Of a stretch of DNA of 64,000 nt, positions 1 through 64,000 are shown piece by piece; the stretch's first letter is position 1; each line of letters starts with the position of its first letter. The stretch is from Octopus sinensis. Taxonomy: Eukaryota. The notes beneath the pieces were generated by a model. The model ran no database searches, had not been told where the DNA came from, and worked only from the letters and a program-made list of their open reading frames with translations. The translations under genes and the position numbers were made by a program. The stretch is from NCBI RefSeq assembly GCF_006345805.1, contig NC_043011.1, forward strand, positions 37,956,464 to 38,020,463, read 5' to 3'.

Positions 1-1011
1 TATTTATATCTATCTATCTATCTATCTTTGTATCTACCTATCTATCCCTCTATCTATAAATCTATCTGTCTATTTATCTCCGTATCTGTCTATTCATTTA
101 TCTATCAACTTATCTATCTCTCAATGTTTCACTCTGTCATGGTGTGTGTATACACTTATATAAGGAGAAACATTTTTATTGCTGAAGATTTCTTTCCTTG
201 GAGACATAAAATTCATATGAAACTGATATATTAAACAATACCCAATAAAATAAGCCAAAATTTTCAAAGGAGAAGAATCCAACAATGGACGATGAAAGAA
301 TCGTTGTAAATGGAATTCAAGGTACATTGATTTCGATCAAGATTTATGGAATTTGATTTTAATTCTAAGCATCCAACTGAAGACATAATTTATTTATTAT
401 TTTTGTAATTTTTTCATATATATGTTTGTGCGTGTGCGCGTTTGAGTACCTTTGTTTGTTTGTGTACGTGTGTGTCTGTGTGTGTGTGTGTCTGTGTGAA
501 TTTGAGCGTCCATAAAGCATCCAGATATTAAATACAAAAGACTGAAAAACAAATGGCACAAACAGACACATACATACATACATATGTACGTACGTATAGG
601 GACCTACACATAAATATACATGGCCCCATACTTGCACACACGTGTATGCATACGTTCATATACACACACACACACACAATCATAAACACATACGTACATA
701 AAAACATGCATAGAGATGCATACGTACATATGAAATATGTGCATTGTTGCATTAAGCGAAAACAAACCTAGCAGTCACACACAAAGACACATACACAAAA
801 AGACACACATACACGCACACACACAAACACATACTCGAACATAGAAATCTTCGTATACATTACATAGAGTAATTGTTGAATACGCAAATTTACTCTATTT
901 TTAAAGATGAGCAAATAAATATTTCATCGTCACAAACAAGAGACTGTCATCTTTAACATTCATCCTCATCTTCTTCAACGTAAACAATGCGTAAACGCTA
1001 ACACTGCTACT

Positions 1012-1550
1012 GCCGATGATGATGATGATGAGGAGGAGGAGGAGGAGGAGGATAAGGAGGAGGAGGTGGAGGATGGTGATGATGATGACGACAACGGCAA
1101 CGACGACGACGTTCAGGTGGAGGACGACGACGACGATGAAGATGATGATGATAAGGATGATGACGACGACGACGACGATGATGGTGACTAAGATGATGAT
1201 GATAAGGAGGAGGATGACCACGATGATAATGATGGTAACTAAGATAATGATGAGGCGGAAGGGGATGACCACGATGATAATGAGGATGGTGAGGTGGAAC
1301 AGGAAGGAATTGTGATGAAATTCATGAGTACCCATGATGAGGGATATGACGACGACGACGACGACAACGACGACGATGATGATGATGAGGATGATGATGA
1401 GGATAAGAAGGAGGAGGAGGAATAGGTGGACGACGATAATAGCAACAACGAAGATGACATTGATGAAAATGGCGACGACAGTGAAGAGGTTGGCATTGAT
1501 GACAGCGACAACGATAGTGATGATGAAGATGATGATAATGATGATGGTAG

Positions 1551-1596
<46 letters not shown>

Positions 1597-1710
1597 AATG
1601 GCGATGATGATGATGATGGCGATGATGATGATGATGAAGATGATGATGATGATGATAACAGTGACAACGCCGACTACGACGACGACGATGACGAGAACGA
1701 CGTTGATGAA
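1012..1710. repeat. Mixed (GAT/GAC/GAG)n trinucleotide low-complexity tract
   Basis: Directly visible. It produces poly-D, poly-M, poly-I and poly-S ORFs in several frames. Confidence 0.95.
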
Positions 1711-1810
1711 TATCGTATCTCTAATTAGGCTGAGGAGTCGGCTGAATGAGTCGGTTGGATTGTCTTTTGACAATATCCACGTCAATTCTAAGAGAACCGT
1801 CGGGAAATGC

Positions 1811-1990
1811 TGACAATTGATGCCAACTTTTAGGTGGTGAAAATGAGTTACCCTGTGATGACAATTGATGCCAACTTTTAGGTGGTGAAAATGAGTTACC
1901 CTGTGATGGACTGGCGTCCCATCCAGGTGGCGAATTGATACGCCGTGGAAACCGGGGAACCGACCGTCTTGAGTTGGCTTGTCTCAAGTA
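1811..1990 (+). repeat. 48-bp tandem duplication followed by a SINE-tail-like motif
   Basis: tgacaattgatgccaacttttaggtggtgaaaatgagttaccctgtga at 1811-1858 and 1859-1906, then tggactggcgtcccatccagg, which resembles conserved metazoan SINE domains. Confidence 0.7.
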
Positions 1991-2465
1991 GGTAGTCTTT
2001 AACTTTATCTTTTCTCTGCCTCACGTAATATTTTGCATATATTTTTTGTAAATTTCTGTTGTTGATTTTCCCATTCCTCCATCATATCTGTTATTTTCTT
2101 CATTTTCTAGTTTGATTTAAACACAGAACCAGTTTTCTTGTATTTGTTTTGTAATTAGGCCATAACTTATTGTTATACTTTACTAGCTAATCCCGTTGTC
2201 ATTCAGTGAATACTATGTACTAATCTCTATAGTTACATGACGCCCTAAATCATTATATTACTTTTAAGTATAAGCTTTTTAAGTCATAATCTACATGGTG
2301 CCTTCTAAATATATTCACCTGGCATTTTTCGATTTCTCTTCTAAATACATTTACCTCCCGGTTAATGATATCATAGCATATTACTCATACAGCCAGCGTA
2401 TGAATGCCTATCAACAAACTATTTGCTTTTCTCTCTGTTTCAATTCATAGTAAATAGCTTCTGTA

Positions 2466-2712
2466 GGCGGCGAGCTGGCAGAAACGTTAGCACGCCGGGC
2501 GAAATGCGTTGCTGTATTTCGTCTGCCGTTGCGTTCTGAGTTCAAATTCCGCCGAGGTCGACTTTGCCTTTCATCCTTTCGGGGTCGATAAATTAAGTAC
2601 CAGTTACGCACTGGGGTCGATGTAATCAACTTAATCCGTCTGTCTGTCCTTGTTTGTCTGTCCTTGTTTGTCCTCTCTGTGTTTAGCCCCTTGAGGGTAG
2701 TAAAGAAATAAG
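2466..2712 (+). mobile_element. SINE family A (tRNA-derived head + Deu/Nin-like core)
   Basis: A-box-like tggcagaaacgttagc, B-box gagttcaaattcc, core gcctttcatcctttcggggtcgataaattaagtacc. Many copies occur in the window. Confidence 0.85.
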
Positions 2713-4427
2713 TATATAGCTTCTGTGATATATCTATGTAACCATGTTTTTCTTTACGTGTTGTTCTACGTCTAATGCAATGATTCCTAAAGTGTGAGTA
2801 TTGGTTGTTCCTATTTCTGTTTCTATATCTAGCATCATAACCATGTAGATAATTAATTGTCCTTTCTCCATTATTCCCTTGGCGCATTTCCCTAATCTAA
2901 ATTTCATATCTATTCGGCTAATGAAACCATGATGTACATTTCGCAGCTGTACGTCCACTCGTTAATCATATGTAGCGCACATCTTGAAGGAAGCTGTAGA
3001 CTTCAAATAAAAAATGATTGATTATCTCCCTATGGCATTTGTATTCGAGTCTCACCTGGTTTAATATGTTAGTTAGAGGTGTTATCACAGAGCAGAAAAG
3101 AAGTTGGAAGAAAGAGCTCACTTGGAATATCTATATTTTAAAGAGATGTTCGTTTTACAAACCATTTTTGCATTCTGCAGAATATTATTTCCGTTACCCA
3201 TAATGCATTTATCGCTTATCCTTATCATCTATATTACCATGCCGCAAGCTAATATTTCCAAAAACAATAAATACTGAAAGGATTATCTAGTAGACAATTC
3301 ATTCCATGCTTAGAGCACTTTCCGCATTAGTGGACATTGGCTATATCTTAACTGATCTGAACCTTTGTAATATTACTGCTAATCTTTAAAGATATTTTCT
3401 TTTACTATTTTAACGATTTTTCACCGTTATTATTCAGAAGATATAAAAAAGCATGTGAGACTTTGAAAGCTTTAAGAAACGGTTCTCTTACTCTGTAGAT
3501 TTTTTGGATTTTTTTTCTGGTTCTTGTGTTTCTTTAGTCGACAGGATAAAGATAGCTTCCCACACAGAGGTCAGCCAGATGTCTCCTGCTGCATAAGTAT
3601 CAGATAAACTGTTTACGCTAGCATAGAATGGATCCTAACTAAATATTGTAGTCAAAAGTTAGCAATAATGCCACCGAGTTGTTTGATTATTGCCTCGCCT
3701 ACGCTTTACATTATTACGGCTTCACTCTGTTGTTCAGTGCTGGACAATTTGTTTTAACCATTCTCGTCTGTATCGATTCATTCACTGTCCATTACCATGT
3801 CGCAAATTCCTTTCATGTCTCTTGCAGTAGGAACTACATTAACTTATGTTTCATCGTTGCCTAAATATTGCGCAGCACTATAACAATATGTTAATATCAA
3901 CATTTGACAAATAAAACACAAGAGACGTATATAACACAACGTAGTTTCTCGCAGGCGTGTTGCAACAGAACAAGCATGATAAATAAAACCTATCACGAGT
4001 AATTTATCATTGAATCTAAAAACAACTTATATCACAGGAATCTATAAAGTGACTTAAGAAAAAAGTCATGTAAACAAGCAGAGATACCAGCAATATTATA
4101 TCCTCATCATTTTCTACATTTTCTAAAGAATTGTAGCTGCTCCAATTACATTGCGAATATAGTTTTGCTAAGCAATAATTATATAAACACACAGAGAAAT
4201 CTCAAGCACTGTTGTGCTTGCGATATTGTCTGATAGATCATCTACTGACACTCGCTATAGGCGAATCTGCTATTAATTTATCTTCTTGTCTGAGAATTCA
4301 CATTTAGCAAGAAATTAAGTTTAAGAGCAAGCAATCACGACCTGCTTAATAATAAAAATGCATTAGAGGTATCGATTATTCAGACTCTTGTTTGCTGAGA
4401 ACAACTTTCCTCTTCCTTCTTCAATAT

Positions 4428-4985
4428 AAAGGGTGAGATGGGTAAAATGTTACCATTCTATATTTTGCATTTCGCGCATGCACATTGTATGTTTTCGATT
4501 TAATCGACTACAGAGTATTGTAGAGTCCGTTTGGCACTGTCTGTGAGTAACACGGCACCATGACGCAATTTACTCTACCAGAAACTTGGAAACGACATGC
4601 TGTACTGCTTGGCCTTCGCGCCGGAAGTTCCAATATGATCATTTAAGAGTGTTTGGGTGTCAATGTGAGGACAGTACAATCTGAGAAAATGTACTGAAAG
4701 TGATAACACTTAAACATCCAGTGAATATCATGGTGATGCTAACGTTATACTTCCATTCATCTTCTCACACGGCTGCAGAGTCAACACGGATGCCTACATA
4801 AAGTGCCTGGAGGAGGTAGTGCTGCCTTGGGCCACGACGGGACTCTGCACAATGCAACGTAAGGAGATCCCACTCATGGTTGTCAGAAATTTCTGGGACC
4901 ACATCACCTCGAAAATCTGACCACTTAACTCCTCAGACTGCAACCTCCTTGATTATAATGTGTGGGTCGCAGTTAAGTGAGGGAC
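4428..4985 (+). mobile_element. Tc1/mariner deletion relic
   Basis: Decayed translations GVNVRTVQ, AYIKCLEEVVLPW and (W)PLNSSDCNLLDYNVW, the last matching the WPxxSPDLNPLDY motif. Starts near TA-AAGGGTG. Confidence 0.65.
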
Positions 4986-5023
4986 CTAAAATATCCCTGT
5001 AATTACTATTATTATTATCATTA

Positions 5024-5481
5024 TTGAGTGAGAGAGCAGTGCATGCCATCAAAGTAACACTGGGGTAAAATATACGACGCCCAGTATACCCATCATGACT
5101 ACCCGTCTGATAAGAGTACACAAGGTACACGCATCACAAACATGTGTGCGACATGGTGATCTCATATCAAGATAAACAGCGCATGATCTTGCATGTGGAG
5201 CCCAGTTAGAATTTTCTTCTGGTCGAGTAACCCATCCCGCTCAAAAGGTCCTTGAATAAGGGCCGTTTAAGTATGTTGAACGAAACACCCATGTTTTCAG
5301 AGGCGAATTAGTCAAATCCCAAACAATCCCTTTCAACACATGGCTATGATGCTCCCCCACTACTTCTGCTCGCGATCATAGATGCACATATCGTCAGCCA
5401 CTAAGGGACATGCTCAACTGGTTAAGGTCAAACATATGACAAGCAAATCTGTAGTAATGAGCAGAATATTTTCTGTAGCCC
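5024..5481. repeat. Unclassified non-coding interspersed repeat E (truncated copy)
   Basis: Aligns to 39643-40090 and lies between TTA tracts. Confidence 0.85.
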
Positions 5482-5482
5482 T

Positions 5483-5495
5483 ATTATTATTATTA

Positions 5496-5564
<69 letters not shown>
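5483..5564. repeat. (TTA)n microsatellite
   Basis: Directly visible and abuts the 3' end of the R4/Dong element. Confidence 0.98.
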
Positions 5565-5565
<1 letters not shown>

Positions 5566-5737
5566 TTTTTTTTTCTTCTTTCAAATTTTCTTCCATTTCT
5601 TGCCGAGTGTCTTCCCGACTCCTAGGGCAAAGAAACTCATAGTGTATATTGGTAGGCCATTAACCCAACTCAGTAGTTCGTTCATTTTTTTTTTTTTTTT
5701 TTTAAGTTAAATTAAAATACATGAGCAGCAACAGTTC

Positions 5738-6693
5738 TCACATCGACAATGCTCTTCTCAATACGTGTGATGTACCAGTTAAGACAATCTTTTGCACTTC
5801 TTGCAGGGATGGTAAGCCAGGGATCATTCTCATATAATTTTCGGTTCCCTTCTTGATCATTCCTAGTGCTCCTACGATCACTGGTATTGTAACCGCCTTG
5901 AGATGCCCCATTTTCTCAATTTCAATGAGTAGGTCTTTATATTTTCTGAGCTTGTCAAACTCTTTCGCTGAGATATTATGATCACAGGGGATGCTCATGT
6001 CGATCAATAAGCAAACTTTATTGTTTTGGTCTTTCACAACAATATCTGGTTTATTGGCCTTGATGGTTCGGTCTGTATGTACTGGAAAGTCCCACAGAAT
6101 GGTTACATTTTCTCCTTCAGTTACAGCCTCAGGGTGGTGATTATACCACTTGTCGGCAGTTTTGATATTGTAATGCCGACTTATTAGCCAGTGGAGATAT
6201 TGGCCAACTCTGTCATGTCTTAATTTATACTCCACTGGTGCTAAACTTTACATCCAGAGATTAGGTGGTCCACTGTTTCAATCATGTCGTTGCAGAATCG
6301 GCATTTTGGGTCAGCTCCATTTTTCATCACATTGGCCTGGTAGTTCCGGGTTAATAGGCTTTGGTCTTGAGCAGCCAGGATGAAACCTTCGCTCTCTGCT
6401 TTTAGCCCTGAGCTCCGCAGCCACTGATGGGTTTGCTTCTGGTCAACATCAGCTTGTTTGCTGCGGGTCACATATTTGCCGTGCAGAGGTTTCTCCTCCC
6501 ACCTATCAGCCAATTGCTCGTGCGCTTTTTTCATTGCCATCATTTTCACCTTCTTTCCAACAATAGTTGCCGTACTTCCCTCGGGTTGTTCAGTTTGGGT
6601 ATCCTGCACGAGATCAATAGCAAATTTTTTGCTTTCCTTGATGATAGAATGAAGCTTCTTTCGTCTCTCGTGATTTTCCACGAGCTTTAGCAT
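5738..6693 (-). pseudogene. CCHC zinc finger and PD-(D/E)xK restriction-like endonuclease of the R4/Dong element
   Basis: CRFCNDMIETVDHLISGC, RHDRV, KPDIVVKD...LIDMSIP...KEFDKLRKY. It is split across two ORF calls (6241-6693 and 5738-6235). Confidence 0.92.
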
Positions 6694-6933
6694 CCAGTCA
6701 TTCGATATTTCGAGATATTTTGCCAGTCCAATTGTGGTTGTTTTGTAAGCTAGTTCAAATTGGATCAGGCCTCGACCCCTCTTGGGCTCTGGGAAGGTAA
6801 AGGCGATCTACGTCTGCCTTTGGGTGGTGCATCCTATTACAACTCAGTAGCTTGCGTATTTTCCTATCTATATTCTTTACTTCACTCATATTCCAGTTCA
6901 ACACATTGTAGCTATAAGTAACAACTGGAACTG

Positions 6934-7902
6934 CTAAGGATTTATAGCTAACACCTTGTTACGTGCATTTAGTTCAGATTTCAGGACTGCACGAACTCTC
7001 CTATAACATTCCTTCCTGATTTTCTCTTTCATGCTTGCATGCTGAATACCAGGGCCTTCATTTATCCCTAAATATTTGTATGTCTGTTCTTGCTCAAGCT
7101 CTCTTATGACTGTGTCAACATCTAACACGACTGAATTTGTGGTCTTCACTTTCCCTTTCTGGAAAGTGGCCTTGGCACACTTTTCAAGTCCAAACTCCAT
7201 CCCGATGTCATCGCTGAATGCTTTCACGCTGCGCAATAGGCCTTCAAGTTCATTATTGTCTTTACCATAATGTTTTAAGTCATCCATATAAAATAGATGG
7301 CTTATTTTTTTATTGGCAATTTTATACCCATACCCTGTTCTGTTTAATTCACTTGTAAGGGGTATTAGGGCTATGCAGAATATTAAAGGTGAAAGTGAGT
7401 CACCTTGAAAAATTCCACAGTTGATGTTTATATTTTCTGAGGCAAGTACTCCATTAGAGTGGTATAATTGGAGATTCGTATTCCACAACGACATATTGTG
7501 CTTCAGGAAGTTTGAAATCACAGGGGAAATTTTAAAGATGTCCAGCGATCTCAAGATCCATGGATGCGGTATACTGTCGAAGGCCTTTTTATAGTCAATC
7601 CATGCGGTGCTGAGATTTCTGCGCTTGTTGTGACAGTTCTCAAGGATCATACGATTGATTAGCAGTTGATCTTTGCATCCGTAAGAGCCTCGGCGGCACC
7701 CTTTTTGTTCAATGGGGAAAATATCGTTCTTCTCCATGAATGCATATGTTTTCTCCGCCAGGATAGATGTTAGGATTTTATACGTGGTGGATAGACAGGT
7801 TATAGGCTGATAGTTTTTTGGAAGGTTGGTTTCGTTATTCTTTGGGAGTAGGTAAGTAATGCCACTTGCTAACCATTCAGGTGTTTTCTTTTGGTCTCTC
7901 AA
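6934..7902 (-). pseudogene. Reverse transcriptase domain of the R4/Dong element
   Basis: Motifs YQPITCLSTTYKILT, QKGCRRGSYGCKDQL, AWIDYKKAFDSIPH, GIFQGDSLSPLIFC, HLFYMDDLK, FGLEKC and YKYLG. Confidence 0.95.
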
Positions 7903-8939
7903 AATTCCATTGAGCAGCTGAACTAGCTTACCGTGTGCGCACGGGAGCGATGCGAGCCAGAATTCGGCACCCTATCTTTACCGGGGGATTTCCAATTATG
8001 GGCCTTCGTGAGTGCCTTTCTTAGGTCTGCTATTGTGATGTCTTCCCATGCTTGTTGTTGTAAATTTGGTAGGATCCTTCAGTTTGTATAATCCAGTCTG
8101 CATTTATGTTGTACGTCTTCTTGTCACTCCAAATCCTTTCCCAAAAGTTTTGAACTTCTTCATGGGAGGGGGGTCTTTAACGGTTACTTTCTCCTTCCCT
8201 ATTTCTCTGTAGAATATTTTGGCATTGGATGTGAACAGCTTATTTTGCTTGTAAAACTTGTTTCTCTTCTCAAATCTTCGTATTCTTTGGGCTTTTGCTT
8301 GGACTTTTTGTTTCAGCGTTTCTTTTATTGATATCAGTTCTTCTCTTGGTGAGGATCCAAATTTTCTCTTCATCTTTCTTCCTGTTCTGGATCTTACATC
8401 ATTTCCACATATTAGTTCATTTAATATTGATATTTCCCCTCTCATAAATTCAATCTCTTTTTCAATTTTACTTCTCCAGGTTTTTATTTCTTCCCAGGTT
8501 TTGTTTTCTTTGTTTTTTCGGGGGAATACAGCTGGTTTTAATTGCCCTAGCAGAAGCGTAAATAATTTCATTTAACTCAGTAAAATCAGGTTTTAATTCT
8601 CGTATTATTTCATTTGTTACATAGTTGCCAATTTGGATTTGTTTTTTTATTTTGGTTTGTATTTGAGAGTTTATGAAGCGGTTCTCTATCATTCATACTT
8701 GTATGTCTTACAACTTCAAGCGTATTCAGGATTTTCTGCCTCATTTCTGCCATAGACTCTCTGTGTTCTTCAGCAAATGCGAGATCTTCAGTTACTGTTG
8801 TTTTTTCGTTTTCCTGGCTATCTTTAACAGGTACAATAGAATTTCTTGTATCTTCAGGCCTTTGCGTACTTTGGTCAGATGGCAGTCTTTCAATTAAGCC
8901 TCGTGGCGGGCTATACTGTTCATTTGATTCTTCATTTCC

Positions 8940-8943
<4 letters not shown>

Positions 8944-9025
<82 letters not shown>

Positions 9026-9097
9026 TTTATATTATTATTATTTTATTATATTATTATTATTATTATTATTATATTATCATTATTATTATTATTATTA

Positions 9098-9187
<90 letters not shown>

Positions 9188-9200
9188 TATTAATATTGAT
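8944..9200. repeat. (TTA)n microsatellite
   Basis: Directly visible and abuts the 5' truncation of the R4/Dong element. Confidence 0.98.
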
Positions 9201-9426
9201 ATTATAGCAATAAATATGTGATGGCAGTTGGGTAGAGTAGTGAAACACTGGCTTAATGAGAATTGCCAGAGAAGTCACAATAGTAGAATTATATATATAT
9301 ATTTGTGTGTGTGTGTTTGGGTCTGTGTACTTTTATATATTCTTTTATAAGTAAGTTTAGCAAGCATGCATAACTTTGTGTGTGTGGTGTGTGTGTGTGT
9401 GTGTGTATGTGTGTGTATGTGTATGT

Positions 9427-9478
<52 letters not shown>

Positions 9479-10173
9479 TGTCTATATATATCTGTGCTTT
9501 TATTAGAAATAGCAAAATAGCAGACAAATCTTCCTGAAACTAGAGGCTCCTTGGCTCCTGAAAACGGAAAAGAAACTTTATATAATGTAGTTTCTGGACG
9601 CATAAAACCTGCAAAAATCACGGCATAGTCACGGCTTGAGTACCTTTGATCGTAGTTCTGCTTGCTCAGCGCTGCCCGTCGTTGGCTAATAGATTACAAC
9701 AACAACAACAACCACAACAAAAATATCCACAAAAATAACCAAAATCATAACAAGAGCAGCAGATACACGTAGTAAAAGAGTAATCAAATAAATAGAAGTC
9801 ATTTATTGTTTAATCTATTCTGAAACAGAATAGATATAAAAGGATGCGCGAATTCACACTTTACATTCGTAACGGTTAGATATTTGGCTAAAAACTAATA
9901 AATGGAACCTATGCTGAGTTTAAAGTTCAGGGTAGTACTTGCGAGTGATATAAAAAGTCATATTGGTCAGTAGTGTGTAAAAGGCGGCTTTGTAATTTTA
10001 TACATTAGATTCCAACACCAAAGAGAGCAGTTATATAAGTACATTAGAGAATATTATATGAACACGGTATTGATAATAATAAAGTAAAAACTTGGCTGGA
10101 AGGAAATAAGGAAACACTGGGAATAGTTCGGTTTATTACAATATTGCATTATAAATACTCAGACGTGTGTGTA

Positions 10174-10175
<2 letters not shown>

Positions 10176-10234
<59 letters not shown>

Positions 10235-10470
10235 TATATATATGTGTGTGGATGTATGTATATGTGCATGTGTGTATTCATATATGTGCTTGTGCGTGTG
10301 TGTAGATCGGTAGATAGGTAAATAGGTTGATATATATATAGACAGACAGATAAGGATATATATCTTTATATATAGAGATATACATGTATATATATATGTG
10401 TGTGTGTGTGTGTGTACATATATATATATATAATATATATATGTGCATACACATGCATATATATATGTAT

Positions 10471-10532
<62 letters not shown>

Positions 10533-10545
10533 TATATATATATAC
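10176..10545. repeat. Compound (TA)n/(TG)n microsatellite, one of dozens in the window
   Basis: Directly visible. Similar tracts occur at 11020-11190, 20855-21245, 41487-41675, 49327-49755 and 53527-53685. Confidence 0.97.
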
Positions 10546-11030
10546 AGGCAAACACTCAGAGACATACACAAACATGTATATATGTATATACACATACAAG
10601 CATATATTAAATATAAATATACAAACATATAGGTACATACTTCAACGAGTAAATATTCCCTTAGTATGATACGCCTAGCATAAGAACCAACTCGACCGTG
10701 TTACAAAACGTAAGGACGCATTGGATAATAAAGACCTATATACATAATGTCTGATTGAAATAAAGGATGGAAATACCTGGAACACGTTTGATCATTGGTC
10801 TGGCCTGAGTCTAAGCAGCACGATGAAAATATATATAGAAGTATATATATATATATAAGTTGGAATATCCGACATGTAGGAGGTTTCCTACTGACATGGT
10901 CAAACGCAATTTCTCTATAACATCAAAAGTATAATTCTCAGAAGCCTTCGAGGGGGCTGACGAGGAAAGGGTCTGCTTCTTTCTTCCGTGTAAAACATAA
11001 AAAATATATACATACAGACATATATATATT

Positions 11031-11074
<44 letters not shown>

Positions 11075-11119
11075 GAGCACGTATATATATATGTAAATGT
11101 ATATATATGTATATATATG

Positions 11120-11191
<72 letters not shown>

Positions 11192-12022
11192 CTATATAAG
11201 TAATGCAAGAACATTACAAAAAACTCAAATCTGCGCGCATCCGAATATACACATAATTAACATGTGTATTATACTTAGCGTCTCTCTCTCTCTCACTCTC
11301 AATCTATCTATCTTTTTTCTCACTCTCTCTCGCTCTTCCCCCTCTTTCTCTCTTTGCATATATGTACATGTGTGTATATGTGTGCATGTATGCGTGTATT
11401 TATGCGTGTGTGTCTGTCTGCGTCCATACGGGTGTGAACATATGTGCACATATTTAAGTATATAAACATTGGTGGTTTGCACCTGAAAAACGTGTTTGGA
11501 TTTTCAGACATGTGAAACTATCAGTAGCGCCCGAAGATATGTATTGTGATTCTTAAACAAAAATATCTGACTCACACCAGATGGAGTGCTCTGTTTGTTG
11601 AATTATACCACGTACCAAAATAAGCGACATGGATATCCAGAGGTAATGCAGAACGATCGTTTCACGCAACTTCATTTAATTTGGACAATGCAACCATTAT
11701 ATCGATTTAAATGCAGAGCAATCCTCAGCTGCACAAAGACATAGAATTTAATTAGATTGAGACAGAAGTACCATATTCATCTGAATATATCTAACTATGT
11801 ATATATATATATATTTATAATTGTGCGTAGTGTTTTATATAAGATATCTTATACATAACTATAACGAATTTTTTACTTGTTATTTTCATATTTTAATTGC
11901 TTGCTTTAGCAGGCTATCATTCTGATATGATGAATATTTATTAGAAATATTTCTTTTTCTACTCCCTAACAAAGTCTGAATTGTTCCATTTGAACTTATT
12001 CTTTCACACAGACACTCACACA

Positions 12023-12086
<64 letters not shown>

Positions 12087-12363
12087 ATATATATATATAT
12101 ATATATATGTGTGTATGTATACATATGATTTACGAGTTTCAATAAATGGATTGCTGTTATAATAGACCCTTCTTGTAGGGCTTCGTCAAACAGATCGACA
12201 CAAGCAATTATTTTCTGTCCGGTACCTGTTCTTAGGGATCATTTTTCCTGAAACCAAGATTAGTTTAGGTGAACATGTTAGCCACACTGCCTTGCCTGCT
12301 GCTTTATACATATGTATATAATATCTTATATTATATACATATGGAAATGTATATAATTTTTTT

Positions 12364-12569
12364 TTTACTACCCACAAGGGGCTAAACACAGAGGGGACAA
12401 ACAAGGACAGACAAACGGATTGAGTCGATTACATCGACCCCAGTGAATTGGTACTTAATTTATCGACCCGAAAGATGAAAGGCAAAGTTGACCTCGGCGG
12501 AATTTGAACTCAGAACCTAACGGCAGACGAATCACGGCTACGCATTTCGCCCGGCGTGCTAACGTTTCT
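12364..12569 (-). mobile_element. SINE family A copy
   Basis: Reverse complement of 2466-2712. Confidence 0.85.
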
Positions 12570-12737
12570 ATACATATTTAGTACATTATATGTACATCTC
12601 ACACATAAATGTGTATGAATATTTATATGTATGTATATATGTATATGGAGAGAGTTTACGAAAAAAAACAAAGGACGAAGACAGGTGGTGTACTAAACAA
12701 ACAGATGTATTAGTATAACCCTTAGGAATAGAAAAGT

Positions 12738-12773
12738 CTTCTACGTTTCGATTCTACGCTCTTCTAGAGAAAG
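12738..12773 (-). ncRNA. Heavily decayed minimal hammerhead relic within a repeat (~12650-12790)
   Basis: Minus strand reads CTTT-CTCTAGA-A-GAGC-GTAG-AATC-GAAACGTA-GAAG. This is the same layout as 33310-33345, with a mutated core and stem II. Confidence 0.35.
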
Positions 12774-12861
12774 GGACACAGAAAAAACAAGTACAGTGTG
12801 TATATATATGTACATATACATTATGCATATATATATGTATATATGTTATATATATATATAT

Positions 12862-12902
<41 letters not shown>

Positions 12903-12923
12903 TATTATATATATATATTATAT

Positions 12924-13380
12924 AAAAGGGCTTAGTAAAATAAATACTTTGCCGCATACTGAACTCATTAGAAATAGCAGCTAAAAAACTTTTAAAGCTA
13001 TTTCTAATACTTAAATAAATCTCTCTCATATATAGTGTTTGCTTATTCAACTCACAAAGTTTGGGGGTAAGGACATCGAAAAATCAAATGCTAGGTTATT
13101 CGAGAACGTACGTTTCAAGATTAGTCAAAAAACAACATTTCTATCATCGGCTCAGAAATTCCTTGTTTGGATTGGAAACACTGAAAATAAGAACATACCC
13201 TTTCGAAGATCTGCTCAACTAAAAGTGCCAACAAATTCAAATAAGCAGCGAAGATCTCTGTTCTCCCCTTTCCACCAGGTGGGTTAAATCATCAAACACT
13301 ATGCTTATCGGTAAAATCCGAAGCATTAATCAGAGGGAGATTAATTATATTTCAACAATGAGGGCAATTGTTTGAAATTA
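12924..13380. repeat. Diverged single copy of the 35392-36120 repeat family (opposite orientation)
   Basis: Shared blocks: aaagggcttagtaaaataaatactttgcc, gagaacgtacgtttc, gtgccaacaaattcaa and cccctttccacc. Confidence 0.8.
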
Positions 13381-14118
13381 TATATATATATATATGTTAT
13401 ATGTATATATGTATATATATGTATATATATATGTTATATGTATATATATATATATATATAGATATTATATATGTATATATATGTATAGATATATATATAT
13501 GTTATATATATATATAATATATATATATATACATATATATACATATGTGTGTGTGTTTGTGTGTATGTATGTATATATTATTTTGGTAATTAGTAAGGAA
13601 TTTCTCCAAACATTTACCGGTTTACTCACGGTTAGGTATTCAAAATAGGTTATTGAATAGTTAATATAACAATCCAATAATAATTCTCATAAGATGAGAA
13701 TTTAGAGTTGTATTCCGTTCGGTAATTCTAAATATATTACCTGAAACATACAGGTTTCTTGTAGTACATAATATTAATAATAATGATAATAAAAATTATT
13801 GCGAAATGGTGTGGCGTTATCTTCAAATTCTTTTGAAAATATACAGCTCTACATATATCTACACATGTCTCAACTGCGTCGATTAGTAATAGTTGCGGTT
13901 GCAACCTTATTATAATAGCGGTGCAGTATCAAAGGATATAAAAGTGAAGACCTTGAAGAAACTTCGCCGGCATTATAGTTGCGTTGCAATAGCAATTGTT
14001 TCAATGTAGTTGAAACATGTGTTGGTCGATGTAAATCTGCATATATAAAGAGAAATTAAGGTTAATACTTTGCCACATCGTAATTATCCTTATATTATTA
14101 TTATTATTATTATTATTA

Positions 14119-14157
<39 letters not shown>

Positions 14158-14167
14158 CCTTACTATG

Positions 14168-14265
<98 letters not shown>

Positions 14266-14280
14266 TATACATATATATAC

Positions 14281-14432
14281 ACGTTTCTTCCAGTTTCCGT
14301 CTACGAAATCCACTCACAAGTCAATGATCGGTTCGAGACTATATTAGAAACCACCTGCCTAAGGCTCCACGAAGTGGACTGAACCCCGAATCATGCGGTT
14401 GGGAAGCAATCTTCTTACCGCACAGCCACGTG
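14281..14432 (-). mobile_element. SINE family B, 5' part
   Basis: ttccagtttccgtctacgaaatccactcacaag...cttaccgcacagccac. Confidence 0.7.
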
Positions 14433-14508
14433 TACAAGTATATACTTACAAATACAGATTTGTATGTGAATATTGGTATATGTGTGCGTGTTTTGTGTGT
14501 GTGCGTGT

Positions 14509-14541
<33 letters not shown>

Positions 14542-16059
14542 TGTGTGTGTGCGTGTTGTGTGTGTGTGTGTATGTGTGTGTGTATGAGTGTCTTTATCTG
14601 CAGACATGTATATGTGTGTGACTGTGTAGGCGTTAAGAATATCACAGCACAACAACGCAAATACGCATTCAACACATGCCAGAATATGACCTTCTGTACG
14701 CCTGACAAGTCCTGGAACATCATTATCTCAAGCTGAAGCGACACTGAGTACAATTTGCATTTCATTTAAATGCCACTCTAGTACGTTTACCCAAAATTTA
14801 AATTACGTTGTCGCAAATTCTTTATACAAAACCACATCTGCCATGCACTTTATGCTAGTTTGCACAAATATCTATGCATTAATGCCTTTCAATGTCACTA
14901 ATAAAATACCATTTGACATATTTCATATAAATATTGTTCAATAGCGTTGCTCTACATGTTGACCTTTCCAACTTAAGTTGTTATATAGAAGTTTTTATTA
15001 ATTATATAACTTAATATTCTTAAAAGTTACTATATTTTCTCAGACATAGGTAAATCTTGCCAAATATGGACCCATTAATTATTGTCAAGTTTCTGGTGTT
15101 GTCGACGCCGCACGAAGGAATCCAACCGATCGGTATATGTTCTCTCTACAATTTCTTCTATCACAATCTGCATTTCTTTCTTTCTCTCTGCTCTTTTTCT
15201 CTCTTCACATTCCTTCCATTTCTTCTTCCATTCACCTCGTCCAACTATTTGTCATTTATCCGCCTTCACCCCCGTCTCCCCCTCTCTTGCTTTGTCTCTC
15301 TCTCTCTCTATCTATCTCTCTCTGTCTTTCTCTCACGCGCTCCTTCTTTACAACTGCTCCTCCCTAAATTTCACCACTCCGCTTGTTTCAGCCCCCTGTT
15401 ACTCACTCCTCGTCTTTGCCTGATCCTTGATTTTTCCCACTATTTGTCTTTCTCTACCCTTCATCAGCCTGTTTTCTTTCCCACTCACCCCTTTTCGGCA
15501 CCAGGTGAGGATCTCATTTCTGCATTATCCAACCCTTCTCCTGCTTGACTGCTCACCTGTCAGTCATACGTTCTTGGGCTGTCATCATAGCATTCATTTT
15601 CAACCCGGAATTCGCCTTAATTTTCCACACATTTCATACTACTATCAATTTCTTCCATCTTTCCATATTATTTTTTCTGTCTTCTTAACTCCCTACTTTC
15701 CTTTTCAAGTCCTATTGGACATTTTTTCGTAAGCATTACTTCTGCACATGTCTTGACTTATGCTGTCTCATAATCAAAATGCCATTACACATAAGTATAT
15801 GTTTATATATATATATGTTGTTTTCCAGAATGTCCTATCCTTATTTTATCGTGGTTTACTAATTCTTTCTCTTCTTTGTCATCTTTATTTACATTCAACC
15901 AGTTATCCCTGCAGCGTTTCCTGTTGACGTCAGCAAAATGAACAACAGTCTTAGTGAAAATGGCGTGACAACGTGATGAATATGGCCGATAGTTGATGAT
16001 AATTGATGTCCGTCTAGTGAGCTTGATTTTCTCGGTTTTTGCTCCATTGTCACCCCTCA

Positions 16060-16091
<32 letters not shown>

Positions 16092-16092
16092 G

Positions 16093-16123
<31 letters not shown>

Positions 16124-16242
16124 ATGGATGGATAGATAGTCAAACTGATAATGATACATATGTATCCATATAGACACATATATGAATATATATCATATAT
16201 GTATATATATATATATATATATCCATAGATATATGCGTATGA

Positions 16243-16291
<49 letters not shown>

Positions 16292-17929
16292 TATACACGT
16301 ATGTATGTATGTATGGGCATTTATGAAATATGCGAATATATTCGGTGGCGCGTGTATTTGTGTACCATCATTCGTAATAATTCTCATTTGCATAGGATTT
16401 TACTTTCTGTCCATTGAATAGAACACAAGCAATTATTAATACGTCAAACGACAAACAATTAAATACGAATCCCTTACAAGAAAATAATATTATAATATAT
16501 CAGATAATTCAATCAATTCATTATCTATGTGATAGCAGTTCAATCTACATCGTATAGTTTGCATTTTAATTAGGCCCCTCTCCCTAATTATATAGTCTAA
16601 TTATATAGTCTCCCTTGACCACAAGTGGCCTGAACTCTTTACATGAACACCACCCTGTACATAACTCCATCTCCCCCTACATGGCCTTGCTTTTTGCTTT
16701 TTGAGCCCCCCAAATATTAACTAACTAACTAACATATGACATTTAGTTTATAATTAAGTATAGATGGCTGTTACACTGATTGTAGCTTGTTGGGGAAATT
16801 TCTGTCACGCTCTCGCTCAACTAATAATATTGTTTTCTCTGTCCGTTCCTCGCTCACCCGATGAGGTATGAGTATCTAAATTTTGCAGTCTCGCGAATTG
16901 TGTTACTAAAACATTGATACTATTAATTATAGTATTCTTTTTTCATCTCATTGCTTTGCAGTAAGCTATGTGTTAATCCCTGGTAGAGTAGATATATTGG
17001 AAATTTTGTGCAGTCATCACTTTCCAGTCATTTTAAATGGATTGGGAAGGACATTATCGGATTTGTAGCTTGCGTATTCCTGACTGTTCTTATGTGATGT
17101 ACGTTAATCATTGACGTGACTGGGACGTCATGTCGCGTCACGAATATGTCACAGAAAAATATCGTCTGCGTATGAGATGCGACGGATGCTTCCGAGTTAC
17201 ATTTCCGGTTAGTCTACGTGACAATGAAATTACTGAAGAAATAAAGGACTTTCAGAACTTTAATTTTTTACTCAAAGAATAGCAATATTATGTGCCATTG
17301 AGAATATAATGTTATGTGAATATTATGTGTGCATTCAGGAACGATCGATATTCATTCTAACATTTGCTCAGCAAAACGAAATTGGACCACAAACTGAATA
17401 CGTGTATTATAATGCAATACTTTTTCACCATACATGTGTTATATATTATATTTACATACATATATAAAACATATATGTGTATGTGTGTATACATATATAC
17501 ATATACATGTGAGTATATATATATACATAAGTATATGTATATATATATATATGTATTTATATATACGTTTATATATTTGTTGTGCAAGATTTTTTTATGT
17601 GAAATCGTGTGTTGAAACAGACATTGTTATATTTCGGAATGGTCATTTTGCCAGTTTAGCCAATAAAAACACACGCACTATATATTTGGTGTTACTTTGC
17701 TTCAGTATTATTTATTTTTTACATTAATCTTAATCTTATTTCGGCCAGTGTTCTTTCGTCACACTCCTGTGACCGCATCAGTGGTCCTTTGTTTTCTTCT
17801 TTTTTTTATTGGTGTCTTTCCTTACTATCCGTCAGCCATTTTGTATTTCTATTAGATTTCTTCATCCAAATCCGTTCACAAGATTCCCCACTCTGAGACT
17901 AAACCCAGAATCATGTAGTGAAGCGACAG

Positions 17930-19450
17930 AGTCGGAGATGGCCTGTCTTGGTAAATAAATTTGTAAAAATCCCGTCTCACTACCGACAGAGAATTATCTG
18001 GTGGAGGGTGACTCTCCACCTTTCCTTTTCTCGTGGGATCGGGGCAGGTAATCCATGAAATATAGAATTATTAAAGCCTAATCTCATTGATGATACTGTC
18101 TTACGGTATTTGTTTTGTAAAATTCTATGAGTCTTATTTCAGACTTCATACACGTCATAATTGGTAAATTTCTCTGTAAGGTTATCTTTTTCGTTTTTTT
18201 TTTTTTGCAGTCTTAATCAATTGAATGTCTCTCATTAGCTCGGTATCTTTAGTGTATATGGCTATTAAGCCTTTTTCTCTTCTAGCAGTCTTTTTTTGAT
18301 CGCTGTTGTGTAGTAGTCACCGGTCTCGGTTGAGTTACTTATCGTATTTTCCTTTTGTCTGTTGTTTTCTTCTCATCTTTTTCTTCTTTTTCTTCTTTCT
18401 CTTTTTCTTTTTTCTCCTCTTGCTCCTCTTCCTCATTTTCCTTGCAATTCCTTTGAATGTGGCCTAATTGACCACATAAAAAACATCGGGTTTTTTCGGC
18501 CCTCAAAAAACACCACGAGGGTCTCCTCCCCAATCTCAATTGTCTCGGGAATTGCTTCAATTATTTTAGGGTCAGTTTGAATGATGAGATTAACTGTTTG
18601 ACCAGTTCAGTTAGCGTTTTCGGTAGCGGCAGCCTAGAGGAGAGTAAGTTCCTCTTCCTCTTTGATTAGTACTGCCGCCAGCAACCACATAGGATCTACT
18701 TCCTGTGGGACCCTTGTGATTTTAATTCTGGACGTTCTCATCTCCATATAGGTGGAGATGAGCGTCACGTCGTCCGTTTTCAGCGTTTCTACTGAATGCT
18801 TCTGTGCAATTTCTTTGTTGGTAAACCTTACTACCTCCGTTCCGATTTTTTGCTTCTTGTCAGATAAACCACCTTCAGGCATTTCTCTATATTCCCTTCT
18901 GTAATTTTCTAAATTTTTCTTTTTTGCAAACAGTAATTTTTGAATAGTATTGTTTTCCGTTTTTCTTCTAATATTAATTTCTCCGGCGGGTGTATTTTAA
19001 CAACGTTGTCATTTATTTGCATCATTTCACTGTATTTCATAAAATCACAATTATTCGTCGAAAGCAGCCGGATTCCACCCCCAGCTGCCAACGCAAAACT
19101 TTTTTTTCTATTTTTGGCTGTTAAGTTTGGATGCTAGGTACATCAATTATTATTTTTGGACACGATACTTTTGTTGTTTGGCAAACTCGGGAATTCTTCT
19201 TGTGAAAGTTCTGATGAGCTTTCAGACACATATCCAACTACATTTCGTTATTCTTTTTTGCAACGGGGGAATCTATTAGTTCTTTGTTCTTTATTGGCTC
19301 CTCGCCAGACAACATGTAATTCTCCATTTCAACAGGAGAAACAAACCTTTCTGTTCCAACAGTAGGCTCCTCGCTAGATGACGTTTCCTCCCACCCCAAC
19401 GGGGGAATGAACAATGTGTGCTTTCTACAAGCAATTAGTGTTTTCAAATG
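17930..19450 (-). pseudogene. Degraded ORF1/gag-like sequence (RRM-like region + CX2CX4HX4C knuckle) of an L1/Tx1-type element
   Basis: ORF pieces 18909-19091, 18634-18882 (VVRFTNKEIAQKH...SRIKITRVP) and 18339-18560 (CFLCGQLGHIQRNC followed by a K/E-rich tail) join through stops and frameshifts. No RT is seen downstream. Confidence 0.6.
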
Positions 19451-19573
19451 AAAACTCCAACAGTTAAGAAATTCAACAATTTTACAAGAATCAGCAGTTA
19501 TTAGCAATATTAACACCAAGAAACAGCAATTTTCACCACGAACACATGTGCCACGCATAAGAAACAAAAGAGA

Positions 19574-19988
19574 CAGACAAAATACCTATTTCTTTACTAC
19601 CCACAAGGAGCTAAACACAGAAGGGACAAACACGGACAGACAAACGGATTAAGTCGATTATATCGACTCCAGTGCGTAACTGGTACTTATTTAATCGACC
19701 CCGAAAGGATGAAAGGCAAAGTCGACCTCGGCGGAATTTGAACTCAGAACGTAGCGGCAGACGATATACCCACGAGGGGCTAAACACAGAGTGGACAAAC
19801 AAGGTCAGACAAACGGATTGAATCGATTACATCGACCCCAGTGCGTACCTGGTACATAATTTATCGAACCCGAAAGGATGAAAAGCAAAGTCGACCTCGG
19901 CGGAATCTGAACTCAGAACGTAACCGCAGACGAAATACCACTAAGCATTTTGCCCGGCGTGCTAACGTTTCTACCAGCTCGCTGCCTT
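19574..19988 (-). mobile_element. SINE family A head-to-tail dimer
   Basis: Two consecutive bodies, with only the rightmost retaining the full head. Confidence 0.85.
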
Positions 19989-20841
19989 GTACGGATATTG
20001 TTAAATGAGATGATCAGTGCAGGAAAAATTTTAAACTCATGCCTTCTCTGGCATGGGCTAAACAGAAGCTGCATCATCTACAAGAAAAACAGCACTTACG
20101 TCAAGAGAACAGAAAAAGCCAAATATTAATTTAAAAAAAACACTCACACACACTTACTATTTGTCGATGCAGATCAATACTAATTTCCTTGGTTTTAAAC
20201 TTTTCATTTATTAACTAATACTTGTACGATATAATTTTCACTGTAATATGCCAATCAAATAATTGAATAAATAATCAAGAGATAAATATACATTTACCTT
20301 CATTCACACATGCATACATACGATCGTGTGTGAGATATACTGAATAAAATGACGCATATTCACACATGTAAAGAGTACATACTAATACAGAGAAACTGAC
20401 TCACAAATGTACTTCCATAGATTAAAAATAAGAGATATAAAAAAATGAAACAAATCATAAAAAAGTTCAGAAAAAATAATTGAGACTAAGAATTTAATGG
20501 ATGAATCTTCCACTTCAGGTCTCTTTTTTTTCATTATTTTTCATTATTATTATTATTATTATCGGTTCGAATTTTTTTAGAACTTCTCATCAATGATTAA
20601 ATTAAATAAGTATATATTATATCAAGTGTATCAAATAACTAATATCTCTCGATTTCGTTACTTCTTTGATGTGTCAATTTATGGACAGCCAGAGATAGAG
20701 TGATAGAGACGGGTAGGAGATGGGGTTGAAAAAGTAACGGGGCAAAAAAATATATACATCTCGATTCTAGTTTTTGACGTATTGCTTTTCTGCACACATA
20801 CATACATTTCTGCAGTAATACATAGCTATATACATAGTCAT

Positions 20842-20941
<100 letters not shown>

Positions 20942-21065
20942 CACAATGTAGATATGCTATATGCATTCTCTTATATATAATTGTATGTCTTTATGTTATG
21001 TATGTTACTATCTATGTCTATAACATTATCTGCTTCCACCAATAAATATATATAGACATATGTAC

Positions 21066-21139
<74 letters not shown>

Positions 21140-21204
21140 CATATATACATATATACATATATATATACATATATATACATATCTATATATATATACGTAT
21201 ATAT

Positions 21205-21245
<41 letters not shown>

Positions 21246-22396
21246 CGTATACCTACATATATATGGCCTCGCATATACTAATATCTAAATACGTACAAGT
21301 GTACATGTGAATGCGTGTGTGTGTACTTATGTGTATATCTGAGTGTCTGTGGTTTGCACAAAAAATTATGTTTTCAGCCATTTTGCAGTGTCGGACATTA
21401 ATATCATCAAAGACAAATAAGAAAATAAAATTAAAATATCAGAATGCTTTTTCTAAACATAAAGAATAAAAAATAAGCAAAGCCGAAATTAAAATAAGAG
21501 GTTATTGGCTCCATCTAAATTTCACTGAAAAATAAGTCAGAATTAAACTTAGTTTGCTTATTACCGTGCTTATTACGGCATAACAAATATTATTCAGATA
21601 AATACACAAATCTACAGTGAAACACAGCGAAGACTTCGTGTAGATGAATATTTATTAATCCTATACCTGAAAGCAATAGGTAAAATGTATTAGCTACATT
21701 TTAAAGTTCGAAGGTGTCCATCAATATGATATCAATCCTATTGACATCAAATGCACAATATGGCGGAATAGATGCGTTGTTTTAGTGTATGTGACCTATT
21801 CCCAAATATATTAGTAGTTTAGGTGAAAAGAAATTACAACATCTGCGAATCAAACGAATAGAACAAAAGAGTAGATACGTTACTATATTGATTTCGAATG
21901 TAGTAATATAGCCAAACATATTTTTGTAGTGGATAATATGATTGATTCTCAGTAACGTATGTACTTGAATTGGGGTTACATTGTCGACCTCAGGAAGCGA
22001 GAAAAGTGACGTGGAAATATGCTAGACTTCAAGTCAGAAAGTAATGTAGGATACAGGTACTTTTTTTTTCTTTTCCGTTGCTCTTCCTATTCCACCAATC
22101 CGAATCCGGGAAAAGATATTCAGAAAAAAAAATTGAAAGAAATTCATTGCCACCAAAGAAATGTTAGTCACGCGCAAACACACACATACACAAACACATA
22201 TAAATGCACGCACCTCCACATATACAGACACAGACATAAACATACACACCCCGGAATACCCCCTATTCACACATATATTTATATATATATATACATATAT
22301 ATATACATATATATATATACACAAATATACATACTTACATATTTCCAAACATACATATGAATGTGTGTACGTACTTTTACATAGGCACACATGTAT

Positions 22397-22428
<32 letters not shown>

Positions 22429-22431
<3 letters not shown>

Positions 22432-23830
22432 CACAATCAAGGAACGGCCATAATAGGCCATTCACCCACTAGAAATAACAGCCAAAAAGCTTCACCGCAA
22501 AATAACATTAATTCTGTAAACCAGGAGAAAATTAAAAAAACATTTACCCTGAAATTCCTTATACGATGCACCGTTTCGTCTACTGTTTAATGGTAAGCTA
22601 ACCTGATTAAATTAAATCAAGTCAATCTACCATAGGCCCTTAGATTCATCAGTAAGGAATAGCCAAATCGGAACAGATATTTTTCAACGAGGCATTCACG
22701 TCCATGCCTCGCCAATATCTGACCTAAAATTTTCAAATCGTCGCACTCGCGCCAAATTTATCGGCAGCAAATAAATATAAGCCGCCGATTCCATTACGGA
22801 ACTAACCAGAAAATTCATAATTAATCAATATAGGGAGGCAAAAAAATTTTGTAGAATTCTTTAGCCCCCAGCGGCCTAGTGGGAAAAAATTAAATAGTCA
22901 TAAACCATTTTTAAGTTCAATATCACAATCAAGGAACGGCCATAATAGGCCATTCACCCACTAGAAATAACAGCCAAAAAGCTTCAACCGCAAAATAACA
23001 TTAATTCTGTAAACCAGGAGAAAATTAAAAAAACATTTACCCTGAAATTCCTTATACGATGCACCGTTTCGTCTACTGTTTAATGGTAAGCTAACCTGAT
23101 TAAATTAAATCAAGTCAATCTACCATAGGCCCTTAGATTCATCAGTAAGGAATAGCCAATCGGAACAGATATTTTTCAACGAGGCATTCACGTCCATGCC
23201 TCGCCAATATCTGACCTAAAATTTTCAAATCGTCGCACTCGCGCCAAATTTATCGGCAGCAAATAAATATAAGCCGCCGATTCCATTACGGAACTAACCA
23301 GAAAATTCATAATTAATCAATATAGGGAGGCAAAAAAATTTTGTAGAATTCTTTAGCCCCCAGCGGCCTAGTGGGAAAAAATTAAATAGTCATAAACCAT
23401 TTTTAAGTTCAATATCACAATCAAGGAACGGCCATAATAGGCCATTCACCCACTAGAAATACAGCCAAAAAGCTTCAACGCAAAATAACATTAACATATT
23501 CTGTAAACCAGGAGAAAATTAAAAAAACATTTACCCTGAAATTCTTATACGATGCACCGTTTCGTCTACTGTTTATTGGTAAGCTAACCTGATTAAATTA
23601 AATCAAGTCAATCTACCATAGGCCCTTAGATTCATCAGTAAGGAATAGCCAAATCGGAACAGATATTTTTCAACGAGGCATTCACGTCCATGCCTCGCCA
23701 TATCTGACCTAAAATTTCAAATCGTCGCACTCGCGCCAAATTTATCGGCAGCAAATAATATAAGCCGCCGATTCCATTACGGAACTAACCAGAAAATTCA
23801 TAATTAATCAATATAGGGAGCCAAAAAAAT
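22429..23830 (-). repeat. Left (inverted) block of ~492-bp hammerhead-ribozyme tandem array, ~2.85 units
   Basis: Unit starts (tcacaatcaagg) at 22431, 22923 and 23415, a period of 492. The block is the reverse complement of the unit in 23831-30318 and is preceded by (TA)n. Confidence 0.97.
22554..23646 (-). ncRNA. Three type I hammerhead motifs on the minus strand (inverted block)
   Basis: Reverse-complement motifs (attccttatacgatgcaccgtttcgtcta...tagattcatcagtaaggaat) at 22554-22660, 23047-23153 and 23541-23646. Confidence 0.82.
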
Positions 23831-24097
23831 TGTGATATTGAACTTAAAAATGGTTTATGACTATTTAATTTTTTCCCACTAGGCCGCTGGGGGCTAAAGA
23901 ATTCTACAAAATTTTTTTGCCTCCCTATATTGATTAATTATTAATTTTCTGGTTAGTTCCGTAATGGAATCGGCGGCTTATATTTATTTGCTGCCGATAA
24001 ATTTGGCGCGAGTGCGACGATTTGAAAATTTTAGGTCAGATATTGGCGAGGCATGGACGTGAATGCCTCGTTGAAAAATATCTGTTCCGATTTGGCT

Positions 24098-27000
24098 ATT
24101 CCTTACTGATGAATCTAAGGGCCTATGGTAGAGATGACTTGATTTAATTTAATCAGGTTAGCTTACCATTAAACAGTAGACGAAACGGTGCATCGTATAA
24201 GGAATTTCAGGGTAAATGTTTTTTTAATTTTCTCCTGGTTTACAGAATTAATGTTATTTTGCGGTTGAAGCTTTTTGGCTGTTATTTCTAGTGGGTGAAT
24301 GGCCTATTATGGCCGTTCCTTGATTGTGATATTGAACTTAAAAATGGTTTATGACTATTTAATTTTTTCCCACTAGGCCGCTGGGGGCTAAAGAATTCTA
24401 CAAAATTTTTTTGCCTCCCTATATTGATTAATTATGAATTTTCTGGTTAGTTCCGTAATGGAATCGGCGGCTTATATTTATTTGCTGCCGATAAATTTGG
24501 CGCGAGTGCGACGATTTGAAAATTTTAGGTCAGATATTGGCGAGGCATGGACGTGAATGCCTCGTTGAAAAATATCTGTTCCGATTTGGCTATTCCTTAC
24601 TGATGAATCTAAGGGCCTATGGTAGATTGACTTGATTAATTTAATCAGGTTAGCTTACCATTAAACAGTAGACGAAACGGTGCATCGTATAAGGAATTTC
24701 AGGGTAAATGTTTTTTTAATTTTCTCCTGGTTTACAGAATTAATGTTATTTTGCGGTGAAGCTTTTTGGCTGTTATTTCTAGTGGGTGAATGGCCTATTA
24801 TGGCCGTTCCTTGATTGTGATATTGAACTTAAAAATGGTTTATGACTATTTAATTTTTCCCACTAGGCCGCTGGGGGCTAAAGAATTCTACAAAATTTTT
24901 TTTGCCTCCCTATATTGATTAATTATGAATTTGTGGTTAGTTCCGTAATGGAATCGGCGGCTTATATTTATTTTCTGCCGATAAATTTGGCGCGAGTGCG
25001 ACGATTTGAAAATTTTAGGTCAGATATTGGCGAGGCATGGACGAATGCCTCGTTGAAAAATATCTGTTCCGATTTGGCTATTCCTTACTGATGAATCTAA
25101 GGGCCTATGGTAGATTGACTTGATTTAATTTAATCAGGTTAGCTTACCATTAAACAGTAGACGAAACGGTGCATCGTATAAGGAATTTCAGGGTAAATGT
25201 TTTTTTAATTTTCTCCTGGTTTACAGAATTAATGTTATTTTGCGGTTGAAGCTTTTTGGCTGTTATTTCTAGTGGGTGAATGGCCTATTATGGCCGTTCC
25301 TGATTGTGATATTGAACTTAAAATGGTTTATGACTATTTAATTTTTTCCCACTAGGCCGCTGGGGGCTAAAGATTCTACAAAATTTTTTTGCCTCCCTAT
25401 ATTGATTAATTATGAATTTTCTGGTTAGTTCCGTAATGGAATCGGCGGCTTATATTTATTGCTGCCGATAAATTTGGCGCGAGTGCGACGATTTGAAAAT
25501 TTTAGGTCAGATATTGGCGAGGCATGGACGTGAATGCCTCGTTGAAAAATATCTGTTCCGATTTGGCTATTCCTTACTGATGAATCTAAGGGCCTATGGT
25601 AGATTGACTTGATTTAATTTAATCAGGTTAGCTTACCATTAAACAGTAGACGAAACGGTGCATCGTATAGGAATTTCAGGGTAAATGTTTTTTTAATTTT
25701 CTCCTGGTTTACAGAATTAATGTTATTTTGCGGTTGAAGCTTTTTGGCTGTTATTTCTAGTGGGTGAATGGCCTATTATGGCCGTTCTTGATTGTGATAT
25801 TGAACTTAAAAATGGTTTATGACTATTTAATTTTTTCCCACTAGGCCGCTGGGGGCTAAAGAATTCTACAAAATTTTTTTTGCCTCCCTATATTGATTAA
25901 TTATGAATTTTCTGGTTAGTTCCGTAATGGAATCGGCGGCTTATATTTATTTGCTGCCGATAAATTTGGCGCGAGTGCGACGATTTGAAAATTTTAGGTC
26001 AGATATTGGCGAGGCATGGACGTGAATGCCTCGTTGAAAAATATCTGTTCCGATTTGGCTATTCCTTACTGATGAATCTAAGGCCTATGGTAGATTGACT
26101 TGATTTAATTTAATCAGGTTAGCTTACCATTAAACAGTAGACGAAACGGTGCATCGTATAAGGAATTTCAGGGTAAATGTTTTTTTAATTTTCCCTGTTT
26201 ACAGAATTAATGTTATTTTGCGGTTGAAGCTTTTTGGCTGTTATTTCTAGTGGGTGAATGGCCTATTATGGCCGTTCCTTGATTGTGATATTGAACTTAA
26301 AAATGGTTTATGACTATTTAATTTTTTCCCACTAGGCCGCTGGGGGCTAAAGAATTCTACAAAATTTTTTTGCCTCCCTATATTGATTAATTATGAATTT
26401 TCTGGTTAGTTCCGTAATGGAATCGGCGGCTTATATTTATTTGCTGCCGATAAATTTGGCGCGAGTGCGACGATTTGAAAATTTTAGGTCAGATATTGGC
26501 GAGGCATGGACGTGAATGCCTCGTGAAAATATCTGTTCCGATTTGGCTATTCCTTACTGATGAATCTAAGGGCCTATGGTAGATTGACTTGATTTAATTT
26601 AATCAGGTTAGCTTACCATTAAACAGTAGACGAAACGGTGCATCGTATAAGGAATTTCAGGGTAAATGTTTTTTTAATTTTCTCCTGGTTTACAGAATTA
26701 ATGTTATTTTGCGGTTGAAGCTTTTTGGCTGTTATTTCTAGTGGGTGAATGGCCTATTATGGCCGTTCCTTGATTGTGATATTGAACTTAAAAATGGTTT
26801 ATGACTATTTAATTTTTTCCCACTAGGCCGCTGGGGATAAAGAATTCTACAAAATTTTTTTTGCCTCCCTATATTGATTAATATGAATTTTCTGGTTAGT
26901 TCCGTAATGGAATCGCGGCTTATATTTATTTGCTGCCGATAAATTTGGCGCGAGTGCGACGATTTGAAAATTTTAGGTCAGATATTGGCGAGGCATGGAC

Positions 27001-30000
27001 GTGAATGCCTCGTTGAAAAATATCTGTTCCGATTTGGCTATTCCTTACTGATGAATCTAAGGGCCTATGGTAGATTGACTTGATTTAATTTATCAGGTTA
27101 GCTTACCATTAAACAGTAGACGAAACGGTGCATCGTATAAGGAATTTCAGGGTAAATGTTTTTTTAATTTTCTCCTGGTTTACAGAATTAATGTTATTTT
27201 GCGGTTGAAGCTTTTTGGCTGTTATTTCTAGTGGGTGAATGGCCTATTATGGCCGTTCCTTGATTGTGATATTGAACTTAAAAATGGTTTATGACTATTT
27301 AATTTTTTCCCACTAGGCCGCTGGGGGCTAAAGAATTCTACAAAATTTTTTTGCCTCCCTATATTGATTAATTATGAATTTTCTGGTTAGTTCCGTAATG
27401 GAATCGGCGGCTTATATTTATTTGCTGCCGATAAATTTGGCGCGAGTGCGACGATTTGAAAATTTTAGGTCAGATATTGGCGAGGCATGGACGTGAATGC
27501 CTCGTTGAAAAATATCTGTTCCGATTTGGCTATTCCTTACTGATGATCTAAGGGCCTATGGTAGATTGACTTGATTTAATTTAATCAGGTTAGCTTACCA
27601 TTAAACAGTAGACGAAACGGTGCATCGTATAAGGAATTTCAGGGTAATGTTTTTTTTAATTTTCTCCTGGTTTACAGAATTAATGTTATTTTGCGGTTGA
27701 AGCTTTTTGGCTGTTATTTCTAGTGGGTGAATGGCCTATTATGGCCGTTCCTTGATTGTGATATTGAACTTAAAAATGGTTTATGACTATTTAATTTTTT
27801 CCCACTAGGCCGCTGGGGGCTAAAGAATTCTACAATTTTTTTTGCCTCCCTATATTGATTAATTATGAATTTGTGGTTAGTTCCGTAATGGAATCGGCGG
27901 CTTATATTTATTTTCTGCCGATAAATTTGGCGCGAGTGCGACGATTTGAAAATTTTAGGTCAGATATTGGCGAGGCATGGACGTGAATGCCTCGTTGAAA
28001 AATATCTGTTCCGATTTGGCTATTCCTTACTGATGAATCTAAGGGCTATGGTAGATTGACTTGATTTAATTTAATCAGGTTAGCTTACCATTAACAGTAG
28101 ACGAAACGGTGCATCGTATAAGGAATTTCAGGGTAAATGTTTTTTTAATTTTCTCCTGGTTTAACAGAATTAATGTTATTTTGGCGGTTGAAGCTTTTTG
28201 GCTGTTATTCTAGTGGGTGAATGGCCTATTATGGCCGTTCCTTGATTGTGATATTGAACTTAAAAATGGTTTATGACTATTTAATTTTTTCCACTAGGCC
28301 GCTGGGGGCTAAAGAATTCTACAAAATTTTTTTGCCTCCCTATATTGATTAATTATGAATTTTCTGGTTAGTTCCGTAATGGAATCGGCGGCTTATATTT
28401 ATTTGCTGCCGATAAATTTGGCGCGAGTGCGACGATTTGAAAATTTTAGGTCAGATATTGGCGAGGCATGGACGTGAATGCCTCGTTGAAAAATATCTGT
28501 TCCGATTTGGCTATTCCTTACTGATGAATCTAAGGGCCTATGGTAGATTGACTTGATTTAATTTAATCAGGTTAGCTTACCATTAAACAGTAGACGAAAC
28601 GGTGCATCGTATAAGGAATTTCAGGGTAAATGTTTTTTTAATTTTCTCCTGGTTTACAGAATTAATGTTATTTTGCGGTTGAAGCTTTTTGGCTGTTATT
28701 TCTAGTGGGTGAATGCCTATTATGGCCGTTCTTGATTGTGATATTGAACTTAAAAATGGTTTATGACTATTTAATTTTTTCCCACTAGGCCGCTGGGGGC
28801 TAAAGAATTCTACAAAATTTTTTTTGCCTCCCTATATTGATTAATTATGAATTTTCTGGTTAGTTCCGTATGGAATCGGCGGCTTATATTTATTTGCTGC
28901 CGATAAATTTGGCGCGAGTGCGACGATTTGAAAATTTTAGGTCAGATATTGGCGAGGCATGGACGTGAATGCCTCGTTGAAAAATATCTGTTCCGATTTG
29001 GCTATTCCTTACTGATGAATCTAGGGCCTATGGTAGATTGACTTGATTTAATTTAATCAGGTTAGCTTACCATTAAACAGTAGACGAAACGGTGCATCGT
29101 ATAAGGAATTCAGGGTAAATGTTTTTTTAATTTTCTCCTGGTTTACAGAATTAATGTTATTTTGCGGTTGAAGCTTTTTGGCTGTTATTTCTAGTGGGTG
29201 AATGGCCTATTATGGCCGTTCCTTGATTGTGATATTGAACTTAAAAATGGTTTATGACTATTTAATTTTTTTTCCCACTAGGCCGCTGGGGCAAAGAATT
29301 CTACAAAATTTTTTTGCCTCCCTATATTGATTAATTATGAATTTTCTGGTTAGTTCCGTAATGGAATCGGCGGCTTATATTTATTTGCTGCCGATAAATT
29401 TGGCGCGAGTGCGACGATTTGAAAATTTTAGGTCATATATGGCGAGGCATGGACGTGAATGCCTCGTTGAAAAATATCTGTTCCGATTTGGCTATTCTTA
29501 CTGATGAATCTAAGGGCCTATGTAGATTGACTTGATTTAATTTAATCAGGTTAGCTTACCATTAAACAGTAGACGAACGGTGCATCGTATAAGGAATTTC
29601 AGGGTAAATGTTTTTTTAATTTTCTCCTGGTTTACAGAATTAATGTTATTTTGCGGTTGAAGCTTTTTGGCTGTTATTTCTAGTGGTGAATGGCCTTTTA
29701 TGCCGTTCCTTGATTGTGATATTGAACTTAAAAATGGTTTATGACTATTTAATTTTTTCCCACTAGGCCGCTGGGGGCTAAAGAATTCTACAAAATTTTT
29801 TTGCCTCCCTATATTGATTAATTATGAATTTTCTGGTTAGTTCCGTAATGGAATCGGCGGCTTATATTTATTTTCTGCCGATAAATTTGGCGCGAGTGCG
29901 ACGATTTGAAAATTTTAGGTCAGATATTGGCGAGGCATGGACGTGAATGCCTCGTTGAAAAATATCTGTTCCGATTTGGCTATTCCTTACTGATGAATCT

Positions 30001-30088
30001 AAGGGCCTATGGTAGATTGACTTGATTTAATTTAATCAGGTTAGCTTACCATTAAACAGTAGACGAAACGGTGCATCGTATAAGGAAT
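24098..30088 (+). ncRNA. Thirteen tandem type I hammerhead motifs, one per unit
   Basis: Motifs at 24098-24205, 24592-24697, 25080-25186, 25569-25674, 26061-26166, 26549-26655, 27040-27145, 27532-27637, 28022-28126, 28513-28619, 29004-29109, 29494-29597 and 29982-30088. The copy at 29494 has GAAC instead of GAAAC, which may be an assembly indel. Confidence 0.82.
25080..25186 (+). ncRNA. Type I hammerhead ribozyme (exemplar unit)
   Basis: Stem I ATTCCTTA 25080-87 pairs with TAAGGAAT 25179-86. Core CTGATGA 25088-94. Stem II ATCTA 25095-99 pairs with TAGAC 25158-62 (A.C at the closing pair) and encloses a long nested hairpin. GAAA 25163-66. Stem III CGG/TCG with palindromic TGCA loop. Predicted cleavage triplet GUA, cut after 25178. 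Confidence 0.85.
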
Positions 30089-30310
30089 TTCAGGGTAAAT
30101 GTTTTTTTAATTTTCTCCTGGTTTACAGAATTAATGTTATTTTGCGGTTGAAGATTTTTGGCTGTTATTTCTAGTGGGTGAATGGCCTATTATGGCCGTT
30201 CCTTGATTGTGATATTGAACTTAAAAATGGTTTATGACTATTTAATTTTTTCCCACTAGGCCGCTGGGGGCTAAAGAATTCTACAAAATTTTTTTGCCTC
30301 CCTATATTGA

Positions 30311-30360
<50 letters not shown>

Positions 30361-30396
30361 TATGTATATATATATATAATATATATATATATATAT

Positions 30397-30427
<31 letters not shown>

Positions 30428-30508
30428 GTATGTATATTTAATTTTATTTGTTGGGGAATAAAAATTCCGGCATAACAGGGGTTCAAATTCTCAATGAAGA
30501 AATATATA

Positions 30509-30718
30509 TTTTCATTTAGAGATAGTAGGCCCCTTCATCTCACCATATAAAAAATTATTATTATTTTAAATACCTACTAACGTGGCTTCACTTGTTTCAT
30601 GAGGTACATTCATGTGCCTCATGAAACACGTGAGCCAAGTTATAAAATAGTAGGTATTTAAAATAAAAATTCTTTTTTATGTGGTGAGTTGAAAGGGCCT
30701 ACTATATCTAAATGAAAA
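30509..30718. mobile_element. Fully palindromic hairpin MITE-like element (~210 bp)
   Basis: ttttcatttagagatagtaggccc...gtttcatgaggtaca-ttca-tgtgcctcatgaaac...gggcctactatatctaaatgaaaa, an imperfect inverted repeat along its whole length. Confidence 0.8.
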
Positions 30719-31559
30719 AAAAAAATATATATATATATATATACATTGACATATATTTATGCATACTCATACGTATATATTTAGATCTGCATCTATATAT
30801 ATATACATAAGCATATGAGTATATTCTCGACGTGTGCAAGACTATCGCTGCACTTTTCCACTTCAATAAATAACTAGTCCTTGCCCTCACGAAACGTAAC
30901 TATTAATTACTTTATTATTTATATTTTACTATTTATGTAACTGAAATTTGGTTTAGATTGTCCTTTTTTATTTTAAGCCCAAATCATTTGGTCTTTCACT
31001 GCGATTATTTAGCTTAGCAAAGTCCTCTCTGTACCTTCTAGATTGTGGGATATATGTTCCTTGTGAACCAATGCTAACATCTTGATTTATGTACACTATA
31101 ATTGATTTAGGATGTAAATATGCAGAACGATTATAAGTCCAGGATTTATTTCATTCTTATTAATGGTAATATGTCAACATGTCCCTCGAATATGGCTTCT
31201 TACATTATATCACATGCTTAATGGAAATTCGGCTTGGCTGCTTTGAATTTTAATTAATTTAGGATTACAATTCTCTGTAATTTAGCTTAGTTCATCCGGT
31301 GACAAACGACCGAATGTCTTTGTGGCATTACGACATCGTGGAAATAAAAGCCAAATGTGGCCTCACATCAGACATATGGTTTTAGAACTCATAGGAGATA
31401 CTCGATAATGAAGCCCTAGATGTAATTGAAAGAATCGAGGGAAGGTTCCGAGGCACATCATTTGTCATAGAATTTCCGTCTCATATTCAAAGTGGGGATC
31501 AAAACCAATTACAATAATATACTTCATCGAGGTATTACGTACGTGCTGAAATATATTGA

Positions 31560-31760
31560 TTTCAAATTTGGCACAAGGGCAACTTGTTAGGATGAGGGGT
31601 ATATCGATTGCATTGACCCCAGTGCTCAACAGATATTTATTTTACCGACCCAGAAATGATGAACGGTAAAGTCGACCTCGACGGAATTTGAACCCAGAAT
31701 GTTGCGACGAGTGAAGTACACCTAAGCATTTTGCCCGGCGTGCTAACGCTTTTGCTGGGT
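31560..31760 (-). mobile_element. Older SINE family A copy
   Basis: Diverged aagtcgacctcgacggaatttgaac...ttgcccggcgtgctaacg. Confidence 0.7.
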
Positions 31761-32487
31761 CTCTACTGAAATGATTGCTGCGTATATTTGACATAATAAT
31801 CCTTAACGATTCACAACTAAATACATTATTATTCCCAAATGTAAATACTGAAAGAATTAGACAAACAAATAGTGTTATGTTTCAGACAAACAGCTGTAAA
31901 TATTTTAGTAATGATAAAGAGAAAAAGAGGTGAAAAGACATATTGGGGCAGATTAGAAGGAAAATATACTTAGTGACTTCGTTAGGAAATTAGTTTTCCC
32001 TATCGATAAAAACCAAGAGTGGCTGTACTCTGATACAATCTTTATTATTTAGCAAGAACAACACACTTGAAACCAGACGTCGTAGTTGATTGTATGGTAA
32101 GACTGCAGAAAGAGTTAACGAAATCTACAACAGACGACTATGTCTAGAAACCAATACCGTTAACAAATTAATTTTTCAACTCAGAGTCAACATATACACA
32201 AGATCGACAACATGTCACCTTCAAGTGAGAAAAGCAGGAACATTTTCATAATGCAGCACGAACTGAATTCAATCAGGCAGTAAAATTTTATGAAAAGACT
32301 ATATTTCAATGCGTTGCTTACTTTGTATTTATGTATTTCCCCTTTATTGTTGTTATGGTTGTTGTTGTTAGTAATGTTGCTGTTATTATTGTTGTACCGC
32401 CCCAACTTCTCTGCCATGGAGCAAATTTACGATGAAAAGCTTTGCGAATGACAATATTTTTAATATTTGGATATCACAGTATATATA

Positions 32488-33054
32488 TTGGGTTGTCCGG
32501 AAAGTTTGTGCCGATTTATAGTAGCTTACCTTTTGACTTATTTTAGAACATGGTTGACTCCATAAAATAGGATTTTACTACACCTCCATTTAGAGCACAG
32601 TTTAAACTATCTTTTCGTGGAAGAAGTTTTATGTTCCTATAACCTGTGTTAATTTTGTAACCCTTTAAAATGGAAATTAAGAAAGTTCATTTTCGGCACT
32701 TGATGCTTTGGGAACCAGACAAAAATTGCTGCAGCTCAGCTGGGATGTGTTACCACCCACCCTGCATATTCACCAGATATTGCTCCTTCGGATTTTTACT
32801 TACTCAGGTCTCTGCAGAATAGTCTTAATGGAAAAAATTTCAATTCCTTGGATGGCGTAAAAAGATACCTTGATGAATTCTTTGCCATTAAACCACCTCA
32901 ATTCTGGAAAGAGAATATTTTCAAGTTAAAAGAAAGATGGAGACACATTGTGCAACAAAATGGTTCATATTAGGTTGATTAAAATTTTAATGGCAAGTAT
33001 TTATTGACCTTTTCTTTCCTTTAAAAATCGGCACGAACTTTCCAGACAGCCCAA
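32488..33054 (+). mobile_element. Non-autonomous mariner (internal deletion) with TIRs and TA TSD
   Basis: TIR ttgggttgtccggaaagtttgtgccgattt / aaatcggcacgaactttccagacagcccaa, TA on both sides, and HPAYSPDIAPSDFYL motif. Confidence 0.93.
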
Positions 33055-33309
33055 TAGTTCCATGTATTCCATGACATCTACTTGCGATTTCTGTTCTGAC
33101 TTGAGGGATGGGGTTGGCTGTTATTATCATCTGATCGAAATTAAAGCGACAAGCAGACAGAATTGTTAGCCCGTTGAGCTAAATGCTTAGAGCCATTTCG
33201 TCCGTCTTTACGTTCTGAGTTCAAATATATCTGTATAATGTAACTACATGTGTTTGTTGGCCACCTTTTCCTCCGTCTTCCTTTTCCCTTGGACTTTCCT
33301 CTGTCTCGT

Positions 33310-33345
33310 GTTTCTGAAGAAGAGCATTGCTCGAAACAAAAAAAC
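33310..33345 (+). ncRNA. Decayed minimal hammerhead within a Penelope pLTR-like relic (~33250-33440)
   Basis: GTTT-CTGAAGA-A-GAGC-ATT-GCTC-GAAAC-AAAAAAAC. The core and stem II are intact but the UH cleavage dinucleotide is missing. Confidence 0.5.
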
Positions 33346-33449
33346 AACCTTTCCCTGGGTGTCTTTTAATACTTTCCATATACCACATCCTCGAGATGTT
33401 GCTTTTCCATGTTTTTTTTTCGTCTTTTGGATTAATTATACACACACAT

Positions 33450-33482
<33 letters not shown>

Positions 33483-33623
33483 ACACTATATATATATATT
33501 ATATTAAATTAGAGACAAAACCACTATTAGGCAAATCAAACAATGAAAAACTTAAGCCAATACATAAGATTATTTAATTTATATTATTTAAATATATAAC
33601 AAAATTATTAAAAAAATATAATT

Positions 33624-33705
33624 AATATCACACTACGATCGTTTCATGGCTGCTAACTTCTTCAAATTTTTGAGTCACAGTCATTCATCAGGTGGTTTAA
33701 ATATT
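33624..33705 (-). ncRNA. Mirror copy of the minimal type I hammerhead
   Basis: Exact reverse complement of 33723-33804 in the left arm of the palindrome. Confidence 0.75.
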
Positions 33706-33722
33706 TAAACATCGTCAAGATA

Positions 33723-33804
33723 AATATTTAAACCACCTGATGAATGACTGTGACTCAAAAATTTGAAGAAGTTAGCAGCCATGAAACGATCGTAGTGTGA
33801 TATT
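33723..33804 (+). ncRNA. Minimal type I hammerhead ribozyme (Penelope-type)
   Basis: CAC 33734-36 pairs with GTG 33795-97, and AATAT 33723-27 pairs with ATATT 33800-04. Core CTGATGA 33737-43. Stem II ATGACTG/CAGCCAT with inner TGACT/AGTTA. GAAA 33783-86, then C-GATC-G (palindromic loop III) and TA. Predicted GUA cut after 33794. Confidence 0.75.
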
Positions 33805-34002
33805 AATTATATTTTTTTAATAATTTTGTATATATTTAAATAATATAAATTAAATAATCTTATGTATTGGCTTAAGTTTTCATTGTTGATTTGCCTAATA
33901 GTGGTTTTGTCTCTAATTTAATATAATATATTTTACTATAAAATTGGATTCAATCCTAAATCTGATTTTTCCCTGTAAGTTTGGATTTATTCCCTAATAT
34001 TA

Positions 34003-34041
<39 letters not shown>

Positions 34042-34081
34042 CACACATATACACATGCATATTTACATACCTATATACATA

Positions 34082-34130
<49 letters not shown>

Positions 34131-34195
34131 CTTCACAACATATATATACATTCGCACACATTCAAACACACATACGCACACACACACACACACAC

Positions 34196-34240
<45 letters not shown>

Positions 34241-34861
34241 ATAATACAAATTGTTATGTGCATGTATTTATGTTTTCAAAAATAATTATGGCGAAATTAG
34301 ATTTTGGACACCATTCTAAATGTCGAAACTGTTTTACCAATTCAAGTAGATTACACGTGACTTTCATGTAAATTTTATTTTCTACTCTAATTTTAAGAAC
34401 ACAATTCACAGGGTACCAGAATACATATTTTAAGATGTGTCTCGAAACATTTTTAGCATCCTATACAAAGTAACTCTAAAAGTATCAAAATTGAAGAAAT
34501 AGTTATTTCATCAACAATGATTGTCATTTTGAAAATACCACAATGTTTTCCAAGGATACTTCATAACTGTGCGATATCTTTTAATATCTTCTTCTATTTG
34601 ATATTAAAGAATTGTTTCCAAAATAGGAATTTAGCTTAAAAATCTATTATTGGCATCATCTTCCTTTTCTTTCTTCATATTACATTATATTGTAATGCTA
34701 TTTTCGATGTTATTTTCAACCAACATATGTATCATATATATGTATATGTCTATTGTGTACGAATGTATGTATGTATATGTATATCTATCTACCTATCTAT
34801 CTATATATCTATCTATCTATCTATCTATATATCTATCTATCTCTCTATATATATACATATG

Positions 34862-34931
<70 letters not shown>

Positions 34932-34960
34932 TACATACATACATACATATATATATATAT

Positions 34961-35130
34961 ATTATATAAAATCACTTCTGTTTGCCTGACTGTGTGTCTT
35001 CTAGGATCTCGGGCATCCTCCATCCGATTGCGCTCAAATTTGATATGTAGATACCGACGATATCAGGGCGTGTATAAGTCTTGAAAAAATTACAAAAATC
35101 GACTCCAGGTGAGAACGCGATCGATAAAGT
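34961..35130 (+). mobile_element. Possible Helitron 5' fragment
   Basis: tattataaaatcacttctgtttgcctgactgtgtg...ccgattgcgctcaaatttg has the same layout as the 5' part of 62635-63017. No 3' end was found. Confidence 0.4.
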
Positions 35131-35314
35131 AAATAAAATCGTTTCTCTTTGGAATAGAAAAAAGTGTATCTTTATCTCTACTTTTGCTGGTGTCTCAAAT
35201 GTAGGTTATACCAGCGATTCTCAAAGGGACGGTCTGACAAGTTTGTTTTGAGAAAATTTGGCTTAAATGTTTCACAACTCAGCACCGTCCATTGGACGGT
35301 GGGCGTTTTGCTCG

Positions 35315-35381
<67 letters not shown>

Positions 35382-35391
35382 ATATATATAA

Positions 35392-36120
35392 TTTGGCTGC
35401 TATTTCTAATGAGTTCAGTATGTGGCAAAGTAATTTATTTTACTAAGCCCTTTATAAAATGTAATATTTTGAATTCGCCTTAAATGGTCCCTTACATACT
35501 GAATACTTGGTGAAATTGATTAATATTAATTAATTTTACCCTCAATTGTTGAAATTATAATTCATTTCTCTCTGTTTAATGCTTCGGTTTCACCGATAAA
35601 ATTATGGTGATTGCTAGGTTAGCCCACGTGGGTGGAAAGGGGAGGGCAGAAATTCTTCGCTTGCATATTTTGAATTTGTTGGCACTGTTAGTCTGAGCGG
35701 ATCTTCGGAGGTGAAAAGTCGCCAAAAGGGTATGCTCCTGCTTTCAGTGTTTACAAATCCGAATTTAGGAATTTTGGGCTGACGAAAGAAATGTCGAATT
35801 GTATTTGGCTGATCTAGAAACGTACGTTCTCAAATAACCTTTGCACTTGTGATTTTTTAATGTTTTTACCCCCATACCATCGTGGGCTATTTTGAGTAAG
35901 CACTATCTGAGAGAAATTTTCTTTAAGTATTAGAATTTGGCTAAAAAAATTTTTTTTGGCTGCTATTTCTAATGAGTTCAGTATGTGGCAAAGTAATTTA
36001 TTTTACTAAGCCCTTTATAAAATGTAATATTTTGAATTCGCCTTAAATGGTCCCTTTACATACTGAATACTTGGTGAAATTGATTAATAATTAATTAATT
36101 TTACCCTCAATTGTTGAAAT
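35392..36120. repeat. ~563-bp unit plus a partial second copy (164-bp terminal direct repeats), flanked by (TA)n
   Basis: 35392-35555 is almost identical to 35955-36120. The interior is homologous to the reverse complement of 12924-13380. Confidence 0.85.
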
Positions 36121-36145
36121 ATATATATATATATATATATATATA

Positions 36146-36359
36146 CTCTTATATTACTCTTATACTTGTTTCAGTCATTTGACTGCGGCCATACTGGAGC
36201 ACCGCCTTTAATCGAGCAACTCGACCCCGGGACTTATTCTTTTGTAAGCCCAGTACTTATTCTATCGGTCTCTTTTGCCGAACCGCTAAGTAACGGGGAC
36301 ATAAACACACCAGCATCGGTTGTCAAGCAATGCTAGGGGGACAAACACAGACACACACA

Positions 36360-36403
<44 letters not shown>

Positions 36404-36570
36404 TACGACGGGCTTCTTTCAGTTTCCATCTACCAAATCCACTCACAAGGCTTTGGTCGGCCCGGGGCTATAGTAGAAGACACTTGCCCAAGGTGCCACG
36501 CAGTGGGACTGAACCCGGAACCATGTGGTTGATTAGCAAGCTACTTACCACACAGCCACTCCTGCGCCTA
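36146..36570 (-). mobile_element. SINE family B (tRNA head, CORE-like ccttgggcaag, internal TA/CA tract)
   Basis: Minus strand begins aggcgcaggagtggctgtgtggtaag...gggttcagtcccactgcgtggcaccttgggcaagtg. It is homologous to 51091-51494 and 51989-52376. Confidence 0.88.
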
Positions 36571-36699
36571 ATATATATATATATATATATATAGATAGAT
36601 AGATATAGATATATATGTGCTGTATATTAGCTCATTATTTATATCAAGTAGACGTTACCTGAACAGGTGGAAGGCGTACCACACTTCAGATGTTGAAAT

Positions 36700-36830
36700 T
36701 ATTGCCGAGCAGCCTGAGAGGAAATGTTTTGCTCAAGAACACAACGCACCACCCACTCGAGTAATTGAAACCTCGAACTCACGATTGTGAGTGCAACTCC
36801 CTGACTACTCTGGCTTGGGTCCTCTCCTCT
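36700..36830 (-). mobile_element. SINE family C-like head fragment
   Basis: ttttgctcaagaacacaacgca...cgaactcacgattgtgag. Confidence 0.55.
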
Positions 36831-37705
36831 ATTCTCTTGCTTTGACAGCTACTTCCTCTCTACACTTCTACCCACCTTCTCTCTTCATTGATACACCCGT
36901 CCACCCGCACCTCATACTCACACACACACACCACTCCCACATACCCCACACCTACTCTCACACCTCCAACCAAGCTCACATCCCCACCTGACACCCTCAC
37001 ATCCTCACACCCACATTCCCATCCGACACCCCTCACATCCCCACGCGCCCCACATCCCCACACCCCTACACTACAGCACCCACACCAACATCACACAACT
37101 CCACACACACACTAGCATTTTCCTCTTCCCAGCACCTACACCACGCACCATCATATATTTATATGATATTCCATCTGCCTTCTATAACCTTTTTCTCCTA
37201 CGACGCGACAGGTGCGCGGCCAAGGTGATACTGTCCTTTTACAGCCTGACCAGATTGGTTACTGCTGGTTTGGGCTCCTTCTATGTCTCCTCGGACTCTT
37301 TCAATGTCATCGCTACGCCACCTCACTAAGTTCTTTCGATAGCTGAAAAGCTATTTCTCTTGTATTTGTGTTATATGAATAATTATTAGTTTACTGTTGT
37401 ATAGCCATAAGGCTAATTCTTCGTTATTTGTTTCTGTCCTTGTATACATTTGTTAGTTTTTTCCAGAAGTTTAACACTCTGGCGCCTCCAAAATTGAGTA
37501 GTTTCAATGGTAAATGGTGCAAAATCACAAGGATATTTTGGGTCATTGACGAGGAAATAAGCTGCGAATTCTCCGTATATCGTGTTTTTGTTTAAATTTC
37601 CCGTCCCTTAAGCTTTCGTCTGCTTTTCCATTGCTTCGCTCTCATCTTATTTTTTCACCTTGTGTTCTTTCTGTTCAACACTTGATGTATATGTGTATAT
37701 AATTT

Positions 37706-37706
37706 G

Positions 37707-37780
<74 letters not shown>

Positions 37781-37995
37781 CATTATTATCATTATTATTA
37801 TTATTATTATTATTATATTATTATATTATTATTATCATTAATATTATTATTATTATTATTATTATATTATTATTATTATTTATTATTATTATTATATTAT
37901 TATTATTATTATTATTATTATCATTATATTATTATTATTATTATTATTATATTATTATTATATTATTATTATTATGATCATTATTATTATTAATA
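37706..37995. repeat. (TTA)n microsatellite
   Basis: Directly visible. Confidence 0.98.
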
Positions 37996-38561
37996 TAGAA
38001 AGGATTGAGGTAACCTCTCTTGAAGATTCTGGTCATACAGTGATCAATGGCTTCCACGGAAGCTACAGCCCAGAGGACAGCTCAACAGACTTAGTACAAA
38101 GACAAATTTAACTTTCCACTTCGCTATGAAAACGTGGTCCAACGGATGACCTACAAAACGGTTTTGAGGACGGGTTATCTCTTCTGGACCAGAAGATAAA
38201 AAGTGGCTATAACCAAAAATTTTACGGTCTCACATTAGCCTCACCAGCACATTCACACATATACATCGTATCCATAAATTATCTTTGATTTGGAAAATTG
38301 AGAAAAAAAGTTAAATAAGGATAACTCGGCAGAGATTGGTGGAAACAGTCAGACAAATAGTTTCTGTTCTATGTGTTCAGTATCCAAATGTTGGTGAGTA
38401 GGGAAGAGCTGTCAAACAATTGTTGCCTGTAGTATGAATCTGGCTGTGCGTAAATCCCATATCCATCATTGCTACGCCGCCCTTCTCTGTTGTAGAAAGG
38501 GACGAGTTCTCCTCTATCTGGTATTTATGGCAGAACAAGTTGTCTGGTTCTTAAAACTAAC

Positions 38562-39175
38562 AGAATGATTAGCTCTCCGGGCTAAAGGATTTCGTCTGTC
38601 TTTACGTTCTGGTCGACTTTGTCTTCCATTTTTTCGGGGTCGATAAATTAAGTACCAGTGAAACGAAGGGGTCAATGTAATTGACTAGCTCCTTTCCGAA
38701 GAAAGAAAACTAAGATGTTGCTAATAATAGATTTTGAAGCCAAATTCTTATTTTCGAAACAAATGTTTAATATCAAATAGAAAGCAATATTAAAAGATAT
38801 CACACATTTATAAAGTATCTCTGGAAAACATTGTGATATTTTCAACATGACAATCATTGTTGATGCAATAACTATTTTTTCAATTATAATATTTTTAGAG
38901 TTGCTTTGTGTAAGATACTAAAAACGCTTCGAGCCACATCTTAAGATATGGCTCCTGGTACCATGTGAGTTCTGTTCTTAAAGTTAGACTACACAATAAA
39001 ATAATTATTATAATGAAAGCGACGGTCTGGCAGAATAATTAGCAGGTTGGGCGAATTGACTTGCAGCATTTCGTCTGTCTTTGCGCTCTGGTCGACTTTG
39101 CCTTCCATTCTTTCGGGGTCCATAAATTAACTACTAGAGAAACGAAGGCCTTGTGCCTATAGTAGAAAGGATTGT
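38562..39175 (+). mobile_element. Two B-box-deleted SINE family A fragments (38562-38690 and 39017-39175)
   Basis: Both read ...ctg|gtcgactttg and lack agttcaaattccgccgag. Confidence 0.65.
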
Positions 39176-39215
39176 TATCATTATTATTATTAGTAGTAGT
39201 AGTAGCAGCAGCAGA

Positions 39216-39309
<94 letters not shown>

Positions 39310-39567
39310 TTTTACTTCTCAGAATGTTCGGTCTGTTTGTTCAGGTAGATTCTGTGAGGGCGGACTGCAGCCTGCTATCAGAGGATCAGCGGTCTCACAG
39401 GGTTCTTTCCACTCATTATAAGTTTGCTATTTGGTCGTTAATTAGCATGGGAGACATTCACCATCCAAGTATCAATCTCAAAATCCTAGCTGTCCCCCAA
39501 GGAGCAGTTTATTATTATTATTATTATCATTATTATTATTATTACTATTATTATTATTATTATTATA

Positions 39568-39619
<52 letters not shown>

Positions 39620-39642
39620 CATCATCATCATCATCATAATTA

Positions 39643-40205
39643 TTGAATGAGAGCAGTGCATGCCATCAAAGGGACACGGGTAAAATGTACGAAGCCAAGT
39701 ATACCCGTATACCCATCATGACTACCCTTTTCATAAGCGTACACTAGGTACATGCATCACAACCATATGTGCATGACATAGTGATCTCATATCAAGATAA
39801 ATAGCACATGACCTTGTAGATGCGGCCCAGTTAGAATTTTCTTCTTGACGAGTAACGCATCCTGCCCAAAAGGTCCCTGATTAAGGATTGTTTATGGATC
39901 TTGAACGAAACACCCATGTTTCGAGAGCGGAATTATTCCAACCCCAAAGAATCCCTCTCAACACATGTCTATGATGCTCCCCCACTACTTCTACTCGTGG
40001 TCAGAGATGCACATATCGTCAGCCACTAAGGGACATGCTCAACTGGTTAAGGTTAAACAACTGACAAGCAAATCTGTGGTATTGAGCAGAATATTTGCTG
40101 TAGCCCATCTGTTATACCAAGACAAAACAATGTAAATGATAACACTTACAATCAGTTAAGATCAGAAGCCACGAGAGCTACTGCCTTGTTCTGCATCAGA
40201 GCATT
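39643..40205. repeat. Unclassified interspersed repeat E (longer copy)
   Basis: gagagcagtgcatgccatcaaag...ctgcatcagagcatt, flanked by (TTA/ATC)n and (TTG)n. Confidence 0.85.
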
Positions 40206-40211
40206 AGTATT

Positions 40212-40247
<36 letters not shown>

Positions 40248-40255
40248 AGTATTAT

Positions 40256-40455
40256 TAAGGCTGTGTACTGGTAAAATCGTTAGCACGCCGGGCAAAATGC
40301 TTAGTAGGATTTTGTTCGTTCTAAAGTTCTGAACTCATATTCCATCGAGGTCGACTTTGCTTCTCATCCTCTTGAGGTCCACGATATAAGAACCATTGGA
40401 ATACTGCGGTCGATGAAATCTAGTAGCCTCCTCTTGTGCCTATATTAGAAAAGAT
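40256..40455 (+). mobile_element. Diverged SINE family A copy
   Basis: gttagcacgccgggcaaaatgc...gaggtcgactttgc. Confidence 0.7.
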
Positions 40456-40482
40456 TATTATTATGAGTAGTAGTAGTAGTAA

Positions 40483-40815
40483 GGCGCATGGCTCAATGGT
40501 TAGAGCGTCGAGCTTACGATCGTGAGGTTGTGAGCTCGAATCCCGGTCCGGGCTGCGTGTTGTGTTCTTGAGCAAAGCACTTTATGTTCACGTTGCTCCA
40601 GTTCACTCAGCTGTAGAAATGAATTGCGACGTCACTGGTGCCAAGCTGTATCGACCTTTGTCTTTCCCTTGGATAACACTGGTGGCGTGGAGAGGGGAGG
40701 CTGGTATGCATGGGCGACTGCTGGTCTTCCATAAACAACCTTGCCCGGACTTGTGTCTAGGAGGGTAACTTTCTAGGTGCAATCCCATGGTCATTCATGA
40801 CCGAAGGGGGTCTTT
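40483..40815 (+). mobile_element. SINE family C (tRNA-Arg(ACG)-like head, CORE-like domain)
   Basis: ggcgcatggctcaatggttagagcgtcgagcttacgatc...ctcgaatccc followed by ttgtgttcttgagcaaagcact...cagctgtagaaatg. Confidence 0.85.
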
Positions 40816-41496
40816 TAGTAGTAGTAATAGTAGTAGTAGCAGTAATAGTAATAGTAGTTGCTATTATTGTTATTATTATCATGATCACACTTATCTACAT
40901 GATTATCAACATCATCCGCGTTGCCGTTCTCACCATCATCGTAAACGTCATCATGCTCATTTTTATGATTGCAAAACTCTACTATCTATAACATTAATAC
41001 ATGATACATATATAATACCATTATGTAAAATACTGTTTTGTATTGCAATTCCATTAACAGATATGTTTTTGTATTTCGCTCACTACACAATGTAGCAATA
41101 ACCATCTCATATCTATAACTTATCCACTTTGTTTATAGGAAGTCCACAGAATATAGAAACAAGGTAAAACAGTAAAAAATTTTATCTTCCTGACAAAATA
41201 AAGCAAAATATTAGATATTTATATATTATACATTCATAATTTCATAGTAATATGATTATCTACATGTTCTGTATACATGAACGTGCGCGAAAATAAAAGA
41301 AATTATTTTGTACGTTAGTGTATGTGTCTATGTATATATATATGTGTGTGTGTATGTGTATTTGTGTCTGTATCACTATGCAATTATATTTGCGTTTATT
41401 GCAAATTATTATGTAAACTGTGCGATCAATATTTTTCAGTGCGTTCGTACAACTTACAAGATTACACTGAATCTTTCTGTGTGGAATATATATATA

Positions 41497-41920
<424 letters not shown>

Positions 41921-41992
41921 GGATAATATATATATATATATGCACATACACAAAAATATACACACACATATTTATACATATATATATATAGG

Positions 41993-42043
<51 letters not shown>

Positions 42044-42075
42044 GCATATTTTGTAGTAATTTATATTGATACGGG

Positions 42076-43075
42076 TTTTTTTTTTCTTCTGTTTCTCGCC
42101 GAGTGTATTCCGTACACCTAGGGCAGAGAAGCTCATTGTATGCATTCCCAGATTACACTCGCAAATTCACAGATAAATATGTATTTAAAAATTAATAAAT
42201 AAATAAATTCAGGGATGGATGTTGTTTTTCACAGCGATAATGCTCTTCTCAGTACATGAGCCGTTCCAGTTAACATGATTTTTTTGCACTTCCTGTAGGG
42301 ATGGTAAGCCTGGTATCATTTTCAAATAAGTTTCAGTACCTTTTTTCATCATTGCTAGAGATCCTGCAATCACTGGTACTGTAGTCGCCTTGAGATGCCA
42401 CATTTTTTGCAGTTCCTATTAGCTAGTCTCTATATTTACTGATCTTGTCAAATTCCTTCGCCGCTATATTGTGATCGCAATGAATACTCATATCAATTAG
42501 TGAACACATCTTTTTTGTCTGATCTTTTATAATATCCGTTTCATTGGCTTTTATAGCTTTGTCGATATGTACGGGGAAGCCCCATAGAATCGACAGATTT
42601 TCTGCCTCTGTCACAGCTTCAGGATGGTGTTTATACCATTTGTCAGCGGTTTTGATTTTATAACACCGACTTATTGTCCAGTGTAAATACTGGCCGACTC
42701 TGTCATGTCTTGCTTTATACTATACAGATGCTAAGAGTCTACACCCTGAGATTAGGTGGTCTATAGTTTCAATCTCATCGTTACAGTTTCGGCATTTTAG
42801 GTCAGCTCCATTTTGTATAAAATTGGCTTGGTAGTTCCGGGTTAATAAGCTTTTGTTTTGAGAGGCTAATCTGAAACCTTCACTCTCCGCTTTCAGCCCT
42901 GAGCTTCGTAACCATTGGTGCGTGTGTTTCTGGTCGACATCAGCTTGTTTGGTACGGGCCTCATACTTGCCATGCAGAGGTTTCTGTTCCCATCTGTTAG
43001 CTAATTTTTCATGTGCTTGTGTCTTTCCAATTAATTATATTTTCTTTGCAGCAGCAGTTGGCGCATTCCCTTCAA
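42076..43075 (-). mobile_element. 3' fragment of a second R4/Dong subfamily (CCHC + RLE), degraded
   Basis: Clear DNA similarity to 5750-6550 (e.g. ccgactctgtcatgtctt, agttccgggttaataag) with a different 3' UTR. The 5' break abuts a (TAA/TTA)n tract. Confidence 0.88.
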
Positions 43076-43079
43076 CGTA

Positions 43080-43089
43080 ATATTATAAT

Positions 43090-43155
<66 letters not shown>

Positions 43156-43251
43156 CATCATCATCATCATCATTATTACTATTATTATTATAATCATTAT
43201 CATCACCCTCACATCAGCAGCAGCATCATCATCATCACCATCATCATCACC

Positions 43252-43299
<48 letters not shown>

Positions 43300-43425
43300 G
43301 TCATCATCATCATCGTCATCATCACCATCATCATCATCACCATCATCATCATAATCATCATCATCCTCATCCTCATCATCATCATCATCATCATTATTAT
43401 TATTATTACTATTATTATTATTATA
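43080..43425. repeat. Compound (TAA)/(TTA)/(ATC)n microsatellite
   Basis: Directly visible. Confidence 0.97.
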
Positions 43426-43775
43426 TCTGTTGCTGAGTAAATCAGACTATTTTCGAACGCTTGAAGTAAGTCCATTTTAATACAATTTTTTACACTCTTT
43501 TGGTTCCGTTTATTCGCTTTACACTTTGTTCCAAGTTGTTAATAGAAACACCAAGAAACTGTCACTGGGTTTCTGTGTTTGGTTTCCCCCCTCCCCCACC
43601 GCCGGTCTTCATTCGACACCCACTCCAAATATGTTCAGTGGGTTTTTTCATTTGTAATTGAAAAAGATGCCGGCCCGCATCTTGACAGAGTTAAGAAAGA
43701 CTACTGCCCCTCCTGTAGGTCTAGTGACATCTGAAGATATCCCTGCCCTTCACTCCGTTACTGGCAACAACACAT

Positions 43776-44323
43776 GAGAGGTGTCACATGTAGGACAGTT
43801 CCGGTTATCAGCCGAATCCCCGCCACCTTCTTTTGGCCAGGAAGGAAATGCAGTTTTCCTGTGCCTGGTAGCTATAGCGAAAGAGGTAGTGTGGTGGATG
43901 AAGCTGAAAGGACTGAGGACAGAAACTTTCCTCTTCAGCCGAGCCCTTATCGACATTTTCAAGTTCCACTCGAAAAAAAAGCGAGGGTAGAGAGACAAGT
44001 AATGTTGTTGAATGGTGGGTGAATGTTCCGAAAATGATTCGTGTGAATGGCCCTACTCTGGATTTCGTTTGTAAGCCGGAGCATTTGAGGGAAGAGGGGT
44101 GCCTACCTGGCGTGCTCTTTGCATTTGAGTTGACCAGGATGTGTGGGGTGTCCTGGTTGGCCTTGGGTGGAACTACCCCTATGGGGTATTTTTGTTAAAT
44201 AATCTTTGTTAACTGTTTATTATTTTTTCTTCTCTAGACGTTTTCTGTTTAAAACCCCACTTGTCTCTTATTTTGTATTGTCCTTAAGTTTTGGTGTTCG
44301 GCCCTAGTGGCCAATAAAGAAAG
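43776..44323 (+). mobile_element. 3' end of an L1/Tx1-clade LINE (ORF2 C-terminus + 3' UTR)
   Basis: Translation FLCLVAIAKEVVWWMKLKG...FKFH..K.RVER resembles Tx1 ORF2 C-termini. It ends in AATAAAGAAA before the TTA repeats. Confidence 0.65.
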
Positions 44324-44433
44324 GATTATCATTATTATTATTATTATTTTTATTTATTTAATATTATTATTATTATTACTTTTATTTTTATTATTTTTAT
44401 TATTATAATTATTATTATTATTAGTATAAATAT

Positions 44434-44683
44434 CTTTTCTTTTCTTCTTTCAAATTTGCTTCCATTTCTTGCCGAGTGTCTTCCCGACTCCTAGGGCATA
44501 GAAACTCATAGTATACATTGGTAGGCCATTAAACTAAACTCATTAGTTCCGTCATTTATTTTTTTAAGTTAAATTAAAATACAGGGGTAGTAATAGTTCT
44601 CACATCGACAATGCTCTTCTTAATACGTGTGATGTACCAGTTAGACAATCTTTTGCACTTCTTGCAGGAATGGTAAGCCAGGG

Positions 44684-44685
<2 letters not shown>
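44434..44685 (-). mobile_element. Short 3'-terminal R4/Dong copy (same subfamily as 5565-8943)
   Basis: Aligns by eye to 5570-5828 and has (TTA)n on both sides. Confidence 0.9.
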
Positions 44686-44723
<38 letters not shown>

Positions 44724-44735
44724 TATTATTATTAA

Positions 44736-44779
<44 letters not shown>

Positions 44780-44876
44780 TATTATTATTATATATTATTA
44801 TTATTTTTATTAATATTATTATTATATTATTATTATTATTATTATTATTATATTATTATTATTATTATTATTATTG
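44686..44876. repeat. (TTA)n microsatellite
   Basis: Directly visible. Confidence 0.97.
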
Positions 44877-44877
44877 T

Positions 44878-45385
44878 TAAGGCGGTGAGCTGGCAGAATT
44901 GATTTTACAACAGGAAAAATGCTTAGCGGTCATTCGTCCGTCTTGACATACTGAGTTCAAATTCTAACGAGGCCGACTTTGCTTTTCATCCATTCGGGTT
45001 CGATAAATTAATTACCAGTAAAGCACTAGGGTCGATATAATCGACTAGTCCCTCCCTGCACCTCCCTCCCCCTAAAAATTTGCAGGCGTTGTGTCTTTAA
45101 AAGAAAGGATTATTTTTACTATTATTATTGTTATTTGTATTATTATTGTCATTATCAATGATGTTGCTGGTGTTATTGTGGATGAGGATAATATCATTAT
45201 CACTCACGCCGGGCGAAATGCGGTATTTCGTCTGCCGCTACGTTCTGAATTCAAATTCCGCCGTGGTCGACTTTGCCTTTCATCCTTTCGGGGTCGATTA
45301 AATAAGTACCAGTTACGCACTGAGGTCAATGTGATCGATTTAATTTCTTCCCACAAATTCCAGGCCTTGTACTTCCAGTAGAAAT
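44878..45385 (+). mobile_element. Two SINE family A copies (44878-45110 and 45203-45385)
   Basis: Head and core motifs as in 2466-2712. Confidence 0.75.
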
Positions 45386-45458
45386 GATATTATTATTACG
45401 GACTTCAGTATCCTCTCCTTTCTCCTTATGATCATCATCATCATCATCATCATTGTCG

Positions 45459-45492
<34 letters not shown>

Positions 45493-45547
45493 TACTGTCA
45501 TCATCATCATCATCATAATCATCATCTTCATCATTACTATCATCATG

Positions 45548-45578
<31 letters not shown>

Positions 45579-46807
45579 GCGACGTCTGTAGCAACAAATT
45601 ATCGTTTTTTTATATTTTTTGTGTTGCTTTTTTTTTCTTTTTTTTCTTTTTGCTTTGTTTCTTTGTGTGTCTATAGCGTTCTAGTAAAACCGATTTTTCA
45701 AAAGAAGAATTCTTTGTGAAAGAAACATGCTTCGGTAATTGACTGATGATGAAAGAATTAGAAAATAACTTTTATATTCAAATAATACATAAAAAGATAT
45801 TACTTTCTTATTTGTTGCGTGTCTGTTTTTCCCTTTATTATCTTTTTTTCTTTCAGTCTTTTATAATACAAGACTTCTTTGTATAATTGGGCTTCGGTTT
45901 ATTTATCTAGTCGTTTTACTTGTTTTTTTGTTTTTTACTTTTTTTTATTTTTTCCATGTGTTTGTTTTGTGTTTATGAAGCAGTTGTATATATATATATT
46001 TTAAGCACTTTTCTGTTTTATGTATTGTCTCTCTTATATTTCTATGTATGAATGCTTTTGTGGATGTGTGTATGTCTACGCATGAACATCTTTGTGTGTG
46101 CGTGTGTGCGTGTGTGTGTGTTGCGTGTGTGTGTGTGTGTGTGTGTCTGTGTGCGTGCGTATGTCCGTTTGTGTGGTTGGCTATTTTCAACATGCAATGA
46201 ATTGAAGACATTCTCAGATTCTATAAACATGGTTTGGAAGTGTTCTTTAACTTAAAAACAAAAAAAAACACCTTTTATTAACGTTTACTATTACCACTAA
46301 AACCACCTCCACCGCTGCTGCTGCTACTGCTACTACTACTACTGCTGCTGCTGCTGCTGATGATGATACTGCTATGACGACGACAAACGTTATTACTACT
46401 ACTACTACTACTACTACTACTAATACTAAAGCTGCTACCTCTAATTTTACAGATGACGACGACGGCTAATACTACTTCTACTACTAAAACAAATACTGCA
46501 AAATCTAATGTTGATGCTGCAGGTGGTGGTGCTGCTGCTGCTGCGGCTACTACTACTACTACCAGCACCACAACTACTACTACTACTACTACTATTGTAC
46601 TGCAACTGCCGTTGCTGCTGCTGCTGCTGCTGTTGCCACTTCTTGACTTTTTTATATTCTTTTTCTTTTCCCCGTCGTTTTTATTGTTATTATTCTAATT
46701 TTTATTGTTATTGTTAAAATTGTTTGCCTTGTATTTGTTGCTGTTGTTCCTTCTATTCTTTTGTCATTGTCGTCAAACATGCTTCGCATACAATTTATTC
46801 AATTTAT

Positions 46808-46867
<60 letters not shown>

Positions 46868-47889
46868 TCTGTTGTAGATAACAAAATATGAAATAAGAGA
46901 CAATGCGAATGGATGAAAGAAACGAAGAAAAAAATTAATGAAATTATTCGAAAGAATACTAGCATTGTCTTGATTGAAATTTCTTTCCTTAACAAAAAAG
47001 AATATAGCTGCACAAAAAGTATAGAATTTCGTCCAGTTCATTAGAATAGTTCTTTTCAGTGCTTTTATATGCGATAAAGAGAAACAGGTAAAAAGAAAAC
47101 TATGTACGTATAATGAAATTATAAATACGGTAGCTTTTGGAAAGTCTGGTTACGTTTGTGTACATGTATGTTGTATTTAATTACTGCAGATACTAATATA
47201 TTTTGGAGTTTAACTGTCTTCTGCAATCACACATATTCTGTCTGCTTGTTTCTACTGAAGTTATTCAGAATGGATTATTGATGTAACGGCAGATAGTTCA
47301 CTATTATATGTTATTTTATATTATTTCATTCTATTTATATTGGTATTTTAGGTGACATAAGCATTAAGGATGTTCTGCCCGTTATACACACTTTACGGTC
47401 TTCTAAGGTGTTTTGTCCGTAATTCTATGTCCATCGCAATGTTGGAAACATTTCCGTATTATCAGTAGGTACCTCATGGTCACGAGCGCTTCACCCCTTA
47501 GCTTGTACTCTTTGCTTGATTGAGACAGCGAGGACTGAAGTGGTTTTCTCTTGCGGAAGCGTTCAGACTCTTATCAAACTTAACTAACATAGATGCTAAA
47601 ATTTAATCCAGTTCATCAGAGTAGTACTCTGCGACGGTTTTATATGTGAATTGAGAAAATTAGTTAAAAATGTAAAAAAGAAGCGGTGATAATAGATTTA
47701 TACACGTATATTATGATTAATTGTTGCAGATTTTCATATATTATATGCTACATTATTTTGTAAGTTTCGCATATTTTGCTCGCTAGTTCCTACATGCATC
47801 AGTAAAAATTGATTTCAGCTGTAAGTGTAGTTACTTTCATTTTTTATTTTACCGGTTTCAGCTCATGCGCACCACCAACAGGTACACTA

Positions 47890-48135
47890 CATTTTCATTA
47901 ATCCTCCTTTAATAGTTGGCTTTCAGTAAATGTGGGAGTTTGAGGCTACTGTCCTCATTGCCACTTCCTACCGTGAAGTTGAATCTCAAGCCATTACAGA
48001 AGCCGGTCCAGCATTTCGAAGGCAAGGATGTGATTTTAAGCCATATACAATAGCAAACTGTTCCACCGATATTATAGCTACCCCGACGTTTACGAAAATT
48101 CCTTCCAGGATCTTCCACATGTACATTGCAGCTTA
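47890..48135 (-). mobile_element. Possible decayed CR1/L2-type LINE C-terminal fragment
   Basis: A minus-strand frame reads MYMWKILEGIFVNVG, similar to the post-RT motif IYxWKILEGxxPN. Confidence 0.35.
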
Positions 48136-48268
48136 GTTTATATTACATTTTAAATAATATTATATTTGTTTATTTATGATTTGTATTTATGTGGCCGAAA
48201 TAAATAAAACAATTTGTCTCTTATAGCAATTGTGATTAGTACACCTTTAACAAGCAAAACGAAATATA

Positions 48269-48802
48269 TTGGGTTGTCCGGTAAGTTCGTGCCGATTTTT
48301 AAAGGAAAGATAAAGGTAAATAAATAATCGTCATTACATTTTTAATAACCAAATATGAATCATTTTGTTGCACAATGCGTCTCCATCTTTCTTTAACTTC
48401 AAAATACCCTCTTCCCAGAATTTAGGTGGTTTCATGGCAAAGAATTCATCAAGGTATCTTTTTACGTCATCCAAGGCATTGAAATTTTTACCATTAAGAC
48501 TATTCTGCAGAGACCTGAATAAGTGGAATTCCGAAGGAGCAATATCTGGTGAATATGGAGGGTGGGGTAACACATCACAGCCGAGCATCAAGTGCCGAAA
48601 ATGAACTTTCTTATCTTCCATTTTAAAGCGTTACAGAATTAACACAGGTTATGGGAACATAAACCTTTTTCCACGAAAAGATAGCTTAAACTGTGCTCTA
48701 AACGGAGGTGTAGTCAAATCCTATTTATGAACTCAACCATGTTCTAAAATAAGTCGAAATTTAAGCTACTATAAATCGGCACGAACTTTCCGGACAACCC
48801 AA
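48269..48802 (-). mobile_element. Non-autonomous mariner, same family, different internal deletion
   Basis: Near-perfect TIRs and TA TSD. ORF 48334-48621 fuses the N-terminus MEDKKVHFRHLML to HPPYSPDIAPSEFHLF. Confidence 0.95.
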
Positions 48803-49323
48803 TATAATCGTGTAAAGATTCAAGAACATACCTTAATGAACTCCAGCAACGGGTTGAATATCGAACGTAATGATATGGCTGTAAAATTTAAAGTACATGT
48901 AATAATCTGCATACAGTAGAAGATGTCAAATCTAAGGCCTCAGAAGCTACACATTTCCTAAGCTGACTATTATATAGATTTGCTCATACCCGTTGGAAAT
49001 ATTTTACAGATGGCTGAGCTGATGAATGGTGATTACCACGTTTGAATTTTATTGATATATATCCCATCGCTACATGGCGATTTGTAGCCGCAGCAAAATT
49101 TATTTAATTATAAGAAGGAGAATAAATGATATCCTGATTCCGTTTGATATTCCTGGTCTTTGATTGCTTTTAGCAAAAATTTCTCTATTTTGAGCATCCA
49201 AGCAGAAATCACAGAGATAACAGTTGCTGATCGTATGACATCAGCCTGTTCGATCTTACCAAAGAAATCATTCAATTGTGATATGCAATACACACCTTCT
49301 TTTTTCTCTCTCTCTCCTCGCCC

Positions 49324-49385
<62 letters not shown>

Positions 49386-49508
49386 ATATATATTCAACTG
49401 CCTTAGAATTTCAAGGACCCGTTGGATGGTATGTTCTATGATATACGAAACAATTGAAATAGTTGCGGCTGGAACTCTTTTGATCATGCATGATCGATCC
49501 CCAATGAC

Positions 49509-49547
<39 letters not shown>

Positions 49548-49597
49548 CGCACAGATATATATATATATACATACATACATATATATATATATGTATG

Positions 49598-49755
<158 letters not shown>

Positions 49756-50194
49756 TTCACCACCAGCAAGAACAAACAAAAAACAAGAGGAGACGTATAT
49801 CATTTATCAGATGAATGATAGATAAAACATGAAATGAGAAAACATTGCATCGCTACGATTGAAACGGCCATCGATTTCTCTAGACGGTGATTAATCTTTA
49901 TTATTTAAACAATTTGACGTCCACGCTGTGCATTTCTCACGGCCTGCAACACTTGTGACATTCATGCTGGTATCATTTTTGATGCAAATTCTTAGCAAAA
50001 AAAACACCCCCCTTTAAAGCGTATCTCAATTTATTGGCGTTGGCATTGATGTGTGGTGAAGAAGCTCGCTGTGCAAGCAAATGGTTTCGGGATCATTCCT
50101 ATTGCGTAGAATACCGAGGAAAATGTCTTTTAGTTTCTTCTCGAGCCAATGGAAGCAATGTGGGTGACTGTTGTGTGTGTGTTTGTATATAAAT

Positions 50195-50229
<35 letters not shown>

Positions 50230-50244
50230 TTATGCATATATTAA

Positions 50245-50511
50245 GTGACCGACCAGACCATCAGATGTTGCTACACATCGCTGGTCACAATGCGTTCGCA
50301 TTGCTTTAGCCTTCGGGCAGGCCAACAGACGAAAGGGTGAGAGAAAGAGTGGTGAAAGAGTACAGCAGGGATCACCACTCCCTGCCGGAGCCTCGTGGAG
50401 ATTTTAGGTGTTTTCGCTCAATAAACACTCACAACGCCCGGTCTGGGAATCGAAACCGTGATCGTACGACCGCGAGTCCGCTGCCTTAACCACTGGGCCA
50501 TTGCGCCTCCA
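50245..50511 (-). mobile_element. SINE family D variant with a different 3' tail
   Basis: The first ~170 nt match 56360-56535, then an unrelated tail follows. Confidence 0.85.
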
Positions 50512-50708
50512 TATGTATATATAAGGGTATGAAAGGTATTCGTTTCAGGGAGACCCAAACTGTATCCGGGAAATGCTAAGTGCTATGGATAGACCATGGT
50601 TAAGCTCCTGGCTCCATAATGATACGAATGAGGAGTCCTACGTGGGTCATGTATAACATGCATATATATATATGTATGTATGTATATGTATATATATATA
50701 TATGCGGG

Positions 50709-51000
50709 GACCCCCTTCGGTTACAAACGACCATGGGATTGCACCAAGTAAGTTACTCTCCAAGGCACAAGTCCGGGCAAGTTTGTTTATGGAAGACCAG
50801 CAGTCGTCTATGTATACCAGCCTCCTCTCTCCACGCCACCGATGTTATCCAACTGATTTCTACAGCTGAGTGAACTGGAGTAACGTGAAATAAACTGTCT
50901 TACTTAAGACAAGAGCAAAACACGCAGGCCGGTCCAGTATTCGAACTCACAATATCACGGTCGTAAAATCGACGCTCTAACCACTGGGCCATGCGCCTTC
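50709..51000 (-). mobile_element. SINE family C copy
   Basis: Reverse complement of 40483-40815 with an internal deletion. Confidence 0.82.
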
Positions 51001-51090
51001 ACTCTATATATAAGATAAAACTTTTGTTTTTTTCAATTTTATCAGTGGTCAGCATATAAAAAAATCTACTGATTAAGGTGAAGTCATATA

Positions 51091-51494
51091 CTCTTTACTC
51101 TTTTACTTGTTTCAGTTTTTGACTGCGGCCATACTGGAGCACCGCCCTCAGTAGAGCTAATCGACCCTATTACTTATTCTTTAGAATCCTAGTACTTATT
51201 CTATCGGCCACTTTTGCCGAACAGCTTTTTTTGCGCAAACACACCAGCATCGGTTGTCAGGCAATGCTAGGGGGACAAACACAGACACACAAACACACAC
51301 AAACACACATATATATGTATACATATATACGACGGGCTTCTTTCAGTTTCCGTCTACCAAATCCACTCACAAGGCTTTGGTCGGCCCGAGGCTATAGTAG
51401 AAGACACTTGCCCAAGGTGACACGCAGTGGGACTGAACCCGGAACTATGTGGTTGGTAAGCAAGCTACTTACCACACAGCCACTCCTGCGCCTA
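51091..51494 (-). mobile_element. SINE family B, full length
   Basis: Aligns over its whole length to 36146-36570. Confidence 0.88.
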
Positions 51495-51988
51495 TATATA
51501 TATATATATATATATAGTATCGCGGTTCAACTATTGCGTTTTATTATTTAAGTTTACACAGATTCCTCTGAGATGTTGTTTGGCATTTGTAATTAAACAA
51601 ATACATACAAATTATGAAAATATATTTAAAAATATATACAGTGCACTACTGGTTATACTTCGCGGATTTTCACCCATCACGGGTTTTTTTTTTTTTAAGA
51701 TAAAACCAGCGATAGTCGTGAGGGATTACTGTATATGCAAATATAATGCTGTGCATATACACGTTGAATGTCCACATATTTTCCGAGTTCAAATTTCCCC
51801 ACGGTAACAGAAGTCGTTGACCCAATTTTGTTCAACTATCATTTCTGTGTTCAGTTGCAAACCTTTGCAGGTTTTAGGACAGAACAAAAGTTCTCTGATG
51901 TAAATTTTTTTAAAAACAAATTTATACTCGGACTTGTAATGTATGTTAACTTGAAATATATTTTACAGTATATAAAATATATTATAAT

Positions 51989-52376
51989 ATAGGCGCAGGA
52001 GTGGGTGTGTCGTAAGTAGCTTGATCCGAAATACAGGGTACCGGATTCAGTCCCACTGCATGGCACCTTCGGTAAGTGTCTTCTACTATAGCCCCCTGGC
52101 CGACCAAGGCCTTGTCAGTGGATTTGGCAGACGGAAACGGAAAGAAGCCCGTCGTATATATACATATATATATGTATGTGTGTGTGTGTTTGTCCCCCCA
52201 ACATCACTTGACAACCGATGCTGGTGTGTTTACATCCCCGTAACCTAGCGGTTCGGCACAAGAGACCGAAAGAATAAGTACTGGGCTTACAAAGAATAAG
52301 TCATGGGGTCGATTTGCTCGACTAACAGCGGTGCTCCAGCATGGCCGCAGTCAAATGACTGAAACAAGTAAAAGAG
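51989..52376 (+). mobile_element. SINE family B, full length
   Basis: Reverse complement of 51091-51494. Confidence 0.88.
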
Positions 52377-52769
52377 TATATTTAGCAAGTTTTTTTTTCC
52401 CCAAATTTGCTCATCTGTATGGAAATTAAACTCTCCTATAAGATAATATATTCCAACTGTGTTACTGCATTGTCCGTAAGCAGAATATTAAGGGTTTAAA
52501 TTTGTCTAACGTTTTATTCGTATTTCAAGATTGTAAGGGGGAATTTCGTTGGGTTTCTATTACTAACAGTCCAAATGATCTCGTGCACAGAGTGTTTCGG
52601 TCTTTTGCCTTTAGCTGAAGTTTCGTTGATATAAAATTTGGTATTACCAGTTGTGAAAAAGATGGTCCTGTAAAGACTATTATCTGATCTCTTTTGATTA
52701 CACGTAAATAATGCATAGAATCTTATTGCCAATCAGATATCCCCCTTTCGCACTGCCTCTCACACACTA

Positions 52770-52813
<44 letters not shown>

Positions 52814-52830
52814 TGTCTCTCGTTCTCTCC

Positions 52831-52889
<59 letters not shown>

Positions 52890-52997
52890 CGTATCTGCCT
52901 ATCAATCTATCTCTTTCTCTTACTTGTCATTTGCCATCTTTCCTCCGTCCCACTATCTCTCACTCTCTCTGTCTCTGTCTCTGTCTCTGTCTGTCTG

Positions 52998-53049
<52 letters not shown>

Positions 53050-53055
53050 TCTCAG
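52770..53055. repeat. (CT)n/(ATCT)n compound microsatellite
   Basis: Directly visible. Confidence 0.96.
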
Positions 53056-53525
53056 TAAATCATATTCAAAACGGTTCTTCATATTTACACACAAAAATTT
53101 CTTCAGAATCTGCTAGTTTGAAACAACCAATAAGTTACTTATCTTATTTGGAAGAGAAAGAAAATCGAAGAAAAACGAAGACAAAAAGTAACGTTCTTCT
53201 GTTTCGTGTTATTTGTTGTTTATTTCATTCATTTCTTTGTTGTTGTCATTACAGACACGAATTGATTATCAAATGTTCACATCACATCAATTGTTTTTTT
53301 CTTCTTTTTTTTTTCCTCAGCTTCATTTCCTAGTCTTTGCGTGACATATTCCAAATAATTTATTGCTACAATGTTGCAAGATTCCAGAGTTGGCACATAT
53401 GGCTCCATCTTATCTCAGTTTAGACATCTCATTTTATTTGCATTTGTATTTTATTTCACATGGCCTTCACCACCGCTGCCGTCCTCTTTCGCCATCTGTT
53501 CATCCCCATGTCCTCTTATAAACAT

Positions 53526-53686
<161 letters not shown>

Positions 53687-54176
53687 TAGGGACCTCTCTC
53701 TCTCTCTTGCTCTGTCTTTCTCTCTCACGCACACACACATGCATACACTTACATACACTCTCCGTCTTTGCCTCCCCTTCTGTCCTTCTCTATTGCTCTC
53801 CTCCTCCTCCAATTTCCACTTTATATTGATGTTGTCTTATCTTTCGAAATCCATACTCCAAATACGTACTTTCTCTCCTTCTCTCTCTTCTTCGTGATTT
53901 CTTTATTTTATTTATTTATTTATTTATTTATACTTCTTATCTTTCTTCTCTTTTCTCTCTGCTTCCCAAGTGTACCCATTTTACCATGCTTTTCTACATC
54001 ATTTCCACTTTTGTTCTCATCATATCTCAAAAGTTTCGGTACGAATTCATACAAAGAAACCTAATTCATATCACGTAAGTGTTATTTCCGCTATTCATCA
54101 TAATATCGCTTTATCACCTTCTTGTAGGAGCAGTTCAGCATGAGCAGCGCACACCCCTACCTCATTACAAGAATTA

Positions 54177-54245
<69 letters not shown>

Positions 54246-55022
54246 TTTATGTTTGTATATATGTATGTATATATGTGTGTGCGTATGAATGACTTTATGT
54301 ATGTACGTCTGTATCGTTATTATATTTGTACATGTGCGTGTGCGTCTATTTTCGTGTCTCCGTTCTGTTCATGTTCTTTTATAATATAAAATGTTTTAAA
54401 ATGAACGTGTGTCTCCAATCCAGTCAATGTAATTATCCAAACTGACTGCGAACTTCTATACACACTTCTTGCTAAGCTATTCCTATCTCGTTTAGTATTA
54501 GCTGCATAGGTAATTAACTGACCTAGCATTAAACTTTATCACCTATAGATAGTCGTTATCGGATTACAATTTACATAACACCTACAGCTCTTTCCTTCTA
54601 TAGCATATCTAAGACATGACGATCATTGTTGCTGATACTTGCAAGTTCTTAATCAGCTCAGAACGTGCAGTACTGTGAGATAAGACCATCTACCTACGAC
54701 CAAATCTTTTATTTTAGCTATTTTATATTTAGAACTACATTACCCAAAGTGTCATCTTCTTAAATAGTTGGGTATGATTCAAGAAGGGATTTACACCTTT
54801 TTCAACCAACTTAAGCGGCCACATTCTGTTTCTCTAGGCAATTCAGTAAATAGGATGTCAGCATGCTTATCATAGCGTCAATGGATAGTATAATATCTCC
54901 AGCACACTATTCATCTTCTCGTTCACTGTCATACAATTCATTCCCACAAGGCCTGTTTAAACACACACACACACACATACACACACATATATATATGTAT
55001 GATATATATATATATATATGTT

Positions 55023-55070
<48 letters not shown>

Positions 55071-55959
55071 ATGTATGTATATGTATGTATGTAATGTGCA
55101 TGCATGTATGTCTTCGTATGTGTATGTCTGTGTGGATGTGTGCGTGTATGCATCATGGCAGCTATAAGAATCACAAGCGATCAATATGGAATTAATGAAA
55201 ATTTGCTATCAACTTGTAGCAACCGATCAAAATATGAAAATTCTAATTCGAGAAGAATGGCACCATCTAAACTGACTTGTCCTCAACGCAGGCATTAATA
55301 GTTCAACCAAACCTTAATAAAATTGGCACCAGTGAAGTAATGGGTCTCGATGTGGCTGATTAGTCAGCTAGGAAGAGAAATGAATTATAAATTGCAAATT
55401 ACGCTATACCATCGTCAAAAGTTAGAGCATGTTAGAAGATTTGGCAACCCTTCTTAAATAGAAGTGATGCGGAAAAATAAAATATCATTGAGCATGTAAT
55501 TTTTTATCAGAGTTGGCCAGGGCTAGAAAAAATAACAATGGATAACAAATAGCCTATAGTTCTTAAGAAGATTGGACTAAAAGGTCATGGTTGGTGCACG
55601 TTGATTATGTTTTATCTTTTATAAGATCTGCTCAAGTGCTAAACAAAAACATATACAAGGCTTCTATGGTTACGCGTAACTCTACATCTGCTCATGTCAA
55701 GCCTAGGAAAAAATATTTCTAGGAAATCTGATGGTTTCCAGGCCATACAGTTCTTGCCTCTCCAATGTTTATATAAGGAACCGATGTTCATCGGAAGAAT
55801 ATTTTGTCGACTGAATTTGAATAAAAATCTTGCCTTTGTGTGCTCTACTCACATGCGTCAGAATTACGAGATTTAACCTCCAAACTGAAATTCGAAATCG
55901 GAGTACAGAGACTTTCATGAAATATTATGATACTTTGAAGCAAGAAGTTTTCTTCCCAA

Positions 55960-56356
55960 CCACATTGTTCTGGATTTAGTCCCACAACATAGTAGCTTGG
56001 GTAAGTGTGTTTTGTTATTAGAACCCCAGGCCATTTAAAGAACTGTGAGTGAATTCAATAAACGGAAACTGAAACACCGCCGTGCATATATATATATATA
56101 TATATACATATATATATGTGTGTGTGTGTGTGTGTATGTGTGTGTATGTGTGTGTGTGTGTTTGTGTGTGTGGCATTGTGTCCATGTTTATCTCCTACTT
56201 ATGTGCGTAAGTCGCTCGTAACATAGTGGTTGGCAAAGGAGACCGATATAATAAGTACTAGCTTTTAAGAGATGATAAGTTATGTGGTCGCTTCGTTCAG
56301 CTAAACTTCTTCAAAGAGGTACCTCGGCATGGACGCTACTCAATTACTAAAGCAAG
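55960..56356 (+). mobile_element. Old SINE family B copy
   Basis: Decayed gtccca...gcttgggtaagtg, aaacggaaactgaaa and ggagaccgatataataagtact. Confidence 0.55.
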
Positions 56357-56749
56357 CGTGGAGGCGCAATGGCCCAGTGGTTAGGGCAGCGGACTCGCGG
56401 TCATAGGATCGCGGTTTCGATTCCCAGACCGGGCGTTGTAAGTGTTTATTGAGCGAAAACACCTAAAAGCTCCACGAGGCTCCGGCAGGGGATGGTGGTG
56501 ATCCCTGCTGTACTCTTTCACCACAACTTTCTCTCACTCTTACTTCCTGTTTCTGTTGTACCTGTACTTCAAAGGGGCCGGCCTTGTCACTCTCTGTGTC
56601 ACGCTGAATATTCCCCGAGAACTACGTTAAGGGTACACGTGTCTGTGGAGTGCTCAGCCACTTACACGTTAATTTCACGAGAAGGCTGTTCCGTTGATTC
56701 GGATCAACCGGAACCCTCGTCGTCGGAACCGATGGAGTGCTTCCATTCC
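56357..56749 (+). mobile_element. SINE family D, full length with 11-bp TSD
   Basis: tRNA-like head ggcgcaatggcccagtggttag...gtttcgattcc. TSD actaaagcaag at 56346-56356 and 56750-56760. Confidence 0.92.
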
Positions 56750-58039
56750 ACTAAAGCAAGTAAAGATTCTATCCGAAGCTCTAAGGAGTCTGTCAAATCG
56801 GGAAAAGAACAAAATTAACTTAATTTCGTGGAATAATAATAATAATAAATTTATAGAACAGAAAAAAACATTGTAACGTCATGGATGGTTCATATTTGAT
56901 CATAGTTCATATTTGATCATAGTGAGGGTTTCAACGGAACTAAATGACATAACTTAAAGTTATGATTCTTCTCCTGCATGAATCATTTCTTTAAGTCTCC
57001 TACCAGCCAGCACGATAGACGTCAGATTATTGTGGAAAATTTTAGTTATTAAATAATGTTTTGACACAAAACACATTCTTCCACTTTTTATCCACGACCA
57101 AAATCTTCGAATTAGTTATTGCAATACGCTGGGCAATACAAACCACTATATTAAACTTTCATTGCAGCGATCTTATAAGGCAACTTCAGCGCAGTCATTC
57201 GATTGACCTGTTTACAATGGCATCGACACATGAGAAGGCTCTTAATATAAGAATAGTATATTGCTTAATACAGTCCTTGATACATGTATAAAAGCGTAAA
57301 TAAATATGGTCTAGACCGCCCATAACTGTGGTAGACCCGGTGTTAAACTGTAATAATAAAATTTGTTTGAATATTGCTATGGAACCAATGTATATATTAA
57401 CTGCACTATTACACTGCAAAAATCTCTTAAATCTAACGTGAGATGTTATTGGATGATATCAAATATAAGTTTGTTATTCCAATCGCCAAACTGAATAAAT
57501 CTATATACAGTTCTGCATACAAAAGCAAATCACAAACATATGTTGTCTATGAACAAACGCTCTTCAATCTGTTCTGTTGTATCCACGTAAATCTATTACA
57601 AAATTGTGCGTCAGAACACTTATTATTATCAGTTACATATTATGGATTGGGGAAACTCATAAATTTGCTGTGCTGTGCTAAGAGATAAGAAAAAGCAAGC
57701 TGTCAAATAACTTCAGCTAAACTTAAAATAAATATTAACAAAAATTTAAGATAATAGTAAAATAAAGAGGTTTTACATTATAAAAGTTAGCACCTCCAAA
57801 AATTTCAGGAATTATTTATGTAAAGAGCGATTGGTTTAAACTCAGATAGGCATATTTAGTAGCTTTCAAGATTTAAAGATTACAATCTCGGTAGCAATAA
57901 AGTACAAGGTTGCGGCATCTTATCTAGACTTGGAGGTAGGACTATTGCCAGCAGATGGATGCATACTAGGATTAAGATTATCTAGTGATATATGTAGTCT
58001 TTACAGTGCAATTTTTTGATTATTTCTTATTTTTGTTTT

Positions 58040-58430
58040 GTCCACAAGGGACTAAACAAGGACAGACAAAGGGATTACGTGGATTACTTAGACCCCAGTT
58101 CGTAACTGGTACTTAAGTTATCGACCCCGAAAGGATGAAAGGCAAAGTCGATCTCGGCGGAATTTGAGCTCAGAACACAACGACAGACGAAATACCTATT
58201 TCTTTACAGCCCACAAGGGGCTAAACACAAAGAGGACAAACAAGGACAGACAAACAGATTAAGTCGATTACATCGACACCAGTGCGTAACTGGTACTTAT
58301 TTAATCGACCCCGAAAGGATGAAAGGCAAAGTCGACCTCGGCGGAATTTGATCTCAGAACGTAGCGACAGACGAAATACTGCTAAGCATTTAGCCCGGCG
58401 TGCTAACGTTTCTGCCAGCTCGCCGCCTTT
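58040..58430 (-). mobile_element. SINE family A head-to-tail dimer
   Basis: Two bodies joined at cagacgaaatacctatttctttac. Confidence 0.85.
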
Positions 58431-59591
58431 TTGATTATTTCATTAGTTTCCTTCTAAAGAGTGTGGCCATGGTGAACATCTTCCTCAACATTCCTTAATT
58501 CAATTGTTTTATAACACTTGTGGCATCTTGTCGGAAGCTTTTTATCTTTTTAATTTCCATCGGTTTCCTGATGGATAACCTTGACATAAAATGATGGAAC
58601 TCGGACGGAATTATTATTTAAATCAATGTTTGAGGTTAGAGTCACTGATATTGGTTGGTTACCTCGCTGCACTTTACATTATACAGGAGTCTCTCAGGAC
58701 TAGACTAAAGCATCATTAGGAAACCGAGAAAATGAGAGATTTTGCCTAGTTGTCTGAAGTAAAAGAATTAAAATCAAATAACCATGAAATTATACCTTAC
58801 TACTGCTGAAATGAAAGATGCGCATCAAAGTAAATGCATTTTTAGCTGTTCTATGCATAACACTAGCACCAGATGGTTATGCTTGGGACATGTGGTACAT
58901 AATCACAGAAAACAACCATAATGCAGTAACGAACGATTTGAAAAGCACATGCATTTGTAGGTGAATATTCTTCAAAATGTTATATCCTCTAAAAACGAAA
59001 GGAAGCATAAAATACAGGAAGTAGTTCTAAATATAATACGTTAGGAAACAAAAACAAGGGCGATTTTGGTTGGAATATTTCTTCTTTAATATATTTTAGA
59101 TGCTCCTTAATTGTATTTGTTTTGCTAAATGATATTTCAATGTACTTCCAAGCTGGCTTTGTATAATTCATAGCGGAATTAAAATATCGGCAAAAATGGT
59201 TGCTCTGATTTGAAACAATGTTTTGTTTTAAATTGTTACTTTAAGTTACCTCTATATGTGTGTCTTATTTTCTATTTGTTTCTTTAAGAAATCAACAAAA
59301 ACTACTTCAGACAATGTACAGAAATCAACATAAAAATATTGTAATTACAATATTTAGAGAGTGATGCTCCAGCATAGATGTCAAGTGATCTTCAAAATGA
59401 AAACTAATAAACGAATTGTACAAAACAGACTACACATTTCACCAAATCTGTTCCCTATATGTACCAGTCTGTTTGCAACCATCTCATTTCTAAGACAAAA
59501 TATTCATAGCACGTAAACAAAATGTGATTAATTATAACTATAACAACAACGAGAGCAACGTGTTATGAAAAGCAGTAAGGGAGGCTTAGAA

Positions 59592-60870
59592 CGGTGGTTC
59601 GCAAAAGGTGTGCCGGGGCGCACTGGTGCGCCACAGAAGATATATAGGTTGCGCCTTGAGATTTTCCAGAGACGTGCATTCAGATATAAAGAAGTAAATG
59701 CATAGCTACTTTCTTATGTTAAATTTATAACAACATCACTCTTCTTTGCAACGAACAGCTAGCTTCGAGCCTGCAAGCAGGTTCGATACGCGTTGCGAAC
59801 ACACGTTTTGAACGAGATTTGAACGACTCTGCAACAGCCAAGCATGCAACAGTATGGCATTTGCAGGCAGTGGTAAGAGACGGGATGTTTTTATTGTGTT
59901 AAACAGGCATTCAGAGTGGAAGTGTTGTTATTTTTTACTCGCACAAAAGTACACCTATACAAAATGGATAGGTTTCTTATTAAAAAGAAGCGTGATATTC
60001 ATGAATATAAACCTGGAAGTGAGCAAAACTTAAGTGAAACAAGTTGTTCAAATAAGAAACTGAAACCGCAGCCTACACGCAAGTACGATTAAGTTATTTA
60101 AGCTTTGGTTTCACATGGATTGGAAGTGAAGACCATCCTTTGCCGCTATGTTTAGTATGTGGATAGAAAATGTCAAAGGAATCATTGCTTCCAAGTAAAC
60201 TCAGCAAACAGCAAACATTTAAAAACTAAACATCCTCAGTTACAACATAAATCTACAATTTATTTTAAAAGATTGTCTGAACAGCAAACTAAAGTGGCAA
60301 ATTCTTTCATAAATAAAATGAGTCTCCGAGAAAGCTTAAATCGCTTCCTACCAAATCATGCCCTACCCCCACTCAAATCCCCCACTCTGGAATGTTCAAG
60401 AATCATTCATCCCCTTCCTCCTCTTTCCCCTCTCAAATCCCCCGCTGCTATATCTACTAACCGTGGATTAATGATGAAACACAAGGAATTGTCACTTCAG
60501 GCTTTCTGGATTTCTGTAAAAGATGAATATGTTTCGATTTCTGAAAAACTTCTTACAATTTTGCTACAATTTTCAACTTCATATCTATGGGAATTGGGAT
60601 TTTCCACCCTTTCTACTATGAAGTACGAAAAGCGAGGAAGACTTACATGCATTGATGAAGAAATATGAGTTTGTCTTTCAAACTTGTACCCAAACATTGA
60701 AGAAATTGCCAAGACACATCGAGCCAACGTTTCTCATGAACTCATGAATGAAGAATCTTAAAGTATGCGTTATTGTCTGTTATTGACTTTAGAAATTTGT
60801 ATATGGTGTGCCCACAATTATTTTTATGGATTCAAGAGCGCCCTGACCTCAAACGAGCCAACAACCACTG
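59592..60870 (+). mobile_element. hAT (Buster/Charlie-type) internal-deletion derivative
   Basis: Ends cggtggttcgc / acaaccactg. Decayed 8-bp TSD gctTAgaa / gttTAgat (nnnTAnnn). N-terminal RKYD..YLSFGF..CLVC...HLKTKH zinc-finger region and C-terminal FW...FSTSYLWELGFS dimerisation region. Confidence 0.85.
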
Positions 60871-61653
60871 GTTTAGATGTTCGTTTCGCAACCAAGATGT
60901 TCGCAATTTCATATTACTAAGCTTCGTCTTGGACAACTATCTTTATCTATATTCTAAAGAAGAACGGAGTTATATGAGTGATATGGAATAGGTTGATATT
61001 ATGTGCAAACTCATTGAAATTATCGTATCTTATCTTAAAAGTTATACGTATACAGCCATGCAGTTCAAAAATCGGTATTTCGACACTGAGCACTTTGCGA
61101 TCAAAGTTTATCTGTTAAAAAAACTTGGGCGATTCATTTAGTTTCCTCCTGTTCTTCTCCGAACCACCACGAAGTTCGTGCAATGATTTATGGGCACTAA
61201 ATTCCTTTATTGAACAAAGCTACGAAATATGAATATATACAAACTCACTCCTACGTTCAAATTCCAGCCAATGCTAGCGTAGAAGCTTTTTTCGAGTCTT
61301 CTTCACAAGGCAGCTTTCAATATAAAATAAGTTAAACGTCTTACAATTGCTATTCTTCTCGTATATTCAACATTTATGAGGAGAATGCCAATCAAGTTTG
61401 ACAAATTCTTAAACTGAATGGGAGAAAGATAATTTAAATAAACAGATTCCCCATGAAACATATGAAGGGGATCGAGCAAAACTATTATTTTCACGAACAA
61501 AAAAGAAAATTATTAAATTTTACGTTGAACTCGAGGTCTATAACTTATTTATAAAGGTACCCAGGTATCTGTCCATTCAAAATCTGCAGCGAAATATAAA
61601 ATTCTCTATACGTTGTATGTTATCTATTTTTCAATTATATACATATATATAAA

Positions 61654-61731
<78 letters not shown>

Positions 61732-62217
61732 ATATGTATGTATGTATCTATGTATTATGTATGTATAATAGCGTCTTTACAATGGTTGCAATAGGAATAT
61801 AATAATATTTGCTCAACTTGTTTTCAGAGCAATTATATTATATTTTTTTCTCTCCACATTCTCCTATTGTATTTTCCGCTCTTCCCTATCGTAAAGATTT
61901 CTTCCTTGTTGTTTTTTTTTCCAGTCTCCCTTATTTGAACACAAAACATAACTGCTTAAACTTTTATTACTAGTAAAATGTTCGGATATATTTATTTTTT
62001 ACTCTTATTACAAAGTGGATTTTCATCGAAATCTCTATTCACATATCTATGAGTGAATATAATAACCATCATCATTGGTATTATTTCGGTTGGAAACGCT
62101 GTCCAGGTTTACGAACTCTTCTTTTACTTTTGTATTAATAAATATTGAAAGATTTTAGAGTGAAATGGTGCCTTTGGTTTCTTTTAAATTATATTTATTA
62201 CCATTTTTCCGTGTCAG

Positions 62218-62257
62218 TAACTGTTATATAGCTTGGCAAACTCGAAATATTGAAGCG
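62218..62257 (+). CDS. Candidate 40-nt internal exon (xNCYIAWQTRNIEA), possibly from the 7TM region of a class C GPCR
   Basis: Acceptor ccatttttccgtgtcAG, donor GCG|GTAAGT and one open frame. The peptide recalls the GABA-B-type CFLAWETRNV motif. No partner exons were identified. Confidence 0.3.
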
Positions 62258-62366
62258 GTAAGTTTATCCATTCTCTTCATATATTCTCATTCACATCACC
62301 CAAAATGTATGGACGAGTATCGGTACGTGTATATGTATATACATAGGTAAATGCAAAGGTATATAA

Positions 62367-62422
<56 letters not shown>

Positions 62423-62634
62423 GTGTATGCACACACTCACACAAACACATATTTACAATAATTTACAGATAGTTCTATTAATATTAACAAAAATACTAGC
62501 TATTTATATAGATTTTGCAAGAAAAGAACAGCACTTTCGGTACCCTATTGAAAAACAATACACAGATGCTAGGCATTAATGATCGTTATACAGCATGATC
62601 GAAATCTTGCTAACCATTTATAGTTTGCATTATA

Positions 62635-63017
62635 TCTCTCTATATATAAACGGCTGTTTGTCTGTGCGTGTTTCTGTGTGTCTGTTTTCTTGTACCCTCA
62701 CCCTGACCACGGCTTTCAACCGATTCTGATGAAACTTGACACACACATAGCCCAATGTCATAATTCAAAACTAACGCAGCGAAAATTTTGAAAAGTTCCC
62801 CCAGTTCTGAAAAAAATCGATAAATTCGACATGGAGTCGAGAATCATAAACACAAACCGCAAACTGTCTAGGGGACGCAACTCCACCTTTTTTAACTAAA
62901 AAAAAAATTTACCATCATTTTTTTCCATTTTTTTGCTATTTTTTGGCTATAACTCTCTAAAAATGCTTTATAGTTATCTCCCTTACAAACCTGAGCAACG
63001 CCGGGCGATACTGCTAG
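62635..63017 (+). mobile_element. Non-autonomous Helitron
   Basis: A|TC-TCTCTATATATAAA 5' end, subterminal hairpin cctg-agcaacgc-cggg (62990-63005), and CTAG|T 3' end. Confidence 0.85.
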
Positions 63018-63021
63018 TATA

Positions 63022-64000
63022 TCTCTTATTATAAAAGGCAGATTTTATCTGCCTCCCTTTGGGAGTTATACAAATCTACAATATAGGATTTCTTCAATTA
63101 CAATTTACCTAGCAATTTTAAGAGTACAATGCATCGCGTCATGCCAGGTCCAGTTTTTAAAATTTAAACTCCAATTAAGCAAAATTTACAGAAAACTCAC
63201 ATTCTGGTGTGTGTGTCAAATGCTTTTCTTAGTCTGGTTTACACCAAACGCAAACGCACACACACACAAAGGGAGCGAATTGTTTCACTGACGCTATCAC
63301 CCTTCTCCTCCTTTGTCTTTGCAAGTTGGCAGCTATTAAAGTGAAAACAGTGAATCCGACAGCGATAAAGAAAACGAATTGGTACCTGAATGGAGTGAAA
63401 ATTTAAAAACTGTTCTTTCGGTGAGTTTTCTGAAGAAACTGGACCAAGCCACAGACTTTCCCAGAAGAGTAAAGCCTTAGACTATTTCTATTTACTTTTC
63501 GAATGAGCCTATTTGAAATCATTACGCTAAACGTAAACAAACCGAAAGAAAGGATAGTTTGTTATTTCCCACAATCTTAAATGAAATTAAGGCCTATTTT
63601 GCCATAAATATTATTATGGGTATCAGAAAGTTACCCAGAATAACAAATTCTATTGTAAAATTTTGTTGTATACCCAATTGAATATTAGCTAATAACCCAT
63701 TTTCTATAGCGATGTTTGAACAAAATTTTAATAATTTTACAGAAAGTTACCCAGAATAACAATTCTATCGTAAAATTTTGTTGTATACCCAATTGAATAT
63801 TAGCTAATAACCCATTTTCTATAGCGATTGTTTGAACAAAATTTTAATAATTTTACAGAAAGTTACCCAGAATAACAAACGAGCCCTTCTGGTTATTAGC
63901 GCGCGTCTACGATGAGTCTACGATTTATTTTAAAAAAAATTACCATCATATTTTTCCATTTTAATGCATTTTTTTCGCTTTTATATAAGGGAAGTAACTC
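63022..64000 (+). mobile_element. Second non-autonomous Helitron, directly downstream and cut off by the window end
   Basis: A|TC-TCTTATTATAAAAGG 5' end. The last ~70 bp resemble the subterminal region of 62635-63017 (aaaaaattaccatcat...ttttccatttt). Confidence 0.65.
63624..63879. repeat. 116-bp internal tandem repeat (2.2 copies) inside the Helitron
   Basis: cagaaagttacccagaataac at 63624, 63740 and 63856. Confidence 0.92.

What the first reader, a model, noticed from the sequence alone, without database searches (positions are those of the whole stretch)
22429..30318. A 16-unit satellite in which every ~492-bp unit carries a hammerhead ribozyme: candidate cephalopod retrozyme
Seen: each unit contains ATTCCTTA-CTGATGA-[stem II]-GAAA-CGG-TGCA-TCG-TA-TAAGGAAT, with an 8-bp stem I, the complete catalytic core, a GUA cleavage triplet and a 3-bp stem III capped by a palindromic tetraloop. 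There are 13 copies on + and 3 on -. The unit has no ORF, and I found no CUGANGA on the antisense strand. Established: tandem type I hammerheads define newt satellite 2, Schistosoma Sm-alpha, cricket pDo500 and the non-LTR retrozymes of corals, mussels and axolotl, several of which are processed to monomers or circular RNAs. Inference: read-through transcription would be cut at ~490-nt intervals (after 24197, 24689, 25178, 25667, 26158 ... 30080) into monomers that can circularise and be retrotransposed in trans. I cannot check whether this family is already catalogued.
Basis: partly seen in the sequence, partly recalled or inferred. Interest (0 to 1): 0.95.

Follow-up and report, generated by a model that had tools for sequence, protein, structure and literature searches.

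The report
Tandem hammerhead-ribozyme repeat (retrozyme-type array)
A 7.9-kb block of sixteen near-identical 493-bp non-coding repeats, each carrying a complete hammerhead self-cleaving RNA motif, is real and looks like a young member of the already known animal 'retrozyme' class of circular-RNA retroelements, inserted into a TA microsatellite.

Summary
Window 22430-30318 holds 16.1 copies of a 493-bp non-coding unit: 2.9 on the minus strand and 13.2 on the plus. Each unit has a type I hammerhead with all conserved core bases, an 8-bp stem I, a short palindromic stem III and a GUA cleavage site at exactly the positions given. A descriptor scan found one such motif in 40 Mb of random sequence.

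- Stem II is a 68-nt hairpin.
- Its closing pair 10.1-11.1 is an A.C mismatch in 15 of 16 copies (the base is deleted in the sixteenth).
- No Rfam hammerhead model scores it, even at E<=10.

Folding predicts that a lone motif is locked, with the core paired to stem III. Two successive motifs form the classical double hammerhead.

The array sits in a (TA)n tract. The outer end of the inverted arm and the inner start of the direct arm map to the same unit position. This is a twin-priming signature, and it matches insertions of Penelope-like elements.

The parts of the ribozyme flanking the long stem II arm are nearly identical to the self-cleaving Mytilus retrozyme ribozyme.

Verdict: a new member of a known kind (non-LTR retrozyme). 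Not testable here: cleavage, circles, other copies, covariation and the cephalopod attribution.

The parts
22403..22429 (.). Left flank: (AT)13 microsatellite abutting the array
   Evidence: TRF; sequence
22430..23831 (-). Inverted arm of 2.9 units. In its own orientation it runs from consensus position ~298 (inner end) to 224 (outer end), where consensus position 1 is the C of CUGAUGA.
23829..23831 (.). Head-to-head junction. The 3 nt ATT can be assigned to either arm (microhomology). The junction is not a perfect palindrome: consensus ~298 meets consensus 217.
23829..30318 (+). Direct arm of 13.2 units, running from consensus position 217 (inner start) to 329 (outer end)
30316..30437 (.). 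Right flank: (TA)n microsatellite abutting the array
25080..25186 (+). Reference hammerhead domain (107 nt, identical to the consensus). Stem I 25080-25087 pairs with 25179-25186. Core CUGAUGA is at 25088-25094. The stem II arm is 25095-25162, GAA is 25163-25165 and stem III is 25166-25177. A17 is at 25178, with predicted cleavage between 25178 and 25179.
24098..24205 (+). Hammerhead copy, H17 at 24197 (1 substitution and 1 insertion in the distal stem II)
24592..24697 (+). Hammerhead copy, H17 at 24689
25569..25674 (+). Hammerhead copy, H17 at 25667 (1-nt deletion in the 3' strand of stem I)
26061..26166 (+). Hammerhead copy, H17 at 26158
26549..26655 (+). Hammerhead copy, H17 at 26647 (equals the consensus)
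27040..27145 (+). Hammerhead copy, H17 at 27137
27532..27637 (+). Hammerhead copy, H17 at 27629 (lacks A10.1)
28022..28126 (+). Hammerhead copy, H17 at 28118
28513..28619 (+). Hammerhead copy, H17 at 28611 (equals the consensus)
29004..29109 (+). Hammerhead copy, H17 at 29101
29494..29597 (+). Hammerhead copy, H17 at 29589. It has three 1-nt deletions, one of which turns GAAA into GAA, so it is probably dead as written.
29982..30088 (+). Hammerhead copy, H17 at 30080 (equals the consensus)
23541..23646 (-). Hammerhead copy on the minus strand, H17 at 23548 (1 substitution, 1 deletion)
23047..23153 (-). Hammerhead copy on the minus strand, H17 at 23055 (equals the consensus)
22554..22660 (-). 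Hammerhead copy on the minus strand, H17 at 22562 (equals the consensus)

Best explanation
This is a young array of a non-autonomous, non-LTR retrozyme.

Shown.
- There are sixteen near-identical 493-bp non-coding units.
- Each has a complete type I hammerhead.
- The array lies inside a (TA)n microsatellite, with a 2.9-unit arm inverted against a 13.2-unit arm.

Inferred mechanism.
1. The array is transcribed as a multimer.
2. A lone hammerhead is held inactive, because U4-G8 of the core pairs with CAUCG of loop 3 and stem III.
3. In a multimer, the 12-nt quasi-palindromes ACGGUGCAUCGU of two successive units pair into an extended helix III. This is a double hammerhead. It frees both cores, and each cuts after GUA.
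4. [quoted passage not shown]
5. A host tRNA-type ligase circularises the monomers. The lone motif in the circle stays locked, which protects the circle.
6. The reverse transcriptase of a Penelope-like element supplied in trans copies circles or uncut multimers. Copying is primed from a nick in (TA)n at AU-rich spots of the RNA.
7. A second priming event on the other target strand (twin priming) produced the inverted arm.

The A.C mismatch at 10.1-11.1 and the 68-nt stem II probably make cleavage slow.
For: Motif. All conserved core bases are present: C3 U4 G5 A6 U7 G8 A9, G12 A13 A14, A15.1-U16.1 and A17. The three stems are in type I order. The chance rate is about 5e-5 per unit, and the descriptor recovers validated positives.

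Unit. It has no ORF longer than 52 aa and 36.5% GC. Its RNA folds at -144 kcal/mol against -116 +/- 5.5 for shuffles, z = -5.1. In the circular fold, stems I and II are kept.

Dimer mode.
- In the lone domain, stem III pairs have probability below 1%, while the competing core pairing has about 94%.
- Two domains cofold into a double hammerhead at -74.5 kcal/mol, against 2 x -31.6 for two monomers.
- A 600-nt transcript spanning two successive motifs has the double hammerhead as its minimum-energy fold, with both cores unpaired.
- This is the published behaviour of most metazoan type I hammerheads (PMC4209133; PMC7229834).

Relationship to a known active ribozyme. The sequence flanking the stem II arm is ACUGAUGA[A]UCU ... 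GUAGACGAAACG. This is 23/24 identical to the Mytilus Mg353 retrozyme hammerhead, which self-cleaves at about 0.1 per min.

A mismatch at the base of helix II is tolerated elsewhere. Axolotl HHR_Amex2 has U.U there and still cleaves.

Insertion.
- Both flanks are (TA)n, and such runs cover only 4.8% of the rest of the window.
- The outer end of the inverted arm is at consensus 224 and the inner start of the direct arm is at consensus 217-220. Agreement within +/-8 nt of a 493-nt period is expected about 3% of the time.
- Neither outer end is the cleavage site (consensus 91/92). Both lie at ...AUUAU and ...GUGAU, which share AU microhomology with the target.
- Penelope-like elements are described as preferring (TA)n and as forming partial tandems with an inverted 5'-truncated copy upstream (PMC8557442).
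- They are the proposed mobilisers of animal retrozymes.
Against: - No Rfam hammerhead covariance model reports the motif, not even at E<=10 on a 131-nt stretch.
- The 10.1-11.1 pair, described as highly conserved G-C, is A.C in 15 of 16 copies and deleted in the other.
- Helix II is 68 nt instead of about 4 bp plus a loop, so the usual loop1-loop2 tertiary contact cannot be assumed.
- Only one locus is visible. The 493-bp consensus has no other match in the 64-kb window.
- No relative was found in the metagenome, viral or prokaryote collections, or among 5.8 billion predicted proteins searched with a six-frame pseudo-protein.
- The units are about 99% identical, so there is no covariation evidence.
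- No Penelope-like RT or GIY-YIG gene is in the window. The only RT is a LINE type.
- Expression, cleavage and circularisation are entirely inferred.
- Sixteen uncut units in one insertion fit weak cleavage or later DNA-level amplification as well as rolling-circle copying.
Confidence: 0.6

Rival explanations
1. Inert satellite DNA. The unit descends from a ribozyme-bearing repeat, but the hammerhead is now crippled by G10.1->A, the large stem II insertion and the competing core pairing. The array grew by unequal crossing-over or replication slippage, and the inverted arm arose by a DNA inversion with one break in the fragile (TA)n tract. Nothing is cleaved or retrotransposed today.
For: - The A.C mismatch at the base of stem II is present in all copies that keep that base.
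- No Rfam hit.
- The lone-motif fold sequesters the core.
- Only a single locus is seen in 64 kb.
- Near-identity of units is also what array homogenisation gives.
Against: - Every invariant core base and all three stems are intact in the consensus.
- Six of the 16 hammerhead domains equal the consensus, and one full unit, M02, equals the 493-bp unit consensus. This is unexpected for a decayed relic.
- The predicted double hammerhead is energetically strongly favoured.
- An inversion model needs one break exactly at the array/flank boundary. Twin priming gives that boundary for free.
- A base mismatch in helix II is compatible with activity in the axolotl.
Confidence: 0.2
2. The array is not a separate non-autonomous element. 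It is a multimerised terminal repeat (pseudo-LTR) of an autonomous Penelope-like element whose coding body was lost or never copied because of extreme 5' truncation.
For: Penelope-like elements carry hammerheads in their pseudo-LTRs, form tandem and inverted structures and target (TA)n. A 2026 preprint finds that vertebrate retrozyme families are sister to pseudo-LTRs.
Against: - There is no RT or GIY-YIG coding sequence in or next to the array.
- Sixteen exact unit-length repeats are unlike a pLTR-ORF-pLTR layout.
- Hammerheads of metazoan Penelope-like elements are mostly minimal, with no or 1-bp helix III and a bulged base before G10.1. This one has a 4-bp helix III and resembles the mussel retrozyme motif.
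- The distinction from a retrozyme is partly semantic.
Confidence: 0.1
3. Assembly artefact. The copy number, the inverted arm or both are products of long-read misassembly, such as a fold-back chimeric read or a collapsed or expanded repeat.
For: Differences between units are dominated by single-base deletions: 45 deletions, 13 insertions and 20 substitutions in 14 units. Of the deletions, 84% fall in runs of 2 or more bases. This looks like uncorrected long-read error.
Against: - The junction is not a perfect palindrome, as a fold-back read would give. Consensus position ~298 abuts position 217.
- The two arms end in different unit positions, next to ordinary unique flanks.
- The motif itself does not depend on copy number.
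Confidence: 0.05

Closest known systems
Mytilus galloprovincialis non-LTR retrozymes (Mg353; Cervera & de la Pena 2020, PMC7229834)
   Same: - Tandem AT-rich non-coding repeats with one type I hammerhead per unit.
- The ribozyme sequence around the core is nearly identical: ACUGAUGA-(G/A)UCU...GUAGAC-GAAACG...CGU.
- Helix III is palindromic.
- The canonical loop1-loop2 tertiary-contact nucleotides are missing in the mussel. They cannot be assumed here, because stem II is a 68-nt arm.
- The mussel element is proven to self-cleave and to accumulate as circular RNA.
   Different: - The unit is 493 bp, against 350-390 bp.
- There is no similarity outside the ribozyme.
- G10.1 is A here, giving an A.C mismatch.
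- Loop 2 (UUUGU) is replaced by a roughly 60-nt extension of the hairpin.
- Helix III is ACGG-UGCA-UCGU rather than ACG-CG-CGU.
- The cleavage triplet is GUA rather than GUC.
- Activity here is untested.
Newt satellite 2 and axolotl retrozymes (HHR_Amex1/Amex2)
   Same: - Weak helix III capped by a palindromic tetraloop.
- Poor monomer activity and efficient cleavage as a double hammerhead.
- Amex2 has a non-Watson-Crick pair (U.U) at the base of helix II and a GUA triplet, as here.
   Different: - The amphibian units are 330-350 bp, with a short helix II and conserved loop-loop contacts.
- They occur in tens of thousands of copies.
- Their activity and circles are demonstrated experimentally.
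Dolichopoda cave-cricket pDo500 satellite
   Same: A tandem unit of about 500 bp with a type I hammerhead. Both single- and double-hammerhead modes have been proposed, and long multimeric transcripts are processed to monomers.
   Different: - The cricket motif is compact (49 nt).
- Its G10.1-C11.1 pair shows compensatory changes across species.
- No cross-species data exist for the present element.
Pseudo-LTR hammerheads and insertion architecture of Penelope-like elements
   Same: Preference for a (TA)n target, partial tandems, an inverted 5'-truncated copy upstream, and hammerheads that work as dimers.
   Different: - There is no RT/GIY-YIG ORF here.
- The hammerhead is not the minimal type.
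- The bulged nucleotide before a G10.1-C11.1 pair that is typical of those motifs is not present. The extra A here is opposite C11.1.

Membership tests
Metazoan non-LTR retrozyme (Cervera & de la Pena 2020) | Short tandem DNA repeats of a few hundred bp in multiple head-to-tail copies | tested here: met
   16.1 units of 493 bp. Published ranges are 150-450 bp and 51-972 bp.
Metazoan non-LTR retrozyme (Cervera & de la Pena 2020) | One type I hammerhead per unit, in one polarity only | tested here: met
   Descriptor and direct reading. None on the antisense strand.
Metazoan non-LTR retrozyme (Cervera & de la Pena 2020) | No coding capacity and no LTR | tested here: met
   The longest stop-free stretch is 52 aa. 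The flanks are microsatellite, with no terminal repeats other than the units. PBS and PPT motifs were not searched for specifically.
Metazoan non-LTR retrozyme (Cervera & de la Pena 2020) | Low GC (<50%) and a stable, highly self-paired RNA | tested here: met
   GC is 36.5%. The folding z-score is -5.1 against 100 shuffles.
Metazoan non-LTR retrozyme (Cervera & de la Pena 2020) | Expressed and processed to monomeric linear and circular RNAs | not testable with these tools
   No transcript data are available.
Metazoan non-LTR retrozyme (Cervera & de la Pena 2020) | Many dispersed loci in the genome, coexisting with Penelope-like elements | not testable with these tools
   Only 64 kb is visible. 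There is no second locus and no Penelope-like ORF in it. The source genome is not in the searchable collections.
Canonical type I hammerhead (Rfam Hammerhead_1 and relatives) | Conserved core CUGANGA / GAAA / UH, with helices II and III closed and helix I open | tested here: met
Canonical type I hammerhead (Rfam Hammerhead_1 and relatives) | G10.1-C11.1 closing pair of helix II | tested here: not met
   The pair is A.C in 15 copies, and the A is deleted in one. It is described as highly conserved in PMC4209133. A U.U precedent exists in the axolotl.
Canonical type I hammerhead (Rfam Hammerhead_1 and relatives) | Helix II of about 4 bp with a loop 2 that contacts loop 1 | tested here: not met
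   Helix II is a 68-nt imperfect hairpin: 4 bp, then an internal loop, then 7 bp and 11 bp. Tertiary contacts cannot be judged from sequence.
Canonical type I hammerhead (Rfam Hammerhead_1 and relatives) | Short helix III with a palindromic loop (dimer-competent) | tested here: met
   ACGG-UGCA-UCGU forms a 12-bp self-duplex at -17.5 kcal/mol. The double hammerhead is the minimum-energy fold of a two-motif transcript.
Canonical type I hammerhead (Rfam Hammerhead_1 and relatives) | Scores above the curated threshold of a hammerhead covariance model | tested here: not met
   There is no hammerhead family hit at gathering score, nor at E<=10 on 9 kb or on 131 nt. The long stem II insertion is the likely cause.
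Canonical type I hammerhead (Rfam Hammerhead_1 and relatives) | Compensatory changes in the stems among diverged members | tested here: inconclusive
   The units are about 99% identical, and no diverged relative was found.
Canonical type I hammerhead (Rfam Hammerhead_1 and relatives) | Self-cleavage after H17 | not testable with these tools
   Needs in vitro transcription.
Penelope-like-element type insertion | Microsatellite, often (TA)n, target | tested here: met
   (AT)13 lies on the left and (TA)n on the right. The background is 4.8%. See PMC8557442.
Penelope-like-element type insertion | An inverted 5'-truncated copy adjacent to the upstream end of a tandem | tested here: met
   A 2.9-unit inverted arm lies upstream of the 13.2-unit direct arm, with matching unit coordinates 224 and 217-220.
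Penelope-like-element type insertion | A 30-40 bp 'tail' extension at one end | tested here: inconclusive
   The direct arm ends 32 nt past the unit position where the inverted arm begins (consensus ~298 against 329). Whether this is the published 'tail' cannot be decided from one locus.
Penelope-like-element type insertion | RT plus GIY-YIG endonuclease ORF | tested here: not met
   None is present in the array or the window. This is expected for a non-autonomous element.

The most novel reading that the evidence does not exclude
The array is a very recent insertion of an active retrozyme family with an atypical hammerhead: a 68-nt helix II, A.C at 10.1-11.1, and obligate dimer action with a self-locking monomer. 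On this reading, its insertion anatomy is a direct genomic footprint of Penelope-type target-primed reverse transcription on a multimeric or circular ribozyme RNA. That anatomy consists of a (TA)n target, internal AU-microhomology priming away from the cleavage site, and a twin-primed inverted arm. How animal retrozymes are mobilised is still an open question. The 1.4-kb inverted arm would also make read-through transcripts fold into long double-stranded RNA, a possible source of small silencing RNAs against the family.
Probability: 0.3. Interest if true: 0.6.

Novelty: new member of a known kind. Interest (0 to 1): 0.4.

Why it matters
Animal retrozymes are an abundant but little-studied source of ribozyme-made circular RNAs. 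The literature states that their repeats show no motif that reveals which retrotransposon moves them. If other copies in the same genome show the same features, a fresh insertion with readable ends gives structural evidence for the Penelope-like-element hypothesis. Those features are the TA-microsatellite target, priming away from the cleavage site, and the twin-priming inversion. This evidence would be independent of the phylogenetic argument in the 2026 preprint.

The ribozyme is also a natural test case. It shows how much a hammerhead tolerates a non-Watson-Crick 10.1-11.1 pair and a very long helix II. It also shows how a palindromic helix III can switch activity between multimer (on) and circle (off). 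Otherwise it is one more family in a class already known from cnidarians to amphibians, bivalve molluscs included.

Tried and rejected
1. Rfam scans, run three ways: the whole window at gathering score, 9 kb at E<=10, and 131 nt at E<=10. No hammerhead family was reported. The only hits were microsatellite-driven miRNA look-alikes and chance matches.
2. A 991-aa pseudo-protein made from all six reading frames of the unit, searched against 5.8 billion predicted proteins to catch spurious ORFs called on related repeats. No hit.
3. A metagenome scan with CTGATGAATCTA-N40-70-TAGACGAAAC. The one hit (L001) is an AT-rich chance match without stems or repeats.
4. Viral and prokaryote collection scans with the 3' and 5' halves of the motif. 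No hits.
5. Taxon identification through the LINE reverse transcriptase. The best relatives are 70% identical, from unnamed ENA contigs, and share only the RT at 67% nucleotide identity.
6. Taxon identification through a mariner fragment. The named hits are insect SETMAR or Ammar1. The taxon was not resolved by either route.
7. A bulged base between A9 and G10.1, as in Penelope-like-element hammerheads. This was rejected, because that register leaves no helix II. The only consistent register is A10.1 opposite C11.1.
8. A fold-back assembly artefact. This was rejected, because the junction is offset (consensus ~298 against 217) rather than palindromic.
9. A relaxed minimal-hammerhead scan of the rest of the window. 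It gave only one loose chance hit at 182.
10. Whole-unit similarity to the mussel, coral and axolotl retrozymes. None was found outside the ribozyme.
11. Literature searches for a cephalopod retrozyme or a roughly 490-bp cephalopod satellite. Nothing was found in the held library.

Full report
**1. The observation**

Tandem Repeats Finder reports two abutting arrays, both flanked by TA microsatellites:
- 22430-23831, period 492, 2.9 copies, 98% matches;
- 23829-30318, period 490, 13.2 copies, 97% matches.

I built a 493-bp consensus from 14 full units. BLAST of this consensus against the window shows that the first array is the reverse complement of the second. It also shows that the unit occurs nowhere else in the 64 kb.

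All 16 hammerhead domains were located. H17 falls at 24197, 24689, 25178, 25667, 26158 ... 30080 on the plus strand and at 23548, 23055 and 22562 on the minus strand. Six domains equal the consensus, and ten carry 1-3 single-base changes.

Across whole units the differences are 45 deletions, 13 insertions and 20 substitutions. Of the deletions, 84% fall in runs of two or more identical bases. Only two substitutions are shared by more than one unit. So true divergence is at most a few per thousand, and much of the rest looks like long-read noise.

**2. Is the motif more than chance?**

The consensus domain is:

AUUCCUUA CUGAUGA [68 nt] GAA ACGG-UGCA-UCGU A | UAAGGAAU

Every invariant position is present: C3 U4 G5 A6 U7 G8 A9, G12 A13 A14, A15.1-U16.1 and A17. 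Stem I is 8 bp. Stem III is A-U, C-G, G-C, G.U, capped by the palindromic loop UGCA.

I wrote a descriptor that requires CUGANGA, stem II >=4 bp with one mismatch allowed at the base, GAAA, stem III >=3 bp, UH and stem I >=5 bp.
- It hits 12 of the 16 copies. The four misses each have a 1-nt indel.
- It hits nothing else in the window.
- It hits once in 40 Mb of random sequence with the dinucleotide make-up of the unit or the window, about 5e-5 per unit on both strands.
- The same descriptor recovers the mussel and coral retrozyme ribozymes that were shown to self-cleave.

The motif is real.

**3.

(a) Stem II is not a short hairpin. It is a 68-nt imperfect arm: 4 bp, an internal loop, 7 bp, a one-nucleotide symmetric interruption, then 11 bp and a 6-nt loop.

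(b) Its closing pair 10.1-11.1 is A opposite C in 15 copies, and the A is deleted in the sixteenth. The literature calls the G10.1-C11.1 pair highly conserved (PMC4209133).

(c) No Rfam hammerhead model reports the motif. This holds at gathering score on the whole window, at E<=10 on 9 kb and at E<=10 on a 131-nt stretch. The long insertion in stem II is the likely reason. Even so, a curated-model membership test was run and was not met.

**4. Predicted behaviour of the RNA**

Lone domain. For the lone 107-nt domain, the minimum-energy fold keeps stems I and II. It replaces stem III with a pairing of core bases U4-G8 (UGAUG) to CAUCG of loop 3 and the 3' strand of stem III. This fold scores -31.6 kcal/mol, against -28.6 for the catalytic secondary structure. 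In the ensemble, stem III pairs have a probability below 1% and the competing pairs have about 94%.

Two domains. The 12-nt segment ACGGUGCAUCGU is a quasi-palindrome that forms a 12-bp self-duplex at -17.5 kcal/mol. Two domains cofold into the classical double hammerhead at -74.5 kcal/mol, against -63.2 for two monomers. A 600-nt transcript that runs from one motif to the next has the double hammerhead as its minimum-energy structure, with both CUGAUGA cores fully unpaired.

Comparison with the literature. This is the behaviour described for newt and axolotl repeats and for most metazoan type I hammerheads: poor cleavage by a single motif and efficient cleavage by two in tandem.

Whole unit. 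It folds far better than shuffles (-144.4 against -116.2 +/- 5.5 kcal/mol, z = -5.1). Stems I and II survive in the circular fold. This matches the 'stable, highly self-paired' circles reported for retrozymes.

All of this is thermodynamic prediction, not evidence of catalysis.

**5. Relationship to known ribozymes**

The supplement of Cervera & de la Pena 2020 prints four cloned retrozymes.

The mussel Mg353 hammerhead reads ...GCGUCA CUGAUGA GUCU UUUGU AGAC GAA ACG-CG-CGU C|UGGCG. The window's motif shares ACUGAUGA(G/A)UCU on the 5' side and GUAGACGAAACG on the 3' side. That is 23 of 24 positions, about half of which are not core-invariant. No similarity exists outside the ribozyme.

Relative to the mussel motif, which self-cleaves at about 0.1 per min and gives abundant circles, this one has:
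- G10.1->A;
- a roughly 60-nt expansion of loop 2;
- a longer palindromic helix III;
- GUA instead of GUC.

The axolotl HHR_Amex2 motif also has a non-Watson-Crick pair (U.U) at the base of helix II and a GUA triplet. It still cleaves, at 22% per hour as a monomer and much better as a dimer. So the A.C pair lowers the expected rate but does not exclude activity.

**6. Insertion anatomy**

Consensus coordinates below take position 1 as the C of CUGAUGA. Cleavage falls after position 91.

| Arm | Inner end | Outer end |
|---|---|---|
| Inverted arm (own orientation) | ~298 | 224 |
| Direct arm | 217-220 | 329 |

Three nucleotides (ATT) at the junction can belong to either arm.

Three points follow.

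(i) Both flanks are (TA)n, and perfect (TA)>=5 runs cover 4.8% of the rest of the window.

(ii) The outer end of the inverted arm and the inner start of the direct arm coincide to within 5-8 nt of the 493-nt period. This is expected by chance about 3% of the time. It is exactly the geometry of twin priming known from L1 inversions (my own knowledge: Ostertag & Kazazian 2001). In that geometry the second target strand primes internally on the same RNA, and the two cDNAs are joined by microhomology.

(iii) Neither outer end is the ribozyme cleavage site. Both lie at AU-rich spots (...UUAAUUAU and ...GUGAU), which can anneal to a TA-repeat primer. So the template was not a cleaved linear monomer primed at its 3' end. 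It was either a multimer or a circle primed internally.

Penelope-like elements are described as preferring (TA)n, forming partial tandems, often carrying an inverted 5'-truncated copy at the upstream end, and having a 30-40-bp 'tail' (PMC8557442). They are the proposed mobilisers of animal retrozymes.

The 32-nt offset between the inner start of the inverted arm and the end of the direct arm might correspond to that tail. One locus cannot show this.

A fold-back assembly artefact would give a perfect palindrome at the junction. The junction is offset instead.

**7. Surroundings and source**

The window is TE-rich, with 34.6% GC and very dense microsatellites. It contains:
- a degenerate LINE-type element (RVT_1 plus zf-RVT) at 5741-8571, with a second fragment at 42426-43034;
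- mariner-type transposase fragments;
- several copies of a SINE-like repeat of about 170 bp.

No Penelope-like RT or GIY-YIG ORF and no other hammerhead is present.

The best relatives of the LINE RT are 70% identical proteins on unnamed ENA contigs, which share only the RT at the DNA level. The mariner fragment's named relatives are from insects.

The only taxonomic hint is the resemblance of the ribozyme to the Mytilus one. That fits a mollusc but does not prove it.

**8. Comparison with what is known, and novelty**

Tandem repeats with type I hammerheads are the defining feature of the following:
- newt satellite 2;
- Schistosoma Sm-alpha;
- cricket pDo500;
- the non-LTR retrozymes of corals, mussels, axolotl and many other invertebrates;
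- 20 of 31 vertebrate genomes in a 2026 preprint, with consensus lengths of 51-972 bp and up to 300 units per array.

The present array meets every sequence-level criterion of that class. The held literature mentions no cephalopod retrozyme, but that is an absence of mention in an open-access subset, not proof of novelty.

I file the array as a new member of a known kind, with an unusual ribozyme variant: a long helix II and A.C at 10.1-11.1. The most useful new information is the readable insertion anatomy.

**9. Verdict**

| Reading | Confidence |
|---|---|
| Young retrozyme-type array, dimer-acting hammerhead, insertion by target-primed reverse transcription into (TA)n with twin priming | about 0.6 |
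| Inert satellite with a crippled ribozyme | about 0.2 |
| Multimerised pseudo-LTR of a Penelope-like element | about 0.1 |
| Assembly artefact | about 0.05 |

Interest is 0.4. This is a clean, well-formed example of a known class with some instructive peculiarities. It is not a surprise to a specialist.

Noticed in passing
window 5741-8571 (-) and 42426-43034 (-): Degenerate LINE-type retrotransposon. Its RT ORF matches RVT_1 (E 4e-28), followed by a zf-RVT match, and it is split over at least four ORFs by frameshifts. A second fragment of the same family lies 35 kb away. The best database relatives are only about 70% identical and come from unnamed ENA assemblies.
   Followed up: partly
window 48337-48630 (-) and 32704-32970 (+): C-terminal fragments of a mariner-type transposase. 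Pfam gave no hit on the fragments themselves. Homologs of the first fragment carry PF01359 and are named SETMAR or Ammar1 transposase in insects. The second was recognised only by eye.
   Followed up: partly
window 19598-19939; also near 2414-2896, 31645-31881, 45076-45378, 58139-58439: A SINE-like repeat of about 170 bp, present as a tandem pair (88% identical) and as several dispersed copies on both strands. The copies are recognisable by the same translated peptide (…FKFRRGRLCLSSFRGRLNKYQLRTGVD…). Rfam finds no tRNA or 5S relation at gathering score.
   Followed up: no
window 22430-25230: The 2.9 inverted units and the first 2.9 direct units form a near-perfect 1.4-kb inverted repeat. A read-through transcript would fold into long double-stranded RNA, a possible small-RNA source. 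As DNA, it is a potentially unstable palindrome.
   Followed up: no
window 29494-29597 and 27532-27637: Two hammerhead copies look disabled as written. One has GAAA shortened to GAA plus deletions in stems I and II. The other lacks the A at 10.1. Because most differences between units are 1-nt deletions, these may be sequencing errors rather than real variants.
   Followed up: partly
whole window: Microsatellites are extremely dense. Perfect (TA)>=5 runs cover 4.8% of the sequence outside the array. There are also long (ATT)n, (ATC)n, (TGA)n, (CTCT)n and (AC)n tracts.
   Followed up: partly
window 63624-63878: A 116-bp tandem repeat, 2.2 copies at 97% identity, unrelated to the hammerhead unit.
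   Followed up: no
window 60156-60665 (+): A 170-aa open frame whose last ~70 residues resemble, by eye, the C-terminal dimerisation region of hAT transposases. Pfam gave no hit.
   Followed up: partly
L001 5718-5808 (-), metagenome contig Ga0315291_10015722: This was the only exact match to the gapped hammerhead pattern in the metagenome collection. It is an AT-rich chance match with no stems, no repeat and no relation to the unit.
   Followed up: yes
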